From an uncultured Halobacteriales archaeon (lineage in GTDB: Archaea > Thermoplasmatota > E2 > JACPAO01 > JAHFTW01): a DNA stretch of 64,000 nt. Below, piece by piece: positions 1 to 64,000 of this stretch; positions within the stretch are counted from its first letter, which is position 1; each line of letters begins with the position of its first letter. The position numbers and the translations under genes are program-made. The stretch is from assembly GCA_964643795.1 (NCBI GenBank), contig CAZXUC010000003.1, forward strand, positions 13,549-77,548. Direction: 5' to 3'. Below the pieces are notes generated by a model. That model saw nothing but the letters and a program-made list of their open reading frames with translations. It had not been told where the DNA came from and made no database searches.

Positions 1-1789
1 ACTTGCGCGGTCCCAGGATGATGAGCAACTCCTCGGCCCGCGTCACGCTGACGTTCAAGCGCCGGTGGTCCTCGTGCGGTTTGGCTGGATGAAGCGTCGT
101 GAGGTCGAAGAGGATGGCCTTGCGTTCGTTGCCTTGGAACGCATCAACGGTGGCCGCCGTCGTCCGCGTGAAGGCGGCGAGTCTCGCGTTGCTGGCCACC
201 GTCTCGCGGAACAGTTCGGCTTGCGCCCGGAACGGGGCGATGTAGCCGAGGTCGGAGGGGTCGAACCCTTGCTTGACGAATTCCCGCAGCACCTTGAGGG
301 CGAGGTCGAGGTGCGTCTGGTTGGTCCGCGACGTACCGGCCGGCTCGGACCGATTGCCAGCGACGTGTCCGGTATCTATCCACACGACGGGCGACGTGAG
401 CGGCGTTCCGAACAACTTCAGTTTGGCGGGCTTCCCACTGCGCGCCGATGAGACTTTTCCCCCGTAGATGGCGTCCTGCGACCACTCGTAGATGGCGGGG
501 TGGCAGCGGAACTGTGCGTCCAAGAGGACCGAGAGGTCGGGCCGCAGCATCTGCATGAGTTCGAAGTGGCTGCGCTTGTAGTTCTCATCGTTGCGAAACG
601 ACCAGGCGCGTACGATGGGCGGAAGTTGGAGGGGGTCGCCGACTAGGACGAGGCGGCGGGCGACGGCGTGGGCGATGGCAATCTTGGGGAACGCGTTCAT
701 GCCGGCCTCGTCGACCAGCACGTAATCGAACGGTGGCACTTCCTCGTTGAGCTGGTCACACACTACGAGCGCGCTTGCGAGGGCGTCGAGAGTCATTCCA
801 ACGATGGGGTGACGGCGCTGGAGGTTCTCGAAGAGGGGAAGTTGCTTTTCGCGTGCTGCTGGGTCCTCCCCATCCTCAAGCGGCGAAGGGCGGAATTCAC
901 CGACGCGTCGATTGATGTGGGCGAGGTCGGCGGCGACTTTGCTGGATTCGCCGAGGCGCACCATCTTGGCTTCGAGCGACTTGTCGCCGCGCAGCGCCTT
1001 GCGAAGCGCGTTGTCGATGGCGACGTGGGTGTGGCTGGTGACGAGGACAGTGCGACCGCGCGTGACGGCTTCTTTCAGGAATCTGGCGATGACGGTGGTC
1101 TTCCCCGTCCCGGGCGGGCCTTGGACTAGGAACACGCCCCGCTCGGGGAGGTTCAGCGCCAGACGCACCGCGCGGGCTTGAGCAGGAAGCAGGCCTTCGT
1201 CCTTCCAACCCGGAATCGATTTGTCGATTAACTTTGGCAAGTCGAGCGGCGACGTAAGCTCGCCCATCGAGCGAAATCTCCGCTTCACGACGAGGAAAGC
1301 TTTGAGCAGGTTCCGGTACAGCGTCGCGCTCGTCGCGGGTCGCAGAATAATCTCGTACCCCTTGCGCAGCCCAGCCCACTCAGCTCGGTCGGCTTCTAGC
1401 TCCAACACGGAGCCGGCCTTCCGCGTGACGTCGACGTTGACGGCATCCTTCGAGTCCAGCTTGGCGTCAGTCGGAAACGCCTCCAGCCGACTGCCCTTCA
1501 CGATCCAGCGGTCCTTGCCGCCGACGAGTTGAACGCGTAACCTGGCACCGAGGGGTCCGCGGTGGGCATCCTCGACGATGGCGCGCAACTGCTTGGCTCC
1601 GTCGCCTTCGAGTTCCTCGACGCGGATCTCTTCCTGCAGCGCCTTGAGGTGTTCGTCGAAACTCGGCACGCGCGGGTCCACGATGGGACTGACTTGCAGA
1701 GCGTGACAATTCGAGCAGCAGGTGACGAGGGCGGCGCCGAAGCGGACCAAAATGGCTTGGCCTCCGGTGCACGCCTTGCATCCTGTCAT
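1..1789 (-). CDS. Superfamily-1 helicase (Upf1/DNA2-like, AAA_11/AAA_12 type) with N-terminal CxxC...CxxC zinc ribbon; 3' end runs off the left edge
   Basis: Own minus-strand translation from ATG at 1789: MTGCKACTGG...CCSNCH. Motifs: Walker A LVQGPPGTGKT, DYVLVDEAG, LVLVGDPLQLPPIV, VDAFQGNERKAILF, LNVSVTRA. Missing from the ORF track because no stop lies inside the window. Confidence 0.85.
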   Translation of the reverse strand, partial: MTGCKACTGGQAILVRFGAALVTCCSNCHALQVSPIVDPRVPSFDEHLKALQEEIRVEELEGDGAKQLRAIVEDAHRGPLGARLRVQLVGGKDRWIVKGSRLEAFPTDAKLDSKDAVNVDVTRKAGSVLELEADRAEWAGLRKGYEIILRPATSATLYRNLLKAFLVVKRRFRSMGELTSPLDLPKLIDKSIPGWKDEGLLPAQARAVRLALNLPERGVFLVQGPPGTGKTTVIARFLKEAVTRGRTVLVTSHTHVAIDNALRKALRGDKSLEAKMVRLGESSKVAADLAHINRRVGEFRPSPLEDGEDPAAREKQLPLFENLQRRHPIVGMTLDALASALVVCDQLNEEVPPFDYVLVDEAGMNAFPKIAIAHAVARRLVLVGDPLQLPPIVRAWSFRNDENYKRSHFELMQMLRPDLSVLLDAQFRCHPAIYEWSQDAIYGGKVSSARSGKPAKLKLFGTPLTSPVVWIDTGHVAGNRSEPAGTSRTNQTHLDLALKVLREFVKQGFDPSDLGYIAPFRAQAELFRETVASNARLAAFTRTTAATVDAFQGNERKAILFDLTTLHPAKPHEDHRRLNVSVTRAEELLIILGPRK

Positions 1790-1865
1790 GCTCGCGGCAC
1801 TTGGGGGGTCGATATGAGGCCGTTGGGCCGCCCGGTGGCAAATTGGGCCGGTGTGCCGTAGAACT

Positions 1866-2043
1866 GGAGGCCTGGGATTTCACACATTCACACAGATTTA
1901 GGTCCTCAGTGGGTGCGCCCTTTCACGCGGAGGTCGCGGAATCCCGCGGAATCGTTTCCGCGACTTTCGCGTTCTCCGCGTGAGGTGTAGTGCGTTGCGC
2001 GCGAGTACACAATCTGTGAATTTCTGTGCAATCCCAGGCCTCC
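1866..2043. repeat. P-type long-hairpin MITE-like element (178 bp), followed by a degenerate T tail to about 2110
   Basis: Terminal inverted repeats GGAGGCCTGGGATTTCACA / TGTGCAATCCCAGGCCTCC. Internal arms CACGCGGAG-GTCGCGGAA...TTCCGCGAC...CTCCGCGTG. Near-identical copy at 41900-42077. Confidence 0.8.
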
Positions 2044-2115
2044 CACACTACGGCCTTCCATCCAACCTGGACCGGCGACCGGCACACCCATCAACCTCCG
2101 CCCGACTGCGACCCC

Positions 2116-2907
2116 GTGGCCGACCCGGTGCGCACCGCCTTCGACGCCGCCAACGGCATCCTCATTGTGACTCTGGCGCGCCCGGAAAAGAAGAACGCCC
2201 TCGACCTCGAGACGCTCGGCCTTCTCCAACAGGCTATCGAACGCGCCCGCGACCATGAGGCAATCCGCGTCGTCGTCCTCGCAGCGGAGGGCGACATGTT
2301 CAGCGCCGGCGGCGACATCCAGGTCATGAAGCAATTCGCCGGCGATGCCATGGCGACACTCGACCGACTGCGCCGCGGCTTGAACCGGCTCGTCACCCTG
2401 ATTCACGAATTGCCGAAACCAATCGTCGCCCAAGTCCAAGGCAACGCGTACGGCGCCGGAGCAATCCTCGCCTTCCAATGCGACCTCGCCGTCGTCGCCG
2501 ACGACGCCACGTTCAGCCTGAGTTTCCGTCACGTCGGGCTCATTCCGGACACGGGCGGAACGTGGTTGCTGCCCCGAGTCGTGGGATTACAGCGCGCGAA
2601 ATACCTGGCCTGGACGGCCGCGCCCTTCACCGCCGCCGAAGCCGTCGCGTGGGGACTCGCCTTCAAGGCCGTTCCAAAGACGCAACTGGAAGGGACAGTC
2701 CGCAACCTCGCCGCCGCCCTCGCCGACGGACCCGCCGCGACGCTGGGCCTTGCGAAGCAGGCGTTCCAACGCAACCTCGACGCCCCTCTTGCCGAAGCGC
2801 TCGACCGCGAAGCCCGCCTGCAGGCCGCTACGTTCCTCACGAAGGAGCACGCGGAGGGGCGCGACGCCTTCTTCGAGCGGCGGAAACCGGACTTCCGGAA
2901 GCAGTAG
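2116..2907 (+). CDS. Enoyl-CoA hydratase/isomerase (crotonase family)
   Basis: ORF 2026-2907. The N-terminal 30 codons lie inside the repeat, so GTG 2116 is preferred. Motifs: ILIVTLARPEKKNALD, AAEGDMFSAGGDI, QGNAYGAGAILA. Confidence 0.85.
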   Translation: MADPVRTAFDAANGILIVTLARPEKKNALDLETLGLLQQAIERARDHEAIRVVVLAAEGDMFSAGGDIQVMKQFAGDAMATLDRLRRGLNRLVTLIHELPKPIVAQVQGNAYGAGAILAFQCDLAVVADDATFSLSFRHVGLIPDTGGTWLLPRVVGLQRAKYLAWTAAPFTAAEAVAWGLAFKAVPKTQLEGTVRNLAAALADGPAATLGLAKQAFQRNLDAPLAEALDREARLQAATFLTKEHAEGRDAFFERRKPDFRKQ

Positions 2908-2980
2908 TCGCAGAGGAGCGAGGATGATGGAGCCAGCGCGCACCGGCCCAACCGTCAACGCCCCCGCGTCAACCAACCGA

Positions 2981-3050
2981 CCGACCGGGGATTACGGAGA
3001 TTTCGGGGACACTCGGTCACATCCCGTTCCGCGAAATCCGCTGCCCGGGG
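2981..3050. repeat. W-type short repeat (CCGACCGGGGATTACGGAGATTTCGGGGACACTCGGTCACA...)
   Basis: Second copy at 7191-7275 (CCGACCGGGGGTTACGGAGATTTCGGGGAGACTGGGTCACA...). Confidence 0.65.
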
Positions 3051-3114
3051 TCGAACGGGCGTCCGGGTCGGGTGGCGCCAAACGCCCTTTGAACCATGGC
3101 CATGTTGGGTCGCC

Positions 3115-3999
3115 GTGGACATCCGACGCGTTGCCGTCATCGGGGCAGGGACAATGGGGGCCGGCATCGCGCAGGTATGCTGCCAAGCCGGGTTCGAGAC
3201 GCACCTCGTCGACGCCGACCCAGCCGCGCTCAAGCGGGCCGTCGGACGCATCACGGAATTCTGGGACAAGGGCATCGCGAAGGGCAAGACGACGCCGGAG
3301 CAGAAGGAGGACTGGTTGCGCCTGCTCAAGGCTGAACCCGACCTGCCGACCGCGGCGCGGACGGCTGACCTCGTCATCGAGGCCATCCCGGAAATCATGG
3401 AACTTAAGCGGAAAATCTTCTCGGAGCTGGACCACAATGCGCCCAAGCATGTCATCCTGGCCACGAACACGTCGAGCTTGAGCGTCAAGGAGATTGCCTC
3501 CGCCACGAAGCGGCCGGGACAAGTCGTCGGTTTGCACTTCTTCAATCCCGTCCCGTTGATGCAGCTCCTGGAGATTGTCCGCCACGACGCGACGGACTCT
3601 GCTGTGCTCAAGGCCTCCCATGATTTCGGGGCCAAGCTGGGCAAGACAACCATCCTCGTGCGCGATTCCCCGGGTTTCGCCACCAGTCGCCTCGGCATTG
3701 TGCTTGGCAACGAGGCGATGCGCATGCTGGACGAGAACGTCGCCTCCGCGAAGGATATCGACACGGCGATGAAACTTGGCTACGGGCACCCGATGGGGCC
3801 GCTGGAACTCTCCGACCTCATCGGCCTCGACGTGCGACTCAACGTGGGCGACTACCTCTACAGCAAGTTCGGCGGCGAGCACTACAAGTCCCCGCACCTT
3901 CTCCGGAGGCTCGTTGCCTCCGGAGCAGTCGGCAAGAAATCCGGAAAGGGATTCTACGATTGGTCGAGCGGCCAACCCAAGGAGCGCCAACTGCCATGA
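3115..3999 (+). CDS. 3-hydroxyacyl-CoA (3-hydroxybutyryl-CoA) dehydrogenase
   Basis: N-terminal Rossmann motif VAVIGAGTMGAGIA; HFFNPVPLMQLLEIV; PGFATSRL. GTG start. CCCTTTGAA box about 28 nt upstream. Confidence 0.9.
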   Translation: MDIRRVAVIGAGTMGAGIAQVCCQAGFETHLVDADPAALKRAVGRITEFWDKGIAKGKTTPEQKEDWLRLLKAEPDLPTAARTADLVIEAIPEIMELKRKIFSELDHNAPKHVILATNTSSLSVKEIASATKRPGQVVGLHFFNPVPLMQLLEIVRHDATDSAVLKASHDFGAKLGKTTILVRDSPGFATSRLGIVLGNEAMRMLDENVASAKDIDTAMKLGYGHPMGPLELSDLIGLDVRLNVGDYLYSKFGGEHYKSPHLLRRLVASGAVGKKSGKGFYDWSSGQPKERQLP

Positions 4000-4856
4000 A
4001 CCCACCGACGTCCGCGGGACCTGGGCGCTCGACGCCGGCACGCACTACGCCTACGCCCGCCACGCCTACCCCGTCCAAGCCTACGCCCTCGACGCCGTCG
4101 ACCAGTGCGCCCATCGTCTTGAGCCGCGACGAAGGGCGTGTCCGCATCCTTACCCTCAACCGGCCCGACCACCGCAACGCTCTCGACGCCGCAATTCGGA
4201 CGGAACTCATCAAGGCGCTCCGCACGGCGGAAAGCGATACGTCCGTCGGCGCCATTGTCCTGACCGGTGCAGGCTCCTCCTTCGCAGCCGGCGCCGACTT
4301 GCGCGAACTGCTTGCCAGGAGCTCCGACGAACAGCTGCATTTTCTTGAGCCTCCTCACATCTATTCCGTCATTGAACAACTGCGCAAACCCGTCGTGGCC
4401 GCGATTAACGGGCACGCTCTCGGCGCCGGACTCGAACTTGCCACGGCATGCGACCTGCGCGTATGCAGCGACAAGGCGAAGCTCGGCCAACCCGAGATCA
4501 ACCTCGCCCTCATCCCCGGGGGCGGAGGCACGCAACGGCTCGTCCACATGGTCGGACGCGGGCAAGCCAGCCGGTTGGTCTTGACAGGCGACGCCATCTC
4601 TGCGCAGGACGCAAATGCAATCGGCCTCGTCGACCTCGTGGTCCCGGCAGAAGTTGTCCTAGCGGAATCCGTTCGCAGCGCCGGCTTGATGGCCCGCCAC
4701 GACCCCGTCGCCCTCGACGCAGCCAAGCAGGCGCTGCACGCCGCGATGACCGAGACCTATGCGGAAGGATTGACGCGGGAGATAGACCACTTCGTCCGCC
4801 TGCATGCGCGCGACGAAGTGAAGGCCGCCATTCGAGCGTTCCTGGAGAAAAAGTAG
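3996..4856 (+). CDS. Enoyl-CoA hydratase (crotonase) with Pro/Thr-rich N-terminal extension
   Basis: ATG 3996 overlaps the upstream TGA (ATGA). Motifs: ILTLNRPDHRNALD, GAGSSFAAGADL, INGHALGAGLELA. Confidence 0.85.
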   Translation: MNPPTSAGPGRSTPARTTPTPATPTPSKPTPSTPSTSAPIVLSRDEGRVRILTLNRPDHRNALDAAIRTELIKALRTAESDTSVGAIVLTGAGSSFAAGADLRELLARSSDEQLHFLEPPHIYSVIEQLRKPVVAAINGHALGAGLELATACDLRVCSDKAKLGQPEINLALIPGGGGTQRLVHMVGRGQASRLVLTGDAISAQDANAIGLVDLVVPAEVVLAESVRSAGLMARHDPVALDAAKQALHAAMTETYAEGLTREIDHFVRLHARDEVKAAIRAFLEKK

Positions 4857-4857
4857 G

Positions 4858-5736
4858 ATGCCGCAGGTGCCCGAACGAGCAAGCATGACCTCGTGGCGCC
4901 ACGCCGGCATCCCAGTCATCGACGCTCACGTCCACGTCAACCGCTTCGACCTCATGACGCCCGGCGCGCAAGCCGTCATCCGCTCGAATCCAAGTTTCCC
5001 ACAGATGGAGCGCTTCGTGTCGGACGCCCACGCCTTCCTAGCCCACATGGATAAAGAAGGAATCCAGAAATCGTGGCTCATCAACTACTGCGCCAAGGCC
5101 GTCATGGGTTACGGTTGGGAAGTCAACGACTGGGTAGCCCGCTACGTTCGCGCGGATCCGAACCGTTTGATGGCTGTGGGAGGCTTCGACCCTCGCCACG
5201 ACGGGGACGGCGCAACGGCCGCCCAGAAATTGCACAGACTCGGCATCAAGGCCGTCAAGATCCATACCGTCCACCAACACCTCGCCCCCGACGATGTGAG
5301 ACTCGATGGGCTGTACGGCGCGTGCGAAGATGTCGCGATGCCCGTCATCTTCCACACGGGCACGAGCCGTTTCCCGGGTGCCGATAACTCCTTCGCCGAC
5401 CCGACGCCCATCGCCGCCGTCGCGCAGGAGCACCCAAAGTTGCCCATCATCATCGCGCACGGTGGACGCCCCGACCACACGGACGCGGCGCTGCGGCTCC
5501 TGTCGAGGTTTCCCAACACGTGGCTTGACGTCTCGAGTTGTCCACCAAAGCGGCTCGCGGATTACTTCGGCGACCTCGGCAAACTGGCCAAGCGTACGTT
5601 GTGGGGAAGCGATTGGCCAGGACCAGGTGTTCCGGGCATGGCCGCCAACGTCGAGGCGTTCCTCGCGCTCGGCTTGGGCGACGACGTCAACCGTGCCATC
5701 CTGCACGGCAACGCAGAGCGTCTGGTCAGGACTTGA
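4858..5736 (+). CDS. Amidohydrolase-2 family metal-dependent hydrolase (TIM barrel)
   Basis: IDAHVHVNRF near the N-terminus, IFHTGTS, IIIAHGGRP, WGSDWP. Starts 2 nt after the upstream stop. Confidence 0.75.
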   Translation: MPQVPERASMTSWRHAGIPVIDAHVHVNRFDLMTPGAQAVIRSNPSFPQMERFVSDAHAFLAHMDKEGIQKSWLINYCAKAVMGYGWEVNDWVARYVRADPNRLMAVGGFDPRHDGDGATAAQKLHRLGIKAVKIHTVHQHLAPDDVRLDGLYGACEDVAMPVIFHTGTSRFPGADNSFADPTPIAAVAQEHPKLPIIIAHGGRPDHTDAALRLLSRFPNTWLDVSSCPPKRLADYFGDLGKLAKRTLWGSDWPGPGVPGMAANVEAFLALGLGDDVNRAILHGNAERLVRT

Positions 5737-6526
5737 CTGGGAAGTGAGCCTGCAACCATCCGAGCAAGGCGGCGTTGAACTCATCGGCGCGCTCCATCGG
5801 GACCAGGTGGGCCGCCTTCGCGATGACCTCAATCTTTGCCCCGGTGATGCCGTCGGCCATCACCTGTGCTGCTTCCCGCGGAGTTACCTTATCCTCCTCC
5901 CCCACCACGACGAGCGTAGGGCATGCGATGTGGGGTAATCCGGGTCGGCGGTCCTTGCGGTCGCGCAGTGCGGCTAACGCGGCTAGCACGGATTTCTTCG
6001 GTTGCCGCATCATCATGGTGCGCACTTCGTCGGCAAGTAGTGCCCGCTGCGTCCGCGTTTGCGCCGTGAGCAGGTTGGGCAGCATCGCCTGTGCCACGAC
6101 GCGGACGCCGTAGACGCGAACGTCTGCAATGGTCGCATCGCGCTTGGCGCGGGCCTCCTCCGAGTCAGGCTCCGACCGCGTGTCGCACAAGACGAGGCCC
6201 TGCAGTTTATCTGGCGAGGACGCTGCAAGGGCGAGGGCCACGTAGCCGCCCATGCTGAAGCCGACGACGATGCACTTGGCGATTCGGAGATGGCCAAGCA
6301 GCGTCTGCACGCGCAGCGCCATGGCGTCGATGGATTCCTCCGGTTCATCGCCGGCGAGTGGCGCGCCGCCATGGCCGAACCCCGGCAGGTCGATGGCCAC
6401 GACGCGGTAGCCGGCACCCGTCAATGGCCCGAGTTGCATCCTCCACATGAGGCGGTCCAGGGGGAAGCCATGCAGCAGGACGACGGTGGGGCCGTCGCGG
6501 GGGCCCAGGACCGCGTGGGACAGCAT
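5726..6526 (-). CDS. Alpha/beta-fold hydrolase (3-oxoadipate enol-lactonase-like)
   Basis: MLSHAVLGPRDGPTVVLLHGFPLD, nucleophile elbow GFSMGG. The longer ORF to 6787 reads into an AT-rich promoter and a repeat. Confidence 0.8.
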   Translation of the reverse strand: MLSHAVLGPRDGPTVVLLHGFPLDRLMWRMQLGPLTGAGYRVVAIDLPGFGHGGAPLAGDEPEESIDAMALRVQTLLGHLRIAKCIVVGFSMGGYVALALAASSPDKLQGLVLCDTRSEPDSEEARAKRDATIADVRVYGVRVVAQAMLPNLLTAQTRTQRALLADEVRTMMMRQPKKSVLAALAALRDRKDRRPGLPHIACPTLVVVGEEDKVTPREAAQVMADGITGAKIEVIAKAAHLVPMERADEFNAALLGWLQAHFPVKS

Positions 6527-6686
6527 CGCGGGCCGATACGGGAGGGGGGACTTGAAGGGATGCGGTGCCTCGCGTGCGCCGCAAGCCAATAAAACTAGCA
6601 AACCCCAACCACAGACGACGCCCACCCCGGCGGCGGACTGCGGTTCGGATTCTAACGCGGTTCGGGGGTAGCATCCTGCGTACTCA

Positions 6687-7309
6687 CCTTTTCCGCAGAT
6701 TGCGCAGATTACGCAGAACGTTGCAGTCGCCTCGTGCCGGTGCAATCTGCGACCGGTCCCGACCATGCCAGCAATGCGGCGAGCCAATGGCGCGCCACGT
6801 TCGAATCAGTCTTCGACGGGCCCCGACTTCCGCCGGCGACGTGGGCGAGGCGATGAACCAGAAACGTCAAGTCAATGCTCGCGGCGATGCGCGCCGCCCA
6901 CACGCGTAGGCCGCGGAACCACGCGGAACGCCGTGGGCCTCGGCGTTTTCCGCGCGCTCCGCGTGAAGAAAGGGAGGCAGGGGAGTCCACACAAACCAGG
7001 GATAAGAAATGGTCCTCGTGGCAGGGCCGAGGTCGAGATTCTGTGAAAATCCGTGCAATCCCAAGCCTCCCACACTACGGCCGCGGCGTCAACCGGGAAC
7101 CCGTGAACGACGCCCCTGCCGTCGGCGGACTGCGGTAAGTCATGTGACAGCGGTTCTGAACACGAGCGACCTCGCCAGTCTAGCGACCATCCGACCGGGG
7201 GTTACGGAGATTTCGGGGAGACTGGGTCACAGTCAGTTCCCCGTAATTCTCGGAATCCTCGGTAGGGCGTGGGGGTCGTTCTGCGTAATCGTCGAAATCT
7301 GCGGAAAGG
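6687..7309. repeat. Composite non-coding element, copy A (modules Q-mid-S-P(98 bp)-T-W-Q'), bounded by 31-32 bp terminal inverted repeats
   Basis: Left end CCTTTTCCGCAGATTGCGCAGATTACGCAGAA (6687-6718). Reverse complement of the right end (7279-7309) is CCTTTCCGCAGATTTCGACGATTACGCAGAA. The interior is homologous to 37383-37793 and, inverted, to 31759-32130. Confidence 0.8.
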
Positions 7310-7320
7310 ACGAAGAGGCG

Positions 7321-8124
7321 TTAGCCGAACTTCGGCGTCCGCTTCTGCACGAAGGCCGTCGTGCCTTCCGCGAAATCCTTGGTGCCCGCCGCCGCTGCGA
7401 TGAGGCCGCGTTCAGCGTCCAATTGGGCAGCAAAGTCGTTGGCCAGTGTGGTCTCGAGCAGGCGCTTCGTCGATTCCCTGCTCATGGCGGCCCAGCTCCC
7501 CCACTTGCGCGCCACCTCGACAGCCCGCGCGACGAGCTGCCCGGCTGGTACGATTTCATCAAGCAGGCCGATGCGGTGGGCATCGTCGGCGGCGATGACT
7601 TCGTTGCCGAAGAAAAAGCGCCGCGTGCGTTGCTCGCCGATGAGTCGCGGCAGAAGCCACGTTGACCCGCCGTCCGGGCTGAGGCCGATGCCGAAATACC
7701 CGGCGGCAAAGCGCGCGTCCGGGCTACCGATGCGAGCGTCGGCGACGAGTGCAAGTCCCAGACCGCCTCCCGCAGCGGCGCCATTGACGGCTGCGACGAC
7801 GGGTTTGGCGCTGGCATGAAGTTCGAGCAGCAATGGGTGGAGTTCCGCCGTCGTATCGAGCACCCATTGCGTCGCGTGGCCTTGCGCGGCGGCCTGCTGC
7901 ATCTCCTTGACGTTCGCGCCGGCGCAGAACGCCTTGCCTGCGCCCGTGAGCACGATGGCGCGCACGCGTGCGTCCTCGAGAAGGCCGATGATCGTATGCC
8001 GGATGTGCCACATCGTCTTCGGGTCCAGGGAGTTCATTGTCTCGGCTTGCGCAAAGGTGACGACCGCGACGCCTCCGCCCTCGTGGCGGACGTGGACCAG
8101 TTCGGCTTTGAGCGTGGCAGGCAT
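7321..8124 (-). CDS. Enoyl-CoA hydratase/isomerase
   Basis: VAVVTFAQAETMNSLD, GAGKAFCAGANV, VNGAAAGGGLGLAL. Confidence 0.85.
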   Translation of the reverse strand: MPATLKAELVHVRHEGGGVAVVTFAQAETMNSLDPKTMWHIRHTIIGLLEDARVRAIVLTGAGKAFCAGANVKEMQQAAAQGHATQWVLDTTAELHPLLLELHASAKPVVAAVNGAAAGGGLGLALVADARIGSPDARFAAGYFGIGLSPDGGSTWLLPRLIGEQRTRRFFFGNEVIAADDAHRIGLLDEIVPAGQLVARAVEVARKWGSWAAMSRESTKRLLETTLANDFAAQLDAERGLIAAAAGTKDFAEGTTAFVQKRTPKFG

Positions 8125-8206
8125 GGCGCGCGCATTCTCGGGTCGGGTGTAAGAGCCTGCCTAGGATGTGCGCACGGTTTGCCAACATCGCCAAACGACG
8201 CCCATT

Positions 8207-8539
8207 TCACGGCTCGCAATGGCGCATGAGCCCAGCCAGGCAGTGGTCGACGAACTCGTCTGATGCCTGGCCAACCTTGCTGCCGAGGCGTTGTACTGCA
8301 ATGGTGCGGACCTGCCCCAGCTTCACCCACGACGGCTTGGCCACGACCCCTGGCGGAACGAGCGCTGATAGGGGAAAACCCAGGCGCTGCGGTGCCGTCG
8401 TCATGGGGAACGAGATGACCGTTCCTGAGCGGGAGTTGAAGTGCCCGTTGCTCGCGACGAGCACCGGTCGGCGGCCCGCCTGCTCGTGACCGAGGGTCGG
8501 CTCCAGGTCCGCCCAGTGAATGCTTCCTCGTTCGATCAT
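8207..8539 (-). CDS. mazF: MazF/PemK-family toxin (mRNA interferase)
   Basis: 110 aa. RGSIHWADLEPTLGHEQAGRRPVLV...SFPMTT...VKLGQVRTI matches the PemK pattern. 4-nt overlap with the upstream antitoxin. Confidence 0.85.
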   Translation of the reverse strand: MIERGSIHWADLEPTLGHEQAGRRPVLVASNGHFNSRSGTVISFPMTTAPQRLGFPLSALVPPGVVAKPSWVKLGQVRTIAVQRLGSKVGQASDEFVDHCLAGLMRHCEP

Positions 8540-8775
8540 CCGAACACTTCACCCTTGAAGCGCTCCTCGGCGAAGGCCACTTCCTCGACCGGGTCGAGCT
8601 GGGCCAGCATTGCAAGGTATTCGGCGTCCCGCTTCGCCTTCGCCTGCCGGGTCGCCTGATTCCGTAGCGCGGCCTCGATGGCGGCGCTCCGGCTCGCGAA
8701 CTCGTGCTTCTTGACGCGGGCATCCAAGGCCTTCACAAGGGAGGAATCCAGGCTGACGGCGACCTTCGTCTTCAT
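8536..8775 (-). CDS. Ribbon-helix-helix (CopG/MazE-like) antitoxin
   Basis: MKTKVAVSLDSSLVKALDARVKK...SRSAAIEAAL fits an RHH fold. ATG 8775 chosen inside ORF 8536-8850. Confidence 0.75.
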   Translation of the reverse strand: MKTKVAVSLDSSLVKALDARVKKHEFASRSAAIEAALRNQATRQAKAKRDAEYLAMLAQLDPVEEVAFAEERFKGEVFG

Positions 8776-8806
8776 GGTATGACCATAGTATGACGCCTGG
8801 TATGAA
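8776..8806 (-). promoter_or_regulatory. Putative mazEF operator/promoter: three GTATGA repeats spaced 11-12 bp
   Basis: GTATGA at 8777-8782, 8788-8793 and 8800-8805 (plus strand), directly upstream of the antitoxin ATG. Confidence 0.45.
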
Positions 8807-8862
8807 GGTTGTGGACGGGCCTTGGCCTGTCGGTGACCAATCTGGACCACCCGGACTCGAGC

Positions 8863-10257
8863 CTAGCCGAGGTTTACGTTGACGTTCTTGACGCGGGTGT
8901 AGAAGCCCATTGCGTCTTTCCCTTGCTCGGCGCCGATGCCGGATTTCTTCCAGCCAGTGAAGGGCGTCTGCGGGAACGTGACGGGGAACTCGTTGATGGA
9001 GACCATGCCGCACTCCAGGTCGCGAGCAATGCGGTGGGCCGCGCCGAGGTTCTGCGTCCAAACGCCGTTTAGCAGGCCATAGTCGCAGTCGTTGGCGAGT
9101 TTCACCGCGTCGTCCGGCGTCGCAAAGGGCATGACGCTCAAGACTGGGCCAAAAATTTCCTCCCGCCACACGACGTGGCTGGACTCGACGCCGGTCAGGA
9201 TGGTGGGTTCCACGAAAGCGCCAGCTGCGAGGGCTGGGTCGGCGGGGGCCTTCCCACCGAGAGCGACCTTGGCTCCCTGTTCGACGCCCTTCTCGACGTA
9301 ACCGAGCACCGTCTTTCGTTGTCCTTGGCTCACCATACTTCCGACGCGAACACCTTCTTGGGTTCCGGGTCCGACTTTCCACCCCTTCGCCTCCGCGGCG
9401 ACGGCTTCGACGAGTTTGTCGTGGATGGATTCGTGCACGATGAGGCGGGAACCGGCCCAACACATCTGGCCGGCGTTCATGAAAATCCCGAAGCAGATGC
9501 CCTTCGCCGCTTTCTTGAGGTCGGCGTCGGGGAGGACGACGTGGGCGCCCTTGCCTCCGAGCTCCAACGTGACGGGCGTGATGTTCTCCGCAGCCGCCTT
9601 CATGACCTGGACGCCGGTTGCAACCGAACCCGTGAGGCTGATTCCATCGATGCCCGGGTGTGAAGCGAGGCGGCCGCCGACCTCGCCACCTGGGCCGGTG
9701 AGGACTTGCAGGACGCCCTTGGGGAGTCCGGCTTCTTCGGCCAGTTTCGCCCACTGCAGGAGACTGAGCGGCGTTAGGCTTGCAGGTTTCGCGATGACCG
9801 TGCAGCCCGCGGCCAGCGCTGGCGCGATCGAACGCACGGCAAGTTGCAGGGGGAAGTTCCACGGCACAATGTGCCCCGTGACGCCAAGGGGTTGGCGCAG
9901 CGTGTAGCCGAGGCGGTCACCGGGAACGGGAATCGTAGAGCCCTCGAACTTGTCGCTCCAACCCGCGAAGTACTCTAGCGTCCACGCGGCGAAGCGGACG
10001 TCCCCTGTGGCCTCTTTGATGGTCTTGCCGTTGTTGCGTGACTCCGTGAGGGCTAGGTCCTGCGCGTGTTGATACGTGAGCGCCGCCATTTTTTGCAGGA
10101 TTCGGCCGCGCTGTGCTGGATCCATCATGCGCCATTCCTTCGATTCGAACGCCGCGCGCGAGGCCTCGACGGCTTTGTCGACGTCGTCGCGAGTGCCGCG
10201 CGGCACTTGCGCCAACACTTGGCCGGTCGCGGGGTCGTGGACGGATTCAGACTGCAT
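8863..10257 (-). CDS. NAD(P)+-dependent aldehyde dehydrogenase
   Basis: 464 aa. LELGGKG, FMNAGQMCWAGSR (catalytic Cys region), EEIFGPV. Confidence 0.9.
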   Translation of the reverse strand: MQSESVHDPATGQVLAQVPRGTRDDVDKAVEASRAAFESKEWRMMDPAQRGRILQKMAALTYQHAQDLALTESRNNGKTIKEATGDVRFAAWTLEYFAGWSDKFEGSTIPVPGDRLGYTLRQPLGVTGHIVPWNFPLQLAVRSIAPALAAGCTVIAKPASLTPLSLLQWAKLAEEAGLPKGVLQVLTGPGGEVGGRLASHPGIDGISLTGSVATGVQVMKAAAENITPVTLELGGKGAHVVLPDADLKKAAKGICFGIFMNAGQMCWAGSRLIVHESIHDKLVEAVAAEAKGWKVGPGTQEGVRVGSMVSQGQRKTVLGYVEKGVEQGAKVALGGKAPADPALAAGAFVEPTILTGVESSHVVWREEIFGPVLSVMPFATPDDAVKLANDCDYGLLNGVWTQNLGAAHRIARDLECGMVSINEFPVTFPQTPFTGWKKSGIGAEQGKDAMGFYTRVKNVNVNLG

Positions 10258-10330
10258 GCCCGCGGCTACATGGCGCTTGATGAAAAGCGTGCGGGGTCGC
10301 CACCGTGCCGGTCGAGGCTGCGCGACCCGC

Positions 10331-10340
10331 CTTTTTATCG
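10331..10340 (+). promoter_or_regulatory. TATA-like box (CTTTTTATCG) for proS
   Basis: Only AT-rich patch in the intergenic region. Centre is about 29 nt upstream of ATG 10365. Confidence 0.45.
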
Positions 10341-10364
10341 GGGTTGGCCCTCGGCGCGCCTGCC

Positions 10365-11819
10365 ATGCCCGCCACAGCCGTTGCCAAGTCCAAGGACTTC
10401 ATGGAGTGGTACAATGAAATCGTCGAGGTCGCCGAACTGACGGACAAGCGGTACCCCATCAAGGGCATGAACATTTGGCGCCCGTACGGCCAGAAGATCA
10501 TGTCGCGCATCGACCAGTTCACGCGCGACGAGATGGAGCGGACGCACCATGACGAAGTCTCCTTTCCGCTCATGATTCCGGAGAAGTTGTTCATGAAGGA
10601 GTCGGACCAGATCAAAGGTTTCGGTGCCGAGGTGTTCTGGGTCACGCACGCCGGCGATAATAAGTTGCCCGACAACGAGCGCTGGGTCGTCCGCCCCACG
10701 TCGGAGTGCGCGATGTACGAGATCTTCCCGTTGTGGATTCGGTCGCACAGTGACCTCCCGCTCATGACGTACCAGATCTGCAACGTATTCCGTTACGAGA
10801 CGAAGCAGACGCGCGCCTTCATGCGAGTGCGGGAGATTCATTTCTTCGAGGACCACTCCGTCTTCGCCGACGAGAAGTCCGCCCGCGAACACGTCGCCCT
10901 CGACCTCGACATCGTGCGCAATGTGTACGCCAAGATCGCCCTGCCGGCACTCTACTCGAAGCGGCCAGATTGGGACAAGTTCCCCGGCGCCGTCGACTCC
11001 ACGGGGGCCGACGTCATTATGCCTAGCGGACGCACGCTGCAATGCGCGACTGTGCACTACTACGGCACGAACTTCGCGCAGGCGTACGACATGAAGTTTG
11101 AATCGGAGACGGAAGGCCACAAGCTCTGCCACCAGACGACGTATGGAATGTCCGAACGCCTCGTCGGAGCCGTCGTCGGTTGCCACGGCGATGACAACGG
11201 ACTCATCATGCCGCCCCAGATTGCTCCCATCCAAGTCGTCATCGTGCCCGTGCTCTTCAAGGACGGAAGCGAGCCGGTCCTCGCGCAGTGCAAGGAGGTC
11301 GCTGAGCGGCTGAAGAAGGCGGGCTTCCGCGTCGAATTCGATACGCGCGCCAAGACGTCAGGCGAGAAGTACTACCACTGGGAAGTCCGAGGCGTCCCGC
11401 TTCGCCTAGAGATTGGACCGAAGGATGTCGAGAAGAAGTCCGTCTTCGCTGCCCGGCGCGACATGGGCAAGGAAGGCAAGAAGCCCATCGCCCTAGTGGA
11501 CTTGGAGCAGGGCGTCACGGACACTTTGGCGTCAATCCACACGGCTCTGCTGGAGCGACAACTCGCCTTCGTCAAGACCCGCATCAAGCACCCGAAGACC
11601 CTGGACGAGGCAAAGACCTTGGACCAGGAAGGCCAGAAGTCGGGCACGGGATTCATCCTCGCCATGGCCATCTGCTCCGACACGTGCGCCGCGCAGGTGG
11701 AGAAGGGCCTCGATATCAAGACGCTTGGAGTCCCCGTCGATGAACAGTTCCCGGCGGCACCATGCGGCGTCTGCGGCAAGCAGGCAAAGGACACGCTGCG
11801 GTTCGCGCGCACGTACTAA
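10365..11819 (+). CDS. proS: Prolyl-tRNA synthetase, archaeal/eukaryal type
   Basis: SKDFMEWYNEIVEVAELTDKRYPIKGM..., class II motifs (FRYE, VREIHF), C-terminal zinc-binding-like ...APCGVCGK...Y. Confidence 0.92.
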   Translation: MPATAVAKSKDFMEWYNEIVEVAELTDKRYPIKGMNIWRPYGQKIMSRIDQFTRDEMERTHHDEVSFPLMIPEKLFMKESDQIKGFGAEVFWVTHAGDNKLPDNERWVVRPTSECAMYEIFPLWIRSHSDLPLMTYQICNVFRYETKQTRAFMRVREIHFFEDHSVFADEKSAREHVALDLDIVRNVYAKIALPALYSKRPDWDKFPGAVDSTGADVIMPSGRTLQCATVHYYGTNFAQAYDMKFESETEGHKLCHQTTYGMSERLVGAVVGCHGDDNGLIMPPQIAPIQVVIVPVLFKDGSEPVLAQCKEVAERLKKAGFRVEFDTRAKTSGEKYYHWEVRGVPLRLEIGPKDVEKKSVFAARRDMGKEGKKPIALVDLEQGVTDTLASIHTALLERQLAFVKTRIKHPKTLDEAKTLDQEGQKSGTGFILAMAICSDTCAAQVEKGLDIKTLGVPVDEQFPAAPCGVCGKQAKDTLRFARTY

Positions 11820-11826
11820 CCATACT

Positions 11827-11891
11827 AACCACGAATTTCACGAAGGCCCACGAAACGGACCGTTTCGTGCCAATTCGTGAAATTCGTGGTT
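11827..11891. repeat. R-type hairpin (AACCACGAATTTCACGAA ... TTCGTGAAATTCGTGGTT) just after the proS stop; possible terminator or stabiliser
   Basis: Arms of about 32 nt, near-perfect complementarity. The same AACCACGAATT word is arrayed at 57177-57300. Confidence 0.8.
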
Positions 11892-11918
11892 CCGTAGTGG
11901 TTCATCGCGTCGCGGCCG

Positions 11919-12071
11919 TCAGCGCTTCTTGCCGACCTTCCCATCGTCCTTCTTCTCGACGCCTAACGGCTTGGACATCTTTGCCAATTCCTTCAGCAGC
12001 GCCATCTTGTCGGCGGCTGCCTTGTCGTTGTCGGCTCGCTTCACGTCGACCTTCTCGGGACCGGGGGCCAT
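11919..12071 (-). CDS. Small Lys-rich protein (50 aa), unknown function
   Basis: Own translation: MAPGPEKVDVKRADNDKAAADKMALLKELAKMSKPLGVEKKDDGKVGKKR*. High third-position GC. BRE/TATA-like CGAAAAGCCCTTGAGG centred about 26 nt upstream. Below the ORF-track length cutoff. Confidence 0.45.
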   Translation of the reverse strand: MAPGPEKVDVKRADNDKAAADKMALLKELAKMSKPLGVEKKDDGKVGKKR

Positions 12072-12091
12072 GGCTGCGATTCCACGGCCTT

Positions 12092-12107
12092 CCTCAAGGG
12101 CTTTTCG
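12092..12107 (-). promoter_or_regulatory. BRE/TATA-like motif (minus strand CGAAAAGCCCTTGAGG)
   Basis: Resembles CGAAAACCCTTATC upstream of the transporter gene at 40392-40405. Spacing fits a leaderless start at 12071. Confidence 0.4.
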
Positions 12108-12199
12108 CTCCCGGTTGGCCGGGGGTACGGCACTCGTCGATTCGTGACGCCACCGGCCGACGGCGAAGCAATCAAGAGGACCAGCCCGTTGCCGACATC

Positions 12200-12445
12200 A
12201 TGGCAGTCAATGTGCTCGGCATCGTGTTCTTGGCAATCGGTTTCCTCGCTGGCATGATTGGCCTCGGCCTCATGTACTTCTCCGTCGAGGACGAAGGGCG
12301 AAACCAAGACGGATGGTTCTTCAGCGACGCCGAACGCACCGACGAGAACATCCAACGCCACGAGGCGGGCCGCATCGTGTTCATAGGCGGCATCATCACG
12401 GCCACCGTCGGCGCGATTCTTGCGGCCGTCGGGCGTCCCGATTAG
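12200..12445 (+). CDS. Small two-TM membrane protein with acidic loop
   Basis: MAVNVLGIVFLAIGFLAGMIGLGLMYF-SVEDEGRNQDGWFFSDAERTDENIQ-...FIGGIITATVGAILAAVG. ATG 12200 chosen inside ORF 11762-12445. Confidence 0.5.
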   Translation: MAVNVLGIVFLAIGFLAGMIGLGLMYFSVEDEGRNQDGWFFSDAERTDENIQRHEAGRIVFIGGIITATVGAILAAVGRPD

Positions 12446-12569
12446 AGTCGAACGCATTTGCCAGCTGACGAACCCTAGCGCCGCTGACCAGTACTACCCT
12501 TGATTCTACGGGGCAGACCACCCCAACAACCACCCAAATCCTCATCTGGCCGCGCACCACCTCGCTGGC

Positions 12570-14417
12570 ATGAAGGTCTTCCTGGCCTCCGTCCTGCTGC
12601 TCAGCATCACGGCGGGGTGCCTATCCAGCAACGGGTCCCGTGATGACGATGTGGCCCCTGACTATCCGGCATGCGTCCACCCGTATCCATGCGGCAACGA
12701 GTGGCCCGCTGGATTGGCTGGGCCTTTTGCATACGACGGCCCCACATCAGTCGAGGTCGCGAGCCACGATGGCGTCATGCTGCGCGGGTGGCTGTTCACA
12801 CCTACGCTGCCCGATGGACTCGGCGCTCCGACGATTATCACCTCGACGCCCTACGTCGGCCTGAACACCAATCCGCCCGGCGCGCAGGAGGGCGGCTTCG
12901 GCTTGTTGGCGCGCTGGGTCGAGGCCGGCTACGCTGTCCTTGCGATGAGTGTGCGCGGCACGGGCGTTTCGGACGGCTGCTTCGAGAACAAGGGGGCGAC
13001 GGAGCAAGCGGACCAAGCATTCCTCGTCGAATGGGCGGCGGCGCAACCCTGGTCCAATGGCCGCGTGGCCATGGCTGGAACTTCGTATCCCGGTACGACG
13101 CCATTCATGGCCGCCATCCAGCAGCCACCCCACCTCGTCGCCATTATGACAAATGGTCCCGTCACTGACCCCTATACTGAGTTGCATACGCCGCAAGGTG
13201 CCTCGTACACGATGGGCGGGGCCTACGAGGCGGGCCGACGGGCGATTGTTACGTTCGCGCAAGCGAATGCCCAGACCACAGAAGGCCTGCCTAACGCCGT
13301 GGCGACCACGATGGAACGACTCTGCCCGGAACTTGCGACGGTCCTGCTGGGTGCGCAGAGGGGCCACTTCACGGACGACCGAAACGGCGCGTTCTGGCGC
13401 GAGAGGCAAATCATCTACGGCTTCCCCAACATCACGGCCGCCGTCTTCATTTCGCATGGCTTGCAGGAGACGGCACATCCCTTCCAGGAAGACATTGCAT
13501 GGGAGGCGCTTCGGCTGGCGCCGAAGCGGATGCTGCTTGGCCAATGGGACCACGAGTACCCCCGCGTCGAGGATTGGCAGGGCGTCATGATGCAGTGGCT
13601 CGACTTCTGGTTGAAGGGACTCGGCACGCCCGCCGACGCCGGCGTCGGACTCGTCCAGTATGAAGACAACACGGGCGGTTGGCACAATTCGACGACTTGG
13701 CCGCCGGCGGAGTCGGAACACAATGCACTCGTGTTGCAACAGAAATTCATGTGGGGCCTACCGCACGCGGGGAACGAGTCCCGCTCGTTTGTCCCAGCGC
13801 CGCCACTTCCGCGCGCCACCACGGGAGCCCCCCGGGAGTACCTGTGCGAGGCCCCACTCTCCACTGCTGGCGGCATTGAACAACCGGTGCGGGCACTTGT
13901 CTTCAAGACCCCGCAAATGCCTGGGGACGTGACGTTGGCTGCCGGCAATCCGTACGTGGTGCTGGAGATGCGAAGCGACCAGCCGAGTGGCCTCTTTTCA
14001 GTCCACCTCTATCGGCTGCGGCCTGGAGAGGCTTGTGCTGATTCGCGCTTACTGACGTTCGGTTCCGTGGACCTGCGATTCCATGCGGGCAACCTACAAG
14101 GAACGGACTTTCCTACGGACGCGACGCAGACCGTGCGCGTTGACCTCAACAACATGGCCGAGGTCCTGCAACCCGACGACGGGCTTGGGCTCGTCCTCAG
14201 CTACGGCGACACAATCTCTGCGGACGAAGTCGCCAACCCACTCGGGGACGACAGGTTCAGCCGCAGCGGCCAACCGGCCTCCCCCACGCTCACCATCGAC
14301 ACAGGGTTCACCGCCACTAATTGGTCCGCCTTGGGGCTCCCGGTCGTTTTTGGCGGAGTGGCGTACATGGGTGGCCCCCTCTTCGACGAAACTGAGCGGC
14401 CGTTCACGCCGGCGTGA
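12570..14417 (+). CDS. Secreted lipoprotein, CocE/NonD-type (S15 X-Pro dipeptidyl-peptidase-like) hydrolase
   Basis: Lipobox LSITAGC; VRGTGVSDGCF; GRVAMAGTSYPG (GxSYxG nucleophile). Confidence 0.75.
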   Translation: MKVFLASVLLLSITAGCLSSNGSRDDDVAPDYPACVHPYPCGNEWPAGLAGPFAYDGPTSVEVASHDGVMLRGWLFTPTLPDGLGAPTIITSTPYVGLNTNPPGAQEGGFGLLARWVEAGYAVLAMSVRGTGVSDGCFENKGATEQADQAFLVEWAAAQPWSNGRVAMAGTSYPGTTPFMAAIQQPPHLVAIMTNGPVTDPYTELHTPQGASYTMGGAYEAGRRAIVTFAQANAQTTEGLPNAVATTMERLCPELATVLLGAQRGHFTDDRNGAFWRERQIIYGFPNITAAVFISHGLQETAHPFQEDIAWEALRLAPKRMLLGQWDHEYPRVEDWQGVMMQWLDFWLKGLGTPADAGVGLVQYEDNTGGWHNSTTWPPAESEHNALVLQQKFMWGLPHAGNESRSFVPAPPLPRATTGAPREYLCEAPLSTAGGIEQPVRALVFKTPQMPGDVTLAAGNPYVVLEMRSDQPSGLFSVHLYRLRPGEACADSRLLTFGSVDLRFHAGNLQGTDFPTDATQTVRVDLNNMAEVLQPDDGLGLVLSYGDTISADEVANPLGDDRFSRSGQPASPTLTIDTGFTATNWSALGLPVVFGGVAYMGGPLFDETERPFTPA

Positions 14418-14446
14418 CCGTGGCCTCTCCTCGTCGCCGGGCGTTT

Positions 14447-14737
14447 GGAGGCCTGGGATTGCACAGATATCCACAGAACGTGACCTCGCGCCGTGCCGCG
14501 TAGCCCGGTCCGCCGATTTCGCCGCTGACGCCGAACACGGTCGTCCCGCCATCGGCGAAATAGGCGTCATCGGCGGATTGGAGGTCGTTTTCGGCTGGAG
14601 AGGCCGAACGAGGCAGCGAATCTGTGAGGCTCTGTGAAATCCCAGGCCGCCCACACTACGGCCGACGATCTCGTAAAGCCGCCGCAACCTGCTTCAACCG
14701 CAAACCGTAGACGACGCCGCCGGCGGACTGCGGTAAG
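14447..14737. repeat. P/T-type element with a different internal core (CCGCCGATTTCGCCG ... CGGCGAAAT... hairpin)
   Basis: GGAGGCCTGGGATTGCACAGA ... TCTGTGAAATCCCAGGCCGCC, then T tail CACACTACGGCC...GGCGGACTGCGGTAAG. Confidence 0.75.
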
Positions 14738-14763
14738 CCAAGTGAAAGGGGCTTCGAAGGCGG

Positions 14764-15492
14764 TCAACCAATCGAATTCCCAACCAGGATGAACCGGCCA
14801 TCCCGCCGCGTCTGGGCGTGCGAGAAGACCAGCCCCTTCAATTTGCCCGTGCGTTCCAGGTGCGTTCCATCGCAGGGATAGGCGCACACGCCGTCGATGC
14901 GCACGGCTTCGAGGACCTCAGGCCCGGGGAACGCGTCGGGTGGATCGAAGTTCTGCGGCGTGAGGACCTTCGCTGCGGAACCACGGGGCCAATGTTCCCT
15001 GGTCACAGGGAAGTCCTGCGCCGCCCACTGCAGGACGCGCTTGCGCACCGCGGCAAGTATGTCGGGAGTGACGGCGCGTTGCAGTTCAAAGCGGAACTGG
15101 CCGCCGCCCTTGACTTCCGGGTCGGCGACCAGCGGCGGAGCCTTCGCCTGAGCGAGCGCCGCCAAGGCGAGGTGCATTGCCGTGTGGCCGCGACTTGCCG
15201 CATCGCGCCGCTCGCGGTCGAGTTGGCATTGCGCGGTCTCCCCGACGTCCGGCCGAGTGCCTCGCAGTTCGTGCCAGAGCATGCCGTCGCGCTCGAAGCT
15301 GCGCATCATACGGCGCTTCTCGCCGCCGACCCACACCGTGCCCTGGTCCTGCGGCTGACTGTGCCGATATGTTCGACTCGTCGGCGCGAACAGCGAGCGG
15401 TCAACGGCGAAGGCGCGCCCGCGGACGGCAATCACCTTTGCCAGCGCAGTCGAGCGCCGTAGCTCCGTCAACCACAGCCGCTCGGTGCCCAC
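14764..15492 (-). CDS. AlaX-like tRNA editing protein (Thr/Ala-tRNA synthetase second additional domain)
   Basis: HTAMHLALAAL (HxxxH) and CAYPCDGTHL (CxxxH) zinc motifs. 242 aa. Confidence 0.75.
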   Translation of the reverse strand: MGTERLWLTELRRSTALAKVIAVRGRAFAVDRSLFAPTSRTYRHSQPQDQGTVWVGGEKRRMMRSFERDGMLWHELRGTRPDVGETAQCQLDRERRDAASRGHTAMHLALAALAQAKAPPLVADPEVKGGGQFRFELQRAVTPDILAAVRKRVLQWAAQDFPVTREHWPRGSAAKVLTPQNFDPPDAFPGPEVLEAVRIDGVCAYPCDGTHLERTGKLKGLVFSHAQTRRDGRFILVGNSIG

Positions 15493-15623
15493 GCATCATC
15501 CACGAAGGAAGGGCACCTGAAGCCAGCGGTCCGGCGTCGGGCTCCTCGCAACGAGCTTAGTGGCTTCGTGAAACCAATCCGTCGCCGAGCGAGCTTATAG
15601 CTGAGCGGCGGCAATGGCGGAAC

Positions 15624-16472
15624 ATGGCCGGTGGCGTGCTCAAGGGATTCGGCGGCGTGTCCCTTGCGATTGGACTTGTTCTCTTGCTCGTCGGAATCGC
15701 TGCAGTCGCGTATGCCGCAAACAACGAGGAGCAGAACGAGGACCAAGGCCTCTTCCGCGACTCGCAGGAATCTGACGAGAACCAGGGCATTATGTACGGT
15801 GGCGCCGCGGCTGCCGCGGTGGGCCTCATCGTGACCATCATCGCCATCATCCTGCTCGTCTCGGGCGGAGCGCGCAGTCAGAACGAGACGAACCGGGCAA
15901 TCGCCGAGGCGCGCCCAAGGAATGATGCGAAGGAGCCGCCGGGAACCATGCACGAGGTCCCGGTGTCGTGGGCCGCCGGCGAAGAACCCCGTAGCAATGC
16001 CCGGCCATTCATCGCCATCGCGGTCGTCGTCGCCATCATCGTCGCCATCTTCTTGCTCATGGTCACGACCGGAGTCGTCGAGACGGACGGGAACGGCGTG
16101 TTCGGGCCGGCGGGGAAGAAGGAACTTCTCAACGAAACGAAGTCGGGCACTCTGGAGGGAGCTTACACCGTCGGCATGTACTCGGAAGGCGCCGAATCGG
16201 GGAGCTTTGTTATTCCCAGGGGAACTGATACCTGCACGCTGACTCTGACCTGGGAAACCGAGTCGTTAGGAGGCGCCAACCAACTTCGCATGTCGCTGGT
16301 GGACGACGAAGGACAACTCCTGGGCAGGAACGCCGGGAGTTCGCCCATCCTAATCATCGTGGAGCGGAGCGACTTGGGTGGTACGACGGCCACGTACACG
16401 GTCTCGCCTGCAAGTTCGACCACTTACGTCAACCGCCAGCCGTTCGAAATCCAAATTGTTTGCATGGGGTAA
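15624..16472 (+). CDS. Membrane protein: two-TM acidic-loop module + third TM + extracytoplasmic beta-rich domain
   Basis: Hydrophobic segments LAIGLVLLLVGIAAVAY, AAVGLIVTIIAIILLV and FIAIAVVVAIIVAIFLLMV. TATA-like CTTATAG about 30 nt upstream. Confidence 0.6.
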   Translation: MAGGVLKGFGGVSLAIGLVLLLVGIAAVAYAANNEEQNEDQGLFRDSQESDENQGIMYGGAAAAAVGLIVTIIAIILLVSGGARSQNETNRAIAEARPRNDAKEPPGTMHEVPVSWAAGEEPRSNARPFIAIAVVVAIIVAIFLLMVTTGVVETDGNGVFGPAGKKELLNETKSGTLEGAYTVGMYSEGAESGSFVIPRGTDTCTLTLTWETESLGGANQLRMSLVDDEGQLLGRNAGSSPILIIVERSDLGGTTATYTVSPASSTTYVNRQPFEIQIVCMG

Positions 16473-16534
16473 GGCGCAACGAAGCTTCCTCCCCGCAACG
16501 GCACCGCTATGACTAGGCGCGGTTTCGTCGCAGC

Positions 16535-17314
16535 GTGGCCGCTAGGGAAGGCATCTGCGGGCGACACGCCGTCCATCAAGCATTGAAGAGCGGGCGCGAA
16601 GTTCACTCCATCCTCATCAGCAAGGAATCCGATCAAGACCCGCGGCTGCGCCCCATCAAAGACGAAGCCTCGCGCCGCGGCATGGGCATCCAATACGTCA
16701 CGGAAGCCGACCTCGTCCGCCTCACCGGATTCGCCGTGCAAGGCGTCGGGGCCATCGTGGCACCGCTTGCCAATTTCAGCGTCAAGGACCTAGCGGCCGG
16801 CCCACGCCGTGATGGGCGCGAGCCGTTTCTCATCGCCGTCGACGGAGTCGAAGACCCGCAAAACCTCGGAGCCATTGCACGCAGTGCCCTCCTCGCCGGT
16901 TGCGACGGGATGATTGTCCCAGAACGCGGCACATCCTCCATCGGAGCGGGCGCCATGAAGGCCTCGGCCGGAGCTTTCTCGATGCTCCCAATCGCGCAGG
17001 TCGCAAGCCTCGGGACCGCACTCGCGTCGCTGCGACGTGAAGGAGTCTGGCTCGTCGGCGCCGACGCAAACGGCGGCAAGGCGCCATGGAAACTCAAGCT
17101 CACCGGCGCCATCTGCCTCGTTCTCGGCTCCGAGCATGCTGGATTGTCGAAGCAGACGCTCGAAGCCCTGGACGAACGCGTCTGCATCCCGACTCCGGGC
17201 GGCGACTTGAGCCTCAACGTGAGTTCAGCGGCAGCGGTCCTTTTGTTCCAAAGGGTACAGCAAAGCGCCGCAGGGGCTAGCCAAGCACGGGCCGTTGTCA
17301 ATAAGTCCAAGTAG
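16535..17314 (+). CDS. SpoU/TrmH-family RNA 2'-O-methyltransferase (RlmB-like)
   Basis: EDPQNLGAIARSA, LVLGSEHAGLS, IPTPGGDLSLNVSSAAAVLLF. Confidence 0.85.
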   Translation: MAAREGICGRHAVHQALKSGREVHSILISKESDQDPRLRPIKDEASRRGMGIQYVTEADLVRLTGFAVQGVGAIVAPLANFSVKDLAAGPRRDGREPFLIAVDGVEDPQNLGAIARSALLAGCDGMIVPERGTSSIGAGAMKASAGAFSMLPIAQVASLGTALASLRREGVWLVGADANGGKAPWKLKLTGAICLVLGSEHAGLSKQTLEALDERVCIPTPGGDLSLNVSSAAAVLLFQRVQQSAAGASQARAVVNKSK

Positions 17315-17335
17315 GCGACCCGTTCGTCGCGCATC

Positions 17336-19012
17336 ATGCAGCGGTCGTTTTCCCTGTTCTCCAAGGGGTTGTTTACCATGGTCGCCCTCTTGCTATCCGT
17401 GTCCATGCTGGCTTCGGCAGGTTCGTCGCCGACGTTCGGCCAAAGCGGCGCGCCAGTATGGCAAGAGGATCCCGCTCCCAGCGGACTCACTGGCGCCAAC
17501 CAAGCTGGCGAACCCACCATCGGGATTCCGTGGGACTCCGGGGCCGTCATGTACATGGCAAACGAGCACGTCTTTCGCATCACGTACACCGAGAATGGCA
17601 GCACAACCTGGGAGCTCGTGACGCCCGATCTCGCCGGCGGCCTCGTCGGCGGGGGAATCCCAAACTTAGACCCCATGCTGCACTCTGACCCAATCACGGG
17701 GCGCACCTGGGCCGGGGGGCTGCTCACTGCCTGCAGTCTCATGTATTACACGGACGACGACGGCGAGACGTGGGACCAGACCGGTAACATGTGCGGAATC
17801 TACGGCGTCGACCATCAGACGATAGGCTCCGGCCCATGGACTTCCGCGCGGCCCCCTGGCGCCCTCTACGAGCGGGCCGTCTACTATTGCGCGCATGGCG
17901 AGGCCATCGACACCCCACTCCCGCTCTTCGCCGCCGCGAGTCCGACGGCGTGCCTTACCAGCCTCGACGGCGGCGTCACTTGGGGCCCTCCTGTACCTTG
18001 GGTTGGCGGCTGCGGCTCGCTGCACGGACACGTCAAGGTCGGACCGACGGGTTTCGCGGCCGTGCCGGATGCGGACTGCTCCGTACTGTCCGGCGAAGGC
18101 GGCGGCACTGCTCCTGAGTTTGCCGGTTTTGCCTACTCCGATAACAACGGGGCAACCTGGATGAGTCGCACCGTTGCCGGGTCAACGCCGAATCAGCCTT
18201 TCGACAATCCTGGACTTGACTTTGGCCACGACGCGGGTTGGCTGTGGTACGGCCAGGCCGCCGACAACGGCGCATTCGTGGCTTTGTCGAAGGACAACGG
18301 CTTGACCTGGGAAGACATCGGCGCCGGCATGGGCCAAAACGCCACGACATGGCTCGATGTCGGCCGCCTGCATGACCCGCCAATCGTCGCCGCGACGTTT
18401 GCCAAGGTCGTCGCGGGCGACGACGATCGCGTCGCCTTCTCCTTCCTCGGCGTCGAGGAGCCTGCCGACGGCAAGTCCCTCCCTGATCCTCACCAGTGCA
18501 CGGAGAAGCAAGAGCTCCTCATCTGGCACTACTACGTCGCCATGAGTTACGATGCCGGCCTCACGTGGCGCGTCCAACGCCTCACCGCGGACCCCGTCCA
18601 GATCGGCGGCATCTGGCAGGGCCAGGTCCCCGGCGACCAGGACCCCGCCCGGTGGTGCCGCAACCTCCTGGATTTCAACGACATGGACATCGACGCGCAG
18701 GGTCGCCTCTACATTTCCTTCGCCGACGGCTGCACCGGCGACTGCATCGAAAAAGGGACCAAGGCCTCGTCGGGCTACCGCGACGACTACGCCACCATGC
18801 TCCGCCAAGTAACCGGCAACGGCCTGTTCGCTGGGTTCGACGTCGCCCCGCCTGGAAACGTGACCCAGGAACTTGAGCCAGGTTACGTCAACGTACCGGC
18901 ACCCAACACCGCAACGCAGACGGACGGGGGCAAGGAATCTCCCGGCCCGATGTTCGTCGTCGTGTTGGCCCTCATGGTAGCCGTCGTCATGCTGCGCCGG
19001 CGCAACGCTTAG
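17336..19012 (+). CDS. Secreted BNR/Asp-box repeat (sialidase-fold-like) protein with C-terminal PG-hydrophobic-RRR anchor
   Basis: Signal peptide. Asp-boxes YTDDDGETW, SLDGGVTW, SDNNGATW, SKDNGLTW, SYDAGLTW. C-terminus PGPMFVVVLALMVAVVMLRRRNA. Confidence 0.75.
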   Translation: MQRSFSLFSKGLFTMVALLLSVSMLASAGSSPTFGQSGAPVWQEDPAPSGLTGANQAGEPTIGIPWDSGAVMYMANEHVFRITYTENGSTTWELVTPDLAGGLVGGGIPNLDPMLHSDPITGRTWAGGLLTACSLMYYTDDDGETWDQTGNMCGIYGVDHQTIGSGPWTSARPPGALYERAVYYCAHGEAIDTPLPLFAAASPTACLTSLDGGVTWGPPVPWVGGCGSLHGHVKVGPTGFAAVPDADCSVLSGEGGGTAPEFAGFAYSDNNGATWMSRTVAGSTPNQPFDNPGLDFGHDAGWLWYGQAADNGAFVALSKDNGLTWEDIGAGMGQNATTWLDVGRLHDPPIVAATFAKVVAGDDDRVAFSFLGVEEPADGKSLPDPHQCTEKQELLIWHYYVAMSYDAGLTWRVQRLTADPVQIGGIWQGQVPGDQDPARWCRNLLDFNDMDIDAQGRLYISFADGCTGDCIEKGTKASSGYRDDYATMLRQVTGNGLFAGFDVAPPGNVTQELEPGYVNVPAPNTATQTDGGKESPGPMFVVVLALMVAVVMLRRRNA

Positions 19013-21012
19013 CCTGGATTTTCGCGTCTCGGGGGCCGTTACGGTTTCTCCCTGCTCAGATGGGCGACTTCTCCTGAGCTGGTAGGCCAGCCACCCGGGT
19101 TTCCGTAACGGATGGTAGTGAAAACGCCGTCCGGCACGTAGCGCCAACCGAGCCCCATTCACGGGCGCGGCCGCGCCTCTCTCGGAGGGCCAAAGCTTGG
19201 CGTGGACCCTCCGCCACGATCAAACCGCAAGCCATTACTACCATCATTCCATTACGGCCCTACGTGAAGGGAACGCGAGCCTACTTCGAGCACCCGACTC
19301 ACCTCTTGCAGCGGCGCTACGAAGCGTTGCGTGCCCTGGTCGTCGACAACGAGGAACTCGAAACCGCCGCGAAACGCTTCGGCTACAAGCCCGAGAGCCT
19401 GCGTGTCCTGCACTCCCGCTTCCGAAACGGCGACCTGGACCCCTTCATGGCCACCGGCATCCCAGGCTCCCCCCCACGAAGCCGCCCCGAAGCCACCCGC
19501 GAAGCCGTTCTCGAAGCACGCCGGCAAGGCTTGAGCATGGAAGAGATCCCCGCCTACGTCGCCGACAATGGCATCAGCATCTCACCCATGACCGCCTGGC
19601 GCATTCTGCGCGACGCCGGCATCCAGCGCCTCCCGAAACGCAGCGCCAAGGACCGCGCCCCCACCCTTGCGTCAACCATGGCCGACGCCGACCAAGTCGA
19701 CTTGACAAACCGCGTCATCGATTGCCGCGCGCCCCTCGTCTTTCTCTTTGCGCCCCTTCTGCACGAGATGCGGCTCGATGATGCAATCGCAGCTGCCAAC
19801 TTCCCCGGAACCAACCAGATTACCGCCACCGCCAGCATGCGCAGTCTACTGGCCCTCAAACTCCTCAACCGCCCACGCAAGAACCACGTTGCAGCCATCA
19901 GCGACGACGAAGGATTTGGGTTGCTGGCCGGCCTCCACGTCTTGCCGAAAACTACCGCGCTGAGCACCTACTCCCACCGCGTCCCCGACCAATCCATCCG
20001 CACCTTACAGGAAACCTGGGCCCAACGATTCGCGCAAACCCAACACTTCCCCTCCGCCAGCTTCAACTTCGATTTCCACGCCATCCGGCACTACGGCGAA
20101 TCCTCCGCCCATCTGGAAACCAACTACGTGCCGCGGCGCAGCCAAAGCGTCCCGAGCATCCTCGTTGCCTTCGCCCAAGAAGCCACCACGCGCACCCTCG
20201 TCTACGCCAACGCCAACCTCCTCAAACGCGAAAAGAACGCCGAGATCCTGGCGTTCGTCGAGTACTGGTACAAAGTCACCGGCACCTACCCGAAGGAGGT
20301 CGTCTTCGACACGCAGGGCACCACCCACGAAAGCCTCGCCAAACTCGACCAACTCGGCATCACCTTCATCACACTCCGCGAACGAAGACCCAAGGAAGTC
20401 AAACGCCTCAACTCCCTGCCCGACGATGCGTGGACACGCATCGAGCTCGACGCACCACAACGCAAGTGGCGCACACCCCGCATCGTCGACGAAAAAGTCA
20501 CCGTCCAGGACTACCCGATCCCCATCCGCCAGATTGCCCTGCATGACCTCGGTCACGACGAACCCACCCTGCTCTTGACCAACGACACCCGGCGTGGACC
20601 CGCCAAACTCTTCGAGCGCTACACCCAACGCACCCCCATCGAGAACTCCATCGGCGAACAAGTCGGCTTCTTCCACGTCGACGCCCTCACCAGCGACGTC
20701 CGACTCAAAGTCGACCTCGACGTGACGCTCCGCGTGATTGCCAGCAACGCCTACCACTGGCTTGCGGGCCACCTCAAAGGCTTCGAGGCCGCCACGGCCG
20801 CCACCATCTGGCGCACCTTCCTCGACCGCCCGGGCAAGGTCATCCTCACAGACGACACCATCACCCTCCAGGTGCGCCGCTTCGCCCAAGCCCCCACCCT
20901 CCTGTCCTCCCCCCTTCTCAAAGCGACCCCTCCCATCCCCGGGCTAGGCAACCGGCGACTCGCCCTTCGCCTCCTGTAGGCCGTAACGGGGGGTGTCACG
21001 CGAAAATCCAGG
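19013..21012 (+). mobile_element. Intact IS element (about 2.0 kb) with 32-bp imperfect TIRs and 4-bp TTAG target duplication
   Basis: The left end CCTGGATTTTCGCGT (19013-19027) is the reverse complement of 20998-21012. A second matching block CCGTTACGG sits 23 nt in from both ends. TTAG lies at 19009-19012 and 21013-21016. Confidence 0.85.
19264..20979 (+). CDS. DDE-type transposase (IS4-superfamily-like; family not assignable here)
   Basis: 571 aa. N-terminal HTH (LSMEEIPAYVADNGISISPMTAWRILRDAG). Candidate acidic residues in FDFHAI, VVFDTQG and YTQRTPIENSIGEQ (Y-x2-R-x3-E signature). Confidence 0.8.
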   Translation: MKGTRAYFEHPTHLLQRRYEALRALVVDNEELETAAKRFGYKPESLRVLHSRFRNGDLDPFMATGIPGSPPRSRPEATREAVLEARRQGLSMEEIPAYVADNGISISPMTAWRILRDAGIQRLPKRSAKDRAPTLASTMADADQVDLTNRVIDCRAPLVFLFAPLLHEMRLDDAIAAANFPGTNQITATASMRSLLALKLLNRPRKNHVAAISDDEGFGLLAGLHVLPKTTALSTYSHRVPDQSIRTLQETWAQRFAQTQHFPSASFNFDFHAIRHYGESSAHLETNYVPRRSQSVPSILVAFAQEATTRTLVYANANLLKREKNAEILAFVEYWYKVTGTYPKEVVFDTQGTTHESLAKLDQLGITFITLRERRPKEVKRLNSLPDDAWTRIELDAPQRKWRTPRIVDEKVTVQDYPIPIRQIALHDLGHDEPTLLLTNDTRRGPAKLFERYTQRTPIENSIGEQVGFFHVDALTSDVRLKVDLDVTLRVIASNAYHWLAGHLKGFEAATAATIWRTFLDRPGKVILTDDTITLQVRRFAQAPTLLSSPLLKATPPIPGLGNRRLALRLL

Positions 21013-21266
21013 TTAGACCCAGCGTCATCGCGCGGAAAATCAGTGGCGGCAGCCGGTCCGTCAAGGGAGCCCAGGTCCGGGCCCTCTTGACCAGTGTCCT
21101 GCAGAGCCTCCGGCTCCAGGGACAAGACTTCCTCCAGGGGGCGGGCCTCGGTCCACCCCCGACCCCAACCTCAGACGGCTGAGTTGTTACGCCTGGAGCG
21201 ACTGGCTCGATTGCATCATTGGTTCGTCGACGAACGGGGAAGTCTGAGTACGTGGAGGCAACTGTG

Positions 21267-21752
21267 ATGAGCATGAATCCCTTGGCCATTGCCCTGCTCG
21301 TGCTGGCCATGGCGGTTGCCGGCGCCGCTACGCCGGAGTCGACGCCAGCAGGATTCGGCGCAGCAGGTATCATTGAGACGGCATACCCGTGTCCGGACCT
21401 CATCCGGAGCGGCCTTGATTGTCCCATCGTGCTTGTCCTCGATTCAGAGGCCTGCCAATCGGTGCTGTGCGATGCGAATGTCGCGGAGTTGCAGATGCTG
21501 GCGACGCTTGACGGCCTCTGCGCCGTAGGTCTCGCGCCAGCCACGTTGGAATCGTTTTGCCCTGCTGCTGCTGCTGCTGCCGCCGCTGCTGCGGCAATCT
21601 TGGCTGACGACGTTCCTCACTGCAACGCTCCCCGAGCAAGCGTCGAGATTCCCGTGTGCTATATCCGTGAGGCCCCTGATGAGGGTCGCGTCGGTTTGAC
21701 GCCGCCTCCCCCTATGCACGAGCGCCACCCTGGGCGCGTAACAGCGCCGTAG
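21267..21752 (+). CDS. Small secreted Cys-rich protein with an 11-Ala tract
   Basis: Signal peptide MSMNPLAIALLVLAMAVAGAA. About 10 Cys. GCN x11 at 21564-21596. Confidence 0.45.
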   Translation: MSMNPLAIALLVLAMAVAGAATPESTPAGFGAAGIIETAYPCPDLIRSGLDCPIVLVLDSEACQSVLCDANVAELQMLATLDGLCAVGLAPATLESFCPAAAAAAAAAAAILADDVPHCNAPRASVEIPVCYIREAPDEGRVGLTPPPPMHERHPGRVTAP

Positions 21753-21920
21753 CCGTCCAGCTGGCGGGCCTCTCGCCTGCATGCACGTGAGCCCCACATG
21801 CGTATCAACGCAAAACCCAGGCATCGCTTCGCCTCGAAATATAAGCCGGTCGGGAAATGCTGATGTGTATGTGTTTGTGTGTCGGTTTTGGAGTCGGTGG
21901 TCGATTCCGGAGACACCAAC

Positions 21921-22625
21921 ATGAAAGCACAAGCAATCTGCGCAGCGGTCCTTGCCGTTTTGGCCATCGCAACGCCTGCCGAAGCCTCCCTTGAGTCCTG
22001 CGATCTGGTCGAGGTCAAGTACGTAGAAGGCGCTTGCATCGCAACGCCTGCCGAAGCCTCCCTTGAGTCCTGCGAGGACATCTTTAAGGCCCAGGGCCGG
22101 TTAGAGCTCGGGTTGGGCCTCGGTGGGGGCGCCAAGGAAGTTAACTGCACGTTCGATCATCTTCCCATCATCGGACCGATTACCGGAGATCCGACGGCTG
22201 ACAACGCCAACGTCAACGCGCACGCCAGCGGATACGACGAGTGCACCAGGGACAAGTACACTCTCACCTATGAAGGGGGGGAGCACTCGTGGTACAAGAT
22301 CTACTTCCAGGTCACCGCGTGGAGCGGGGTCCAGTGGGACAGTGAGGGCTTCGTGGACTGGTCGATGAGCGGCGAGCTCTATGGAGACTTTAGTGGCCGG
22401 TATGCCTCCGCCGAATCGCAGTACTACGAAGAAGGCAAGAGTTACGTGGACGGCGTGGCCGACTCCTATACGTACTTTGAGGAGTCCTGGACCCCCATGA
22501 CGGTGCATGTCGGATCCAGCGCGAGCGTCGACGCGCATGCCAGTGTGGTGAGCAAGATCTCGAGCCGAGATGTTGCAGGCTTCTACGCGTCCTATGAGTG
22601 CACCAAGCAGACCGCTTCATCCTAG
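21921..22625 (+). CDS. Secreted aromatic-rich protein, unknown function
   Basis: Signal peptide MKAQAICAAVLAVLAIATPAEA. Contains an in-frame 72-bp duplication. Confidence 0.5.
   Translation: MKAQAICAAVLAVLAIATPAEASLESCDLVEVKYVEGACIATPAEASLESCEDIFKAQGRLELGLGLGGGAKEVNCTFDHLPIIGPITGDPTADNANVNAHASGYDECTRDKYTLTYEGGEHSWYKIYFQVTAWSGVQWDSEGFVDWSMSGELYGDFSGRYASAESQYYEEGKSYVDGVADSYTYFEESWTPMTVHVGSSASVDAHASVVSKISSRDVAGFYASYECTKQTASS
21965..22075 (+). repeat. Perfect 39-bp direct repeat, period 72 bp (in frame), inside the CDS
   Basis: CATCGCAACGCCTGCCGAAGCCTCCCTTGAGTCCTGCGA at 21965-22003 and 22037-22075. Duplicates the peptide IATPAEASLESC. Confidence 0.9.
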
Positions 22626-22646
22626 GTGGGCAACCAGGTTTAAGTC

Positions 22647-24077
22647 ATGACACGCGTCGGCCCTAGCATGTGGTTCCGGGCTCTTCTTCCCTTCTTTCTC
22701 GCCAGTGTCTCGCTGGCCGGCTGCATGTCCAGCCCGGGCTCGTTCGAAGTCCCTGAACTCACAGCCGGAACGCAGGCTACCTACGAAATGTGGGGGTTAC
22801 CCGTGGCGCCCTGGGGCGGGCACGTTAGCAACGCCCAACACGATGGCGAGTCGCTGCTTCCCGCGCTGGGCGAGAACATCCGGGTATCCATCGACGGCCC
22901 GTATTGCACGCTTGACCACGGGGGGAAGCGATTCTGCGAGGCCTACGTGATGCGGTACGAATTGGAGCGTTCCGGAGAATGGCACTTCCTCGGCGAGCAA
23001 CTTGCCACCGCCGTTTCCGGATTACTGTCATCGCATGGTGCAATTGTCAAGGGAAGGAGGACCTTCAATGAGACGGGCACGATTGCGGAGAGCACCAGTG
23101 TGGTGTGGGTTGATTCCTTCCGACGCGGCTCGGTCGATGCGTTCGGGGCCCTGCTGTATTCCGGCACCGCGGTCCAGGGCTCGACATGGCAGTCGCCATC
23201 GGTGCGCTTGCTGCCCGGGGTACCCGCCGAACCATTGGTAGCCAAGGTTGCGTGGAGCGGGAAGTCAGCGCACCTGGACTTCGGGCACGCCGACCACGTT
23301 GACCGCTCGTACGCTGTTGAACTGGATGCTGCGTGTCCATTTCCGGCAGCCGTAGAAAGCAAGCGTCCGGATGGGAGCTATGCGCTGACTGCCAAGCGCG
23401 TTGACTGCACACTGGGCGCCGGGCCAGCCCTGGCCCTGATTCCGGGGGAGCTCGCACTCGAAGGCATCAACCCGCGCCTAAGGCCGGTCAATGAGGTGCT
23501 CGGTGCCAATGCCCCAGGGCGGGGATTCCAGCCCGGCATTGCGCGCTTGGGCGACATCCTCGACGCACTGGAAGCCGACATCCCGGAGGCGTGCCCCGAC
23601 AGCCACTGCAATGTGGCGACCATCAAGTACGAACCAGGAACCCGACCCAACCACACGATCCTCGGGGTCGCGCTGGGCTCGACGCCGGTCGACCGATGGA
23701 CGCTTTGCGTCTTGAATGGCTCGTGGACCCAGGTGGTCATCGAGTGGAGCGGCTCCCAGCATTGGACGCAGGAAGTAGGTCCGTGCAGCTACCTGCCGGG
23801 CACTAGACAGTGGAGCGATGCGCGGGTGCTCGACATGCGAGGCCTCGAAAGCGACCTGGCAAGTTTCTCGCCTTCTGGGAAACTCTGGTATGAGCTGCGG
23901 ATCCTTCTCGACCCGGGCGACCCCAGCCAACTGCTTGCCACCGTCGGTCCCTTCAACGGCACCGCTTCCGAGTCCTCCGTGACGTTCATGGATCCGCCAC
24001 TGTGGTGGTCCGCGGCATTCGATGGGTTCCTCACGCAGGCGAGATGGCCGACCAGGCTCCTCGAAGAACCGACCTGA
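22647..24077 (+). CDS. Lipoprotein, unknown function
   Basis: Lipobox SVSLAGC. 476 aa. No recognisable catalytic motif. Confidence 0.6.
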   Translation: MTRVGPSMWFRALLPFFLASVSLAGCMSSPGSFEVPELTAGTQATYEMWGLPVAPWGGHVSNAQHDGESLLPALGENIRVSIDGPYCTLDHGGKRFCEAYVMRYELERSGEWHFLGEQLATAVSGLLSSHGAIVKGRRTFNETGTIAESTSVVWVDSFRRGSVDAFGALLYSGTAVQGSTWQSPSVRLLPGVPAEPLVAKVAWSGKSAHLDFGHADHVDRSYAVELDAACPFPAAVESKRPDGSYALTAKRVDCTLGAGPALALIPGELALEGINPRLRPVNEVLGANAPGRGFQPGIARLGDILDALEADIPEACPDSHCNVATIKYEPGTRPNHTILGVALGSTPVDRWTLCVLNGSWTQVVIEWSGSQHWTQEVGPCSYLPGTRQWSDARVLDMRGLESDLASFSPSGKLWYELRILLDPGDPSQLLATVGPFNGTASESSVTFMDPPLWWSAAFDGFLTQARWPTRLLEEPT

Positions 24078-24330
24078 GGCTTCGTCTCGAGGACGCGGGC
24101 GAGTCCCGCAGAATGTGCGAGGATTTACCCCAAGAATGCCGTTCCAGAGGCCCAACCTGGCCAATGACCAAATGCGGAGGTGCCGTCCAACCCTACGGGC
24201 CAGACGACTATCCCCGGTCGCGGGCAGGTCCAGGTTCGGGGGCCATTTCCGGAATCCCGGAACCGGCCCTCTCCTTAGGAGGGAAACCCGCTGGCTCCAG
24301 GAGGCAGAAATTACACGGCAATGGACCGGC

Positions 24331-24927
24331 ATGGCAGAAAACCCACTACACCTTCCGGCCCTGGGCGAAACACAGCGGCGAATTGTGGAGATCTTGGACA
24401 ACCGTCCCGGCACATCCATCCGTTATCTTGGCCGATGCCTTGGAATCAAGCATGCCTCCGCCACGTATGCGGTCAAGCAACTGCGAAAGAAGAAGGTCGT
24501 CCAGCAGCACAAGGATGGACGCATCGCGCGGAATTATCTTGCCGAGGACATTCGTCGGGACCGCAGCACTCTCCTGATGCCGTTGCTGCGAGACGCCAGG
24601 AGCCGGAAAATCATGCACCTGCTGCACAAACCATCTTCAGGCTCCCAGTGGACGATTAACCGTCTAGCCACCCAATCCACCGCGACGCATGCGTTCACAA
24701 TGCGGACTCTTGAATTCATGGCCAGCCATGGCTTTGTGGACTTGGAGGTTCGGCCTGACTGCCGAGTGGCACGCCCGCACTCAGAATTCGCGGCCATCCT
24801 CAAAAAGCTGGAGACAAGCCAAAGCAACCTGGAAACGCCTGTAGCAATTCGGCAGCCTGCGACTCGCCCGGACGAAGCATCATCAGATGGGAGCATGGAA
24901 GCGCAGCTTGGCGCTGGCTGCCACTGA
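24331..24927 (+). CDS. Winged-helix transcriptional regulator (apparently two wHTH-like halves)
   Basis: LGETQRRIVEILDNRPGTSIRYLGRCLGIKHASATYAVKQLRKKKVV fits an ArsR/MarR-like wHTH. ATG 24331 chosen inside ORF 24022-24927. Confidence 0.6.
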   Translation: MAENPLHLPALGETQRRIVEILDNRPGTSIRYLGRCLGIKHASATYAVKQLRKKKVVQQHKDGRIARNYLAEDIRRDRSTLLMPLLRDARSRKIMHLLHKPSSGSQWTINRLATQSTATHAFTMRTLEFMASHGFVDLEVRPDCRVARPHSEFAAILKKLETSQSNLETPVAIRQPATRPDEASSDGSMEAQLGAGCH

Positions 24928-25291
24928 GTTGAAGGGACTTCTCACAGCGCAACCCGCGCATTTCCTGCCGCTGCAGCAACGTTTCCACCGGGCAAAGCTG
25001 GGGCGGCCATGCACCCTCGCCACTCGGCAATGGTGCCCTTGCGTCGATGCCCCAAGTCTGTATGGCCGGTACCTCGGCATGATTGACGCCGGATGGGCTA
25101 GCGGCCGACAGCAAGGAGACGGGCAGGCCGTGCTCAGCGAAGGAATCTTCGCCATTGATTTCTACATGGAATTGGAAGCGCTGGAGGAACCGGCGCCGTT
25201 CGATGGCGTTTGGATTTCGCTAGAATCTTGCTCGTTCACCTTTGAAGACGCGCCGACGGTTCACGTTCTGGGCGGCTCCAAGGACTATGAT

Positions 25292-25516
25292 TCATTCATC
25301 CGCTTTGAGCCCGGGACAGCAACGCCCCATCCAGACGGATTGCCTTAGCGCGAGGAGCCTCGGTGGCCTGGCAGCGGCGACCCGAGGCAGTGGATTCCAA
25401 CCGGGACGGACGCCCATGTAGCAATAGGGCGCGTGTTGACCAAACAGGCAACCTGCGAACGTGCAAGCCAGGGCTGCGGAGGCGACAAGCAACGCCAACG
25501 TGATCGGATCCTTCAT
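25292..25516 (-). CDS. Possible small lipoprotein ORF translationally coupled to glyS (doubtful)
   Basis: ATGA overlap with the glyS stop. MKDPITLALLVASAALACTFAGC has a strong lipobox. The mature part has weak coding character and overlaps a convergent ORF. Confidence 0.3.
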   Translation of the reverse strand: MKDPITLALLVASAALACTFAGCLFGQHAPYCYMGVRPGWNPLPRVAAARPPRLLALRQSVWMGRCCPGLKADE

Positions 25517-27366
25517 GCCAACCTCTTGCTCAAGGTCTCGACCAACGCTTCGACCTGGACGCGCATCTGCTGCGTCGTGTCCCGGTCGCGCACAGTGACG
25601 GCGCCATCCTTCGCCGTCTCGTTGTCAACCGTGATGCAAAACGGCGTCCCGACCTCGTCCTGGCGAGCGTAGCGGCGGCCGATGGACCCGGACTCGTCGA
25701 CGTCGGTCAAGATTCCGGCGCCACGCAGAGTCCATTCAATCTCCGCTGCCTTCCCGGGCAGGCCATCCTTCGACGTGAGCGGCAGGATTGCGACTTGGAT
25801 GGGTGCGACGTGCGGGCTGAGTCGGAGGCGAGTGTATGGCTCGCCGTTCTTTTCGCCGGACTCGTAGGCATGCTCCCAGCACGCGTACATGATACGGTCG
25901 ACGCCGAAGGAAGGTTCGATGACGCACGGGATTGCGCGCGTCCCCTGTACGGTGACTTCGAGCTCGACGACTTCGTAGCAATCGGCGGGGATGGTCACGT
26001 CGCGACCCTTGTGCTGGATTGTCATCGGTGCCGTAGCCGGCTGGCGGGAGAGTTCCTTCTCGGTCAACAGGTACCTATCGTTACGCGAGGCCCAATCCTT
26101 CGTTGCCAGCCCACGCGCTTGGGCTTCCTTGGCGTAGGGGCCGGCCTCGTCCAGGAGCCAAGCCGAACGCTTTCCCTCTTGCTTCAACGTCGGGAAGAAC
26201 TTCTTCGACGGGACGAATGCCTTCGCCTTGAACGTGAGTGCCGGCACTTGCGGTGCGACATAACGCAAGAAGTCCGGGTTCAGCTTCCGCGTTGGCGTGC
26301 CGGTCCACGGATCGATCGCCTCGGACCCCGAGTGTTTCGCATGCTGCGTCAAGTCGTAGTTGCCGCGGTCCGCGATTCCCACGCACTCCACCCAACCGTA
26401 GCGTTCCGATTGGAATTCGGCGTCCCAGCAATCGAGGGCGTAATGCGCCATCTCGTCCTTGAGGTGTTGACGGAAGTGCATGCGCGTCGGGTCCAAGCCG
26501 GCGGCGACGAGGAATTCCTGGGTGCGGGCGAGCCAATACGCGAGGGCTTCGTTCGCAACCATCTTGGTCTTGACGGCCTCACCGAACGTCGACTCGCGCG
26601 GCTTCTCGTCGGAATTGGAGACAAACATCGCCTTGCGCTGCGCAACCTCCGAGAACTTAGGGTGCGTCTTCGCGGCGGGGTCGTAGAAGACCTCGGCCTC
26701 CATCATGTTGAACTCGCGCAGGCGCAGCATGCCTTGCCGGGGACTGATTTCGTTGCGATTCGATCCCCCCAACTGCACGACTCCGAAGGGCAGCCGATCG
26801 CGGAAGTGGCGGAACAGGAACGGGAAATCAACGAAGATGCCCTGCGCGGTCTCGGGCCTAAGGTAGCCGACGCGGCCGGAACCTGGGCCAATCTCGGTCT
26901 CGTTCATGAGGTTCTGGCGGACGGTGGGCGTGAACCCGGCGGCCTTTGCGCAATTCGGGCACTTGGGCTTGCGTGCGGCGAGTTCCGTGTCGATGTCGGG
27001 CGCTTTCAGGGCACCGGCGTTCCCAGTGAATCCAGCGGCGGCCACGAGATGGTCCGCACGTAGCGGGGCCTTGCAGGACAGGCACGAGACCAGGAGATCC
27101 GTGAATTCCCCGACGTGGCCGGATGCGACGAGGACCGCTTCGGGCGTGACGCGTGGGCAGAATATCTCCGCCATGGGCGTGTGTTCGCGGTGCACGAAGA
27201 TAGTGCGCCACAGGGCCTCGAAGCGCTGCTTCATGACGGCACCCAACGGCCCGTAATCGTAGAAGCCGGCGGCGCCGCCGTAGATGTCGTAGGCCGGCCA
27301 GAGGAATCCGCGCCGCTTCGCGAGGTCCATGACGGCATCGGTCTTGTCAGCCACGACGCGGGCCAA
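25513..27366 (-). CDS. glyS: Glycyl-tRNA synthetase, archaeal/eukaryal dimeric type
   Basis: LAKRRGFLWPAYDIYGGAAGFYDYGP, RPETAQGIF and FRNEISPR class II motifs. TTG 27366 is the longest start. GTG 27354 sits 26 nt below a CTTTAAG box. Confidence 0.92.
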   Translation of the reverse strand: MARVVADKTDAVMDLAKRRGFLWPAYDIYGGAAGFYDYGPLGAVMKQRFEALWRTIFVHREHTPMAEIFCPRVTPEAVLVASGHVGEFTDLLVSCLSCKAPLRADHLVAAAGFTGNAGALKAPDIDTELAARKPKCPNCAKAAGFTPTVRQNLMNETEIGPGSGRVGYLRPETAQGIFVDFPFLFRHFRDRLPFGVVQLGGSNRNEISPRQGMLRLREFNMMEAEVFYDPAAKTHPKFSEVAQRKAMFVSNSDEKPRESTFGEAVKTKMVANEALAYWLARTQEFLVAAGLDPTRMHFRQHLKDEMAHYALDCWDAEFQSERYGWVECVGIADRGNYDLTQHAKHSGSEAIDPWTGTPTRKLNPDFLRYVAPQVPALTFKAKAFVPSKKFFPTLKQEGKRSAWLLDEAGPYAKEAQARGLATKDWASRNDRYLLTEKELSRQPATAPMTIQHKGRDVTIPADCYEVVELEVTVQGTRAIPCVIEPSFGVDRIMYACWEHAYESGEKNGEPYTRLRLSPHVAPIQVAILPLTSKDGLPGKAAEIEWTLRGAGILTDVDESGSIGRRYARQDEVGTPFCITVDNETAKDGAVTVRDRDTTQQMRVQVEALVETLSKRLA

Positions 27367-27511
27367 GTTTGCACGGCTTAAAGCGGTGGGGTGTCAAACC
27401 TGCCCGCCCTCACGGCGCCAGGGGCGCCGCGAACAGCCAGTGGCGGACGCGACCAAGACGAACCCGAAAACCGGAGCAGTCAGTCGTCTCCCTCCCAAGA
27501 GCTTTTCTACA

Positions 27512-27533
27512 TTGGACAACTACCACTGTCCAA
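27512..27533 (+). promoter_or_regulatory. Inverted repeat TTGGACA-N8-TGTCCAA abutting the start codon of the wHTH gene (putative operator)
   Basis: Read directly. The ATG at 27535 follows 1 nt later. Confidence 0.5.
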
Positions 27534-27534
27534 C

Positions 27535-27903
27535 ATGGCAAGACCTGCCGCAGACCTGCCGCCGCATTGGGACCTGACCCTTGCGCACCGAATCCTCGGC
27601 AAGGCCAGCGACCTCGACCGCAACGTGCTGCTTACCCTCATCGGCCGGCCGGTGCGCTTCAGCGAGCTGGAGCCCCTCCTGCGCGGCCGCAGGAAAAACA
27701 ACCTCACCCAGGCCATGGCCCGCCTGGAGTCTGAAGGGCTAATCCAGGCGCGCCTGAACGCTCGCCGCGACCCTCCCGTCCACACCTATGAGTTGACCGC
27801 GTTCGGCATCCTAGTCATCCGAAACCTGATCGCGCTCGAGAACGCCACACAAATCCCCGACCTGCTCCGTCGCCTCGATGCTGCAGCCGCCGCGACTGCG
27901 TGA
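27535..27903 (+). CDS. HxlR/MarR-like winged-helix regulator (cassette 1)
   Basis: RFSELEPLL...NLTQAMARLESEGLIQARL...PVHTYELTAFG. Paralogue of 63188-63556. Confidence 0.7.
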   Translation: MARPAADLPPHWDLTLAHRILGKASDLDRNVLLTLIGRPVRFSELEPLLRGRRKNNLTQAMARLESEGLIQARLNARRDPPVHTYELTAFGILVIRNLIALENATQIPDLLRRLDAAAAATA

Positions 27904-27912
27904 GGCGACCCG

Positions 27913-28353
27913 ATGACGGAAGCGTTCCCAGGCAACCCACGGGACGTCATCCATCCGCACCGGTTCGAAACGGCCGGCTACCTGCTTGCTACGAGCGCGC
28001 CGTGCACGCGCATCGTGGCGGACGAGGTGCGAATCGTGAAGCGGACATTGTATGCCCTCACATCGGGACACGCGCCGCCCGTCTCGCGACCAAGATCCTG
28101 GGTGCTCGCAATCCTTGTCTGCCCGGGCGACACCCTTGCCGGGATCGCGCCTTGGGTGCGCAGGCTCGCCTCACGGGACCGGGAACGAGTGTATGTGTAC
28201 TTTCACCCAGATACCGACCAAGTGGCGGCCTTGGCACCCTGGTACAAGGCCGGCCTCGACGACCCCATCACGAGCCTAGCCCAAGACTTCCGGTCCTTCC
28301 ATAAGTCGTTCGGCGCCCGGATGAACCTGCAAACCTACCTTGACTTCCGCTGA
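27913..28353 (+). CDS. Unknown 'CPGDT-motif' protein (cassette 1)
   Basis: 146 aa. SWVLAILVCPGDTLAGIAPW...ALAPWYKAG. Paralogue of the partial ORF at 63553-64000. Confidence 0.6.
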   Translation: MTEAFPGNPRDVIHPHRFETAGYLLATSAPCTRIVADEVRIVKRTLYALTSGHAPPVSRPRSWVLAILVCPGDTLAGIAPWVRRLASRDRERVYVYFHPDTDQVAALAPWYKAGLDDPITSLAQDFRSFHKSFGARMNLQTYLDFR

Positions 28354-28383
28354 ATGCTGCTGAATGGTGCTGATGCAGGTGGG

Positions 28384-29070
28384 TCAACGGTGACGCAACT
28401 GCGTGGAGCCACCGCCGGACGCCGACGCCGATCCAGGCGCCACGAGACGAACCGCAACTTCGGCTTCCAGGAGGGGGAACGTGGTGGCCAATTGTTCCAG
28501 CAGGTCCCCCACGGCGTCGGCGTAGTCTGCGCGGATGCGATTGACGGCGGGCGCGTCAGGGTCATCCGGCAAGAATTCCGGGGGGGCAAGCACCACGACC
28601 GTGGGGACCCCGATGCTCCAGTGGGCAAGGACGGCTCGTCCGCCTCGGCTGCGGCCTTCCGGGTCGTTATGCGTCAAGTGCTCGTACAGTGGATGCGCGA
28701 GGAGGAGGTCATCGAGTTCTTCATTGCGCAGGAAGCGCGCCATCCAATCCGCCACGAGGTCACTGGGTGCCAGCCAACCAGGCGCGTCCGGGCAGGGCAC
28801 GACGAGCAATGCCTCGTCCAGCGTCGAGGCCAGGGACTCCCGGCGGAACCCTGGTTTCGGCACGACGCGCAAGGCCGCCCCGCCGCCGTGCACCGCGAAC
28901 GGCAGGTCCGCTTCGTCCCAGAACGGCTCAGCCGCGACGAGCCGAATCGAACCCGCGCCGACGCAGTTCGCGTCACGCAGGGGCGCCGTGGCAGCCGCCC
29001 ACGGTCCTTTCATTCCACCGGGCCGCGTGCGCCTCGAGGGTTGCTTGTCTGGGCGCTGCTTGCTCCGCAT
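28384..29070 (-). CDS. Unknown protein coupled to the upstream amidohydrolase
   Basis: C-terminal 228 codons of ORF 28384-29439. ATG 29070 overlaps the upstream TGA by 1 nt. The protein-like part runs LRDANCVGAGSIRLVAAEPFWDEADLPF...LLEQLATTFPLLEAE. Confidence 0.55.
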   Translation of the reverse strand: MRSKQRPDKQPSRRTRPGGMKGPWAAATAPLRDANCVGAGSIRLVAAEPFWDEADLPFAVHGGGAALRVVPKPGFRRESLASTLDEALLVVPCPDAPGWLAPSDLVADWMARFLRNEELDDLLLAHPLYEHLTHNDPEGRSRGGRAVLAHWSIGVPTVVVLAPPEFLPDDPDAPAVNRIRADYADAVGDLLEQLATTFPLLEAEVAVRLVAPGSASASGGGSTQLRHR

Positions 29071-30167
29071 CACGCGTTCGCCTTCGGTTCGACGGGATCG
29101 GCGCCGGATCCGAGGATCGGCTTGGGTTCGAATCCGGGCTTTCCGCTGCGCGCCATGGCCCATGGTACGTCGGGGAGGACGATAAGGTCCGCGGCCGCCC
29201 CGACCTTTACGGGGAGCGCCATCGGGAGGCCGGCGAGGCGGCGCCCGTTCCAAGTCGCCATGCGCAGAAGGTCCGCGACGGGGATTTTGGGATACCAGGC
29301 CGCAATCTGGGCTAGTTCGGCAAACAGGTTGCCGTCGTGGAGCATCCCGTTGTCGGTCCCCACGGCGAGCGTCACGCCAGCTGCCAGCATCCGGTCGACG
29401 GGCGTCTTCAGCCCATAGTGGGCATTGCTGCGGGCGCACACGACGACCGGTACGTCTTCGTCCGCGATAGCCTCGAGGTCGCCACGCGTCGCCTGCGTGC
29501 AGTGGACGAGGAACGCGGGACCCAAGGCCAGAATGTCCTCCATGGGTTCACGCTTCGCCTCGCTCACATGCAGGGCCAGGGGTTTGCGCGCCTTGCGAGC
29601 GGCGTCGGCCCAAGACTCGGCGTCGCCCGCATCCGGAAAATCTCGCAGCGCGGAGAGCCCGATGCCGTGGACTTTGGCGAGCAGGGATTGAGCCTCGTCC
29701 GCAGCGAAATCGGGCTTCTTCGGCCGACCGTAGATAATTGGCTCGACCGCCAAACCGTTCGTGGCCCCGGCTTCGGCCCCGGTTAGGGCTGCGAGTAGGC
29801 GCACGCCTTCGATTCCGCCTTCCCGGAAATCCATGAAGCGCGCCGTCCCGACGGCCGCCATCTCGGTGACGTAGCGCTGGATTCCTCGTTGGACTTCGCC
29901 GGTATCGGCGTGGGCCAAATGTCGTTGCTTCCAGCCACCGGGCCCCACCAATTCAGCGACGGTGCCAGGTTTGCCGGGGAAGGAGCGCAGGAACGCGTCG
30001 GCCACGTGCGTATGGCTGTTCACGGGTGCTGGGACAATCCAACCCTTGGCCGTCGGCTTGGATTCTGGCTTGCCTTCGCCTGAGCCGACGATGCGGCCCG
30101 CTTCGACCTCCACCCAACCCTCGACGACTTCCTCCTTCAGGAGGATTCGGCCGGCAAAGAGGGGCAC
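29070..30167 (-). CDS. Amidohydrolase-superfamily protein (chlorohydrolase/deaminase-like)
   Basis: PAPVNSHTHVADAF (HxH), LALHVSE, LVHCTQ, AVGTDNG. Confidence 0.8.
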   Translation of the reverse strand: MPLFAGRILLKEEVVEGWVEVEAGRIVGSGEGKPESKPTAKGWIVPAPVNSHTHVADAFLRSFPGKPGTVAELVGPGGWKQRHLAHADTGEVQRGIQRYVTEMAAVGTARFMDFREGGIEGVRLLAALTGAEAGATNGLAVEPIIYGRPKKPDFAADEAQSLLAKVHGIGLSALRDFPDAGDAESWADAARKARKPLALHVSEAKREPMEDILALGPAFLVHCTQATRGDLEAIADEDVPVVVCARSNAHYGLKTPVDRMLAAGVTLAVGTDNGMLHDGNLFAELAQIAAWYPKIPVADLLRMATWNGRRLAGLPMALPVKVGAAADLIVLPDVPWAMARSGKPGFEPKPILGSGADPVEPKANA

Positions 30168-30225
30168 GGCGGGGCGAGCGGGAGCGGCGACAAAGCCTTG
30201 ATGGCTAACGCCATTGCCACGGGCG

Positions 30226-31704
30226 ATGCCCGAACGCTACCTGCTGGCCGTCGATGCCGGCACGACTGGCATCACGGTGCTGGTCCTCGATACGGGGCAA
30301 GAAGTCAAGGCCCGCGCTTACCGCGAGGTGCCCTGCACGTTTCCGAAACCTGGTTGGGTGGAGCAGGACGCCGCCGTCATCCGGGACACGGCCATCGCGA
30401 CGATGCGGCAGGCGATGAAATCCGTGCGGGCGGCGCCGAGAGACATCGCCGGCATCGGGATAGCAAACCAACGCGAGACGACGGTGCTGTGGGGACGGCG
30501 CACGGGCGAACCGGTGGCCCCCGCCATCGTTTGGCAAGATCGCCGTACGGCGACGCGATGCGAAGGGCTGCGGGCGGATTGGCAGGAGACCGTACAACGC
30601 AGGACCGGCCTCGTGCTTGACCCCTATTTCTCGGCCACGAAGTTGGAGTGGCTGTTGCGCACTGCCCGCCTGGAACGACGCGCCGCGACGGGCGGCCTTG
30701 CCTTCGGGACGATCGACACGTGGTTGTGCTGGAGTCTCACTGGCGTGCAGGCGACGGACCCGACGAACGCCAGCCGAACGCTGTTGTGGGACATTCATCG
30801 CAGTGCGTGGGACGCAGAACTCCTCGAGCTCTTCGGCATTCCGGCATCCGTCCTGCCTGAGGTAAAGCCATCGAGCCACGTAATCGCGACGACCAAGGAG
30901 AGCGCCTTTGGCGCCGAAATTCCCGTCGCCGCCCTCGTCGGCGACCAGCAGGCCGCGCTCTTCGGGGCGCGCTGTTTCTCGGCCGGCCAAGCCAAAAACA
31001 CGTACGGCACGGGTTGCTTCCTGTTGCAACACACGGGGAGCGAGGCTGTGGCCAGTACGCACGGCCTGCTCACGACGCGCGCTGCCAGCATTGACTCCAC
31101 TCCACGCTTCGCCTTGGAGGGTTCAGTCTTCACGGCGGGGGCCGCAATCCAATGGCTGCGCGACCAATTGGGCATCGTCGCCTCGGCTCCCGAGGTCGAT
31201 GAGCTCGCGATGCAAACGCCCGACTCTGGCGGCGTCATCATGGTGCCGGCCTTCGCTGGCCTCGGAGCGCCGCATTGGGACGCTGACGCGCGCGGCGCGA
31301 TTCTGGGCTTGACGCGGGGCGCAGACAAGCGCCACGTCGCGCGTGCGACCCTGGAATCCATCGCGTTTCAGACGGCCGACGTCGTCCAGGCAATCGAATC
31401 GGACTCCGGACAGACCATGCCTGAGCTCCGAGTGGACGGCGGCGCCTCGAAGTCCGCGCCGCTGTTGCAATTCCAGGCGGACATCCTGCAACGCCCCGTC
31501 GTCCGCCCCGGCAACATTGAGACGACGGCCATGGGTGCGGGGTTGCTTGCGGGCCTCGCCGTCGGGTCGTGGAAGATGGCGGACCTGCGTTCGCCGCCGG
31601 AGAAAGAGACGCGCTTCAAACCCGCCATGAGCAAGGCAGATGCGGCGGGCAAGTTGGAGAAGTGGCGGGCAGCTGTGACGGCCGTCCAGAGCTTCAAGCC
31701 GTGA
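30226..31704 (+). CDS. glpK: Glycerol kinase
   Basis: YLLAVDAGTTGITVLV, IANQRETTVLW, FGTIDTWLCWSLTG, GDQQAALFG. The longest ORF starts at TTG 30214. Confidence 0.92.
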   Translation: MPERYLLAVDAGTTGITVLVLDTGQEVKARAYREVPCTFPKPGWVEQDAAVIRDTAIATMRQAMKSVRAAPRDIAGIGIANQRETTVLWGRRTGEPVAPAIVWQDRRTATRCEGLRADWQETVQRRTGLVLDPYFSATKLEWLLRTARLERRAATGGLAFGTIDTWLCWSLTGVQATDPTNASRTLLWDIHRSAWDAELLELFGIPASVLPEVKPSSHVIATTKESAFGAEIPVAALVGDQQAALFGARCFSAGQAKNTYGTGCFLLQHTGSEAVASTHGLLTTRAASIDSTPRFALEGSVFTAGAAIQWLRDQLGIVASAPEVDELAMQTPDSGGVIMVPAFAGLGAPHWDADARGAILGLTRGADKRHVARATLESIAFQTADVVQAIESDSGQTMPELRVDGGASKSAPLLQFQADILQRPVVRPGNIETTAMGAGLLAGLAVGSWKMADLRSPPEKETRFKPAMSKADAAGKLEKWRAAVTAVQSFKP

Positions 31705-31758
31705 GTGTCGCGTCCGCCAACGCCGCAATTCCAGCGTTCTCGAATCTGGCACACATGG

Positions 31759-32130
31759 CTTACCGCAGTCCGCCGACGGCGTCGTCCACGGGTTCCACGT
31801 TGACACCGCGGCCGTGGTGTGGGAGGCCTGGGATTGCACGGATTTCCACAGAATCTTGACCTCGACCCTGCCACGAGGACCATATCGTATCCCTGGTTTC
31901 TGTGAAATCCCAGGCCTCCCTTTCTTCGGCCGGTGTGAATACGGCGCGCGGCGACGCCAGCACCGTCAAGGCGGTTGGAGTTCGCGCGGCCATCGACGTC
32001 GCCGGCGGAAGTCGGGTCCCGTCGAAGACTGATACGAACGCGGCGCGCCCGTGGACGACAGATTGCTTGCGTGACCGGGACCCGTCGAAGATTGTACCGG
32101 CACGTTGCGGCTGCATCCCGCCCCACTTTC
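31759..32130. repeat. Composite non-coding element, copy B (inverted: T-P(98 bp)-mid)
   Basis: CTTACCGCAGTCCGCCGAC...GGAGGCCTGGGATTGCACGGA...TGTGAAATCCCAGGCCTCC, then a mid region whose reverse complement aligns to 6740-6900 and 37450-37630. Confidence 0.8.
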
Positions 32131-32153
32131 CGACCTAGTCCCCGGTCCGTTGC

Positions 32154-33533
32154 TCAGTTACCAGCTCGCTTCTTCGTCACTTTCGAGGTCGTCGCGTGGC
32201 CTTTCAACGCCTCGCCCAGGATCTCCATCGCACCATCGATTTGAGACTCGTTGACGACGAGCGCGGGGATGAATCTCAGGCTTGACTTGCCGCATGCGAG
32301 CGTGACGAGCCCGCGCTTCCAGCAACCAATCTCGACCTGGTTGCGCATCTTGTCGTCCGGTTCGCCGTCCTTGTCCACGAACTCCAAGGCGCGCATGAGG
32401 CCGAGGCCGCGGTGGTCCCCGATGGACTTGTGCTGCGCGGCGAACTCGTCCAGCCATTTGGCCAAATGCTTGCCCATCTTGGCCGAGTTCTCGACGAGAT
32501 GCTCTTCTTCCAGGACGTCGAGCGTGGCCAGGCTCGCCGTGCACCCGAGGACGTTGCCGCCGTACGTATTGGAGTGCTTGCCCTGCTCCTTGAAGTCGAG
32601 GGACTTGCGCATGACGCAAGCGCCGATGGGGTAGCCGGAGCCCATGGCCTTAGCGAGCGTAGTGATGTCGGGTTGGACGCCGAAGTGCTCGGAGGCGAAC
32701 CATTTCCCTGTGCGACCAAATCCGGTCTGGACTTCGTCGGCCACGAGGAGGATGCCGTTGTCCTTGCACACCTTGGCGAGCATCTTGGGGAACATCTTCG
32801 GCGGCACGACGTAGCCACCTTCTCCCTGCACGGGCTCCCAGAAGCAAGCCGCCGTATCACTCGGCGGGAGAACCATGTCGAACAAGAGTTCGATGTGCTC
32901 GATGGCGCGGTTAGCGAGTTCCTGGGGTTCATCGTATCCATCGATGCCCCACATGTTGCGGTAGGGATTCGGGAACGGCGTATGCACGACGCCTGGCATG
33001 CCGGGGAAAAAACCCTCCTTATGCTTGCGTTTGGAGGCGGTCAAGGCGAGGGCACCCTGCGTCCTGCCGTGGAACGCGCCGAGGAACGCGAGGAACATCT
33101 GTCGGCCGTTGGCGGCCTTGGCGACCTTGATGGCCGCTTCGTTGGCTTCCGTCCCTGACTGTGTGTAGAAGGTCTTCGTCGGCCCTTTGATTGGCACGAT
33201 TTTCCCGAGACGTTCCGCGAGTGCCACTTGCTGCTCGTAGTAGAAGTCGGTCCCCGCGAAGTGGATGAGCCGCGCCGCCTGGGCTTGGATTGCGGCGACG
33301 ATGCGGGGGTGCGAGTGGCCGGTGTTGAGCACACCTATGCCTGCCGCAAAGTCGAGCAGGACGTTTCCGTCGGCGTCCTCGATGACGACGCCACGTCCGG
33401 CGACGGCGCTCACGGGAGCAGTCTTCGTGGTGGTGGCCAAGACGGCGTGGTCCCTGGCCACGATGCCTCGGGTGCGGGGGCCAGGCATGGCAGTGCGCAG
33501 GATGGGGCGAGTCTCCTTTCCGGTGATGGTCAT
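32154..33533 (-). CDS. Class-III pyridoxal-phosphate aminotransferase (4-aminobutyrate/omega-aminotransferase-like)
   Basis: 459 aa. GTEANEAAIK, LVADEVQTGFGRTG, TLAKAMGSGYP. Confidence 0.88.
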   Translation of the reverse strand: MTITGKETRPILRTAMPGPRTRGIVARDHAVLATTTKTAPVSAVAGRGVVIEDADGNVLLDFAAGIGVLNTGHSHPRIVAAIQAQAARLIHFAGTDFYYEQQVALAERLGKIVPIKGPTKTFYTQSGTEANEAAIKVAKAANGRQMFLAFLGAFHGRTQGALALTASKRKHKEGFFPGMPGVVHTPFPNPYRNMWGIDGYDEPQELANRAIEHIELLFDMVLPPSDTAACFWEPVQGEGGYVVPPKMFPKMLAKVCKDNGILLVADEVQTGFGRTGKWFASEHFGVQPDITTLAKAMGSGYPIGACVMRKSLDFKEQGKHSNTYGGNVLGCTASLATLDVLEEEHLVENSAKMGKHLAKWLDEFAAQHKSIGDHRGLGLMRALEFVDKDGEPDDKMRNQVEIGCWKRGLVTLACGKSSLRFIPALVVNESQIDGAMEILGEALKGHATTSKVTKKRAGN

Positions 33534-33677
33534 GCAGGTCTCCTACGAAATCCGCATTGGTCATGTAACAGAGGAAACGGATAGTCCTGTCGGTGATGCC
33601 ATGGGCCCGCCCTGCGAAAATCGTGATGGCGCCGCCTTATGAGGCTGCGAAGCCCGACGGCCCTCGGCAGCCCGACG

Positions 33678-34949
33678 TCACTCATACGCCAACGCCTGGA
33701 TGGGTTGAATCTTGGTGGCACGGCGCGCCGGAAGGAATCCCGCAACGATGCCCACGCCGATACCAATGGCAACCGAGATGCCAATCCACGAATAGGGCAG
33801 GACGACCTGCACCCCTTCGGAGGCGAACACCCCCTTCACGATGCCGATGCCCCCGGCAATCCCAAGGGCGATGCCAAGCAGGGCCCCGACGAAGCCGATG
33901 ATGATGGATTCGAGCAGGAACAGCAGGAGAATCTCCCGGTCGCGGGCGCCGATCGCCTTCATGACGCCAATCTCCCGCGTGCGCTCCGTGACGGAGACGA
34001 GCATGATGTTCGCGATGCCGATGGAGCCCACGACAAGGCTGATGCCGCCGATGGCCCCGATGAAGATGGTGACCTGCGAGAAGGCGCTACTGATCTGCCC
34101 CTGGATGTCGCTCGCCGTGTCCACCGCAAGCTGCTGATCCTCGACCTTAAGCAACCGAGCATCGGAGGCGTCCTTGACGTACGTTTCAGCGCGGTCGCGC
34201 ACGTTGCCGACATCGCGAACGGATGCCGCGATGATGGTGAAGCCGTTGTACACGCGGCTTTCTTCACCGGTGTTTGGGCTGGGCCGCGTCGTCGCGTAGA
34301 ACGGGTCGACGGGGACGAAGACGCGAGTGTTTCGGTCACCGAAGAACGTGGAGTCTTCCGCAAGGACGCCCGCCACGGTGGCGTTCAGGTCTCGTCCATC
34401 GGGGAAGCGGATTGTGACGGTGTCGCCGGGTGCGATGGCTGCGCCGCCTGCGCCGGCCAGGAGTTCCGCGATGTCCCAGCCGAGGACCAGCTGCGTCTGG
34501 CCCAGGACGAACGGACCCCCGGTGGCATAATCTACCGGCTTGCGCAGCTCGTCTGCTTCGGGGACGGTGGCGCTGAGGCGTTCGTACGTGAGGTCGTGGC
34601 CTTGCCACGTCAGGCTCGTGGCCGGGATATCGACGAAGACCGTGACGCGTTCGACGCCAGGGATGGCGGCCAGGCGTTCGCGGTCAACGTCGGTAAAGAT
34701 GTTGCAGAATTGCTGGCAATCCGGCGGCCCCTGGCCGAGCGGTGCTACGCTCGAGTAGACGTAGATGGTCTTCTGGTCGATGGAATCGAACTCGCTGACG
34801 ATGGAATCCTCGAACGACTTGCCCAGGGTCACGACGGCCAGGACAGAACCGACGCCGATGACGACGCCCAGGATGGTGAGGAGGCTGCGCACCTTGTGGC
34901 TCCACAGGGAGCGAGATGCCATGCTGATGGCTTCAGGGAGGAACATCAC
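33678..34949 (-). CDS. ABC transporter permease, MacB/FtsX-like
   Basis: N-terminal TM, large periplasmic-type loop, then C-terminal FtsX helices. REIGVMKAIGA motif. Confidence 0.85.
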   Translation of the reverse strand: MMFLPEAISMASRSLWSHKVRSLLTILGVVIGVGSVLAVVTLGKSFEDSIVSEFDSIDQKTIYVYSSVAPLGQGPPDCQQFCNIFTDVDRERLAAIPGVERVTVFVDIPATSLTWQGHDLTYERLSATVPEADELRKPVDYATGGPFVLGQTQLVLGWDIAELLAGAGGAAIAPGDTVTIRFPDGRDLNATVAGVLAEDSTFFGDRNTRVFVPVDPFYATTRPSPNTGEESRVYNGFTIIAASVRDVGNVRDRAETYVKDASDARLLKVEDQQLAVDTASDIQGQISSAFSQVTIFIGAIGGISLVVGSIGIANIMLVSVTERTREIGVMKAIGARDREILLLFLLESIIIGFVGALLGIALGIAGGIGIVKGVFASEGVQVVLPYSWIGISVAIGIGVGIVAGFLPARRATKIQPIQALAYE

Positions 34950-35653
34950 GCCACCCCCGGCGTCGCCCGGGTCTTGTCAATGAGGCCATCCTTGAACTGC
35001 ACGGTCCGGCTGCTGTAGGCGGCCATGTTTTCGTCGTGCGTAACTTGGATGATAGTCTTCCCCGCACGATTTAGCTTGACGAAAAGCAGCATGATGTCGC
35101 GGCTGGTGCTTGAATCCAAGTTCCCCGTTGGCTCGTCCGCCAGCAGGATGGGCGGGTCGAGCGCGAGGGCCCGGGCAATCGCCACGCGTTGCTTCTGGCC
35201 TCCGGAGAGTTCGTTGGGGCGGTGCTTCATGCGGTCCCCCAGGCCCACGTCCGCGAGCAGTCGCTTGGCGCGGGCTTGGCGCTCTTTGCGCGGAACACCG
35301 GCAATGGCCATCGGCAAGACCACATTGTTCAACGCCGACAGGCGCGGCATGAGGTTGAACGATTGGAAGACGAAGCCGATAGTCTTGCGCCGCATGAGGG
35401 CGCGTTGGTTCGAGTCGAGGCCATGGACGTCGCGGCCCATTAGTCTGATGGCGCCGCCATTTGGAGCGTCGAGGAGGCCGATGAGGTTGAGCAGCGTGGA
35501 CTTACCGGAGCCCGACGGGCCCATGATGCTGACGTAGTCGCCGGCCTTCACGTCAAGGTCGACGCCACGCAGGACCGCGAGTTCCTGGTCGCCGGCAGGG
35601 TAAGATTTCTGCAGGTGGCGCGTCTGGACGGCAAAGGCCATTGCCCCGGTCAA
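34946..35653 (-). CDS. ABC transporter ATP-binding protein (MacB/LolD-like)
   Basis: GPSGSGKST, LSGGQKQRVAIARAL, LLADEPTGNLD. 4-nt overlap with the permease. Confidence 0.9.
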   Translation of the reverse strand: MTGAMAFAVQTRHLQKSYPAGDQELAVLRGVDLDVKAGDYVSIMGPSGSGKSTLLNLIGLLDAPNGGAIRLMGRDVHGLDSNQRALMRRKTIGFVFQSFNLMPRLSALNNVVLPMAIAGVPRKERQARAKRLLADVGLGDRMKHRPNELSGGQKQRVAIARALALDPPILLADEPTGNLDSSTSRDIMLLFVKLNRAGKTIIQVTHDENMAAYSSRTVQFKDGLIDKTRATPGVA

Positions 35654-35666
35654 GGCTGTGGGGATT

Positions 35667-36296
35667 TCAAGGTGAGCGGTGGGGCGTGGGTTTGCGCCCG
35701 CTTGCCATCGCTTCGCGCCAGCCCGTGATGCGCAAGTGGGCGATGATGGGCAAAAACAGGTCCCCCATCCGGAGGCCCTTCGGCGTCAAGGTGTACTCGA
35801 CACGGACGGGGACCTCGGCGAACGCCTGGCGGGCCACGATGCCCTGCGCTTCCAATTCTTTGAGCCGTTGACTGAGCGTCCGACTGCCGATGCCACGCAG
35901 GCCCTCCTTCAATTCGTTGAAGCGGCGAGGTTGCCGCATGCGCAAGAGGAAGCAAATCTCGATGCTCCATTTTTGCAGCAGGGGGTTGAGGGCCTCGACG
36001 CTGAGCTGCACCTCCCGCTCCAAGCCGCCGAACCCGGTGAGCCAAGTGACGACCTGGTCCATGGCGACGCGGTGCCCTTCAGCCAATTCATCGAGAAACG
36101 AGTCGAGGCGGCCGATCATCATGGCATTGGCCTCCGATTGCTCGTTGGGGGAACGTGTGGGCGCCACATCGGACGACGCGGGCGTCCTGGGGGCTAGGGG
36201 GTCGACCGCCGGGGTCGGCTGCGCGGGAGCCTTGGTATCGCCAGGGATACCTGGCTTCTTGCGGGGCACTGGACTCCTTATACACTTCCGTTGCAT
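35667..36296 (-). CDS. HxlR-family winged-helix regulator (maximal ORF; internal start at 36122 would give 152 aa)
   Basis: KWSIEICFLLRMRQPRRFNELKEGLRGIGSRTLSQRLKELEAQGIV...VEYTLTPKG. The Pro-rich N-terminal 58 aa are uncertain. Confidence 0.7.
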   Translation of the reverse strand: MQRKCIRSPVPRKKPGIPGDTKAPAQPTPAVDPLAPRTPASSDVAPTRSPNEQSEANAMMIGRLDSFLDELAEGHRVAMDQVVTWLTGFGGLEREVQLSVEALNPLLQKWSIEICFLLRMRQPRRFNELKEGLRGIGSRTLSQRLKELEAQGIVARQAFAEVPVRVEYTLTPKGLRMGDLFLPIIAHLRITGWREAMASGRKPTPHRSP

Positions 36297-36374
36297 ATGT
36301 TACTTCCGTCCTGAAAGCAGTGGGTCAGTTTGCACCTGCTTCCAGAACGAGTCCAGAGGGAGAAACAGAACAGC

Positions 36375-37370
36375 ATGGAGTCACGAGTTGCCAGTCAAAG
36401 GGTTTCACAGGAGCTAGCGCACGCCAGCGAACCAGAGCCGGTCCAGGCCGCGGTCGCCGAAGTCGCGAAGGGCTCCGACCCGTTCCCGTTCCACCAGGAC
36501 GCTTGGTACCACAAGGCCACCGTCCTCAGCGTCGTCTTCCTGCCCATCCTAGCGATTGGCTACATGATTTACAGTCTGTGGGGCGGCGCCGTCGGCTGGA
36601 TGCAGATTGGCCTCCTCCTCGGCTTCTGGGCCTTCACTGGCCTGGGCATCAGCGTCGGGTACCACCGCATGCTGACACACCGCGCCTTCGAGGCCCGCCC
36701 CGTCACGCGCTTCTTCCTCCTCGTCGCGGGAACAATGTCTTTGCAAGGCCCGCCGGCCGACTGGGCGGCCACCCACATTCGCCACCACGCCAAGGCCGAC
36801 CGCGAAGGCGACCCGCACAGCCCTCTCGAAGGATTCTGGCACGCTCACACGGGCTGGCTTGTCCGTGACCGCTTCGTGCGCGACGGCCTCGCCCACGACA
36901 AACTCATGCTCGATCCCGTCACGGCCTTCATCCAGAAGACCTGGGTCGTCTGGGTCGTCCTGACCTTTGGCCTGCCAGCCCTGCTTGGCTACCTCATCGC
37001 CGGCACCTGGTGGGGCGCCCTCGACGGCCTCGTCTGGGGCGGACTGCTGCGCGTCTTCATCGGCCACCACATCACTTGGAGCGTCAACTCCATCACGCAC
37101 ATGATCGGCACGCGGCCGTTTGCCACCACCGACCAGGCGCGCAACAACTGGCTCATCGCCTTCCTCGGCTGGGGCGAAGGCTGGCATAACAACCACCACG
37201 CCTTCCCGCGCGCCGCCTACATCGGCATGCGCTGGTACCAGATTGACATCGGCGGCTGGCTCGTGGCCTTGCTGCGCGTCACGCGGCAAGTCCGCAACGT
37301 GTGGATGCCGACGCGCGAAGAGCGCAAGGCGCGCTTGGCCCGCAACGTCCGCGCGAAGAGTGCGGCCTGA
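36375..37370 (+). CDS. Membrane fatty-acid (acyl-CoA/acyl-lipid Delta9-type) desaturase
   Basis: Three His boxes: GYHRMLTHRAF, HIRHHAKADREGDPHSP, HNNHHAFP. Alternative TTG start at 36330. Confidence 0.85.
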   Translation: MESRVASQRVSQELAHASEPEPVQAAVAEVAKGSDPFPFHQDAWYHKATVLSVVFLPILAIGYMIYSLWGGAVGWMQIGLLLGFWAFTGLGISVGYHRMLTHRAFEARPVTRFFLLVAGTMSLQGPPADWAATHIRHHAKADREGDPHSPLEGFWHAHTGWLVRDRFVRDGLAHDKLMLDPVTAFIQKTWVVWVVLTFGLPALLGYLIAGTWWGALDGLVWGGLLRVFIGHHITWSVNSITHMIGTRPFATTDQARNNWLIAFLGWGEGWHNNHHAFPRAAYIGMRWYQIDIGGWLVALLRVTRQVRNVWMPTREERKARLARNVRAKSAA

Positions 37371-37382
37371 GCCCACCTTTTC

Positions 37383-37793
37383 CGCAGATTTCGTGCACCA
37401 CCTTTTCCGCAGATTACGCAGATTTCGCAGAGCGCTGCGGTCACCGCGTGCCTGTGCAATCTGCGACCGGTCCCGATGCTTCGAGCAATGCGGTAATCCA
37501 AGGGCGCGCCGCGGCCGTAGCCATCTGCGAGTGGACCCGCCAAACTCCGACGACGTCGGCGGGCACGTGAGGAACCAACCTTGACTCGATGATGGCGGCG
37601 CCGCGCGCCGCAGTCACACCCATCGAAGAAAGGGAGGCCTGGGATTTCACAGAAACCAGGGATGCAAAATGGTCCTCGTGGCAGGGTCGAGGTCAAGATT
37701 CTGTGGAAATCTGTGCAATCCCAGGCCTCCCACACCACGGCCGCGGTGTCAACGTGGAACCCGTGGACGACGCCGTCGGCCGACTGCGGTAAG
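37383..37793. repeat. Composite non-coding element, copy C (Q-Q-mid-P(98 bp)-T)
   Basis: CACCTTTTCCGCAGATTTCG...CACCTTTTCCGCAGATTACGCAGATTTCGCAGA; GGAGGCCTGGGATTTCACAGA...TGTGCAATCCCAGGCCTCC (37633-37730); tail ...GGCCGACTGCGGTAAG. Confidence 0.8.
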
Positions 37794-37837
37794 CCATGTG
37801 GCCGGTGGCTTCGAAAACGAGTGACGGCGCGAGGTGC

Positions 37838-38515
37838 CTACGCGGCTTCGTGCACAATCTTGACCTTGCCCAAGACGATACTGACGGTCCGCATTGCCTT
37901 GATGGGCACGTCATGCCTCTGCTCCAGGTCGCGCCGTCGCACCCCTTTGTTGAGGAACAGCAGTACGCCCTGGACGGTGACCTTCATCGACGCCAGCGTG
38001 TTGAGGAGGCTGTCCATCGTCCGCCCGGTCGAGAGCACGTCATCGACTAACACGACGCGGTCGGCTGGCCCGACGCCGTTGATGTGCAGGCACGCCTCGC
38101 CGTAGCCCGTCTCGCAGAACGCGACCTCTTCGCCGGGCAGCCCGTATTTTCGCTTTCGAATGATGCCGTATGGGATTCCCGTCGCGAGGCTCAACCCCGC
38201 AACAAGCGGGAGTCCCATCGCTTCAGGGGCGAGCAGCACGGTTGCCCCCTCCAGTTCCGGCTGTCGCTTCGCCCAATCGACCCAAGCGGCTAGAAGAGGC
38301 GTATCAGTGCGAGGGACTCCGTCCGTCAGCGGGTGAATCAGGTACGCGTATCCGTTGCGGTCCATGACCTGTGCCGATTCCAAGGACGCGTCGATGAGTG
38401 CGTCCCCCTTGCTCCTGAGTGTTGGGGCGGCCGCACTCGTGGCGGACCTGGCTGGCGGGGCGGGATGGGCTGGAGGGGCGGCAGAGCCGGAGGGGGCCAC
38501 GGGGGCGGGCGTCAT
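37838..38515 (-). CDS. hpt: Archaeal-type hypoxanthine/guanine phosphoribosyltransferase with Pro/Ala-rich N-terminal extension
   Basis: YAYLIHPLTDGVP, GIPYGIIRKRKYGLPGE, VVLVDDVLSTGRT (PRPP loop). ATGA overlap with mfnA. Confidence 0.85.
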   Translation of the reverse strand: MTPAPVAPSGSAAPPAHPAPPARSATSAAAPTLRSKGDALIDASLESAQVMDRNGYAYLIHPLTDGVPRTDTPLLAAWVDWAKRQPELEGATVLLAPEAMGLPLVAGLSLATGIPYGIIRKRKYGLPGEEVAFCETGYGEACLHINGVGPADRVVLVDDVLSTGRTMDSLLNTLASMKVTVQGVLLFLNKGVRRRDLEQRHDVPIKAMRTVSIVLGKVKIVHEAA

Positions 38516-39699
38516 TCCAACGCCGTCCCAAGGGCCACGAGGAACTTCCCCACGACGTCGCGGCTGACGTGGGGGTTGACGACGATGCGAATCGCCGAGA
38601 GGCGCGGCACGATGTTGACGCGGAACCCAAGCGTCTGCAACCGAGCCGACAGATCCTGGGGGTCCTCCGCCTTGAACGTGACGACGGCAAGGTCGGGCAT
38701 CGCCACGAGTTCGACTCCCATCGCCTGCAGTTGGGCAGCGAGGTACGTGGCGTTGTCGAGGCAGGTCTCCGCTAGGCTTGCGAATCCGCTCCGGCCCAAG
38801 TGGCGGTGCACCGCCCACGCCGCCGCGACGGCGGCACCTGGGCGCGTGCCCATGAGGGTACTCTGCGTCAAGCTCGAGACGTAGGGGGATTCGACCGCCG
38901 TCAATTCCCAGTCTGCGCCGTCGCGCACGACGAGGGCGCCGCCGGGAATGGTCGCCATGCCCATCTTGTGCGGGTCCATCGCGACGCTCCAGACGCCTGG
39001 CAGGTCGAAGTCGAAGGGCACCGCCGTCCGGTTTGCCTGCGCCAAGAAGGGAATGAGATAGCCGCCATATGCCGCGTCGACATGCAGAAGGACGCCCTTC
39101 TTCTTGCAGGCCGCGGCCATGTCCGCGATGGGATCGATGAGGCCTAACTCAGTCGTGCCCGCGACGGCGACCATGAGGGCGGTATCCTTGCCACAGGCTT
39201 TGGCCATGTCTGCCGCGACGGTGCGGTGGCCCGGTCCTGTGTCGACGGTCACCAGTTCCATTTCGAGGAGACGCGCGGCCTTCTGGAAACTGAAATGGCC
39301 TGCCTCGGAGACGACGAGAGAGCGGCGTCCAGTCTTCTCGCGCGCGAGCCAACAGGCGAGGATATTCGCCTCCGTCCCACCGGTCAGGTACCGGCCAGAT
39401 GCCTCGCCGGGGGCGTGCAGCAGGGCCTTCAGGTCGTCGAGGACCTCACGTTCAAGCCGGGCGGTGCCGGGGAAATGACCTGGATCGCCCAGGTTGGTCT
39501 CTAGGAATTGAGCGTGAGCTTCAGCGGCCACCTCGTGGGGGGACGTGCACATCGACCCGAGAATTTGCCCCGTTGCGAAGGAGAAATCCTGCGCCTTGGC
39601 CTCCTTGAGTGCCTGCCGGACCTTGCGTCGGTTCCAGCCATCTTCCTGCACGACCGGGCCACGGGCATTCCTGATAAAAAGGAGGGCCCGGCGGGCCAC
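38512..39699 (-). CDS. mfnA: L-tyrosine/L-aspartate decarboxylase (PLP-dependent, MfnA type)
   Basis: ILGSMCTSP, FLETNLGDPGHFPGT, TGGTEANILA, HVDAAYGGYLIPFL, DPHKMG. Confidence 0.88.
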   Translation of the reverse strand: MARRALLFIRNARGPVVQEDGWNRRKVRQALKEAKAQDFSFATGQILGSMCTSPHEVAAEAHAQFLETNLGDPGHFPGTARLEREVLDDLKALLHAPGEASGRYLTGGTEANILACWLAREKTGRRSLVVSEAGHFSFQKAARLLEMELVTVDTGPGHRTVAADMAKACGKDTALMVAVAGTTELGLIDPIADMAAACKKKGVLLHVDAAYGGYLIPFLAQANRTAVPFDFDLPGVWSVAMDPHKMGMATIPGGALVVRDGADWELTAVESPYVSSLTQSTLMGTRPGAAVAAAWAVHRHLGRSGFASLAETCLDNATYLAAQLQAMGVELVAMPDLAVVTFKAEDPQDLSARLQTLGFRVNIVPRLSAIRIVVNPHVSRDVVGKFLVALGTALE

Positions 39700-39878
39700 G
39701 GCGGACCAGGGCGGACCCTCGCCAATGATGTGTTGCCTGGGAATTGGCCTTGATTCGATTCGGCAAAGCGCTCAAGAATCCGGGAATTCCCGTTGCTCGG
39801 CCAAAACCCTGCCCCCAATGGTTTCACCAACCTCTGTCCGACGTGCCTTAAGTGCGACCGGAGGCTGCTTCGTCAGCC

Positions 39879-40205
39879 ATGGCTGCTAACCTGCTATCCG
39901 CCCTCGCCTCCGCCGCCGTCCTTGAGCGCTGCGCCAACCGGGACGCATCCTTCCTGCGCGTGACGCCACGATTCCTCTCCCACGCCGAAGAGACGGGCCT
40001 TCGCCTGCGCATGAACGGCACGGCTTCGCACTCCACCCACCCTGCGCATGTCCTTGCCGCTGCGCTTGCGACGTGGGACGACTTCCACCGCGACCCGAAC
40101 CAAGGCGCAACGATGCTCGTCGACCTTCTCGAGGCGCGTGGCCAGCTCGGTGCGCTGCGCCCAGTGTTTCCTGCGCTCGAACAATTCACGCCGATTGCCG
40201 CGTGA
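39879..40205 (+). CDS. Hypothetical protein
   Basis: ORF 39852-40205, ATG 39879 preferred. No motif recognised. Confidence 0.3.
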   Translation: MAANLLSALASAAVLERCANRDASFLRVTPRFLSHAEETGLRLRMNGTASHSTHPAHVLAAALATWDDFHRDPNQGATMLVDLLEARGQLGALRPVFPALEQFTPIAA

Positions 40206-40304
40206 GCTGCCAGATTGCCGCGTGACCCCGTCGGAAAGGTTATCACCGTTCCCCAAGTCGGCCGCCCGCCCAGGAGGGCTCCACCTCCTTGGCACCCCAA
40301 ATTT

Positions 40305-40376
40305 GCCGCCTTAGCTTAGCGGTGGAGCGGCGGACTGTTAATCCGCAGGTCGTCGGTTCAAATCCGACAGGCGGCG
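40305..40376 (+). tRNA. tRNA-Asn (GTT)
   Basis: Hand-folded cloverleaf: acceptor GCCGCCT/AGGCGGC, anticodon arm GCGGA-CTGTTAA-TCCGC, T arm GTCGG-TTCAAAT-CCGAC, discriminator G. No encoded CCA. Confidence 0.9.
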
Positions 40377-40391
40377 CTAGTTCTTGCCAAC

Positions 40392-40405
40392 CGAAAACCC
40401 TTATC
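40392..40405 (+). promoter_or_regulatory. BRE/TATA-like motif CGAAAACCCTTATC
   Basis: Lies 16 nt after the tRNA-Asn 3' end and about 20-27 nt upstream of ATG 40423/40429. Confidence 0.4.
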
Positions 40406-40422
40406 GCAGCCGAACCGGTGCG

Positions 40423-41775
40423 ATGGCGATGGAAGGTCGGCCGGCACCGGAAGGGCGCGCATTCTTCTTCGTCGTCGCCCTCGGCGCGGCCGCCGGCCTA
40501 GGCGCCTGGTGGACCTACCCCCATCTTACCGCAGGCTCAGGCTCGCTCCACCTCATCCTGCTTGTCGCGGCTCTCGCGGTCTTGGGTCTTCCCGTCTTCA
40601 TGGCCGAAGGAGGCCTCGGCCAATTCCGCCGGCGCAACGTCGTGGATGCATTCGGACCGGGCCCGATGCGCGCCGCCGGTGCCTTCGTCGCCGTGAGTGC
40701 GGTGCTTGCAGCGGCGCTCGTTGCGGTCGTCACAGGATGGGCGGGCCGCATCGTCATCGAGTCGTTCCGCCCGGATTTCCTGGCCGATCCAGGCCGCGAG
40801 TTCCGGCTCTTGTCGCAGGGCAGCGACGCCATGCTCGGAGCGGCAGCCGTCCTCGCCGTGGCCGCCTTCGTGACGGCGCGCGGCATTCATCGCGGCGTCC
40901 GGCCCGCCGCCGTCATCGCCCTGAGCGCGATGTTCCTGCTCCTTGCCGGGCTCGTAATCTACGCAAATGTCCTTTCTGGCGCAACGCGGGCGCGCTCCGA
41001 CTATTTTTCGCCTGACTTCACCGGCGTGGCGGGCGCCGACTTCGTGCAGGCGGCACAGCAAGCGCTCCTCGTGGTAGCGGTCGGCGTTGGCTTGGTCGCG
41101 ACCCTCGCTGGGAACGGTCCTCACGACCGCAAACTCCCGCGCAAAGCCTTCGCAGTGGCCCTTGGCGCCGTCGCAGTGGTCCTGGCAATCGGCCTGTTCC
41201 TCGTCCCGCTGGCGGCGCACCATGACGCGGAATTGTCCGGGTCGGATGCCGTCTTTGGCGGGCTGTTCACCACCGCGCCTGAACTATTCGCCATGGCAGG
41301 CGAGTCAACCGGCGCCGTCCTCGCGGGGGCATTCTTCGCGGCGCTCGTTGCCTCCGGCATCGCAGCAATCCTGGCGCTCCTCGAGGTCCCCGTGACGTTC
41401 TTGATCGACCGCTGGCCTGCCTGGGGCCGACGCCGTTCTGCTCTGCTCGTTGCAATGGTCGCCTACCTCATCGCCATCCCCCTGGCATTCAGCCGCGCCC
41501 TCGTTGCCGACTCCGTCGTCATCCTCAGCGCCGTCCTGATTCCGCTGGGCGCTCTGCTGTTTTCCCTGCGCGTGGGCTGGGCGGGCCCAGGCATCCTCGA
41601 CGGCTACAACGTGGGGGACGCTCAACACAAGGTCAGCCTTCTCCTGCACCCTTGGTTGCGTTTCGTGACTCCAATCCTGTGCGCCTTCCTCGTCATAGTC
41701 GGCGTCATGGCCTTCTTCGCAGAGACCGGTTCCATCGAACGCGGAACCGGCGGTTTATGGTCATGGGTCCCGTAG
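40423..41775 (+). CDS. Multi-pass membrane transporter, divergent sodium:solute (NSS/SNF-like) family
   Basis: AAAGLGAWWTYPHLTAGSGSLHLILLVAALAVLGLPVFMAEGGLGQF resembles the NSS TM1-TM2 signature. About 11-12 hydrophobic segments. Confidence 0.6.
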   Translation: MAMEGRPAPEGRAFFFVVALGAAAGLGAWWTYPHLTAGSGSLHLILLVAALAVLGLPVFMAEGGLGQFRRRNVVDAFGPGPMRAAGAFVAVSAVLAAALVAVVTGWAGRIVIESFRPDFLADPGREFRLLSQGSDAMLGAAAVLAVAAFVTARGIHRGVRPAAVIALSAMFLLLAGLVIYANVLSGATRARSDYFSPDFTGVAGADFVQAAQQALLVVAVGVGLVATLAGNGPHDRKLPRKAFAVALGAVAVVLAIGLFLVPLAAHHDAELSGSDAVFGGLFTTAPELFAMAGESTGAVLAGAFFAALVASGIAAILALLEVPVTFLIDRWPAWGRRRSALLVAMVAYLIAIPLAFSRALVADSVVILSAVLIPLGALLFSLRVGWAGPGILDGYNVGDAQHKVSLLLHPWLRFVTPILCAFLVIVGVMAFFAETGSIERGTGGLWSWVP

Positions 41776-41783
41776 CACCACAC

Positions 41784-41867
41784 GCGGGGGTAGCCAAGCC
41801 CGGCCAACGGCGCCCGACTTAAGATCGGGTTCTTCGTGATTCGTCGGTTCAAATCCGACCCTCCGCA
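41784..41867 (+). tRNA. tRNA-Leu (TAA), class II with long variable region
   Basis: Acceptor GCGGGGG/CCTCCGC, anticodon arm CCCGA-CTTAAGA-TCGGG, T arm GTCGG-TTCAAAT-CCGAC, discriminator A. The variable arm pairs poorly. Confidence 0.8.
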
Positions 41868-41899
41868 TTTTCACTTCGCTTCAATCGCGCAGCAGAACT

Positions 41900-42162
41900 G
41901 GAGGCCTGGGATTGCACAGATTCCTACAGATTCTGGTCCTCAATGGGTTCGCCCCTTCACGCGGAGGTCGCGGAACCCCGCGGAATCGCTTCCGCGACTT
42001 CCCGGTTCTCCGCGTGAAGTGTAGTGCGTTGCGTGCAAGAACACAATCTGTGAATTTCCGTGAAATCCCAAGCCTCCCACACTCCGGCCGACAGTCTCGC
42101 GATTCAAATCGTGCATCAACCGCAAACCGTGCACCACGCCCCCGTCGGCGGACTGCGGTAAG
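41900..42162. repeat. P-type long-hairpin element (41900-42077) plus long-form T tail (to 42162)
   Basis: Roughly 85-90% identical by eye to 1866-2043. The tail ends ...CCCGTCGGCGGACTGCGGTAAG. Confidence 0.8.
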
Positions 42163-42236
42163 CTCCCGACCCGGGGCTTCTAACAGGGCACCGTCGTGCA
42201 AGCACAAATGAGGGAATTACCCCTCGGCGGGTCATC

Positions 42237-42875
42237 ATGCGCCGCTTCGTCACGGTCAGCCACACCGCGCAATCCGACGGGAATTGGCACCTTAATGACC
42301 TCTCCGCCGGCGCCGGTCGCATCGACCTCCTGTGCCGCAACATCCAGGCCGCCTTCTTCCTCAGCCACGGCCTGCGCGAAGATGTCGAGTTCTACGGCGT
42401 GTGTGCCGCGTCGCCCATCCGCCAGAAGACCGTGCGCATCGCGGGCGCCAAGATACAGATGCTCCACCCCGACGAACGCTCGACGGCGGCGCGACTCCAG
42501 CAGGCCCTCAAGGATTCCTGGTCCGTGCCAGATTGGAAGGAAGTGCAAAACGGATTATCCGTCGCGCGCTTCGGCCTGGAAGAGCTCCTCGTGGACCTCC
42601 GCGGCAAAGGGACCCTTGTCCTGCTCGACCCTGACGGCGAACCCGTCGACCAGTGGACTCCGCCAAAGGACCCGATTCTGTTGTTGAGCGACCACGTCCC
42701 ATTCACGAAGGCGGAGTACAAGACCCTCGACGCGGCTGGAGCGCAACGCGTCAGCCTCGGCCCACATTGGTACCACGGCAACCACGCGATTTCTGTCGTG
42801 CAGTGGTGGCTGGACCGCCATCACGCTCCGGTCTCGGCGGATCCACGCAACGCCCCGAAGGCAGCGCAACAATGA
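42237..42875 (+). CDS. trmY: tRNA (pseudouridine54-N1)-methyltransferase TrmY (SPOUT, DUF358)
   Basis: GRIDLLCRNIQAAFFLSHGLREDVEFY and SLGPHWYHGNHAISVV match the remembered MJ1640 pattern [27 protein letters not shown] ... SLSPLELHANHCITII. Confidence 0.88.
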   Translation: MRRFVTVSHTAQSDGNWHLNDLSAGAGRIDLLCRNIQAAFFLSHGLREDVEFYGVCAASPIRQKTVRIAGAKIQMLHPDERSTAARLQQALKDSWSVPDWKEVQNGLSVARFGLEELLVDLRGKGTLVLLDPDGEPVDQWTPPKDPILLLSDHVPFTKAEYKTLDAAGAQRVSLGPHWYHGNHAISVVQWWLDRHHAPVSADPRNAPKAAQQ

Positions 42876-43029
42876 ACGCGCCGCGCTGACCGTGCCAGAG
42901 TACATGGCAAGCGGGTCGCATTGTCCACGATGCACTGCCGCGTTCAACCCGGCGTGCCGCTCGCATTGGCCACTCTACTTCGAACCGCCGTATTGATGGA
43001 CGCCGTCGTCGGCATCGAGGTCCAAGCAA

Positions 43030-43108
43030 CATCGGTGGTCATCGGTGACATCGGTGGATGGGTGGCGCGCAACGCACCGATCCACCGATGCCACTGATTT
43101 CACCGATG
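43030..43108. repeat. U-type word hairpin (CATCGGTG x3 ... CACCGAT x3) in a convergent intergenic region
   Basis: ACATCGGTGGTCATCGGTGACATCGGTGG...CACCGATCCACCGATGCCACTGATTTCACCGATG, read directly. Confidence 0.75.
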
Positions 43109-43111
43109 CGG

Positions 43112-44434
43112 TTATGGACGCCTTCGTACCGAGACCGGCGCGACCGTGGCTGACCGCGACGCCCGCTGCGGGGGCGGCGGGGCCATCATGGCCTGCATCC
43201 ACGGCCGCCCCATCATCCAGACGGCAATGCTGCAGAAGACGTTCGTGAGCAGGATGACGACGGCCGCATACGAACCGAAATCCTTTGCTTCAGGAAACTC
43301 GAAGACCTGGAATGGTACCTGGCTGAGGGCGGCGGCCGCCAGTCCGAGCGGGAACATCGCGCCTACCGCGAACTGGTCCACGCGGGCCACCTTGGAGCGC
43401 CAGAACACGATGGCGGTGCCCCAAAACCTGCCTGCAATGACGGCGGCTGTCAGCAGGAGGCCGACCAGGAGGAAGCGCGGTTGCTTGAGCACCTCGAGGT
43501 CGAGCACGACGCCCAATCCGACGAAGAAGAAGGACCGAATCAAGAACACCACTTCGTGATGGAATCCTGCCAGAGTCTCGGTAAAGACCGGGACGGCAAG
43601 CGGTCGTGCCTCGCCCGTGCTGCGCTTGGGACGTCGCGTGCTTGCTTCCACGAAGGCCTCGGTCTTCTTGCTGTTGCCGATGACAAGGCCGAACGCCAGC
43701 ACCGCCATGGGTCCAGAGCCATCGAGGTGTTCGGTCACTGCATGCAGGAGGAACAACGCCGCGAGCGTCAGGACGTACTCGTAGCCATGCACGAGGCGCG
43801 AAGAGAGGATGCGGCTCCACAGGAATCCGGCCGCGGTTCCGGCCACGATGCCGATGGAGAAGACGAGGAAGAGTTCACGCGCGAATTCCCCTGGAGCCGT
43901 GAGTTGGAACTTGATGGCCGTGGCTAGCCCGTAGACGCCAACGATGACGAGCACGTCGGACACGGCCGCTTCAATGGAGACGACGGTCACGGTGTTGTGT
44001 TCGACGCCGAGTTGCCGAATCATGGGCATGACGATGACGGCGCCTGCGCCACCGAAGGCCATGCCGAGAAGCAGCGCGTGCAGGACGGGGAGCCCCGCAA
44101 CGAAGTGGCCGACGGCGGCACCAAGCAGCGCGGTCGCAGAGAAGACGAGGACGGCAAGCAGGGCGCCCTTGGCAACGCCCGTGCGCAGGTCACGCATTTG
44201 GATTTCGAGGCCGCCGTCGAAGAGGATGAGGATGATGGCGATGGTCCCGATGAGGGGGCTGAGGTTACGGAAGCCTTCGACGTCGACAAAATGCAAGAGG
44301 GGTCCCAGCACGACGCCGAGGACCATGAGGAAGAGCACCTCCGGCAGGCGGAAGCGCCGGAAGCCAAGGGCCGCGAGGAAGGCACCGCCGATGATGACCC
44401 CCACGGCGACCAGGAGGGCTTCGGCGTCTGCCAT
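43112..44434 (-). CDS. Cation:proton antiporter (CPA1, NhaP-like)
   Basis: 440 aa, about 12 TM. LPEVLFLMVLGVVLGP, LILFDGGLE. Confidence 0.85.
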   Translation of the reverse strand: MADAEALLVAVGVIIGGAFLAALGFRRFRLPEVLFLMVLGVVLGPLLHFVDVEGFRNLSPLIGTIAIILILFDGGLEIQMRDLRTGVAKGALLAVLVFSATALLGAAVGHFVAGLPVLHALLLGMAFGGAGAVIVMPMIRQLGVEHNTVTVVSIEAAVSDVLVIVGVYGLATAIKFQLTAPGEFARELFLVFSIGIVAGTAAGFLWSRILSSRLVHGYEYVLTLAALFLLHAVTEHLDGSGPMAVLAFGLVIGNSKKTEAFVEASTRRPKRSTGEARPLAVPVFTETLAGFHHEVVFLIRSFFFVGLGVVLDLEVLKQPRFLLVGLLLTAAVIAGRFWGTAIVFWRSKVARVDQFAVGAMFPLGLAAAALSQVPFQVFEFPEAKDFGSYAAVVILLTNVFCSIAVWMMGRPWMQAMMAPPPPQRASRSATVAPVSVRRRP

Positions 44435-44520
44435 CCAGAGGCCAGAATCGGAGGGGGCTTAGACTCTTCCTGCGCTCTTCACCCGAGGGAGGGCATCCTT
44501 GCCACGACCCCCATGTCGGC

Positions 44521-44590
44521 ACGCGGAACGCACGGAACCGCGCGGAAAACGGCAGGACGGTTCGTTCCGCGGGTTCCGCGGGTTCCGCGT
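44521..44590. repeat. S-type word hairpin (CGCGGAAC words / GTTCCGCG words)
   Basis: ACGCGGAACGCACGGAACCGCGCGGAA ... TTCCGCGGGTTCCGCGGGTTCCGCGT. Confidence 0.75.
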
Positions 44591-44647
44591 GTAAGTCCTT
44601 GGGCGGAAGCGGCTCCTTGTTCCTATCGCCGGCGTAGTGGGCGACGC

Positions 44648-45808
44648 TCAATAGACTTCCAACAGCATCGCGAACCCTTGCCCGCCGCCGACGCACATCG
44701 TCTCGATGGCAAGCCCGCCGCCCTTGCGGTGCAGGTTGTTGATGATGTGGCTCGCAATCCTGGTCCCAGTTGCGCCGAGCGGATGCCCGAGGGCGATGGC
44801 TCCGCCGTTCGGATTTACGATATCCTCCGGTACGCCGAGGGAACGGATGGAGGCGAGCACTTGGCTGGCGAACGCCTCGTTGATCTCGAATTGATCGATG
44901 TCGGCGAGTTTCACGCCCGTCCGTTTGAGGAGCTTCTGCACGGCGGGGATGGGACCGATTCCCATGACCTCTGGCTCGACGCCCGCGACGGCTGCTCCCA
45001 CGATGCTTGCCTTCGGTTCCAGGTCGTGTTCCTCCGCGAATTCGGCGCTCGTGATGAGGCTCATCGCGGCCCCGTCTGACATTTGGCTCGCGTTGCCGGC
45101 CGTCACCGTGCCGCCCACCGGCAGGAATGCGGGTTTGAGCGTAGCCGTCGCCTCGTACGTCGAACCGTACCGGATGCCTTCGTCCTTTGCCACCACGACA
45201 GGCCTTCCGTCTGGCCCGGGGACGGTGACGGGGATAATCTCGCCGTCGAAAAGGCCGGACTTCTGCGCGGCCTCGGCGCGGTTGTGCGACCGCACGCCCC
45301 ACCTGTCCATGTCTTCTCGCGTCACCGTGTAGCGTTTCGCCACTTCCTCGGCGGTGAGGCCCATGGCGTTGTAGTACGTCTTGCGGCGGTCCCACATGCG
45401 GGGATTGACGTAGAGTTCTGGCGTCATTCCCACCATCGGAATGAGGCTCATCGTCTCGACGCCGCCGGCGACGATGCACTCGCTCCAACCTTGCTGAATC
45501 TGGGCATGGGCGACGGCCATCGCGTAGGCCGAGGAGGAACAGAATCGATTGATTGTTGCGGCGCCGGATGAATCAGGAAGCCCGCCGAGCAGGGCCACTT
45601 GACGCGCAACGTTGTACCCCTGCGGCCCCTCCGTCATTGCGCAGCCGATGAGTGCGTCCTCGACTAACTTCGGGTCCAACTTGGTGCGCTTCAGTAGGCC
45701 CTCGATGCACCACGCACCTAGGTCGTCGCTGCGGGTCTTCGCGAAGGCTCCCTTGAAGGCGCGGCCGATGGGGGTGCGTACGGCGTCGATGATGACGGGG
45801 TCGTCCAC
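44648..45808 (-). CDS. Acetyl-CoA C-acetyltransferase (thiolase)
   Basis: INRFCSSS (active-site Cys), NPNGGAIALGHPLGATG, CVGGGQG. Confidence 0.92.
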   Translation of the reverse strand: MDDPVIIDAVRTPIGRAFKGAFAKTRSDDLGAWCIEGLLKRTKLDPKLVEDALIGCAMTEGPQGYNVARQVALLGGLPDSSGAATINRFCSSSAYAMAVAHAQIQQGWSECIVAGGVETMSLIPMVGMTPELYVNPRMWDRRKTYYNAMGLTAEEVAKRYTVTREDMDRWGVRSHNRAEAAQKSGLFDGEIIPVTVPGPDGRPVVVAKDEGIRYGSTYEATATLKPAFLPVGGTVTAGNASQMSDGAAMSLITSAEFAEEHDLEPKASIVGAAVAGVEPEVMGIGPIPAVQKLLKRTGVKLADIDQFEINEAFASQVLASIRSLGVPEDIVNPNGGAIALGHPLGATGTRIASHIINNLHRKGGGLAIETMCVGGGQGFAMLLEVY

Positions 45809-45868
45809 GCCGGGCGAATCGGGTGCCAGGAGAAAAGCGGAAGGGTGGGAGTTCGGCCTGGCACAGGG

Positions 45869-45885
45869 GCGACCTCAACCTTGAA
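45869..45885 (+). promoter_or_regulatory. Conserved motif GCGACCTCAACCTTGAA (putative BRE/TATA) upstream of propeller gene 1
   Basis: Identical 17-mer at 49827-49843. Both lie about 24-25 nt upstream of the ATG. Confidence 0.5.
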
Positions 45886-45909
45886 AGCCCAGAAAGCGAG
45901 TCGGGCTCG

Positions 45910-48192
45910 ATGGTCTGGTCGGCGGGGCCCCGTACGCTGGTCGTAGCCACCTTGCTCATGGTTGGCGGGTGCGCGCCGGCGGCCGAGGGGGATTGGTTGC
46001 AACCGGGCGGCGATGGAATGGGTACCGGTCAAGCCCAGGGGGACGGGCCTGCCTACCGCGATGTGGCGCTTTCCCTGGACATCCCTGGAGCGGCTGGTTG
46101 CGGGTCATGCAATGACGTGCCTCGCCCCTTGATTGTAGCGGATTCCATCTTCGCGCTCGTGGTGACGGACCTCGGCGGCATTGCGTCGCGCGTGACGTCG
46201 ACGCTGTTCGAGATCCCCCTCGACACCGGCCTTCCTGTCGAGCGAGCGTCGGTAAGCTCCCCCCAGCGCGACGTTGCATGGCTCACAAGTGACGGCACTT
46301 GGGTCTTCATCGTCACCCAGCAGGAGGCCCATGGATACTCGCTCGAAACACGGCGCCTCGAATGGACAACCCCGCTCCGGCCGCACGAGGAGATTTCACC
46401 ATCCCTCCCGCCTGGCGCCGAAATCCTGAATGCGGCGCTCGAGCAAGCTGTGCGTCAATCATGTGGACCACCGGCGGTGCACAACGGAACGCTGCTCATC
46501 GCATGCATCTGGCGGCTAGGCGTCGTCCCCGACCTCGTCCCGTACGTCGTAGGCCTACGCAATTCGACGGGGGCGCTTGTCGCTGGACCCTATGAGTCGC
46601 GCTTCGGGCCGCTCTCGCACCAGGAATTCATGGCGGACCCTCAGGCTCTCGCCAGCTATTGGGCGGACCAGGCGGCCTTCGGCCAGAATTCGCCTGCGCT
46701 CGCGGTTGTTCGCGGCGTGGCCACGGACGGTCGCTACGTTACAGTGGCGATCGACGTCCCAATTCGGACCTCTACAGCGATCGAGGAGGCCCCGGATTAC
46801 GGGCTGTGGCGCCTGTGGGTCATCGACATGGCGGCGTCGGACGCACCGTTGGAAGGCCAGTGGGTCTTCGACGAAGACACCGATCAAGTCTCCCAGGGAA
46901 CAAATTTCCTTTCGGCGCCCACCATCGTCGGCCCGGACGTGCTCATCGCCCACAATGTCGTCCACCGGTTCCGCCTCGCCCGCGCTGATCCCATCGCCGA
47001 CCACCAGGAGTCGAACAACCTGCGCGATGGCCAAAGCCTCGAATTCGATCAGGGCGCCGGGCTTTCCGTTGCGGGCGGGCACCTCGTGGCTGGAATCGCG
47101 CACCGCCTCTACCGGTTAGATCCCAACCTGTTCCCCATGTGGCGCTACGACCTGGACTCGGGTCAGCGCTGGCAACCCCAGGGGCTGGTCTCAGCAGGCG
47201 AAACCGTGTACGGAGTGAGTGCAGGTTCGAACGAGCTGTCCACCATCCACGGGGTCAACGCGCAGACCGGGGAGCCTGTTTGGGACTTCCCCATGGACCG
47301 CGGCCGGCGCGTGGGCATCGCCGTGAGCGACGGGGTCATGGCGATTCAGGGGGTTTGGGGCAACATCGTCGTCCTTGGCCGACTCCCCTTGTCAATCCAG
47401 CCCGAAGTAGAAAGGACGGAGGCCTATCCTCAACCCGGAGAGGTCGTCCGCGTCGATCTCGGGGAAACTGGCCCGGGCGCATTTGGCCCCGCAACGGAAT
47501 TCCGGGCCGAGTGGGGCGATGGCGAAGTGGACAACTGGCAGGCGGGTCCAGTGTTCCGCCACGTGTACTCCGATGCTGGCGACATGGAGGCTCGGTTCAC
47601 GGCACGAAACGCCCAGAACCAGACATCCTCCGAGGCCATGACGTTCTTCGTCGGCCAGTACCCGCCCGGACAACGCTTCTGGAACGACCCCCTCGACGAG
47701 CGCTACCAGGAGCAATTCTACTTCGTTCTCGGTCTCTTGGCCACCGCCATCATCGCCCTCGTCGGCTTCTATCGGGTCGGACGCAAGCGGCGCCGCCTGG
47801 ACCATGAACTGCGGGACTTAGAAGCCGAGTACAAGCGTCTCGTTGACGATCCGGCGAGCTGCGACTCGATGCTCTCCGAGAAAAAAGCAAAGGCGCGTTC
47901 CCTCTTCTTGCAGAAGAAACTGGAGGAGGCGCACTCGAACTTCCTGGAGCGCCGCATCGACGAATTGCGCCAGGGTTTGCGCGTCTCGGCCGTCGACGAG
48001 AAACTCAAGTTCCTCCCCCACGGCATGGTCCAACACCTGCGCCGCCTACTGCACGACGGCAAAATTGACGCCTGGGAGCGCAGCCACTTCCTCGACGCAT
48101 TGGAGCGGGAGACCACCTTGAACAAGACGCAACGGCAGCAAGTGCGATCGCTCGTCGAGGGATGGTTCGCAAGGGATGCTCAAACGCGGTGA
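45910..48192 (+). CDS. Surface protein: signal/lipobox + PQQ-like beta-propeller + PKD-like domain + TM + conserved cytoplasmic helical domain (paralogue 1)
   Basis: MVWSAGPRTLVVATLLMVGGC; DWLQPGGDG; PVWDFPMDRGRRVGIAVSDGVMAI; PQPGEVVRVDL...WGDGEVDNWQ; TM FYFVLGLLATAIIALVGFY; C-terminus ...LKFLPHGMVQHLRRLLHDGKIDAWERSHF...VRSLVEGWF. Confidence 0.75.
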   Translation: MVWSAGPRTLVVATLLMVGGCAPAAEGDWLQPGGDGMGTGQAQGDGPAYRDVALSLDIPGAAGCGSCNDVPRPLIVADSIFALVVTDLGGIASRVTSTLFEIPLDTGLPVERASVSSPQRDVAWLTSDGTWVFIVTQQEAHGYSLETRRLEWTTPLRPHEEISPSLPPGAEILNAALEQAVRQSCGPPAVHNGTLLIACIWRLGVVPDLVPYVVGLRNSTGALVAGPYESRFGPLSHQEFMADPQALASYWADQAAFGQNSPALAVVRGVATDGRYVTVAIDVPIRTSTAIEEAPDYGLWRLWVIDMAASDAPLEGQWVFDEDTDQVSQGTNFLSAPTIVGPDVLIAHNVVHRFRLARADPIADHQESNNLRDGQSLEFDQGAGLSVAGGHLVAGIAHRLYRLDPNLFPMWRYDLDSGQRWQPQGLVSAGETVYGVSAGSNELSTIHGVNAQTGEPVWDFPMDRGRRVGIAVSDGVMAIQGVWGNIVVLGRLPLSIQPEVERTEAYPQPGEVVRVDLGETGPGAFGPATEFRAEWGDGEVDNWQAGPVFRHVYSDAGDMEARFTARNAQNQTSSEAMTFFVGQYPPGQRFWNDPLDERYQEQFYFVLGLLATAIIALVGFYRVGRKRRRLDHELRDLEAEYKRLVDDPASCDSMLSEKKAKARSLFLQKKLEEAHSNFLERRIDELRQGLRVSAVDEKLKFLPHGMVQHLRRLLHDGKIDAWERSHFLDALERETTLNKTQRQQVRSLVEGWFARDAQTR

Positions 48193-48453
48193 CCCGTCCC
48201 GCTCGTGTTTTCCTTGTTTGCGCCGCCTACCTACGACAGGTGGAGGACGAGCGTGTTGCGCTCGACGTCGCGTGGCCAGTAGGTGCCGCGGCGAAACGCC
48301 CCACTTCGTAGCCCAAGTCTTGGCACCCTCCCCCCCACCGGCTATCTCTCGAACGCACCAAGCAATCTGGCGGTCCGTCAGCTTGACCACCCTGCTGATG
48401 GACGCCCGCCGATAAGCAAGGCTGCGACATAATTGTTGGACGCCACACATCAT
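48193..48453 (-). pseudogene. Orphan resolvase/transposase-type HTH ORF (possible mobile-element remnant)
   Basis: ORF 48046-48453. KLTDRQIAWCVREIAGGGEGAKTWATKWGVSPRHL fits the LTxxQI...A..GVSxR HTH pattern. The rest is Arg-rich and overlaps the 3' end of the neighbouring gene. Confidence 0.3.
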
Positions 48454-48473
48454 ATCCGCCTCAACGGTTAAGA

Positions 48474-49775
48474 ATGGGGCCTTTTGTCTCGCCCACGGTG
48501 CTGCCGATGCGTGAGCTACGAGTGTCCATTGCCTGCCTTGTGACTACCCTGGTTGCGTTCTCGGGTTGCGCCGAGGACGCGGCGACAAACGACGACGATT
48601 CCGGGTCCCTTGGGGCGACTCTCGTGCTGTCGGACGTCGCAGGCGACGCACGGGAGCCAACCGACGTCTTGGGCGCGACCCTCAGCGAAACGCCGGAATC
48701 CCTAGTCATCGAGATTGCAGTTCCGACGCTGCCTCAGGATTTCTCGACCTGGATGCGCTCCGACCTGTCCTGGCTGTGGATGGACGTATGTTGGGGTGAC
48801 CAGGGCAGCGACCCGGATCGGCCAGAATTCGAAGCCTGCGCCGGCCTCACCATCGACAACTCGGGCCCGGTTGCAGACGTGCGCGCGCACTTCGGCGTGT
48901 ACGACGAGGAGGGCTGCAACGACTGGTGGTGGTGTGAATGGAGCGTCCCATACGAACTGACGCCTGGCACGCCGGGCAAGGTCGTGATCACGGTGCCCCG
49001 TGCGTTGTTGCCCGCCGGCGACCAAGGGGACAACTTGACCACGCCCGTGCTGTACAGTAACTCGGCCTACGATGCGGGAGCCCTAAGGTCCACCAACTTG
49101 CCGAGATACTTCGCCGGTGTCGACGCTCCGGTCGTCGGAAATCGGTACGCGTCCGGCCCACCGACGGAGGGCACACGGGAAAAGGATACGTCCACGCCCG
49201 GGGCGGACTTCACGTTCCGCACGGCACGAACGGCGTCGACATTGCCCGCCTCGTTGACCATCATGCAGGACCAAGCCGGCGACGTGGCTGCCGCCGGTCG
49301 AGTCCGAGCCGACCTGGACATCACGGCAGTGGACCTCGAGCCGACCGACAGCAGCCTGACTTGGCGCATCACCGTAAGCGAGGTCGGGCCGGCTCCAACG
49401 CATGCGTTCTACGCGTCGCTTGGAATCGGCACGACCGTCTTGGAAGCCTGGTACAACGCCGTCGGCGGCGTCTTAAGTGGACCAGGCGGCGGTTACTGCA
49501 CCCCCGGATGCAACGGCTACACGGATTACCCCATAACGGTGGAATTCGAGCCGGGGTCGCCGGGTGCCATCCTGGTCTCAATCGCGAAGGCGGACTTGCC
49601 GGATGATCTCTATGAGCACCGTGTAAATCTCGTGGACTTCTACCTGTACGAAGGAGACGGGACTGGCACCTGGATGCTGCCGGTACCACTACCGGCGTTT
49701 GCTTCGGCCGGTGTGTATAGCCCCGGCGATTGGGCGTGGGGCGCCGAGCCCGTGACGTACGGCGCGGCGGCGTGA
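48474..49775 (+). CDS. Lipoprotein, unknown function (partner of propeller gene 1)
   Basis: Lipobox LVAFSGC. 433 aa. Trp/Cys-rich segment CNDWWWCEW. Confidence 0.65.
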   Translation: MGPFVSPTVLPMRELRVSIACLVTTLVAFSGCAEDAATNDDDSGSLGATLVLSDVAGDAREPTDVLGATLSETPESLVIEIAVPTLPQDFSTWMRSDLSWLWMDVCWGDQGSDPDRPEFEACAGLTIDNSGPVADVRAHFGVYDEEGCNDWWWCEWSVPYELTPGTPGKVVITVPRALLPAGDQGDNLTTPVLYSNSAYDAGALRSTNLPRYFAGVDAPVVGNRYASGPPTEGTREKDTSTPGADFTFRTARTASTLPASLTIMQDQAGDVAAAGRVRADLDITAVDLEPTDSSLTWRITVSEVGPAPTHAFYASLGIGTTVLEAWYNAVGGVLSGPGGGYCTPGCNGYTDYPITVEFEPGSPGAILVSIAKADLPDDLYEHRVNLVDFYLYEGDGTGTWMLPVPLPAFASAGVYSPGDWAWGAEPVTYGAAA

Positions 49776-49826
49776 CCTGGCGACGAACGCGATGCCCCGA
49801 GGTACGCATCACGGCAAGGTGCACGA

Positions 49827-49843
49827 GCGACCTCAACCTTGAA
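49827..49843 (+). promoter_or_regulatory. Conserved motif GCGACCTCAACCTTGAA upstream of propeller gene 2
   Basis: See 45869-45885. Confidence 0.5.
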
Positions 49844-49868
49844 GAAGTCGCCAGGGAAGTCGGGGCCA

Positions 49869-52115
49869 ATGGTCGGTCGCGTGGTCGCGCGTTGGCAGGT
49901 TGCACTAGCGGTGGCACTGGTGGGGGCCGGGTGGGCTCCCGCGGTGCAGGCGGATTGGTTGCAAGCCGGCGTGGACGCGCAGCGCACCGGTTACACGGAT
50001 GAGAACGGTCCGGCCTGGAGCGATGTTGCGTACACGCTGGCCCTGAACGTCTCTAAGAACCAGGAGCCGCCAGTGTCGATCGCAATCGTCGCTGGCAAGG
50101 CGTACGTCGGGGCTTGGAAATGGCCAAGCCATTCAACCATCTACGAGATCGAGCTCGGGACGGCGCAATGGCGTGAATTCGCGCGGCCAATCGTGGACAA
50201 CCCGCTCTCCGCGGGGCCAAATGGCGGGTACGAAACCCGGGCGCCCCTCGAGTTCGCAAGCGACGGAGTGCATTTTTTTGCTCTCTTCGACCCGGGCGAG
50301 GTCCAGGCCTTCGACCTTTCCACGGGTGACCTGGAATGGAAACTGCGCATTACCAATGCGACGGTCCTGCACGATGCAACATGGCCAGTGACGAATCTGG
50401 ACCCTGGGCAGCCTTGCCGTCGTGGCTCCGAACTGGCACTGGCCAACGGAACGCTCTATGTCGCCTGCGACATCAACCAATCGACGGCCGTGGCCGTTTC
50501 AGCCATCAATATCACGGCGGGGCGGCTCGTTTGGACCCACGTCCTGCAAGCGGCCGGCGCGCTCTTGCTTCCGACGCCCAGCCCTTTGGTTTACCCCACG
50601 GGTCTTTCAATCCTGGGAGAGGTGGTGGTCGTGGCAACATACTCGGGCCCCCAGGCAGGCGGCACAACCGGAACGACGGCCGTGGACCTGGAAGCTGCTG
50701 CGTCGTCGTACCATGCCTTGCTCCGGGCGGGCAGGCCCGTGACCGGTGTTCCAGAGCAATGGGTCGGGCACGAGGAGTGGTGGGCCCAAGGCCCGCGAGG
50801 AGCGGTAAGCAACTGGCCACCTCCGGCCACGGGCAATGGCGTCCAGGTCTTCCTCGAACTGGAAAGATTGATTTTGCGTGATGCCGGCAACACGTCGCAA
50901 GCGAACGCCAGAGCGGTGCCATTCCGGCCAGTGGCGGGTGCGCCGGAGACCCCGGATCCAGGTAGCGGTTTTGTCTTGGCCCCCGAAGGGCTCTACGCCA
51001 CCAGCCAGACCGGAATCCACCGCCTGGACGAAGGCTATTCGACTCTGCGCTCCTGGACGCTGCCCCTAGGAAGCCAATGGGCTCCCGGGCCTCTGGTGCG
51101 TACTGGAAATGGAATCATCCTTGGTAGGACAGGTCCTGCCGGCGCTGGCTTCCTCGATCCGCACCCAGGCCTGCAAGCCCTGGAGGCCGTGACGTTGCGC
51201 CCGCTGTGGAACCACTACAAGGACGCCACCTTCGCGTTCGCCGTCTCCGACGGACTCGCCGTGTTGTGGTCGTACGATGGCGTGCTGCAGGTACTGGGGG
51301 CGAACGAAGTTTCGCTTCAGCCCGTGCTCCGCGTTTCGTCACGCATCCCGCAACCGGGCGACGTGGTGCGCGTCGACCTGTCAAGGTCGCACGCAGGAAC
51401 CGGCTCTTTCGGACCTCCCACGGAATTCAAGGCAAACTGGGGCGACGAAACCGAGACGGATTGGCAGGCGAGCCCAATCTTCGAGCACCGGTTCCTTGAT
51501 TCACTTGACGCTGACGCGCGGTTTTTCATCCGCAATGCGAACCAGACTTCGTCCCAGGCCGTGCTTTTTCGCGTCGGCGGCGACCCCGACCTGACGTACC
51601 TGCAGCAGCAGTTCTCGCAAGAGAACCAGGAGCGGACGTTCTTCTTCCTTGGTCTTGTCCTCACCGCTTTGGGTGCCGTTTTCGGGTTCTGGCGCCTGCG
51701 GGCCAAACGCGGCCGCCTCCAAGAAGAACTCGACGCCATCACGGCTGCATACGAGCGCAACAAGGACAACGCCACAGCCTGCGAAGCGGCGCTAGCAGAA
51801 CGCCGTGCCCATGCCCATGGATTGGCCGTGGACGGCAAACTCGACGAAGGCCAAGTCGCGCTGCTCGAACGCCGCATTGAGGAACTCCTCGGACGCCTCC
51901 GCCTCGGCGCCGTAGATGCACGCCTACACTTCCTGCCGTATGGCATGGTCTTGACGTTGCAGCAGATCCTCAAGGATGGCCAAATCAATGCGTGGGAGCA
52001 TCGCCATTTCATCGAAGCGCTAGACGGCGAACGCCTGCTCGCGGCGGGCCAGAAAAAGGAAGTCAGGACGCTCATCGATTCGTGGTTCCGAAAAGACGCG
52101 GGGGCGATGCCGTGA
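49869..52115 (+). CDS. Surface protein: signal + PQQ-like beta-propeller + PKD-like + TM + conserved cytoplasmic helical domain (paralogue 2)
   Basis: MVGRVVARWQVALAVALVGAGWAPAVQADWLQAGVDAQRTGY; PQPGDVVRVDL...WGDETETDWQ; TM FFFLGLVLTALGAVFGFW; C-terminus LHFLPYGMVLTLQQILKDGQINAWEHRHF...VRTLIDSWF. Confidence 0.75.
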   Translation: MVGRVVARWQVALAVALVGAGWAPAVQADWLQAGVDAQRTGYTDENGPAWSDVAYTLALNVSKNQEPPVSIAIVAGKAYVGAWKWPSHSTIYEIELGTAQWREFARPIVDNPLSAGPNGGYETRAPLEFASDGVHFFALFDPGEVQAFDLSTGDLEWKLRITNATVLHDATWPVTNLDPGQPCRRGSELALANGTLYVACDINQSTAVAVSAINITAGRLVWTHVLQAAGALLLPTPSPLVYPTGLSILGEVVVVATYSGPQAGGTTGTTAVDLEAAASSYHALLRAGRPVTGVPEQWVGHEEWWAQGPRGAVSNWPPPATGNGVQVFLELERLILRDAGNTSQANARAVPFRPVAGAPETPDPGSGFVLAPEGLYATSQTGIHRLDEGYSTLRSWTLPLGSQWAPGPLVRTGNGIILGRTGPAGAGFLDPHPGLQALEAVTLRPLWNHYKDATFAFAVSDGLAVLWSYDGVLQVLGANEVSLQPVLRVSSRIPQPGDVVRVDLSRSHAGTGSFGPPTEFKANWGDETETDWQASPIFEHRFLDSLDADARFFIRNANQTSSQAVLFRVGGDPDLTYLQQQFSQENQERTFFFLGLVLTALGAVFGFWRLRAKRGRLQEELDAITAAYERNKDNATACEAALAERRAHAHGLAVDGKLDEGQVALLERRIEELLGRLRLGAVDARLHFLPYGMVLTLQQILKDGQINAWEHRHFIEALDGERLLAAGQKKEVRTLIDSWFRKDAGAMP

Positions 52116-53191
52116 AGGCGTGGCCGCTGCTCATCATGGCCGTCGTCGCGGGTTGCCTTTCACCGCCAAAGGGCGGCGACGTCGTTCCCGCTGATTCCGA
52201 TCTGGATTTCCTCGTTGGCGACGACCCGGCGTCCCGCACCACTGCCGCAGCTCCACGTTGGGCGACGGGTGAATGGTGGCAGTACCACGTGCTTCTCCAC
52301 TATACGGGCGCGGAATACGACGTCACTCGCGTCGTGGCCGGTCGCGATGGCGACAACTACACGGTCGGGATGCCGCTGGAGGATTGGGAGGCCATGGGCG
52401 ACAACGTCATCGGCTACCACTTGCCAGGCTTGGGCGATGTCCGTGTGAGTGACCTCATGTACGAAGTCCATGACCTGCCCTACAAGCTTCTTGACTTTCC
52501 CCTCCAAGCCGGCGATTCCTGGCAGGCGGGGTTCGAGTTCAGCGAGGTCATCGTCACAGTGGAATCAGCCGATGCCGCGGGCGCCGTGATGCGCGTGGAG
52601 AAGATGTACGAACAGGCCTGGGGTCCGGTCGCGGCGCCCGTGACGAACCGCGTCCTAGGCGATGTCTACACGGCACGCGCCGAATATGATGCAAGGCTGG
52701 GCGAGGTCCGTTTGCTCGACATTCCGGGCTACGCCCGCGTCGAGGTCGTTGACCACGGATACGGGTTCGAGGGGACGGTGCGCGTCCCGCGCAACCAAGG
52801 AATGCCCTTTGTCAACGGTCGGATTGCGGGCTTGCCGGATCGAAACGACCCGACGCACCCGATCACGGGCGAAGCCCACGTGGAAGACGTCTATGATCGG
52901 ATGGCGCTGACCCTCGGCGCCGGATCGCTTGCGTTCGAGGGGCAGCAATCGACGGGCTACTACAAGGAAACGGCACGCGGGCCCGATGGGGAATACGTCC
53001 TGGAGAAAGTGCCGCCAAACACGGCACTGGAATTCAAGCACTTCTCCGTCGAACGGCCCGGCGGCGCTTGGACGTTCGAACACATCGCCATCGGCCCCGG
53101 TGGCGCCCAGTCAGAGGCGTTCGCCTATGAGATTCATGACGTCACGGTCCCTGGTCTCCAGGTCACGCGACCGGCATGGCGGACGGCTTGA
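52112..53191 (+). CDS. Lipoprotein, unknown function (partner of propeller gene 2)
   Basis: GTG 52112 overlaps the upstream TGA (GTGA). VKAWPLLIMAVVAGC has a lipobox. Confidence 0.65.
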   Translation: MKAWPLLIMAVVAGCLSPPKGGDVVPADSDLDFLVGDDPASRTTAAAPRWATGEWWQYHVLLHYTGAEYDVTRVVAGRDGDNYTVGMPLEDWEAMGDNVIGYHLPGLGDVRVSDLMYEVHDLPYKLLDFPLQAGDSWQAGFEFSEVIVTVESADAAGAVMRVEKMYEQAWGPVAAPVTNRVLGDVYTARAEYDARLGEVRLLDIPGYARVEVVDHGYGFEGTVRVPRNQGMPFVNGRIAGLPDRNDPTHPITGEAHVEDVYDRMALTLGAGSLAFEGQQSTGYYKETARGPDGEYVLEKVPPNTALEFKHFSVERPGGAWTFEHIAIGPGGAQSEAFAYEIHDVTVPGLQVTRPAWRTA

Positions 53192-53283
53192 GCACCGCCA
53201 CGAGAAACGCGCCGGCCCTTCGCGCCTGACTGTGACCGCACTCAACTCGCTTCCTTCAAACGACGGTCCGCCATAATCGAAGC

Positions 53284-54207
53284 GTGGCCGACCCCGGCAA
53301 ACCCGCTTTTCCACCGGGCCTCGCCGTCGCCATCGCCGTCATCTCCGTCTCCTTTGCGGCGCCGCTCTTCCGCATCGCCGACGCGCCCGCCGTCACGGCT
53401 TCCTTCTGGCGGCTCGCGTTTGCCGTGGCACTCCTCCTTCCGTTCTCCGTCTCCGCGTGGCCGAAGTGGCGAGCTTGGCCTGCTGCTGATTGGCGCATCG
53501 TGGCACTCGCGGGCCTGGCACTCGCATTCCATTTCGCGGTCTGGGTGCAAAGCCTTCGCTACACGACGGTCGCTGCGAGCACTTGCCTCGTGACCCTGCA
53601 AGTAGTCTTTGTCGCTCTCGGCGGCCACTTCTTCATCGGCGACCGGCTGAGTCGGCGGGCTTGGGCGGGCGTCGCAGTCGCCGTCGCCGGCGCCGTGGCC
53701 ATCGCGGCCGCTGACGGCTCCATCGCGCCGGATTCGCGGCGGGCCCTGCTGGGCGACGCGTTGGCGCTCGCCGCGGGCCTCGGGTCGGCGGTCTACATGC
53801 TCATCGGGCGGAGCGTGCGCAACCGGCACGGCCTCGTCGAATACGTCGTCCCCGTATACGCGGCGGCGGCCCTCGCCTTGCTCTTCGCGTTGCCGTTCGT
53901 CGCCCAACCGATCACCGGAGGCGTGTCAGCGCGCGTCTTCATCCTCTTCGTCCTCCTCGCGGCCGTCCCGATGCTGGGTGGCCACACGATGGCGAACTGG
54001 GCACTGCGCTACATCCCCGCCCACACCATCGCGACCTGGATCCTCCTCGAACCCGTCGGGGCGGCGCTGCTGGCCTGGGCAATCCCCTCGCTCCACGAGG
54101 TGCCGTCGGCGTGGGTAGTCGTGGGCGGAGCGCTGGTCCTAATCGGCGCGGCCATGACGATCACGAAGCGCGTTGGAAGCACGGTTGCCGCTGCGCCAGC
54201 AGGTTGA
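53284..54207 (+). CDS. EamA/DMT-superfamily transporter
   Basis: About 10 TM segments in two EamA-like halves. 307 aa. Confidence 0.8.
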   Translation: MADPGKPAFPPGLAVAIAVISVSFAAPLFRIADAPAVTASFWRLAFAVALLLPFSVSAWPKWRAWPAADWRIVALAGLALAFHFAVWVQSLRYTTVAASTCLVTLQVVFVALGGHFFIGDRLSRRAWAGVAVAVAGAVAIAAADGSIAPDSRRALLGDALALAAGLGSAVYMLIGRSVRNRHGLVEYVVPVYAAAALALLFALPFVAQPITGGVSARVFILFVLLAAVPMLGGHTMANWALRYIPAHTIATWILLEPVGAALLAWAIPSLHEVPSAWVVVGGALVLIGAAMTITKRVGSTVAAAPAG

Positions 54208-54245
54208 GGTACGCGGGGCGGCGCGCCCAGCCCCTGCCGCGGCCC

Positions 54246-54493
54246 AGTCGCAGAACTCACAGAACCCGCAGAAGCGGTGCTGTGCTTTCTGCGACCGGTC
54301 GTTCCGCGGGATTCCGCGGCCTCCGCGTGACGAGGGCAGGCTCGCCGACAAACGTCGGGCCGGCCAAGCCGGACATTGCTGGTGCGCTTCGAAGGGAACG
54401 GCGCGGTTTCCGCAGATTTCGCAGATACCACAGATGACGAGTGGCAGCCACGCGGCTGTCCAGTTCTGCGAAATCTGCGGCATCTGCGGAAAA
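54246..54493. repeat. Composite of shared modules, ending in an 87-bp Q-type hairpin (54407-54493)
   Basis: TTTCCGCAGATTTCGCAGATACCACAGATG ... TTCTGCGAAATCTGCGGCATCTGCGGAAAAG. The upstream part shares ...TCTGCGACCGGTC... and, inverted, TCACGCGGAGGCCGCGGAATCCCGCGGAAC with other copies. Confidence 0.75.
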
Positions 54494-54538
54494 GTTGGGA
54501 AGGACCGCGCCGCAGCAGCGACCTTGGAGACGTCTCGA

Positions 54539-54967
54539 CTACGTTTTGCACGGAATGCTCGACAGCACGGCCGTGATGGCCTCGAGCGCCCGCATGTGGC
54601 GAAGTGCTTGCAGCATAGGTCCGGTAAGGTGAAGACGCCCAGTGAGGAGGGCCTTCCGCTCCGTCAATTCACCCCGTTGCACGGATGCGAAGACCTTGTA
54701 GTCCCCGGAGACGACGAACGTCGGCGGCGGGATGCCGTCGGCGACCGAACCGAAGTCGTGGCCCACGCGGTAATCTGCCAGTCCCTGCTTGTCGAAGGCG
54801 GCGTACATGAATCCGTAGGCGCCCTTCGGGGGGTGCAAGATGATGGTGAGGAGGCTGAGTTCGACGCCCTTCAGCGCCGCATGGACGCGCTTGTCCGTCT
54901 CGATGAGGCGCAGCGCCTGCTCCGCCCACGACTCCGACAGGTAGGAGACCTGCACCGCGTCCGCCAC
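54539..54967 (-). CDS. SCP2 (sterol-carrier-protein-2) domain protein
   Basis: 142 aa. C-terminal ...GELTERKALLTGRLHLTGPMLQALRHMRAL fits the SCP2 fold pattern. Confidence 0.75.
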   Translation of the reverse strand: MADAVQVSYLSESWAEQALRLIETDKRVHAALKGVELSLLTIILHPPKGAYGFMYAAFDKQGLADYRVGHDFGSVADGIPPPTFVVSGDYKVFASVQRGELTERKALLTGRLHLTGPMLQALRHMRALEAITAVLSSIPCKT

Positions 54968-55080
54968 AGCACAGCACGACTTGAGGGTGACGACCAGGGT
55001 AGCCGGTCGGACAAGGCCGGACCTCGGGGTGCCACGGGATGGTGGCTGTAGGTTGTCCGCTCTCTCGCACCGAATCGTTC

Positions 55081-55428
55081 ATGTCTCAGCGGCGAGTGGT
55101 CGAGTCCATGAGCGGCTCCGTTGCCACCGTAACCGACGCAGACTTTTCCACCTTCACGACACAGCCAGGCGTCGTCCTCATCGACTTCTGGGCGCCCTGG
55201 TGCGGCCCCTGCCGCCGCGTCGGCCCCGTTGTGGAGCAGCTTTCGACCGAGATGCCGGCCGTCAAGTTCGGCAAACTCAACACCGACGAGAACCAGGCCA
55301 CGGCCGCGCAGAACGGCGTCATGTCCATCCCCACCCTGATGATCTACAAGAACGGCCAGAAGGTCGACCAAGTCGTCGGCGCCGTGCCCAAGGAAATGCT
55401 GGTCGCGGCCCTCAAACGCCACGCATAG
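55081..55428 (+). CDS. trxA: Thioredoxin
   Basis: VLIDFWAPWCGPCRRVGP (WCGPC), PTLMIYKNGQKV. Confidence 0.9.
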   Translation: MSQRRVVESMSGSVATVTDADFSTFTTQPGVVLIDFWAPWCGPCRRVGPVVEQLSTEMPAVKFGKLNTDENQATAAQNGVMSIPTLMIYKNGQKVDQVVGAVPKEMLVAALKRHA

Positions 55429-55507
55429 GGCGACAACCCCGCGCGGCTCCCTGATTGGCCGGTCGGAGTTTGCGGACCGGGCCATAGCGCCTTTAAGTAA
55501 ATCCTCC

Positions 55508-56383
55508 GTGGAACGCCTCGTGGCCCTCCGCAGCGTCGTCGTGCAACCGCCGCCCAAGGCCGCGTCGCCTGCCACCCCTGCGGCCGGCCCGCGCCGCACC
55601 GTTGTCGCTCGCGCCGGCCCGCCGCCCCACGCCCGAGGGCGCTTTGCGGACATGCTGGCGGGCATCGTGGGCATCCTGCTCCTCGTTGCAACAATCGGCC
55701 TCGTGCAGGTCCTGCCTGAGGACGAGGTCATCCTGCCGCAGTTCACGCTGTTCTTCGTCCACCAGGAGGGCGGGAGCAGGAATTCCACGACGGACATCGT
55801 CTTCACGGAGGCGCCACCCAACAACGTGAAGACCTACGCATTCGAGGTGCCGGACAACGCCTTCGAACTCGTGGTGCGCATGAGTTTCACCGACGACATC
55901 GCCGCGAGCCTGCCGGATCGGTTCCGCATCGAGATCCTCGACCCGACAGGCGACGTGCGGGGCGGAGAGGCGTTGGCAACAAGCGCGCCGCCCACCACCT
56001 TGCCACCGCCAGACCAATTTACCTACGTTGCGACGCCCACCACCGTCGTCCACCGCATCTCCATCGCCGTCGTGCCGCCCGACGAGATCGTGCCCGGGAC
56101 TTCGGCCGACGAGACGCAGGGTGAGGTGCTCGATCGAATCGCGCCCGACCACGTCGTCGAAAGCGCGGGGACGTGGACCGCGCGCATCACCCTCATCGAA
56201 GCGGGCGACTGCCCGAGCGCTGACCAATCGGACCAGAACCGCGTCTTGGCTTGCCGGCTCGACGCGCAGGACGGAGAGGACCACGGCAACGCTGTCACGT
56301 TGGAGGCCTTCCTTGTGAGCTACTTCGTGCCATGCGTCCAGCTGCTCGACGCCAAAGTCCTTGCGACCTGCCTAACCACGTAG
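55508..56383 (+). CDS. N-terminally anchored surface protein, unknown function
   Basis: Basic N-terminus, TM MLAGIVGILLLVATIGLV, beta-rich ectodomain (…FRIEILDPTGDV…GTWTARITL…). Strong TATA CCTTTAAGTAAAT at about 55480-55493. Confidence 0.55.
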   Translation: MERLVALRSVVVQPPPKAASPATPAAGPRRTVVARAGPPPHARGRFADMLAGIVGILLLVATIGLVQVLPEDEVILPQFTLFFVHQEGGSRNSTTDIVFTEAPPNNVKTYAFEVPDNAFELVVRMSFTDDIAASLPDRFRIEILDPTGDVRGGEALATSAPPTTLPPPDQFTYVATPTTVVHRISIAVVPPDEIVPGTSADETQGEVLDRIAPDHVVESAGTWTARITLIEAGDCPSADQSDQNRVLACRLDAQDGEDHGNAVTLEAFLVSYFVPCVQLLDAKVLATCLTT

Positions 56384-56432
56384 GGGAATCCTCGCTGTCG
56401 CCTTGGCGGGTTCCGTTGCGGCCGGGAGTACT

Positions 56433-56473
56433 CACCGTAGATTCCGCACCGTAGATTCCACGCGGTATATTCC
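56433..56473 (+). repeat. V-type tandem 14-bp repeat (CACCGTAGATTCCG x2 plus a degenerate third copy containing TATATT)
   Basis: Read directly, upstream of the 56524 gene. Confidence 0.6.
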
Positions 56474-56523
56474 GGACCTGCAAGCTCTATATGCTGGGAC
56501 CGTCACCGCCCACCTGAGCACCC

Positions 56524-57156
56524 ATGGTCGCCACTGACACCTTGGTCGGCATCGTCGGCGCCGCCGTCCTCTTCGCGGTGATGGCGGGCGTCTTCGTGTA
56601 CGAATACAACAACACGCCCGAAGTCAACGGCGGAGGCAACGGCAACAACGGCGGCAACCTTAGCTTCGCCGAGCAGTACCCCTTCCTGGATCCCGTTCAG
56701 GACATCGACGGCGACGGCACTCCTAACGGCGTGGATGATGACGTCGACGGTGACGGGGTGTCGAACGCCAGCGACAACGAGACCGTGGTTGGTCCGAAAT
56801 CGATTGGGAGCGGCTCGCTTGGCCCCCAAGTCGGCGACGTCGTCGCGCCGTCGGTCAGCCTTCAATTCATGGTCGGCAACGGGTCCAGCCATGTGACGGC
56901 GACCATTACGGTTAGCTCCGCCGCCAGCCAAGGGCCGGTCACCGGAAACTTCCAAGTCATGCTCGTGGACCCGAGCGGGGCGACCGTGGCCACGGCCAAC
57001 TCCGCGGCGCCGTTCACGCAGACTTCCTTCACCTTGGAATCTAAGATGGACTCCGACCCGGAGCCGGGCACGTGGACCGTGCGCATCTCGCAAAATTCCG
57101 CGGGCTCCGGCGGAAACGTCGCGGGCACGGCGACGATCCACTACGGCGACCACTGA
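56524..57156 (+). CDS. N-terminally anchored surface protein with Asp-rich Ca-binding-like repeats
   Basis: TM LVGIVGAAVLFAVMAGVFV; DIDGDGTPNGVDDDVDGDGVSNASDNE (thrombospondin-type-3-like); C-terminal ...VMLVDPSGA...GTWTVRIS. Confidence 0.6.
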   Translation: MVATDTLVGIVGAAVLFAVMAGVFVYEYNNTPEVNGGGNGNNGGNLSFAEQYPFLDPVQDIDGDGTPNGVDDDVDGDGVSNASDNETVVGPKSIGSGSLGPQVGDVVAPSVSLQFMVGNGSSHVTATITVSSAASQGPVTGNFQVMLVDPSGATVATANSAAPFTQTSFTLESKMDSDPEPGTWTVRISQNSAGSGGNVAGTATIHYGDH

Positions 57157-57176
57157 GCCGACCGCGGATTCCACCG

Positions 57177-57300
57177 AACCACGAATTGCAGCGTCTCCGG
57201 AACCACGAATTGCACCGGAACCACGAATTTCACGAAACCGCGTTTCGTGCGGTTCGTGCAATTCGTGGTTAGGCCCGTGCGCGTGAGGGAATTCGTGGTT
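57177..57300. repeat. R-type array: AACCACGAATT x3 (direct) then AATTCGTGGTT x2 (inverted), with a central hairpin
   Basis: Word copies start at 57177, 57201 and 57219; inverted copies at 57260 and 57290. Fills the convergent gap before the pelota stop. Confidence 0.8.
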
Positions 57301-57316
57301 AGGCGGGCGTGAACGA

Positions 57317-58369
57317 CTACAGTTTGAACCGCAGCAACGCCGCCAGTCCACCCATCCTCTCGAGCCGCATCCCAGCTTCGTGGCTTGATGCGACAATCGT
57401 AATCGGCACCCGCAGGCTTTCTGCGTTGCGCAGCATGGTATCATGTTTGCCGGAGCGCACGATGGTGTCGCTCACGATCAGTTGATCGACGGCGCCCGCA
57501 TCGAGCGCCGCTGCGACGGCTGCGGGTCCATAGGTCGCCAGCCCATCGCCCTTTGCAACGCGGGTGAGGAATGCTTCGACGAGACGCGTCTCGACTTCCA
57601 CACGGTGGTCCCGGCTGACGCGCTGCACGAGGCCGTTGCGGACCGCTTCATGCAGCCCGGCCCTTCCGCCATGCGCAGTCCCGTCGCTTGCGAGTCCTGC
57701 GGCGGCATGCGGCGCCTTCCGCTTCGCGTACTCCACGAACTCCTCCCGCCACCAACCGGGTCCGACGATGAGGCAAGGCGTAGTCGGGTCGGGTCGGAAA
57801 ATTTGCAGCGACTTGAGGGTCTCCGCGTAGAAGTCCTGCTTCGCCTGCTCGGCGCCCGCAAAACGCTTGCCCTGGCCGCCCGACGGAAGCGAACCAAGCA
57901 TCTGTAGGCCATACGACTTGAGCAAGGCGAACTGGGCTTCGGAGTCATCGATGGCGAGGAGGACGACCTTCGGCGTCTGCGTCGCCTGCACGGCGTCCTC
58001 GATGAGTTTGAGGTGCCAGGTCGCGATGCCGTGGCGCTTCTCGATGACGACGTCGGAGCCATCGCCACGCAGGATGAGCGTGTGGTGGCGCCCGTGGTCT
58101 TGGGGTCCGGTCTCAATCGGTCCGAGGACGCGTAAGTGATCGTCGAAGTCATGCCACTCGACGGATTCGGCGCGCACGCCGAGGCGCATGCCGCGCTTCT
58201 CCATCTTCGTGTCGCGAATCTTGTCGCCCGTCGATTCCGCGGTGCGCTGCGTGTCGGCGGTGACGCGGTCTCCGCTCTGGATGAGGTTGCGCAGCGTCCA
58301 CAAGTCGTCGAGCGAGTCGAGACGGAGATGCACGACGCCTTCTCCCAACTCCTTGCGCAACAGCCTCAT
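57317..58369 (-). CDS. pelA: Pelota (Dom34 homologue), mRNA surveillance / ribosome rescue
   Basis: MRLLRKELGEGVVHLRLDSLDDLWTLRNLIQSGDRVTADT... 350 aa, with an eRF1-like domain layout. Confidence 0.9.
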   Translation of the reverse strand: MRLLRKELGEGVVHLRLDSLDDLWTLRNLIQSGDRVTADTQRTAESTGDKIRDTKMEKRGMRLGVRAESVEWHDFDDHLRVLGPIETGPQDHGRHHTLILRGDGSDVVIEKRHGIATWHLKLIEDAVQATQTPKVVLLAIDDSEAQFALLKSYGLQMLGSLPSGGQGKRFAGAEQAKQDFYAETLKSLQIFRPDPTTPCLIVGPGWWREEFVEYAKRKAPHAAAGLASDGTAHGGRAGLHEAVRNGLVQRVSRDHRVEVETRLVEAFLTRVAKGDGLATYGPAAVAAALDAGAVDQLIVSDTIVRSGKHDTMLRNAESLRVPITIVASSHEAGMRLERMGGLAALLRFKL

Positions 58370-60468
58370 GTCCCTGGCTCCGTCGACCGATTCGCGTCAT
58401 CGCCATCAGCGTCCGGCTTCTTGGCGGACAGGCCATCAATCTGGACCGGGCCCGCCGGCAGGACCCCTTGTGCCTCCTCGATGGCGACGCCGAAGCGTTC
58501 GGCCAACAACGCTGCAGCGTCATTCGGGTCCATCGTCCCCGGCATGATGCGCAGTGACTCCTTCGCGAATTTGGTCAACGCGGCCTTGCCGCCGGCGACG
58601 AGCTTGACGTGAGCCTTGACGGGCGCCGCTTCGTTGGCCGGCACTGGGATGCCGTCCGGGCGCAAGGTGATGAGGCCGACCCAACACTCCATCGGTAGGT
58701 CCTCCTCCGCGTTGCGGCGGCCATGGATGATCCAGGCGCCGCGGGGCACGAATTCCCCGGAACGCGGCGTCTTCGAGACCTGCTGAGCCGTAACCCAATA
58801 TGCGCTCGCAGAAGCACCCTGTCGCCACGCGCGGCTCGACACGGCGGCGAATTGCGCGGCCGCTCGCAAATCCTCCGGCGCGAATGCGTCTGCGCTCCCT
58901 TCGGCTGGGCGCAGGACCACGCTGGGCGCGCCGTGGGCGTCCGCGTGCACGTAGCGGTCGCCGTCGCGCAGGTATTTCTTCACGACCTGGTCATTCTGCG
59001 GCGCATTGCGTCCCCCGACGGCGATGAATCCGCTGGGCGTCAGGGTCCAGCGGTATGATTCGAACCAGAAGTGCCTGCTCTGCCGTTCGACGCGGACGGG
59101 GGCGACTCCGAAGGCGTCGAGGCCTTTCGCGTCGATGGCTGCAAGCCGGCCTTCCGCGTCGCGTCGCGCCGTGGCGGCGCCTTCGCGCCGGCTGCGCGCC
59201 TTCTTGGCGACGGCGAAGCGGGCCTCCGCATTGTCCTGGACGCTGAGCCGCAGGTCAACCTCGACCTTGCGTTGCCTCCCCGTCGTGTCCGCCAGGAGGA
59301 AAAGCGCGCTGCCTTCGTGGGGGCGCAACTCCGGCACCTGCAGGGCCACGGGGTTCCCCTCGGCGCGCCCCTTGGCGAGGACTTCCTCCACTTGCATCCA
59401 ACTGCGGCCCTTGCGGGCTTGGTTCAGTTCATCAAGCAAGCGCTGCACGTCGTGGAAGCTCGCGAAGATGGCTTCGCCGTCCCGCTTGGCCTCCGCTTCC
59501 TCCGCTATGAAGCCGGCGCTGGCGGCGTCCATCATTTTGAGTTGCTGCTCGACTTTCCCTCTCGCCTCATCGAAGCGGGCGCGGCGGGGGTCGTCGGGTT
59601 CCTCGTCGCCTTCTTCGCCGCCGGCGCCGCGGTACAAGATATCGAGTGCGTCGCGAAACGTCGGGGATTCCTCGTGGCTGAACTTAGGTGCTGGGTACCG
59701 CATCATGACGAACGGTACGGCGTCCACGGGCTTGCCGTCCTCGTGCACGACGGCGGGGGCGAGGTCGTTGCGCGTAATGTCGGTGCCGAGGGATTGGATT
59801 GTTTGGTGGACGGCCTGCCACTGGCTGCTCGTGAGGTCCGCGATGAGGGTCTTCTTGTCTATGCCGCACCGCAGGCACAACTCCTCACCCCACAAGGGGC
59901 CGAATCCGAGGTTTACTGCGAGGAAACGGACGAGGTCCTTTGACCCCTCGGAGGCAGTCTGCAGGGCCGCGACGTCCATCGCAAAGGGTAAGCTTGCCCC
60001 AGGCGGTGGCAGGTAGGGTTCGCCCTTGCGTAGGCGTCGCGCGCCGTGATCTACGCCGCGCATCGGGAGCTCGATGACGCCATTCTTATCGAGCAACAGG
60101 AGGTTTCCGTCGCCAAACAGTTCGAAGACGAGGCTGTGGATGCCGTCGCCGCGTTCGAGGTCCATGCGGATGAGGCGGTCGAAGCCGACTTGGTGGAATG
60201 CTCGCACCCGCGCGTTCTCGAGGGTGGTGCGCAGGATCTGCGCGACCATGCTGGGCTTGTCTGGGTTCGCTGGCGGGCGCTTTGTCGCGGTGATGAAACG
60301 GCCGAGCTCGAAATAGACATCCACTTTTCCCGTGCCCTTCCGCCGCACCCGCAGCAGGACGGCCTCTTTGCCCGGCTGATACGCCTTATCGAGGCGTGCT
60401 CCGACGAGGAGGGGGGCGAGTTCCGCGGCCAAGGCAGCCACGTCGACGTTCGTCATGCCCTGCTTCAT
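58366..60468 (-). CDS. NFACT-family protein (Rqc2/NEMF/FbpA homologue)
   Basis: 700 aa. N-terminal NFACT-N pattern (DVAALAAELAPLLVGARLDKAYQP...LVFELFGDGNLLL). C-terminal DUF814-like ...YVHADAHGAPSVVL. Confidence 0.88.
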   Translation of the reverse strand: MKQGMTNVDVAALAAELAPLLVGARLDKAYQPGKEAVLLRVRRKGTGKVDVYFELGRFITATKRPPANPDKPSMVAQILRTTLENARVRAFHQVGFDRLIRMDLERGDGIHSLVFELFGDGNLLLLDKNGVIELPMRGVDHGARRLRKGEPYLPPPGASLPFAMDVAALQTASEGSKDLVRFLAVNLGFGPLWGEELCLRCGIDKKTLIADLTSSQWQAVHQTIQSLGTDITRNDLAPAVVHEDGKPVDAVPFVMMRYPAPKFSHEESPTFRDALDILYRGAGGEEGDEEPDDPRRARFDEARGKVEQQLKMMDAASAGFIAEEAEAKRDGEAIFASFHDVQRLLDELNQARKGRSWMQVEEVLAKGRAEGNPVALQVPELRPHEGSALFLLADTTGRQRKVEVDLRLSVQDNAEARFAVAKKARSRREGAATARRDAEGRLAAIDAKGLDAFGVAPVRVERQSRHFWFESYRWTLTPSGFIAVGGRNAPQNDQVVKKYLRDGDRYVHADAHGAPSVVLRPAEGSADAFAPEDLRAAAQFAAVSSRAWRQGASASAYWVTAQQVSKTPRSGEFVPRGAWIIHGRRNAEEDLPMECWVGLITLRPDGIPVPANEAAPVKAHVKLVAGGKAALTKFAKESLRIMPGTMDPNDAAALLAERFGVAIEEAQGVLPAGPVQIDGLSAKKPDADGDDANRSTEPGT

Positions 60469-60498
60469 GCCGATTCTCTCGTTCTACGACGTCCCGCC

Positions 60499-60508
60499 TT
60501 TTTTAAAT
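60499..60508. promoter_or_regulatory. Shared bidirectional TATA box TTTTTTAAAT between the NFACT gene and the divergent membrane-protein gene
   Basis: Only AT-rich patch in the gap. Centre is 26 nt upstream of GTG 60530 (+) and about 36 nt from ATG 60468 (-). Confidence 0.5.
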
Positions 60509-60529
60509 GGTCCTCGCCTCGCTCGCGTC

Positions 60530-61687
60530 GTGGCCAAGGACGGCGATAAAGGGGAAGACGGGGAAAATTACGAGTTCCTCCCGCCCGACTTCGACGAGGA
60601 CGCCTTCATCCACAAGGAAATGGTGTCCTACAAGACCACCGTCATCCTGTTCCTGTGGGGCATCCTCGCCGCCCTCGTCAGTTGGGGCATCTTCGCCGGA
60701 ATCGGCGGAGCAAAGAGCGGCTGGAGTCTTGGCCTGCTCGTCTGCGCCCTCATGGGCGGACTCCTGAAGTGGATTTTCCCGCGCTTCAAGGCTGACATTA
60801 AGCACTTCGGGCGCCGCGAATGGCTCGGCACGGCGGCGCTGTTTTTCTTCACGTGGCTGTCGTTCTTCATCCTCGCCATCAATCCACCAATCTCCGATTA
60901 CGCTCCTCCTCGCGTCGCGATTTACGCGGCACCACCCGTGCAGCAGTCGGGCGGCGATGTCACGCTGGACCTCTTCTTCGAGGACAACGAGCGCGTGGCG
61001 GACTACCTCATGCAGTTGAAGCTTGGACCCAACGACCTCACCGACCCGTCCCGGCTCATCGATCGGGGCAAGGGCCACTTCCAATACACGGCGACCGCCC
61101 TTCCGCCGGGCAATTACACGGTCTTCGCGAGCGCCACCGATGGCGGGGGCCGGCAAACCAATACGGAATCATCCTTCCAAGTTGTCGCACAACCCCTGCG
61201 CGTCTTCCTGCCCGACGCTGGCACGCTCGATGCGCCAGGCGATGCGGTCACGGTCCAGAGCGCCGGAGACATCCCCACGTGCATCACGAAGAAGAAAGTC
61301 GGCATCACGAACGAACCCTGCATCCGCATCGTCCGCCTCGAGATGTTCGACCGCGCGACCCCGACGGCAGTGCCCATGGAATGGTCGGTGAGGGATGGTG
61401 CGTGGCACGCGAGCGCGAACTTCGCCGGGTGGCAAGCGGGCAACAACTCGTTCAAGGTCGTGGGGGAAGTGGTGGATGGCTTCCACGGGTCGGAACGCAT
61501 CGATGGCGGCGACCTCATCGCGGCCGGGCCCTTCACGGTAACCGTAACGGCGCCCCTTGGGAGCTTCGTCCCAACCGAGATCAAGCAACCAAACGCGCCG
61601 TTGCGCAGCGTCCCGGGCATGGAATTGGGAGTCCTCGCCTTCGCACTGTTGGCCCTTGCGGTCGCGGCAAGGCGCCGCCAGGAGTAG
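60530..61687 (+). CDS. Membrane/surface protein with N-terminal TM bundle, Ig-like ectodomain and C-terminal PG-hydrophobic-RRR anchor
   Basis: ORF 60455-61687; GTG 60530 preferred from TATA spacing. TMs ILFLWGILAALVSWGIFAGIG, LGLLVCALMGGLL, AALFFFTWLSFFILAI. C-terminus PGMELGVLAFALLALAVAARRRQE. Confidence 0.6.
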   Translation: MAKDGDKGEDGENYEFLPPDFDEDAFIHKEMVSYKTTVILFLWGILAALVSWGIFAGIGGAKSGWSLGLLVCALMGGLLKWIFPRFKADIKHFGRREWLGTAALFFFTWLSFFILAINPPISDYAPPRVAIYAAPPVQQSGGDVTLDLFFEDNERVADYLMQLKLGPNDLTDPSRLIDRGKGHFQYTATALPPGNYTVFASATDGGGRQTNTESSFQVVAQPLRVFLPDAGTLDAPGDAVTVQSAGDIPTCITKKKVGITNEPCIRIVRLEMFDRATPTAVPMEWSVRDGAWHASANFAGWQAGNNSFKVVGEVVDGFHGSERIDGGDLIAAGPFTVTVTAPLGSFVPTEIKQPNAPLRSVPGMELGVLAFALLALAVAARRRQE

Positions 61688-61784
61688 ACCGAACCATACT
61701 GGTGCGGCTCTCGGCGCCGGAGGGGCGCAATCAAGCGGGAATCCGACAGGAACGGTTTTCTATGCTGGAGTCCACGCTAAAATC

Positions 61785-62834
61785 ATGCGCTGGATTGCGA
61801 TTATGCTCGTTGTATGCCTTGCCCTTGCGGGGTGCCAGGCCAAGAAGAGTGACAAGAACGACGCCGAAACCGGGACGAACACCTCCGGGGGCGGAACGGG
61901 AACCGGCACGGGGACGGGGACGTCGAGCGGGACGAACACGGGCGGACCTGGCCTAGGCACGATCACCCTGAATTTCACGCGCTCCACGCCGAACGGCGCG
62001 GTGCCGCTTGGCGTCAATTTCACACTCGAAGCGACGTTTGCGCGCGCAGGTTCGTCGGCACCGCCGTCGGGCGCCTCGTGGACCGTGACGACCGTCGCGG
62101 TGGGCGGCAACGATTCCTTGAACGCGAGCGCCCCCGCGATGCTGACGGGAACAACACTACCCGTGAACTTCACCCTCAACTTCACCGTGGCCGGCAACTT
62201 CTCGGTTAAGGCCAGCATCAAGGCACCCGGCTACGCGCCGAGCAACAAGACCATTCTCGTCGCAGCGATTGAGGGTGGACCTGGTGCGCCCATCTTCTTC
62301 GACGGCGCGGAAGGCGATGCGAGCCAGTGGACCATCACGGCATTCGTCTACATCAACGGGAATTTTCCGGCCCCAGCCAACAACAACGATGAATACGAGA
62401 CCACGCAAACGCATCCGGACGGCGGGTGGACACAGGGGACGACGCAATTCCACGCGGGCGCCAAGTCTTGGGGCACGACGTACCCCGACAATCTACGCAC
62501 ACGCATGACGAGCGCCCCGTTCGAAGTGCCAGCTTCGGGCGCGACGCTGTCGTATTGGGTCAAGGGTGGAGCCGAAGAAAACAACGTCGACGGCATCCAC
62601 GTGCTCACCGGCGCGTCTCCCACCGCTCTTACCAAGGTGGCGTACCACACGGCCGTCATCGCGGATTGGACCGAATTCAGCGTTCCTCTGTTGGCGGGCC
62701 CCACCGTCGTGCAGTTCCGCTTCGACTCCGACGTCGGATGCAGCAATGAAAGCCCCCCGCCCCAAGGAGGCGCCGCGTGCGCCGCCGGCTGGGACGGCGG
62801 CGGCATGTTCCTGGACGATATCCTCGTCAAGTGA
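61785..62834 (+). CDS. Lipoprotein with Thr/Gly linker and beta-rich domains, unknown function
   Basis: Lipobox LALAGC. Linker TGTNTSGGGTGTGTGTGTSSGTNTGG. ATG 61785 chosen inside ORF 61557-62834. Confidence 0.65.
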   Translation: MRWIAIMLVVCLALAGCQAKKSDKNDAETGTNTSGGGTGTGTGTGTSSGTNTGGPGLGTITLNFTRSTPNGAVPLGVNFTLEATFARAGSSAPPSGASWTVTTVAVGGNDSLNASAPAMLTGTTLPVNFTLNFTVAGNFSVKASIKAPGYAPSNKTILVAAIEGGPGAPIFFDGAEGDASQWTITAFVYINGNFPAPANNNDEYETTQTHPDGGWTQGTTQFHAGAKSWGTTYPDNLRTRMTSAPFEVPASGATLSYWVKGGAEENNVDGIHVLTGASPTALTKVAYHTAVIADWTEFSVPLLAGPTVVQFRFDSDVGCSNESPPPQGGAACAAGWDGGGMFLDDILVK

Positions 62835-62920
62835 ACTGCCGAAATCCACCAAGGCCTGCACGAATCGACCGTGGCGAGCCTCGGCTCCGCCGCCCCGGTG
62901 TTGTTACTCCCTTCTCCTAA

Positions 62921-62993
62921 TGGGCCATTTCGGATTTGAACCGAAGGCTACGAGTCCCGAACCCGCAAGGTTACCAAGCTACCCCAATGGCCC
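62921..62993 (-). tRNA. tRNA-Pro (CGG)
   Basis: Hand fold of the reverse complement: acceptor GGGCCAT/ATGGCCC, anticodon loop TTCGGGA, T arm TTCGG-TTCAAAT-CCGAA, discriminator A. No CCA. Confidence 0.85.
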
Positions 62994-63156
62994 GTTGGAG
63001 CGGGCGACTCGGGAGTGGTATTTGGGTGTAGCGTTAGCCAGGTGGCGATTCAGCGCTTCTGGCTCGCGGCCGGAATTCAAGACGTGCAACCGATACCTTA
63101 GCGCACTCCGCGCCGGGTCCCCGTAGGGCAAGGCACCACCCTCGCCTAGGCTCATG

Positions 63157-63186
63157 TTTATATCCGATACGTAGCCATGGCTACGT
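63157..63186 (+). promoter_or_regulatory. TATA box TTTATAT (63157-63163) plus perfect 18-bp palindrome ACGTAGCCATGGCTACGT (63169-63186), a putative operator
   Basis: Read directly. The palindrome ends at the start codon region (GTG 63185 / ATG 63188). Confidence 0.55.
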
Positions 63187-63187
63187 G

Positions 63188-63556
63188 ATGAAGGTCACGT
63201 CCTTTGCCGGGGAAGTACCGGAGCGGAATGCGGAGTTCCACCTGGCGCATCGCCTCATGGCCGCGGACGGAGACCTCGACCGCCGGGTGCTTGGCACTTT
63301 GGTCGGGCGGCCGCGCCGGTTCGCCGAACTCAAGCCACTGCTTGGCAAGCGCACCGAGGCGAACTTGACGCAGGCCCTGCAACGCTTGACGCGTGACGGC
63401 CTCATCATCCAGCGCGCCGCCGACTGGGACGACCCAAGCATCAAGACGCATGAACTCACTCCACTCGGCACGCTCGTCTTGTACCACATCGTGGAGATGG
63501 ACTTCGCGGCGCGGGCGGCCCGCCTGGGCTCCAGCCTCGCCGCGGCATCCGCATGA
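63188..63556 (+). CDS. HxlR/MarR-like winged-helix regulator (cassette 2)
   Basis: RFAELKPLL...NLTQALQRLTRDGLIIQR...IKTHELTPLG. Paralogue of 27535-27903. Confidence 0.7.
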   Translation: MKVTSFAGEVPERNAEFHLAHRLMAADGDLDRRVLGTLVGRPRRFAELKPLLGKRTEANLTQALQRLTRDGLIIQRAADWDDPSIKTHELTPLGTLVLYHIVEMDFAARAARLGSSLAAASA

Positions 63557-64000
63557 CTCCCGTGCCCCCCACGTTCCGGGACGTGGTGCAAAAGCATTGG
63601 CGCTCGACGCCAGCCTACGTCGTGGCAAACGTCCCGCCGTGCCTTGGCCTGCGCGACCAAGCAATCCTGCCGAAGGGGCGTCGCTACGAAGCCACCGCGT
63701 TCGGGGACTTGGCGAGCATCACGCCGCCGAAGAGCTGGGCCATGGCAGTCATCCTCTGCCCCGGGGACACACTCGACGACGTCGCCGCCTGGGCAATGCG
63801 GCACAAAGTCGAGGATGGCAACCGCTCCCTCTTCTTCCACGTGGCCGGCGTGGACCTCAGGGCGGCATTGGCTCCTTGGCGCGAGGCCGGCTACGGGTTG
63901 CCGTTGTTGGTGGAAGTGGAGACTTGGCTCGACATGGCTCGCGTTCTGGGCCAACACTTGAACAACACGATCCTCCGCGACCACACGGCGCCAGGCTGGC
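63553..64000 (+). CDS. Unknown 'CPGDT-motif' protein (cassette 2), 3' end off the window
   Basis: Own translation: MTPVPPTFRDVVQKHW...SWAMAVILCPGDTLDDVAAWA...ALAPWREAG... ATGA overlap with the regulator. Not in the ORF track because there is no stop in the window. Confidence 0.6.
   Translation, partial: MTPVPPTFRDVVQKHWRSTPAYVVANVPPCLGLRDQAILPKGRRYEATAFGDLASITPPKSWAMAVILCPGDTLDDVAAWAMRHKVEDGNRSLFFHVAGVDLRAALAPWREAGYGLPLLVEVETWLDMARVLGQHLNNTILRDHTAPGW

Follow-up and report, generated by a model that had tools for sequence, protein, structure and literature searches.

By its published description, SMR-A, a small mobile repeat of Haloquadratum walsbyi (HqIRS42/43/55; Dyall-Smith et al. 2011), is the closest known analogue of the repeat family reported here. 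SMR-A measures ~110 bp, carries inverted terminal repeats unrelated to any transposon, makes no target duplication, inserts in the palindromes of other elements, and its mobilisation was described as 'enigmatic' (PMC3119063). The present family, named P, comprises the hairpin repeats that include the 178-bp element at 1866-2043 of the window (the whole stretch of DNA that was analysed, 64,000 nt in length), and it shows the properties that define the SMR-A type: ~110 bp, transposon-unrelated terminal inverted repeats (TIRs), no target duplication and frequent occurrence. We consider it probable that P is a selfish, non-autonomous and gene-less palindromic 'small mobile repeat' that has TIRs, is often nested in other palindromic repeats, makes no target duplication and lacks a recognisable transposase partner. 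P has amplified to ~110 copies in this species alone, is confined to intergenic DNA and avoids divergent promoter spacers. The assembly that holds the window (2.78 Mb, 62 contigs, 64% GC, 88% complete) encodes ribosomal protein S28e, which among the controls was found in archaea only, and the host is therefore an archaeon. The P elements of the window, with the modules and conserved blocks next to them, are located as follows.

1811..1819, minus strand: conserved TATA-like block, reading CCTCATATC on the minus strand; kept in 10/10 orthologous spacers.
1866..2043, plus strand: P element, long form, copy 1 (178 bp), between a divergent helicase gene (start 1789, minus strand) and an enoyl-CoA hydratase gene (GTG start 2116, plus strand); left flank GAACT, right extension CACACTACGGCC reaching 2055; orthologous spacers are without P.
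1918..1983, no strand assigned: nested S-type word hairpin, CACGCGGAGGTCGCGGAA...TTCCGCGAC...CTCCGCGTG, the core of the long form.
2077..2096, plus strand: conserved block GACCGGCACACCCATCAACC; kept in the congeners G007, G011, G012, G009 and G003.
6973..7070, plus strand: P element, short form (98 bp), left terminus degenerate, part of a P+T composite; enclosed by T arms (6829-6847/7111-7129) and Q arms (6690-6720/7277-7307).
7071..7146, plus strand: T tail, CACACTACGGCC...GACGCC..GCCGTCGGCGGACTGCGGTAAGTCATGTG, joined to the CACAC end of P.
14447..14651, plus strand: P variant (205 bp) whose interior differs; CGTTT on its left, CACACTACGGCC on its right, then a T tail that ends near 14737.
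31822..31919, minus strand: P element, short form, inverted, with its T tail at 31752-31821.
37633..37730, plus strand: P element, short form, in a composite running from GAAGAAAG (37625) to ...GGTAAGCCATGTG (37800).
41900..42077, plus strand: P element, long form, copy 2 (88.2% identical to copy 1), 32 nt 3' of a tRNA-Leu gene (41784-41867) and followed by a long T tail to ~42162.

Upstream of copy 2, a transporter-like ORF (40384-41775) is tightly packed between tRNA-Asn and tRNA-Leu genes on the same strand (40305-41867).

The window was scanned with the terminus pattern GGAGGCCTGGGATTKCACA (up to 3 mismatches) and compared with shuffled sequence, which yielded 11 matches against 0.02 expected, at exactly the positions given by the original prediction for shared termini. 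A twelfth terminus, which bounds 6973-7070 on the left, has a degenerate sequence (GGAGGCAGGGGAGTCCACA), and with this proviso the same termini do bound the 98-bp elements at 6973-7070, 31822-31919 and 37633-37730. The original count of seven copies is one too many, since the coordinates then listed describe six elements, and the two 178-bp copies, called near-identical, agree at 157 of 178 positions; the three 98-bp copies are mutually 87-96% identical. The near-continuous internal palindrome holds insofar as the palindromes named are present, but it is imperfect because the self-complementarity of whole elements is ~59-72% (~72% for the two 178-bp copies). When folded as single-stranded DNA with 12-nt flanks, copy 1 formed a single long hairpin enclosing an inner one (-63.8 kcal/mol, z = -9.3), and z-scores of -5.2 and -6.7 were obtained for 98-bp copies.

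Extension of the terminus search to the whole assembly (again with up to 3 mismatches), a check that had been proposed at the outset, returned 217 termini, so the ends are conserved beyond the window. These resolve into 79 paired elements and ~30 elements with one degenerate end, that is, ~110 copies; 59 termini remained unpaired, most of them from copies whose other end is degenerate or which lie at a contig end. By size, the paired elements fall into a class of 73-125 bp (52 elements) and a class of 171-185 bp (22 elements), with a few larger ones, and 77 of the 79 measure 73-262 bp. Terminal repeats are 19-33 nt long, and a multi-copy, non-coding family with terminal inverted repeats is borne out. 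At 80% identity the elements form more than 30 sequence clusters rather than the three interiors first proposed, and the best pairs are 94-99.6% identical. Many contigs end in a P+T composite (e.g. C27:23-104, C29:23-104, C30:407-488 and C52:409-490, and likewise C61:63-144 and C59:3815-3896), from which we conclude that the P family is a main cause of breaks in this assembly.

The P core spans GGAGG to CCTCC, and the consensus end reads ...GCCGtaGTgTG / GGAGGCCTGGGATTgCACaGAttt.CACAGAat... (the slash marking the joint). Among 212 ends, a GAW(T/C) box starts at position 11 in 205, at position 20 in 126 and at position 30 in 147, and a CAC(A/G)GA box starts at position 16 in 197 and at position 26 in 161; these start positions place the boxes at about one per helical turn. 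Single arms are arrays of direct boxes, not palindromes. The two arms of an element differ systematically, a 'G arm' (..ATTGCACGGATT..) standing opposite a 'T arm' (..ATTTCACAGA..): at position 15, 59 of 79 elements have a G in the former and a T in the latter. Agreement between arms is far below that expected under independence at positions 15, 19, 22-25 and 34 (e.g. 14 vs 33 expected). The arms are thus anti-correlated, contrary to what compensatory change would produce, which speaks against selection for a perfect stem and in favour of two functionally distinct ends.

The joints of P with its surroundings are polar as well, with the form G-W-A-C-Y / GGAGG ... CCTCC / CACAC(T/C), usually followed by ACGGCC. 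In 66 of 79 elements one end is followed by CACAC(T/C)ACGGCC and the other is preceded by G-W-A-C-Y (e.g. GAACT, GTACC, GAACC or GAAAG). Across these 66 elements the left flank has G in 57, A or T in 56, A in 57 and C in 45, and on the right the bases of CACAC are found in 56-66, then ACGGCC; the right-side polar flank corresponds to CACACYACGGCC. GTAG is confined to the outer flank at one of the ends (GGCCGTAGTGTG). The interior may stand in either orientation relative to these flanks (sequence cluster 5 is cluster 4 inverted), and the orientation of the 'G arm' and 'T arm' relative to the flanks is divided 38 to 21.

Target-site duplications were sought at boundary offsets of 0-12 nt and lengths of 2-9 nt, and none was found, the excess over cross-pairs being at most ~5 of 79; nor was there one in the pair of elements that is 99.6% identical. 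The flanks of that pair looked inverted by eye, and an inverted flank duplication or palindromic target was tried and set aside: over the 79 elements, complementarity between an element's own left and right flanks equalled that of cross-pairs (mean 9.9 vs 9.9, p = 0.63), a comparison that does not bear on a single palindromic target common to all copies. A pre-existing CACACYACGGCC target was likewise rejected, because 63 of the 64 genomic copies of CACACYACGGC already adjoin a P end. Loose 'empty target' patterns had only a few matches in the genome, mostly unrelated.

Much of the variety among interiors can be traced to nesting. In the long form, a short-type shell encloses an S-type hairpin (TCACGCGGAGG TCGCGGAA ... 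TTCCGCGA ... CTCCGCGTGA), and this hairpin of CGCGGAA words is carried by 24 of 27 long elements and by 0 of 52 short ones. The core at 1918-1983 matches loci free of P in this genome and many loci in G003, G001, G002 and G006, species without P termini, so the S hairpin is an element in its own right. The original prediction read shared ends with different interiors as the mark of a MITE family; the interiors do differ, but chiefly through nesting, as the distribution of the S hairpin between long and short elements indicates.

Nor are the three 98-bp copies independent insertions, as they had been taken to be: all are pieces of a 176-nt composite, made up of GAAGAAAG, the hairpin and a T tail, of which there are ~30 copies in the genome. 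A consensus of 26 genomic copies is at least 80% conserved from GAAGAAAG through the hairpin to ...GACGACGCCGTCGGCGGACTGCGGTAAGCCATGTG, over ~176 nt. The T motif CGGCGGACTGCGGTAAG has 100 matches in the genome at up to 3 mismatches, of which ~80 are convincing (79 pass a threshold of up to 2 mismatches with a GC-rich left context), and it is found with or without P. Within the window, T tails lie at 7111-7146, 14700-14737, 31752-31790, 37765-37800 and 42125-42162. The T tail forms the right arm of a larger palindrome, the left arm being situated upstream, and at 6687-7309 Q arms surround T arms, which surround the S hairpin and P, in a nested conglomerate. The T motif follows 39 of 124 CACAC ends and T arms enclose P. 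P is thus found in larger composites, and these may also have spread as units. No PATE or IS605 palindromes were found in the assembly as hosts for P. In the congener G005, a P-like element (L053) is also followed by a T-like motif (CGCCGTCGGAGGACTGCGGGAATAG), which makes the P-T association older than the species. Regularly after a T tail stands a further module, CGACCGGGGATTACGGAGATTTCGGGGACACTGGGTCACAGTCCGTTCCCCGTAATTCCCGGAATCCTCGGTAGGC (7185-7290 in the window and ~40 other loci), a hairpin of GGGGATT/GGAGATT words, and this alternates with yet another module, CATTGCTGG...TCTGCGnnATCTGCGGAAAAG.

For the distribution of P among relatives, a 14-nt core terminus (GGAGGCYTGGGATT) was counted in the present genome and 60 relatives; controls with the pattern reversed gave 0. 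There were 170 occurrences in this genome, 16 in G011, 11 in G010, 2 each in G004 and G005, 1 in another genus of the family, and 0 in the other 55 of the 60 relatives. The copies in these four congeners have only the outermost GTGTGGGAGGCYTGGGATT / AATCCCRGGCCTCCCACAC in common with P, and their inner parts differ; the P family is thus close to lineage-specific. P termini had no matches in metagenome and viral contig collections, and an 18-mer terminus searched against public genome contigs gave, among the matches listed, single chance matches in unrelated phyla. Exact protein look-up found no close strains on record.

Insertion polymorphism in related genomes, another check proposed at the outset, was found in the form of orthologous sites without the element. 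The helicase/hydratase pair is syntenic across the genus, with a spacer of 326 nt here and P-free spacers of 78 nt in G011, 81 nt in G007, 128 nt in G012, 164 nt in G009, 168 nt in G002 and 193 nt in G003. Similarly, the composite at ~31734-32115 is missing from the sugar kinase/aminotransferase spacers of G009, G007, G005 and G006. Two copies of 262 bp are 99.6% identical in unrelated flanks, their identity running from 3 nt before GGAGG to CACACT; in other pairs, 93-98% identical, identity of the left flank is lost right at GGAGG, and the right flanks are alike for 6-12 nt more. The near restriction to one lineage, the empty sites in congeners and the 99.6% pair in unrelated flanks together indicate that P is, or recently was, mobile. 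With congeners ~70-78% identical in the flanking genes, no empty/filled pair was resolved to the base, and the right boundary is placed somewhere between +6 and +12 nt. Paralogous empty sites were also sought by joining the flanks of each copy, and no junction-spanning match was found in the assembly.

The helicase/hydratase spacer carries other word hairpins, unrelated to P, in three congeners, with the words CACGAA (G009, L065), CACGGA (G003, L066) and CGCGGA (G002, L073), and it is on this account a recurrent landing site. These three words and the CACAGA of P all fit C-R-C-R-G-A, and their presence at one spacer suggests one superfamily with a shared landing preference. In G010 (L069) and G001 (L071) the same spacer has an extra insert of ~830 nt that encodes a related, secreted-looking protein, found neither in this genome nor in the other species.

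The genomic setting of P was assessed against gene calls from a crude home-made codon-usage caller (1769 genes). Called genes contain 0 of the 217 termini once overlaps with an ORF's over-extended 5' part are discounted. The 95 occupied spacers comprise 57 tandem (63 expected), 33 convergent (16 expected) and 5 divergent ones (16 expected; chi-square p = 3e-6), and many copies have a stop codon 18-80 nt before them. The copies show no preferred direction with respect to the adjacent genes, 18 having the same and 23 the opposite direction. Copy 1 is one of the rare copies in a divergent spacer, and it was said that it must carry or displace promoter sequence. That does not follow, as the blocks conserved across species near both start codons are intact: GATATGAGG at 1811-1819, which is the TATA-like block on the helicase strand, is left of the insertion and ~21-26 nt upstream of the helicase ATG, and the block at 2077-2096, right of the insertion, precedes the hydratase GTG by 20-39 nt. 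Copy 1 therefore split the spacer without displacing promoter-proximal sequence. The two blocks are the putative promoters of the helicase and hydratase genes, and a rewiring of either promoter by copy 1 appears unlikely.

The mobilising enzyme was sought in six-frame searches of the assembly. Y1/RAYT (PF01797) gave 0 matches, with 6 of 14 control genomes positive; Y2 (PF04986) gave none, against a weak control (1 control genome positive, none above the family cut-off); and the best TnpB (PF07282) match scored 17 bits against a cut-off of 26.3, with 11 of 14 control genomes positive. No multi-copy transposase ORF was found in the assembly; the multi-copy ORFs that came up were MoxR ATPases or spurious frames through repeat DNA. 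Likewise, no insertion sequence (IS) with P-type ends (GGAGGCCTGGGATT) was found, and as the assembly is 88% complete, absence of an enzyme from it is not proof. The one IS of the window (19013-21012) is intact and single-copy, with TTAG duplications at 19009-19012 and 21013-21016, the left of which supplies the stop codon of the upstream gene. Its inverted ends of ~32 nt match exactly over the first 15 nt (CCTGGATTTTCGCGT) and share a CCGTTACGG block, and its 571-aa transposase (19264-20979) has no Pfam match at 0.001 and only a distant match to the IS1380 family (E = 8e-15, far below the cut-off). The terminus is only loosely like the inner P terminus CCTGGGATTTCACAG (~10 of 15 terminal bases by eye), and these ends occur nowhere else in the genome. 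We rejected this IS as the partner of P, since it is single-copy, its ends are found on no other sequence and its 4-bp duplication is absent from P.

The original prediction took P for a MITE family mobilised in trans. In the classical sense this would be a deletion derivative or terminal-repeat mimic of a DDE IS, moved in trans by cut-and-paste with staggered cleavage, and TIRs of 19-33 nt, a small element, a high copy number and more than one kind of interior are what it leads one to expect, as is the loose resemblance of the IS1380-like start to the inner P terminus. The TIRs, copy number and polymorphism of that proposal stand, but target-site duplications and an IS with matching ends are both missing: the IS1380-like element makes a 4-bp duplication that P does not and is itself single-copy, and the assembly has no multi-copy transposase ORF. 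If P were taken to end at CCTGG, every copy would have flanks of GAGG/CCTC, which are inverted and not direct, and neither polar flanks nor differentiated arms are expected of such an element; we regard this origin as quite improbable. A better, if still unlikely, candidate is a hairpin element handled as single strand by an HUH-type enzyme, an archaeal counterpart of REPIN/RAYT, of PATEs derived from IS200/IS605 or of IS91-like rolling-circle elements, in which the folded strand would be cut beside a short G-W-A-C-Y target and joined without duplication. It would account for the missing target duplication, for a left flank constrained over 5 nt yet variable among near-identical copies, for the polar ends, the strong single-strand fold and the GTAG in the outer flank, and for the conserved hairpin mismatches. 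Mismatches of this kind serve strand choice in IS608 and in REP hairpins. Against it, the six-frame genome search found no Y1, no Y2 (with a weak PF04986 control) and no convincing TnpB. The arms of P do not form self-palindromic REPs, its termini are true inverted repeats, a feature missing from IS200/IS605 and PATEs, and no orientation bias exists with respect to neighbouring genes.

P might instead serve the host, as phased binding sites for a chromatin or regulatory protein, as a 3'-end or insulator hairpin, or as a small structured RNA, and have been copied only secondarily. Its enrichment in convergent (3'-3') and depletion in divergent spacers, its many copies shortly after stop codons and the phasing of its boxes by one helical turn are consistent with such a role, yet purifying selection against insertion into promoters would account for the spacer bias equally well, and near-absence from most congeneric species argues against a conserved function. 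With Rfam covariance models run over the window, only two tRNAs reached the gathering score and P matched no family at threshold; the arm changes are anti-correlated, not compensatory, and there is no strand bias relative to genes, so that a host function has little probability. There is also a small chance that P is a branch of an undescribed archaeal superfamily of 'word-array palindromes', moved by neither DDE nor HUH enzymes and joined without target duplication at G-W-A-C-Y / ... / CACAC-type joints, with a preference for other hairpins. Its branches would include S (CGCGGAA words), Q (CGCAGATT words), the T arms and the CACGAA/CACGGA hairpins of congeners, all sharing a design of 2-3 copies of a C-R-C-R-G-A-W-T-like word per arm with a period of 9-10 nt, and the mover could be an enzyme or a replication-linked process. 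Were it correct, the superfamily would amount to an archaeal counterpart of the REPIN-RAYT world that runs on its own machinery.

If P is a selfish small mobile repeat, as we think probable, a protein supplied in trans would bind the phased boxes of both arms and would cut and join without staggered target cleavage, adjoining a G-W-A-C-Y target, with the conserved arm mismatches marking left versus right, or top versus bottom strand; selection would then purge insertions in genes or promoters. Mobilisation in trans is a proposed feature of P rather than an observed one. The polar joints, the G-W-A-C-Y flank and the arm mismatches hint at an enzyme that discriminates between strands or ends. 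Simple polar insertion, however, does not explain why interiors of either orientation are found between the polar flanks.

The ~110 copies of P and their partner modules make up a visible share of the non-coding DNA in a genome of ~3 Mb, and knowledge of the family is of use in assembling, binning and annotating genomes of this lineage; its near-absence in sister species dates a recent burst and gives natural strain-typing markers. As a second, unrelated host after Haloquadratum with the same puzzle, this archaeon sharpens the question of what moves small mobile repeats, for which the polar joints and differentiated arms of P are specific clues.

With the prokaryotic MITEs (Sulfolobus SM1-4, Correia/NEMIS, ERIC, RUP; PMC10969869), P shares small size, non-coding content, intergenic position, TIRs, multiple copies, insertion polymorphism between relatives, and common ends with varied interiors (the type II MITE pattern), and differs from them in its polar joints and in having neither target duplications nor an autonomous IS with related ends. 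Of the marks of a MITE, then, small size (below ~500 bp), lack of coding capacity, TIRs and copy polymorphism are present in P, and target duplication and a matching IS are absent. REP/REPIN/BIME repeats with RAYT in Proteobacteria resemble P in their hairpin doublets, in mosaic clusters of modules as in BIMEs, in the lack of target duplication, in enrichment at gene 3' ends, in lineage-specific bursts and in GTAG by one end; P, unlike them, has no RAYT/Y1, has non-palindromic single arms with boxes phased at 9-10 nt, and resides in an archaeon. It does not show the REP/REPIN unit, an imperfect palindrome of 20-40 nt with a 5' GTAG-type tag in inverted doublets. IS200/IS605-derived PATEs are also gene-less, make no target duplication, have palindromic parts and occur in archaeal hosts, but they lack TIRs and carry two subterminal hairpins, whereas P has true TIRs in an assembly without IS200/IS605 genes; its inverted termini and the lack of a Y1 and of a convincing TnpB place it outside the IS200/IS605-derived PATEs. 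The agreement with SMR-A is closest: both are archaeal, have a basic form of ~100-110 bp, TIRs unrelated to the transposons of the genome and no target duplication, are present in tens of copies or more, lie inside other palindromic repeats ('conglomerates'), and have a mobilising enzyme that is not identified. The differences are that P inhabits a high-GC archaeon outside the haloarchaea, that SMR-A targets the near-terminal palindromes of PATEs/IS605 (absent here) whereas P nests in the word-hairpin repeats T and Q, and that polar flanks and two differentiated arms are not reported for SMR-A (PMC3119063). P is probably an addition to the archaeal small mobile repeats, MITE-like and with some unusual end features.

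Follow-up and report, generated by a model that had tools for sequence, protein, structure and literature searches.

Candidate foldback-repeat conglomerates between the genes of an uncultured Thermoplasmatota archaeon

The small repeats of archaea that carry no transposase are poorly catalogued. By description, the closest precedent for those treated here appears to be the SMR/PATE conglomerates of Haloquadratum. The SMR-A elements of Haloquadratum walsbyi are about 110 bp long and have prominent inverted terminal repeats, with no target duplication and no matching transposase (PMC3119063). They insert into the palindromes of other mobile elements, giving "MGE conglomerates," and their mobilisation has been called enigmatic (PMC3119063). 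For REPIN-type elements, the literature states that none has ever been found in archaea.

The regions described here lie in a 64-kb stretch of DNA from an uncultured Thermoplasmatota archaeon (the window, meaning the whole of the sequence analysed). They are probably conglomerates of small, transposase-free foldback interspersed repeats, that is, non-autonomous selfish DNA; this is a known kind of selfish DNA, in an archaeal group where it was previously undescribed. The set is dense and diverse, amounting to about 3 kb, or roughly one-third of the intergenic DNA of the window (estimated from coordinates).

Three aligned regions and their modules

A sequence-only reading of the window had reported three mutually aligning, intergenic regions, one of them framed by 31-bp terminal inverted repeats. 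The regions are present and align far above chance (blastn): A (6685-7307), B (37372-37835), and C (31735-32130, reverse strand) share 70-83% identity, with E values of 1e-66 to 1e-97. Within the 64-kb window, A matches B at 70.3% over 498 nt (E 8e-74) and C at 72.7% over 425 nt (E 2e-66), and B matches C at 82-83% over 368-388 nt (E 2e-96 to 3e-97). The last pair has a 214-nt core, 94% identical in opposite orientations; the two copies are inverted and separated by about 5.2-5.3 kb, with their T ends facing outward. All of the shared strings quoted in that reading were found in the sequence, and Pfam support for the flanking genes bears out the intergenic position of all three copies. The terminal inverted repeats of A are likewise real (6690-6720 against 7277-7307, 31 nt, 90% complementary), as are the two extra modules ascribed to it: the S hairpin has no counterpart in B and C in the alignment, and the W repeat matches 2959-3070. 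A count of three copies was too low, since the part designated P-T occurs at six places (A, B, C, 1855-2110, 14436-14770, and 41889-42190), in addition to a solo T-like piece. Across the window, a 14-mer of the P core has 12 matches at two or fewer mismatches (0.68 expected), and the T core has seven (0.45 expected).

The composite comprises modules Q, R, S, P, T, and W, which recur at other window sites (1855-2110, 14436-14770, 41889-42190, 54246-54498, 2959-3070, and 6615-6663). The features are as follows.

6615-6663, plus strand: solo T-like piece (..GACGACGCCCACCCCGGCGGCGGACTGCGGTTCGGATTCTAAC) immediately left of A; direct repeat of 7107-7156 (76% over 50 nt) and a T-core match with two mismatches.
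6685-6721, plus strand: left Q arm of A (CACCTTTTCCGCAGATTGCGCAGATTACGCAGAAC), inverted repeat with 7277-7307 (31 nt, 90%); three CGCAGAT/A units at a 9-bp period (triplet array 6694-6718); 91% identical to the Q arm of B.
6722-6842, plus strand: R of A; two direct ..TCTKCGACSGGNCCCGA.. copies, closed by CGTGCCGG/CCGGCGACG; 70-73% identical to R of B and C; fold insignificant (z 0.2).
6903-6965, no strand assigned: S hairpin in A, a CGCGGAA-type foldback of about 54-68 nt, with arrays at 6903-6927 and 6940-6963; B and C are gapped here (alignment columns 267-320); resembles S at 1917-1990 and 41950-42019.
6973-7075, plus strand: P palindrome of A, left arm degenerate; 88-90% identical to P of B and C; weak fold (z -2.0).
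7076-7178, plus strand: T tail of A (..GAACCCGTGAACGACGCCCCTGCCGTCGGCGGACTGCGGTAAG..GGTTCTGAAC), recognized by direct repeats, alignment, and a T-core match.
7167-7278, plus strand: W repeat (CGGGGTTACGGAGATTTCGGGGA array), among A, B, and C present in A only; 72% identical over 116 nt to 2959-3070.
7277-7307, minus strand: right Q arm of A, inverted repeat with the left arm.
2959-3070, plus strand: second W repeat (direct repeat and blastn), with an array at 2986-3009.
37372-37434, plus strand: two tandem left Q arms of B, beginning 3 nt past the desaturase stop codon; array at 37408-37432.
37436-37570, plus strand: R of B, by alignment with A and C.
37633-37737, plus strand: P palindrome of B (GGGAGGCCTGGGATTTCACAGA...TCTGTGCAATCCCAGGCCTCCCACAC), 96% identical to P of C; folds at -58.3 kcal/mol (z -6.6; z -5.5 on the reverse strand).
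37738-37835, plus strand: T tail of B, reaching the stop codon of the phosphoribosyltransferase gene, which lies in convergent orientation.
31735-32130, minus strand: copy C, with R at 32115-31996, P at 31917-31814 (fold z -4.8 / -4.2), and T at 31813-31735; no Q arm, and a W-like array at the R end.
1855-2110, plus strand: copy D, a long-armed P with S nested in its loop (1921-1992, fold z -6.5), then a degenerate T.
14436-14770, plus strand: copy E, a P with a CGCCGAT-type foldback (14511-14575) in its loop, then T.
41889-42190, plus strand: copy F, a P with nested S, then T; directly downstream of a tRNA-Leu; 88% identical to D over 201 nt.
54246-54498, no strand assigned: related cluster of a CAGAAC array (54246-54275), half an S (54300-54347), and a minimal Q-Q foldback (54405-54492, fold z -5.6 / -6.9).

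Only A is framed by Q arms, because B has left-hand arms only (two in tandem) and C has none. The three copies have the same order and junctions, which shows that the Q-R-P-T order was copied en bloc at least three times. The modular, nested build that had been proposed agrees with the alignment, S being present in A and missing from B and C. Among the three, R retains 69-73% identity and P 88-96%, and P and T are about three times better conserved than R. As judged by alignment, the composite brings together smaller foldback elements in a conglomerate whose parts diverged unequally.

DNA palindromes with phased arms

Palindromic stretches of DNA some 65-110 nt long form the basic units: P, Q-Q, S, and several further ones in the window; the minimal P measures 98-111 nt, Q-Q 88 nt, and S about 68 nt. 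Fold z-scores of the strong palindromes (P, Q, and S) run from -4.2 to -6.9, with the degenerate P of A (-2.0) as the exception, and scores over both strands are -4.2 to -9.0 for P of B and C, Q-Q, S, and the element at 11824-11894. In each arm, about three short motifs (..C-R-C-N-G-A-T/A or GGGATT) recur in phase at intervals of 9-10 bp. There are 31 such phased arrays in the window, compared with 3.1 in shuffled sequence; 22 of the 31 fall within the intergenic 13.6%, mostly as inverted pairs, and the same class of array is present in relatives. The arm cores of P are 94% complementary. P is regularly trailed by the conserved tail T, which has no significant hairpin (z -0.8 to +0.6); R and T fold no better than shuffles.

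Units are also found within one another. S occupies the P loop in D and F, and the CGCCGAT foldback does so in E; in A, S stands beside P, and R-S-P-T-W is enclosed by the Q arms. These events are too few for statistics. P loops tolerate insertions of 60-120 nt, and many different motif families lie side by side in the one genome. Most of the elements are located at the 3′ ends of genes or between genes that converge.

The view that these are repeats and not genes is upheld: no frame has an excess of synonymous changes, and the two long open reading frames (ORFs) match no protein family. Between B and C, the 182-nt P-T block has eight differing sites, scattered over all codon positions. A 118-aa sense ORF had no match among 5.8 billion proteins, and a 206-aa antisense ORF searched against 1.84 billion representatives had a single one, an 82-aa ORF (P0241) that is another P-T copy. 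All three of A, B, and C keep open a frame closing at TAA within T, and the length differences in T are all multiples of three (12, 15, 18, and 21 nt), which is attributable to triplet slippage in a (GNC)n run that is partly palindromic. A protein-coding reading was rejected, as substitutions are mostly non-synonymous in every frame and the protein searches yielded no family.

In Rfam, the matches at gathering score over the whole window are tRNAs only, and at 6500-7400, with E values up to 10 admitted, the best (E 0.25) is far below the gathering score. Inspection of A, B, and C by eye revealed no promoter-like, AT-rich box. Mismatches in the arms comprise 51 G.T and 49 A.C, with no strand bias, and the palindromes may act at the DNA level rather than as strand-specific RNA. 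H/ACA RNA, which lacks an Rfam match here, and archaeal origin (ORB) boxes were both dropped as identities, neither fitting the copy number and anatomy.

Occupied and empty sites, and copies in other genomes

A check for empty sites, suggested along with the mobile-element interpretation, found the orthologous B and C spacers to be short in syntenic relatives. The spacer between the aminotransferase and FGGY kinase genes is 449 bp with C in place and 48 bp in one relative (L057), and in another (L061) the two genes overlap at this site, with flanking synteny conserved. The desaturase/phosphoribosyltransferase spacer of 467 bp is wholly occupied by B; its counterparts in L063 and L064 measure 79 and 93 bp, respectively, and in L062 the 77-bp site harbours a CACCGAT foldback of 70 bp, which is a different element. 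The relatives share about 71-81% protein identity, which makes the comparison one between species, and the spacers are not alignable base by base. Judged from the spacers, the B and C sites are unoccupied in related genomes, deletion in the relatives being an alternative. In 74 kb of sequence from the eight syntenic relatives, the P core does not occur, and the P family is patchy among close relatives. A composite transposon bounded by the inverted B and C copies is ruled out: the segment between them holds housekeeping genes, and its aminotransferase keeps the ancestral convergent adjacency to the FGGY kinase gene outside it.

P and T cores also occur in other Thermoplasmatota MAGs. The P core is present in four of these (S2_bin.54, S2_bin.14, BP_738, and ADI bin012) and on three soil contigs, and the T core has at least 10 copies in S2_bin.54, where P arm and T stay associated although the intervening sequence differs. 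Between lineages, the arm core is 88% identical, compared with 46% for the inner arms, and lineages that share P and T cores have genes of only about 78% DNA identity. Such conservation of P and T, cross-lineage cores included, would also fit a host function. A metagenome scan gave three true relatives among 21 matches; a viral scan revealed no relative, and blastn against plasmid and phage collections returned nothing. Two Logan contigs (L001 and L056) terminate inside these repeats.

Arms also occur singly. In L028, two near-identical 35-nt arrays lie inverted, 817 bp apart, around the housekeeping gene for aIF2-beta, an arrangement for which a simple model of the palindrome moving as a unit has no explanation. 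An autonomous element was rejected for this arm pair, which encloses aIF2-beta and no transposase, and for the pair 1890/5317 in L030, which encloses genes for a metallophosphoesterase and a uracil-DNA glycosylase, again with no transposase.

Mobilisation, alternative readings, and known systems

Target-site duplications, the other proposed mark of mobility, did not appear: none flanks A or the 23 compact P elements (at eight boundary offsets), and none was seen by eye around A, B, and C. Nor were sharply defined ends found for the 23 compact elements. The 64-kb window showed no gene for a transposase, integrase, HUH/TnpB, or tnpA- or RAYT-like protein, and among 79 genes adjoining P arms in other MAGs, no family recurred within the best 25 of 107. 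The string TGTGGG resembles the Tn7 terminus; Tn7/Mu-like TG..CA ends were rejected, with no 5-bp duplication and no such genes. The earlier interpretation as non-autonomous mobile elements is retained in part. The modular, non-coding build and the empty B and C sites in relatives speak for it, whereas a cut-and-paste MITE with 31-nt terminal inverted repeats is not established.

If the regions are selfish foldback conglomerates, as seems probable, the phased motifs may serve as a multi-site platform; the protein that uses it would be supplied in trans, as a transposase or recombinase encoded at another place in the genome. Insertion would then not proceed via staggered cuts of the DDE type, which are unlikely because there is no target-site duplication. 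The most likely route would be a hairpin- or single-strand-directed one favouring resident palindromes, similar to the route of IS200/IS605-type elements or to the one proposed for REP and the Haloquadratum SMRs. Conservation of P and T above that of R may reflect constraint for recognition or gene conversion between copies.

An unlikely, though the best surviving, alternative is that the repeats are cis elements serving the host, either as binding or architectural sites (for example, for a topoisomerase, as in bacterial BIMEs, or for a nucleoid or chromatin protein), or as 3′-end hairpins stabilising mRNAs or insulating convergent genes, with secondary spread by recombination or gene conversion. 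Their usual location, at the 3′ ends of genes or between convergent ones, is consistent with this, but no orientation rule relative to flanking genes can be demonstrated with six copies, and in syntenic relatives the same gene junctions lack the element or hold an unrelated one. The 9-10-bp phased, A/T-containing motifs in GC-rich DNA, with their dyad symmetry, match the preference of a symmetric multimeric DNA-binding protein; coexisting motif families, however, would demand many such proteins or very loose recognition. Conservation of the P and T cores extends to lineages with only about 78% DNA identity between their genes, P and T are better conserved than R within the window, and single arms flank a housekeeping gene in L028, all of which suits host function. 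Against it stand the patchy distribution of the P family among close relatives and the nesting, which breaks resident elements, S splitting P loops and the left P arm of A having decayed (z -2.0).

Quite unlikely is an origin as solo ends of a larger element, or as its relics after internal deletion, either of IS200/IS605 type (PATE-like, with P as subterminal hairpin and T as the other end) or with ends bearing multiple transposase sites. Archaeal PATEs arise in this way, nested with other repeats (PMC3119063). P-T is asymmetric (a hairpin and a conserved tail) and lacks target-site duplications, and in S2_bin.54 the association of P arm and T survives a differing intervening sequence, as relic ends would allow. 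The ends of IS605-type elements are nonetheless palindromic on both sides, and the T hairpin is not significant; in addition, no tnpA or tnpB gene or remnant was detected in the window, the L030 arm pair, the best 25 of 107 neighbour families, or the ORF searches. The inverted B and C, with T ends outward and about 5.2 kb between them, also invite this reading, but the ancestral aminotransferase-FGGY kinase adjacency spans C, and with housekeeping genes between the copies they form no composite transposon.

Equally improbable, though compatible with a motif grammar common to otherwise unrelated foldback families and with the cross-lineage P and T cores, is a persistent, clade-wide repeat system of Thermoplasmatota in which one trans-acting protein would read the three-motif dyad arrays. 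If true, this would be an archaeal counterpart of REPIN-RAYT or a set of co-opted architectural or chromatin-positioning sites. For the chromatin-positioning reading, the footprint of a histone dimer would be comparable to a 30-bp arm and that of a tetramer to a 60-bp palindrome.

Multi-copy genes for structured non-coding RNA, with P-T as an sRNA, guide-RNA scaffold, or ribozyme-like RNA, are very improbable: the P hairpin is very stable, P-T is the best conserved part, and five of the six window copies are, on our reading, co-oriented with the adjacent gene or tRNA, but no Rfam family was found even at E up to 10, the two strands fold about equally well, G.U is not favoured over A.C in the arms, R and T have no fold beyond shuffles, P loops accommodate 60-120-nt insertions, the left P arm of A has decayed, and no promoter-like box was apparent by eye.

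On the favoured reading as selfish foldback conglomerates, the useful features of this set are the phased-triplet arm grammar shared among families, the nesting, and two junctions that are empty or differently occupied in relatives. The P core GTGTGGGAGGCCTGGGATT and the T core GACGACGYCGTCGG(CG)GACTGCRG provide signatures for hunting the mobilising protein. In practice, such repeats interrupt short-read contigs and yield long spurious ORFs in GC-rich MAGs.

Among known systems, Foldback/Galileo-type elements, whose long inverted repeats are internally repetitive, likewise have arms built of short tandem sub-repeats, which in Galileo are reported to be multiple binding sites for the transposase (THAP) (PMC3688188). 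They differ in being eukaryotic and far larger, with target-site duplications and a known transposase, and the analogy is one of architecture only. PATE and IS200/IS605 elements share the absence of target-site duplication; they have palindromes near both ends and no terminal inverted repeats, whereas here T has no significant hairpin and P is a full inverted repeat. Coding remnants of tnpA or tnpB were absent from the ORFs through the composite in the searches of 5.8 billion and 1.84 billion proteins.

Classical prokaryotic MITEs (for example Correia, ERIC/RU-1, and IS630-derived MITEs) are similarly short, non-coding, intergenic, and multi-copy, with terminal inverted repeats, variable internal insertions (as in ERIC), and spurious read-through ORFs. 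Terminal inverted repeats are present here in the Q arms of A and the arm cores of P, and the short B and C sites of syntenic relatives add presence and absence at orthologous positions between species; in contrast to MITEs, there are no target-site duplications, no insertion sequence with matching ends was found in the window, and the minimal elements are palindromic almost end to end, not merely at the termini.

Bacterial REP/REPIN-BIME systems (mobilised by RAYT, HUH tyrosine transposases) are extragenic, palindromic, and multi-copy, like the repeats described here; both have a variable spacer between two conserved inverted arms, mix with other motifs in mosaic clusters, show no target-site duplication, and persist within a lineage. 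Each REP, however, forms a palindrome of its own, 20-40 nt long and tagged with GTAG or CGTC; the P arm GGGAGGCCTGGGATT is self-complementary in AGGCCT only, and its flanks (CACAC(T/C)(A/C)CGG in the window, CACACG.. in S2_bin.54) hold no conserved tag, so REP tags were rejected. A further difference is that no RAYT-like gene was seen here (window and best 25 of 107 neighbour families).

The comparison with SMR-A (HqIRS42/43/55) is the closest. The host here belongs to the phylum Thermoplasmatota and there to the Halobacteria, and the likeness to HqIRS is one of description. The arms described here consist of about three motifs phased at 9-10 bp, a feature that the passages on SMRs do not report, and mobility is attested there by strain-specific insertions and here by between-species presence and absence only. 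Both are found in archaea, at about 110 bp (98-111 nt for the minimal P), with prominent inverted terminal repeats; both are non-coding, with no target duplication and no transposase with matching ends. In Haloquadratum, conglomerates arise by insertion into the palindromes of other mobile repeats; the few nesting events seen here may have a similar origin.

Copies and modules of the composite

The three intergenic regions that the sequence-only reading had proposed as repeats are real and clearly homologous (70–83% identity, E 2e-66 to 3e-97; window G+C, 64.3%), and genes with ordinary Pfam domains lie on both sides of every copy. B and C, in inverted orientation, reach 94% identity over 214 nt (31752–31965 vs 37587–37800).

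Copies of the composite, their neighbors, and their alignments within the window
Copy A, 6685–7307, forward strand; between genes for an alpha/beta hydrolase and an enoyl-CoA hydratase
Copy B, 37372–37835, forward strand; between genes for a fatty-acid desaturase and a phosphoribosyltransferase
Copy C, 31735–32130, reverse strand; between genes for an FGGY kinase and a class-III aminotransferase
A with B, 70.3% identity over 498 nt, E 8e-74
A with C, 72.7% identity over 425 nt, E 2e-66
B with C, 82–83% identity over 368–388 nt, E 2e-96 to 3e-97

Modules of the composite, with arm motifs
Q, CCTTTTCCGCAGATTnCGCAGATTnCGCAGA; arm motif CGCAGAT
R, about 120 nt
S, a hairpin of the CGCGGAA type
P, a long palindrome, GGGAGGCCTGGGATT...AATCCCAGGCCTCCCACAC; inner arm motif CACAGAT
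T, the tail after P, ..GACGACGCCGTCGGCGGACTGCGGTAAG..GGCTTCGAA
W, a repeat at 7167–7278 (in A) and 2959–3070; arm motif GGGGATT-like

Copy A is framed by inverted repeats of 31 nt (6690–6720 vs 7277–7307, 90% complementary), the length first proposed, and R-S-P-T-W lies between its Q arms. The extra modules that had been noted in A are confirmed by alignment: the W repeat and an S-type hairpin of approximately 54 nt (columns 267–320 of the three-way alignment) are missing from B and C. The count of three holds for these regions but is too low for the family, as six P-T pairs are present in the window: in A, B, and C and in copies D (1855–2110), E (14436–14770), and F (41889–42190). The P loops of D and F contain S and that of E another foldback, in agreement with the nested, modular build first described. 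A T-like piece stands on its own at 6615–6663, and 54405–54492 is a minimal Q-Q palindrome. The P-core 14-mer has 12 matches in the window at ≤2 mismatches (0.68 expected) and the T core has seven (0.45 expected).

Two Logan contigs from one sample end inside repeats: L001 (equivalent to window 7121–14465) in T of A and the P arm of E, and L056 at approximately 32004, in R of C. The position of these ends suggests that the genome has more near-identical copies in other places, and demonstrates that the repeats fragment short-read assemblies. About 0.9 kb away from copy A, genes for the enoyl-CoA hydratase and an aldehyde dehydrogenase enclose a toxin-antitoxin pair (PemK family and RHH, respectively; 8207–8850); B and C, with their T ends outward, enclose about 5.2 kb of housekeeping genes.

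Phased arms and palindromic DNA

Each arm bears about three short motifs with 9–10-bp phasing. A triplet-array scan of the window found 31 arrays (3.1 in shuffles), of which 22 are intergenic (13.6% of the window), mostly as inverted pairs; related genomes carry arrays of the same class.

Further arm motifs in the window
CACGAAT, 11829–11888 and 57225–57275
CGCCGAT, 14511–14575
CACCGAT, 43029–43107

Within a single P element the outer 14 nt of the two arms show 94% complementarity, and from lineage to lineage this stretch keeps 88% identity; the inner arm is lineage-specific, at 46%, with the phased ..GAT(T) pattern kept.

Another foldback family has arms AACCACGAATTTCACGAAGGCCCACGAAA with three CACGAA units (11827–11891 and 57180–57300). 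The first copy is a near-perfect 65-nt palindrome immediately after the ProRS gene (z −9.0); the second, at 57225–57275, has solo half-sites near by. CACCGAT- and CGCGGAA-type foldbacks occupy further intergenic spacers (43029–43107 and 44522–44592), and the CACCGAT type recurs on several related Thermoplasmatota contigs without the P family (L057 7916–7995, L058 10099–10161, and L062 4925–4985). On contig L028, inverted 35-nt arrays (957–991 and 1808–1842; GTTGCAT x3, 9-bp period, 94% identical) lie on either side of an 817-bp gene whose product resembles, by eye, aIF2-beta with a fused TRAM domain; arms are thus able to occur singly and far apart. In relatives L058 and L059, a PolX gene separates the aminotransferase from the FGGY kinase, and the spacer after the aminotransferase holds other phased arrays (GGGATTTCGGGAATCCCGGGGATTT at L058 6348–6921; CGCCGAT/CACCGAT types at L059 5348–5615).

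P of B and C, Q-Q, S, and the element at 11824–11894 form stable hairpins on both strands (z −4.2 to −9.0), and none of the shuffled controls was as stable. The left P arm of copy A has decayed (z −2.0), and structure in T and R is not above shuffled controls (z −0.8 to +0.6). Mismatches between the arms of 23 compact P elements, drawn from all genomes, are G.T in 51 cases and A.C in 49, which gives no indication that pairing is selected in a single transcribed strand; P elements are palindromes at the DNA level. Rfam searches identified only tRNAs across the window and nothing meaningful in copy A. A structured RNA is a possible reading of the repeats, with lower weight.

A frame closing at TAA in T is uninterrupted in all of A, B, and C; every length variant of T is a multiple of three. 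The (GNC)n tract of the T core (6615–6640, 7107–7130, 14705–14730, 37761–37785, and 42130–42152) is 12, 15, 18, or 21 nt long depending on the copy, in the window and at loci of the metagenome-assembled genome (MAG) S2_bin.54; these lengths mimic coding constraint, and triplet slippage suffices to fit them. Substitutions among A, B, and C are mostly non-synonymous in every frame, and the eight differences between B and C in the 182-nt P-T block represent all codon positions. The 118-aa sense open reading frame (ORF) had no match among 5.8 billion proteins, and the sole match to the 206-aa antisense ORF was an 82-aa ORF that is merely another P-T copy. A protein-coding reading is therefore rejected, and the regions are non-coding repeats, as first proposed.

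Probable mobility, host, and distribution

Mobility is supported by the nesting described above, by block copying, and by empty sites, seen as short spacers in syntenic relatives. The convergent aminotransferase and FGGY kinase genes are separated by 449 bp with copy C, are 48 bp apart in L057 (80% protein identity), and overlap in L061. Synteny of the block FtsX-ABC-HxlR-desaturase/phosphoribosyltransferase-decarboxylase is kept in three relatives. In the window its desaturase/phosphoribosyltransferase spacer measures 467 bp, and copy B extends from 3 nt past the first of the two stop codons as far as the second. The corresponding spacers of L063 and L064 have 79 and 93 bp, respectively, both without arrays; that of L062, at 77 bp, is occupied by another foldback, of 70 bp and the CACCGAT type. 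Synteny with relatives breaks where the aminotransferase meets the FtsX-like permease (33534–33677); in relatives the aminotransferase adjoins MarC, and FtsX adjoins diphthamide synthase or DUF1905.

Identical R|P|T junctions in A, B, and C, and Q|R junctions in A and B, indicate that an assembled block was copied as a unit. Divergence is uneven (R, 69–73% identity in all pairs, vs P, 88–96%, and T, 82–92%), so P and T are either constrained or homogenized by gene conversion. A host architectural or 3′-end function is possible, at lower weight.

We found no target-site duplication, whichever boundary offset was used, and saw no gene for a transposase, integrase, or HUH/TnpB protein among the approximately 60 in the window. 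The claim of non-autonomous mobile repeats is right in substance, but the model of a miniature inverted-repeat element (MITE) framed by terminal repeats is unproven. The 79 genes located up to 2.5 kb from P arms in other MAGs include no recurrent family (none more than twice, best 25 of 107 families), and widely spaced arm pairs enclose housekeeping genes. That the repeats are relic ends of a larger element is possible, again with less weight. A perfect 39-nt direct repeat (21965–22003 and 22037–22075, 72 nt apart) inside ORF 21879–22625 duplicates the peptide IATPAEASLESC close to the N-terminus of the encoded protein, which has no Pfam match.

The window encodes archaeal markers (eRF1-like, NFACT, EMC6-arch, and Methyltrn_RNA_2); its aminotransferase has a 100% identical protein in Logan assemblies of SRR6868923, and relatives of this aminotransferase are labelled Thermoplasmatota archaeon. 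Sought as an exact pattern in 185,579 species genomes, the P end is present in the Thermoplasmatota MAGs S2_bin.54 (17 loci), S2_bin.14, and BP_738 and in the unclassified MAG ADI bin012; other matches lie inside genes and look like chance. S2_bin.54 also has a conserved T core, in at least ten copies; an archaeal SRP RNA is found at one of its P loci, together with a thiolase that shares 84% identity with the window's own. JGI metagenomes yielded only three true relatives, on soil contigs of 69–71% G+C, and searches of viral contigs, plasmids, and phages yielded none. The 74 kb retrieved from eight syntenic relatives lack the P family, whose distribution is therefore patchy. A P element lies directly downstream of tRNA-Leu in the window (41784–41867, then 41889–42190) and, in BP_738 (L013, ~1850–1900), directly after an apparent tRNA 3′ end, judged by eye; in S2_bin.54, two outward-facing P arms lie on either side of the SRP RNA gene (locus L030, 1212–1923).

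Comparison with known foldback repeats

The best reading of the composite is a conglomerate of transposase-free foldback repeats. We infer a hairpin-directed route, by which such repeats would spread without staggered cuts and would tend to land in or beside resident palindromes, and a platform role for the phased motifs, which may offer multiple sites to a protein supplied in trans.

Membership of known families fails at different points: for REP/REPIN elements, at the arm structure and tag of P; for classical MITEs, at the lack of a target-site duplication here; and for PATE, at the T end of the P-T unit. Archaea are said to have yielded no REPINs. The closest precedent comes from Haloquadratum walsbyi, in which SMR-A, PATE, and MITE elements form conglomerates. 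Its SMR-A elements, ~110 bp long and with prominent inverted repeats, lack both a target duplication and a transposase that matches them, and they insert into palindromes belonging to other elements; their mobilization is called "enigmatic" (PMC3119063). The composite is a known kind of selfish DNA, here as a variant in a little-studied archaeal lineage.

What the first reader, a model, noticed from the sequence alone, without database searches (positions are those of the whole stretch)
27512..28353. Two-gene cassette (HxlR-like wHTH + unknown 'CPGDT' protein) present twice, each with its own palindromic operator
Cassette 1 is 27535-27903 plus 27913-28353. Cassette 2 is 63188-63556 plus 63553 to beyond 64000. 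The regulators align along their whole length (…RFSELEPLL…NLTQAMARLESEGLI… against …RFAELKPLL…NLTQALQRLTRDGLI…). The downstream proteins share RDV…PC…SW.(L/M)A(I/V)(L/I)(V/L)CPGDTL…W…ALAPW..AG, a motif I cannot place in any known family. Each cassette has a different inverted repeat directly over its start: TTGGACA-N8-TGTCCAA in one, and a perfect 18-bp ACGTAGCCATGGCTACGT downstream of a TTTATAT box in the other. This suggests paralogue-specific autoregulation. Small size, tight coupling (9-nt gap or ATGA overlap), an operator over the promoter and multiple copies are reminiscent of toxin-antitoxin or small stress/defence modules. That reading is inference only.
Basis: partly seen in the sequence, partly recalled or inferred. 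Interest (0 to 1): 0.65.

Follow-up and report, generated by a model that had tools for sequence, protein, structure and literature searches.

The report
Archaeal repressor plus orphan two-cysteine protein
A small self-regulating gene pair, present twice in this archaeal genome and conserved in related uncultured Thermoplasmatota, couples a cysteine-free HxlR-type DNA-binding repressor to a previously undescribed small protein with two conserved cysteines; it is probably a thiol-based stress or sensing unit, not a toxin-antitoxin system.

Summary
Two paralogous cassettes exist: R1 27535-27903 with U1 27913-28353, and R2 63188-63556 with U2 from 63553, 151 aa in full. Each has its own palindrome between a TATA-like box and the start codon. 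R is an HxlR-family winged-helix protein with no cysteine. U matches no Pfam, NCBIfam, PADLOC, PHROG or PDB sequence family. About 119 clusters at 50% identity exist among 1.84 billion proteins. AlphaFold models are confident (pLDDT 93 and 90) and show a five-stranded flavodoxin-like fold. They give only weak matches to SIS domains and CheY-like receivers. Two cysteines (C31, C70) and D73 are over 90% conserved, and the cysteines are usually lost together. R sits next to U in 18 of 19 independent contexts, 11 co-directional and 7 divergent. Their trees agree and no third gene is conserved. A clade-specific palindrome lies 0-4 nt before the R start in most cassettes.

Paralogue-specific autoregulation is well supported. 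The toxin-antitoxin or defence reading is not: many pairs are divergent, U resembles no toxin, and no plasmid or virus copies were found. I read it as an autoregulated repressor with a dedicated thiol-reactive partner or cargo. The biochemical role of U remains unknown.

The parts
27502..27511 (+). AT-rich TATA-like box of cassette 1 (CTTTTCTACA), centred about 28 nt before the R1 ATG
   Evidence: Read directly. An equivalent AT-rich box lies 4-6 nt upstream of the palindrome in orthologues and other clades. Its function as a TATA box is inferred from archaeal promoter geometry.
27512..27533 (.). Operator 1: inverted repeat TTGGACA-N8-TGTCCAA, ending 1 nt before the R1 start codon
   Evidence: It is unique in the window, with 0.17 matches expected by chance. 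It is conserved with compensatory changes in L002 (TGGATAA-N6-TTATCCA) and L003 (TTGGACAAC-N4-GTTGTCCAA).
27535..27903 (+). R1: 122-aa HxlR-family winged-helix regulator with no cysteine
   Evidence: Pfam PF01638, E 2.2e-6, above the cut-off. Weak PDB sequence matches to HxlR-type YtcD (2hzt) and 7kd3. The exact 122-aa product is on record in the public collection. Cysteine count.
27902..27905 (+). Shine-Dalgarno-like GAGG, with 7 nt between it and the U1 ATG, overlapping the R1 stop codon
   Evidence: Read directly. Its function is inferred.
27913..28353 (+). U1: 146-aa member of an orphan two-cysteine flavodoxin-like family (C31, C70, D73)
   Evidence: No family hit. AF2 pLDDT 93 and pTM 0.87. 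Foldseek PDB TM-scores at most 0.53. Residue conservation.
63157..63163 (+). TATA box of cassette 2 (TTTATAT), centred 28 nt before the R2 ATG
   Evidence: Read directly. The identical box is present in orthologue L006.
63169..63186 (.). Operator 2: perfect 18-bp palindrome ACGTAGCCATGGCTACGT, ending 1 nt before the R2 ATG
   Evidence: 0 of 100 shuffles give a match even with 3 mismatches allowed. It is conserved in L006 as CACGTAGC-N4-GCTACGTG.
63188..63556 (+). R2: 122-aa HxlR-family regulator, paralogue of R1 (46% identity), with no cysteine
63553..64000 (+). U2: paralogue of U1 (30% identity). Its ATG overlaps the R2 stop codon (ATGA). The window cuts it; the full length is 151 aa (P0014).
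   Evidence: AF2 pLDDT 89.7 with the same beta-alpha order as U1. Foldseek results.

Best explanation
Each cassette is a self-contained, autoregulated two-gene unit. R is a cysteine-free HxlR-type winged-helix protein. It probably binds as a dimer to a cassette-specific palindrome. That palindrome fills the space between the TATA box and the start of an essentially leaderless R transcript. Binding there would block transcription of R together with U. U is either co-transcribed behind R or read divergently from the same TATA/operator region.

U is the only conserved cargo of the unit. It is a cytoplasmic protein of about 150 aa with a five-stranded flavodoxin-like (SIS-like or CheY-like) fold. 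It carries a conserved Cys-Cys-Asp cluster that, from the order of secondary-structure elements, should sit at the C-terminal edge of the sheet. C31 lies at the N-terminus of helix 1, and C70 and D73 follow strand 3. I take U to be a thiol-reactive protein that forms a disulfide or binds a metal or an Fe-S cluster. The unit would then be a redox, electrophile or metal stress module in which the thiol chemistry normally carried by HxlR-family regulators has been placed in the partner protein.

The two copies in this genome have diverged in operator, regulator and partner, so they are insulated from each other.

Shown: gene order, homology, pair conservation, operator position and conservation, fold class, and the conservation pattern of the cysteines. 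Inferred: repression by R, leaderless transcription, spatial closeness of the two cysteines, and thiol reactivity.
For: R is HxlR family.

Of 14 R promoters scanned from independent lineages, 11 have a perfect-arm palindrome of at least 7 bp, and 9 of these end 0-4 nt before the ATG; two more cassettes (L008, L010a) have imperfect or ATG-overlapping repeats at the same place. An AT-rich box lies just upstream of these palindromes. Three further divergent loci, read by eye, show the same layout. The palindrome sequence changes with the regulator clade. Arm changes are compensatory within the cassette-1 clade.

Each operator occurs only once in the 64 kb window.

R is adjacent to U in 18 of 19 independent contexts, including U members only 13-30% identical to each other. 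Eleven pairs are co-directional and 7 divergent. The R and U distance matrices are congruent (Mantel r = 0.90, p <= 0.0005). No third gene recurs next to the pair.

Fourteen of the 15 R sequences have no cysteine. The reactive N-terminal Cys is conserved among HxlR/DUF24 regulators (PMC3351151).

In U, C31 and C70 co-occur in 85 of 92 members and are both absent in 5 of the 7 exceptions. Fifty-two of 92 members have exactly two cysteines, and D73 is 91% conserved.

The AF2 models of both paralogues are confident and share the same beta-alpha order.
Against: No experiment or transcript data is available, so R binding, repression and leaderless starts are all inferred.

I could not obtain model coordinates. 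The closeness of C31 and C70 is deduced from topology only.

A few distant family members lack both cysteines (P0106 and P0123), so thiol chemistry cannot be the function of every member.

One U gene (P0025) has no R gene upstream.

Nothing identifies a substrate, ligand or stress signal. The neighbouring genes vary and are uninformative.

Only 64 kb of the genome was searched for further operator copies, so a wider regulon is not excluded.
Confidence: 0.45

Rival explanations
1. Split one-component switch. U is not a cargo but the signal-input subunit. It senses oxidation, a metal or a small ligand at the Cys-Cys-Asp site. It then binds R and changes R's affinity for DNA. R controls the cassette and possibly further genes elsewhere.
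For: The 1:1 pairing is strict, independent of gene orientation, and co-diverging. R lacks the sensing Cys of its family while U carries an invariant Cys pair. U's nearest structural classes are typical input domains of DNA-binding regulators: SIS domains, with the best Foldseek E-values for both paralogues, and REC receivers, with the best TM-scores of 0.50-0.57. An HxlR-REC-HalX fusion architecture exists in Halobacteria (PMC5847659). HTH-SIS fusions in RpiR-type regulators are established knowledge.
Against: No R-U fusion protein was seen among 119 family representatives. No further operator copy occurs in the window. Structural similarity is weak (SIS TM about 0.4) and profile-profile comparisons are negative.
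Confidence: 0.27
2. Type II toxin-antitoxin or small defence module. R is a DNA-binding antitoxin and U is a toxin or effector held in check by R.
For: The genes are small and tightly linked, with an operator over the promoter. The genome holds several diverged copies, and one relative has a tandem duplicate (L010). Genomic contexts vary and there is no third conserved gene. Cassette 2 lies beside a tRNA gene. The orthologue of cassette 2 in L006 precedes a run of unknown genes and a HATPase_c_3 gene.
Against: Seven of 18 pairs are divergently transcribed, which does not fit the obligate co-transcription of type II systems. R is as conserved as U or more so, 44-46% against 29-30% between the window paralogues, which is the reverse of the usual toxin-antitoxin trend. 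U gives no PADLOC, Pfam or PHROG hit and has no fold match to PIN, RelE, MazF, HEPN, Doc or GNAT toxins. No relative was found in IMG/VR, PLSDB or INPHARED. The family is very small and lineage-restricted. The window holds a canonical MazF-RHH pair for contrast.
Confidence: 0.1
3. U is a minimised SIS-type phosphosugar-binding or isomerase domain, by analogy with HxlR controlling hxlB, which encodes the SIS-fold enzyme 6-phospho-3-hexuloisomerase. The cassette would then respond to, or act on, a phosphosugar or aldehyde metabolite.
For: The best Foldseek E-values for both independent models are to SIS domains. U1 hits MJ1247, a phosphohexuloisomerase (1jeo), at E 2.5e-4. U2 hits the GlmS isomerase domain (1moq) at E 7e-4, and also KdsD and FraB. 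By eye, LVCPGDT following strand 3 resembles the SIS phosphate loop ISQSGET; this comparison was not computed.
Against: TM-scores are only 0.36-0.42 with rmsd 7-10 Å. No Pfam SIS hit occurs in any of 72 members. The SIS serines and threonines are replaced by Cys and Pro. U is 30-40 residues shorter than SIS domains.
Confidence: 0.1

Closest known systems
HxlR/DUF24-family regulators with an adjacent dedicated target gene (B. subtilis HypR-hypO, YodB-azoR1/yodC, HxlR-hxlAB)
   Same: R has the same winged-helix family (PF01638). It is a small protein of about 120 aa next to the gene it presumably controls. Both co-directional and divergent layouts occur. The targets of characterised members are often flavodoxin-like or oxidoreductase-type stress proteins (PMC3351151).
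   Different: R has no cysteine at all, whereas the N-terminal reactive Cys is conserved in the family. The partner is an orphan 2-Cys protein, not a recognisable oxidoreductase. The pair is archaeal, with a TATA-operator-leaderless layout.
SIS domains (phosphosugar isomerase or binding; GlmS, PHI/HxlB, KdsD; sensor domain of RpiR/MurR regulators)
   Same: Both have a three-layer alpha/beta/alpha fold with five parallel strands. SIS domains give the best Foldseek E-values for both U models. In RpiR-type regulators the SIS domain works together with an HTH domain (established knowledge).
   Different: No similarity is detectable by sequence or profile. TM-scores are about 0.4. The phosphate-binding Ser/Thr motifs are absent. 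U is shorter.
CheY-like receiver (REC) domains, including the haloarchaeal HxlR-REC-HalX architecture
   Same: Both have (beta-alpha)5 topology. REC domains give the highest TM-scores (0.50-0.57). By order of secondary-structure elements, C70 sits at the end of strand 3, where REC has its phospho-acceptor Asp; this is an inference. There is precedent for HxlR coupled to such a fold (PMC5847659).
   Different: hhalign probability is 0.1% and there is no Pfam Response_reg hit. The Asp-Asp / Asp / Thr / Lys signature is absent. Helix 2 is replaced by a long loop. U has extra N-terminal and long C-terminal helices.
Type II toxin-antitoxin operons (for example the MazF-RHH pair at 8207-8850 in this same window)
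   Same: Both consist of two small adjacent genes with the DNA-binding protein first and a palindromic operator over the promoter. Both occur as several diverged copies per genome.
   Different: Many R-U pairs are divergent. U has no toxin-like fold or family. The DNA-binding partner is not the faster-evolving one. No association with mobile elements was found.

Membership tests
HxlR/DUF24 winged-helix regulators (for R) | Match to the HxlR winged-helix domain (PF01638) above the curated cut-off | tested here: met
   R1 scores 27.9 bits and R2 28.1 bits against a cut-off of 20.8. Weak PDB sequence hits to the HxlR-type structures 2hzt and 7kd3.
HxlR/DUF24 winged-helix regulators (for R) | Conserved reactive Cys at the N-terminus of helix alpha1, the thiol switch of HypR, YodB and HxlR | tested here: not met
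   No cysteine in R1, R2 or 12 further R homologues; one has a single Cys elsewhere. The family feature is taken from PMC3351151.
HxlR/DUF24 winged-helix regulators (for R) | Binds an inverted repeat at the promoter of its own or the adjacent gene | not testable with these tools
   Position-conserved, clade-specific palindromes are present. Binding itself needs EMSA or footprinting.
Type II toxin-antitoxin module | Two genes co-transcribed as one operon | tested here: not met
   Eleven pairs are co-directional but 7 of 18 independent pairs are divergent.
Type II toxin-antitoxin module | Second protein belongs to, or folds like, a known toxin family | tested here: not met
   No Pfam, NCBIfam, PADLOC or PHROG hit. 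No toxin fold appears among the top 50 Foldseek matches for either paralogue.
Type II toxin-antitoxin module | Toxicity of one partner, neutralised by the other | not testable with these tools
   This needs an expression and rescue assay.
SIS domain (PF01380) (for U) | Sequence or profile match to SIS | tested here: not met
   None of 72 members hits SIS in Pfam at E <= 0.1. hhalign against a hand-made SIS alignment gives 0.1% probability. The alignment was small, so this is a weak test.
SIS domain (PF01380) (for U) | Structural superposition on the SIS fold | tested here: inconclusive
   SIS domains give the best Foldseek E-values (2.5e-4 and 7e-4), but TM-scores are 0.36-0.42 and rmsd 7-10 Å.
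CheY-like receiver domain (PF00072) (for U) | Sequence or profile match and the acidic pocket, Thr and Lys signature | tested here: not met
   No Pfam hit. hhalign probability 0.1%. The conserved residues are C31, R44, C70, D73, R92, W110 and D144, not the REC set.
CheY-like receiver domain (PF00072) (for U) | (beta-alpha)5 fold superposition | tested here: inconclusive
   TM-scores of 0.47-0.57 to several receivers. This is the same fold class, but below what would show homology.

The most novel reading that the evidence does not exclude
U is a new kind of signal-input domain. It would be a receiver-like or SIS-like (beta-alpha)5 module in which a cysteine pair occupies the ligand or phospho-acceptor site. 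U would pass its redox, metal or Fe-S state to a separate, cysteine-free HxlR repressor by direct binding. That would make a split, thiol-based analogue of a response regulator, expanded into mutually insulated paralogous pairs in Thermoplasmatota.
Probability: 0.2. Interest if true: 0.7.

Novelty: new variant of a known kind. Interest (0 to 1): 0.42.

Why it matters
Regulation in uncultured Thermoplasmatota is almost unstudied. This pair offers a compact and testable unit: a repressor, a predicted operator for each paralogue, and one partner protein. The partner defines a protein family with a confident predicted structure and no annotation. If U proves to be the thiol sensor for a cysteine-free HxlR protein, that would show a new way of splitting sensing from DNA binding. 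It would also supply naturally orthogonal repressor-operator pairs for archaeal genetics. If U is simply a small stress protein under HxlR control, the result is a useful annotation for a lineage-specific family and little more.

Tried and rejected
- **Family searches for U.** Pfam, NCBIfam, PADLOC and PHROG scans of U1 and U2, and a Pfam scan of 72 family members, found nothing.
- **PDB sequence searches.** Profiles built from 22 and from 72 sequences gave nothing below E 0.6.
- **Foldseek against viral structures (BFVD).** Nothing below E 0.004, and no informative hit.
- **REC homology.** hhalign of the family against a six-sequence REC alignment gave 0.1% probability. I reject it as sequence homology.
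- **SIS homology.** hhalign against a six-sequence SIS alignment gave 0.1% probability. No SIS protein was present in the held loci to improve the alignment.
- **R-U complex model.** R1 and U1 are in the same reading frame, so I tried to model a read-through fusion. Contact between R and U remains untested.
- **Searches with the wide alignment A2.** Both collection scans with A2 (metagenome and viral contigs) failed because no stretch was conserved enough. I repeated them with A1.
- **PIN, Toprim, LMW-PTP/ArsC, rhodanese, DsrE and LOG motifs.** I considered these by eye. The signature residues are missing and none appears in the top Foldseek lists, so I rejected them.
- **tRNA adjacency as a sign of an integrated element.** Three of the contexts examined lie near a tRNA gene. 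That is too few to mean anything.
- **A conserved third gene.** None was found.
- **Literature.** Searches for HxlR with archaea, antitoxin or Thermoplasmatota found nothing describing this pair.

Full report
**1. The observation**

- R1 (27535-27903) and R2 (63188-63556) are both 122 aa. They share 46% identity, E 2e-28.
- U1 (27913-28353) is 146 aa. U2 starts at 63553 and shares 30% identity with U1, E 4e-22. The window cuts U2 two codons before its stop. The full-length protein is 151 aa (P0014).
- Cassette 1 has a 9-nt gap containing a GAGG. Cassette 2 has an ATGA overlap.
- The inverted repeats are exact: TTGGACA-N8-TGTCCAA at 27512-27533 and ACGTAGCCATGGCTACGT at 63169-63186.
- Each repeat is unique in the window. 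Shuffles give 0.17 and 0.00 expected matches.
- No third copy of either gene lies in the 64 kb.
- The window is 64% G+C and comes from a Thermoplasmatota-type archaeon. All relatives found in genomes are Thermoplasmatota-like MAGs, some labelled Halobacteriales or Methanobacteriota by their submitters.

**2. The regulator**

R1 and R2 match Pfam HxlR (PF01638) above the curated cut-off. They align weakly with the HxlR-type structures 2hzt (YtcD) and 7kd3. The exact 122-aa products are on record in the public protein collection, which supports the chosen start codons.

Neither R1 nor R2, nor 12 further homologues from other loci, contains a cysteine. This matters because the characterised members of this family sense stress through a reactive N-terminal Cys. 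[quoted passage not shown]

**3. The partner protein**

U matches nothing in Pfam, NCBIfam or PADLOC, and only a non-significant E 0.27 for U2 in PHROGs. None of 72 diverse family members hits any Pfam model meaningfully. Profiles of the family find no PDB sequence.

An exhaustive HMMER search of 1.84 billion cluster representatives returns only 119 proteins at E <= 0.001. Nearly all of the full-length matches are about 150 aa. The family is therefore small and lineage-restricted.

AlphaFold2 models of both paralogues are confident: U1 has pLDDT 93 and pTM 0.87, and U2 has pLDDT 89.7 and pTM 0.85. Both show the same order of elements: an N-terminal helix, then beta1-alpha1-beta2-loop-beta3-alpha3-beta4-alpha4-beta5, then a long C-terminal helix. 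This is a flavodoxin-like three-layer fold.

Foldseek against the PDB gives no close neighbour.
- The best E-values for both models are to SIS domains. U1 hits MJ1247 phosphohexuloisomerase at 2.5e-4. U2 hits the GlmS isomerase domain at 7e-4. TM-scores are about 0.4.
- The best TM-scores (0.50-0.57) are to CheY-like receivers.
- Flavodoxins, NrdI, CENP-M and a bacterial TIR domain also appear.

Profile-profile comparisons with small REC and SIS alignments are negative. The viral structure library gives nothing useful.

Across 92 members, seven residues are conserved in more than 90%: C31, R44, C70, D73, R92, W110 and D144. W63 (91%) and W81 (89%) are close behind. C31 and C70 co-occur in 85 of 92 members and are lost together in 5 of the 7 exceptions. 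More than half of the members have exactly these two cysteines.

From the order of secondary-structure elements, C31 caps helix 1 and C70 and D73 follow strand 3. This corresponds to the ligand or phospho-acceptor edge of SIS and REC domains. That placement is an inference, because I could not read model coordinates.

**4. The pairing is real and old**

I collected 19 independent genomic contexts through exact-protein look-ups and through genome and metagenome scans.
- R lies next to U in 18 of them.
- This includes U members only 13-30% identical to the window proteins, whose neighbours still match an R profile at E 1e-10 to 1e-22.
- Eleven pairs are co-directional and seven are divergent. 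Divergent pairs arose at least twice.
- One locus, L010, has a tandem duplicate.
- The single exception, P0025, has a Cas4-like gene upstream instead of R.
- The R and U distance matrices are congruent (Mantel r = 0.90, p <= 0.0005).
- An all-against-all comparison of flanking ORFs finds no third recurring gene. The surrounding genes are ordinary and variable: glycyl-tRNA synthetase, an amidohydrolase, glycerol kinase, MoaA, G3P dehydrogenase, Pelota and NFACT.
- No relative was found in IMG/VR, PLSDB or INPHARED.

**5. The operators**

In 9 of the 14 scanned R promoters, a palindrome with perfect arms of at least 7 bp ends 0-4 nt before the R start codon; 11 of the 14 have such a palindrome somewhere in the 70 nt upstream. 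An AT-rich TATA-like box lies 4-6 nt upstream of it, centred about 24-33 nt before the ATG. Three more divergent loci show the same layout.

The palindrome sequence tracks the regulator clade.
- The cassette-1 clade has GGACA/TGTCC-type arms. L002 shows a compensatory change (TGGATAA..TTATCCA).
- The cassette-2 clade has ACGTAGC..GCTACGT.
- The divergent clade has CACAATA-NN-TATTGTG.
- Other clades have ACACAG..CTGTGT, ACACTCA..TGAGTGT and TTACCCATGGGTAA.

The recognition-helix region (NLTQAMA, NLTQALQ, NLTVSL, NLTMSL) changes in step with the palindrome.

In archaea the TATA box lies about 26 nt upstream of the transcription start. This geometry therefore implies leaderless R transcripts and an operator between the TATA box and the start. 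That is the classic position for an archaeal repressor to block polymerase recruitment. This step rests on established promoter knowledge, not on data.

In divergent pairs a single TATA box sits between the operator and the U start, about 28 nt away on the other side. One bound R dimer could therefore control both genes.

**6. What it most likely is**

The data support a self-contained unit in which R represses its own promoter and thereby U.

I rank 'HxlR-type repressor plus a dedicated thiol-reactive cargo' first, at 0.45. It is the most economical reading and matches how HxlR-family regulators are usually organised.

The main rival, at 0.27, is that U is the sensor subunit that feeds back on R. 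Three points favour it: the division of labour between a cysteine-free R and a two-cysteine U, the strict co-divergence, and the fact that U's nearest fold classes are input domains of DNA-binding regulators. RpiR-type HTH-SIS regulators are one example, response regulators another, and Halobacteria have an HxlR-REC-HalX architecture (PMC5847659).

A toxin-antitoxin or defence reading gets 0.1. Divergent pairs are frequent, R is as conserved as U or more so, U resembles no toxin, and no link to mobile elements was found. The window's own MazF-RHH pair at 8207-8850 shows what a canonical module looks like here.

A minimised SIS phosphosugar-binding role also gets 0.1. It rests only on weak Foldseek E-values and a resemblance I saw by eye between LVCPGDT and the SIS loop ISQSGET.

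**7. Novelty and score**

The regulator and its autoregulatory logic are of a known kind. The partner is an unannotated family with a confident model. The conserved pairing with a cysteine-free HxlR protein has not been described in the literature I could search. I class the finding as a new variant of a known kind and score its interest at 0.42. It is a solid, testable, lineage-specific module, but nothing yet shows an unexpected mechanism.

Noticed in passing
window 8207-8850 (- strand): A canonical type II toxin-antitoxin pair. A 110-aa PemK/MazF toxin (PF02452, E 2.7e-24) at 8207-8539 overlaps by 4 nt an upstream 104-aa ribbon-helix-helix CopG-type protein at 8536-8850.
   Followed up: partly
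window 62921-62993 (- strand): ARAGORN calls a tRNA-Pro(CGG) here, 194 bp from R2 and divergent from it. The Rfam scan at gathering threshold reported only the other two tRNAs of the window, at 40305 and 41784. The discrepancy is unexplained.
   Followed up: no
L010 6277-8420: Two complete R-U cassettes lie in tandem in a groundwater MAG (JACPAO010000120.1). U is 96% and R 93% identical between the copies, and the promoter/operator regions are near-identical. This looks like a recent duplication of the whole unit.
   Followed up: partly
L002 1-9100: The orthologue of cassette 1 in this contig lies in a redox- and metal-flavoured neighbourhood. It includes two further, more distant HxlR genes (365-742 and 2198-2557), a DsbD_TM/HMA protein, a faint rubrerythrin hit and a hemerythrin. 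This fits a redox role only circumstantially.
   Followed up: no
L006 2328-7298, and the end of L007: Downstream of the cassette-2 orthologue lie four ORFs with no family, then a HATPase_c_3 protein (weak PADLOC MzaB hit, E 8e-6) and a Methyltransf_35 gene. The Logan contig carrying the window's own cassette 2 ends 217 bp after U2. Cassette 2 may sit at the edge of a variable region.
   Followed up: partly
L008, L009, L018, L021, L022 (R-U intergenic regions, about 55-80 bp): In divergent pairs, one near-symmetric TATA box (for example TATATAT or TTTATAGA) lies between the R operator and the U start, about 28 nt from each start codon. This suggests a bidirectional leaderless promoter built on a single TATA element.
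   Followed up: partly
proteins P0106 and P0123: Two distant family members of about 290 aa lack both conserved cysteines and carry a C-terminal extension of about 150 aa of unknown nature. Thiol chemistry is therefore not universal in the family.
   Followed up: no
window 28384-29070 (- strand): A 228-aa ORF immediately downstream of U1 and convergent with it is called as a gene in the public assembly. It has no Pfam or PADLOC match, and it is not conserved next to other cassettes.
   Followed up: partly
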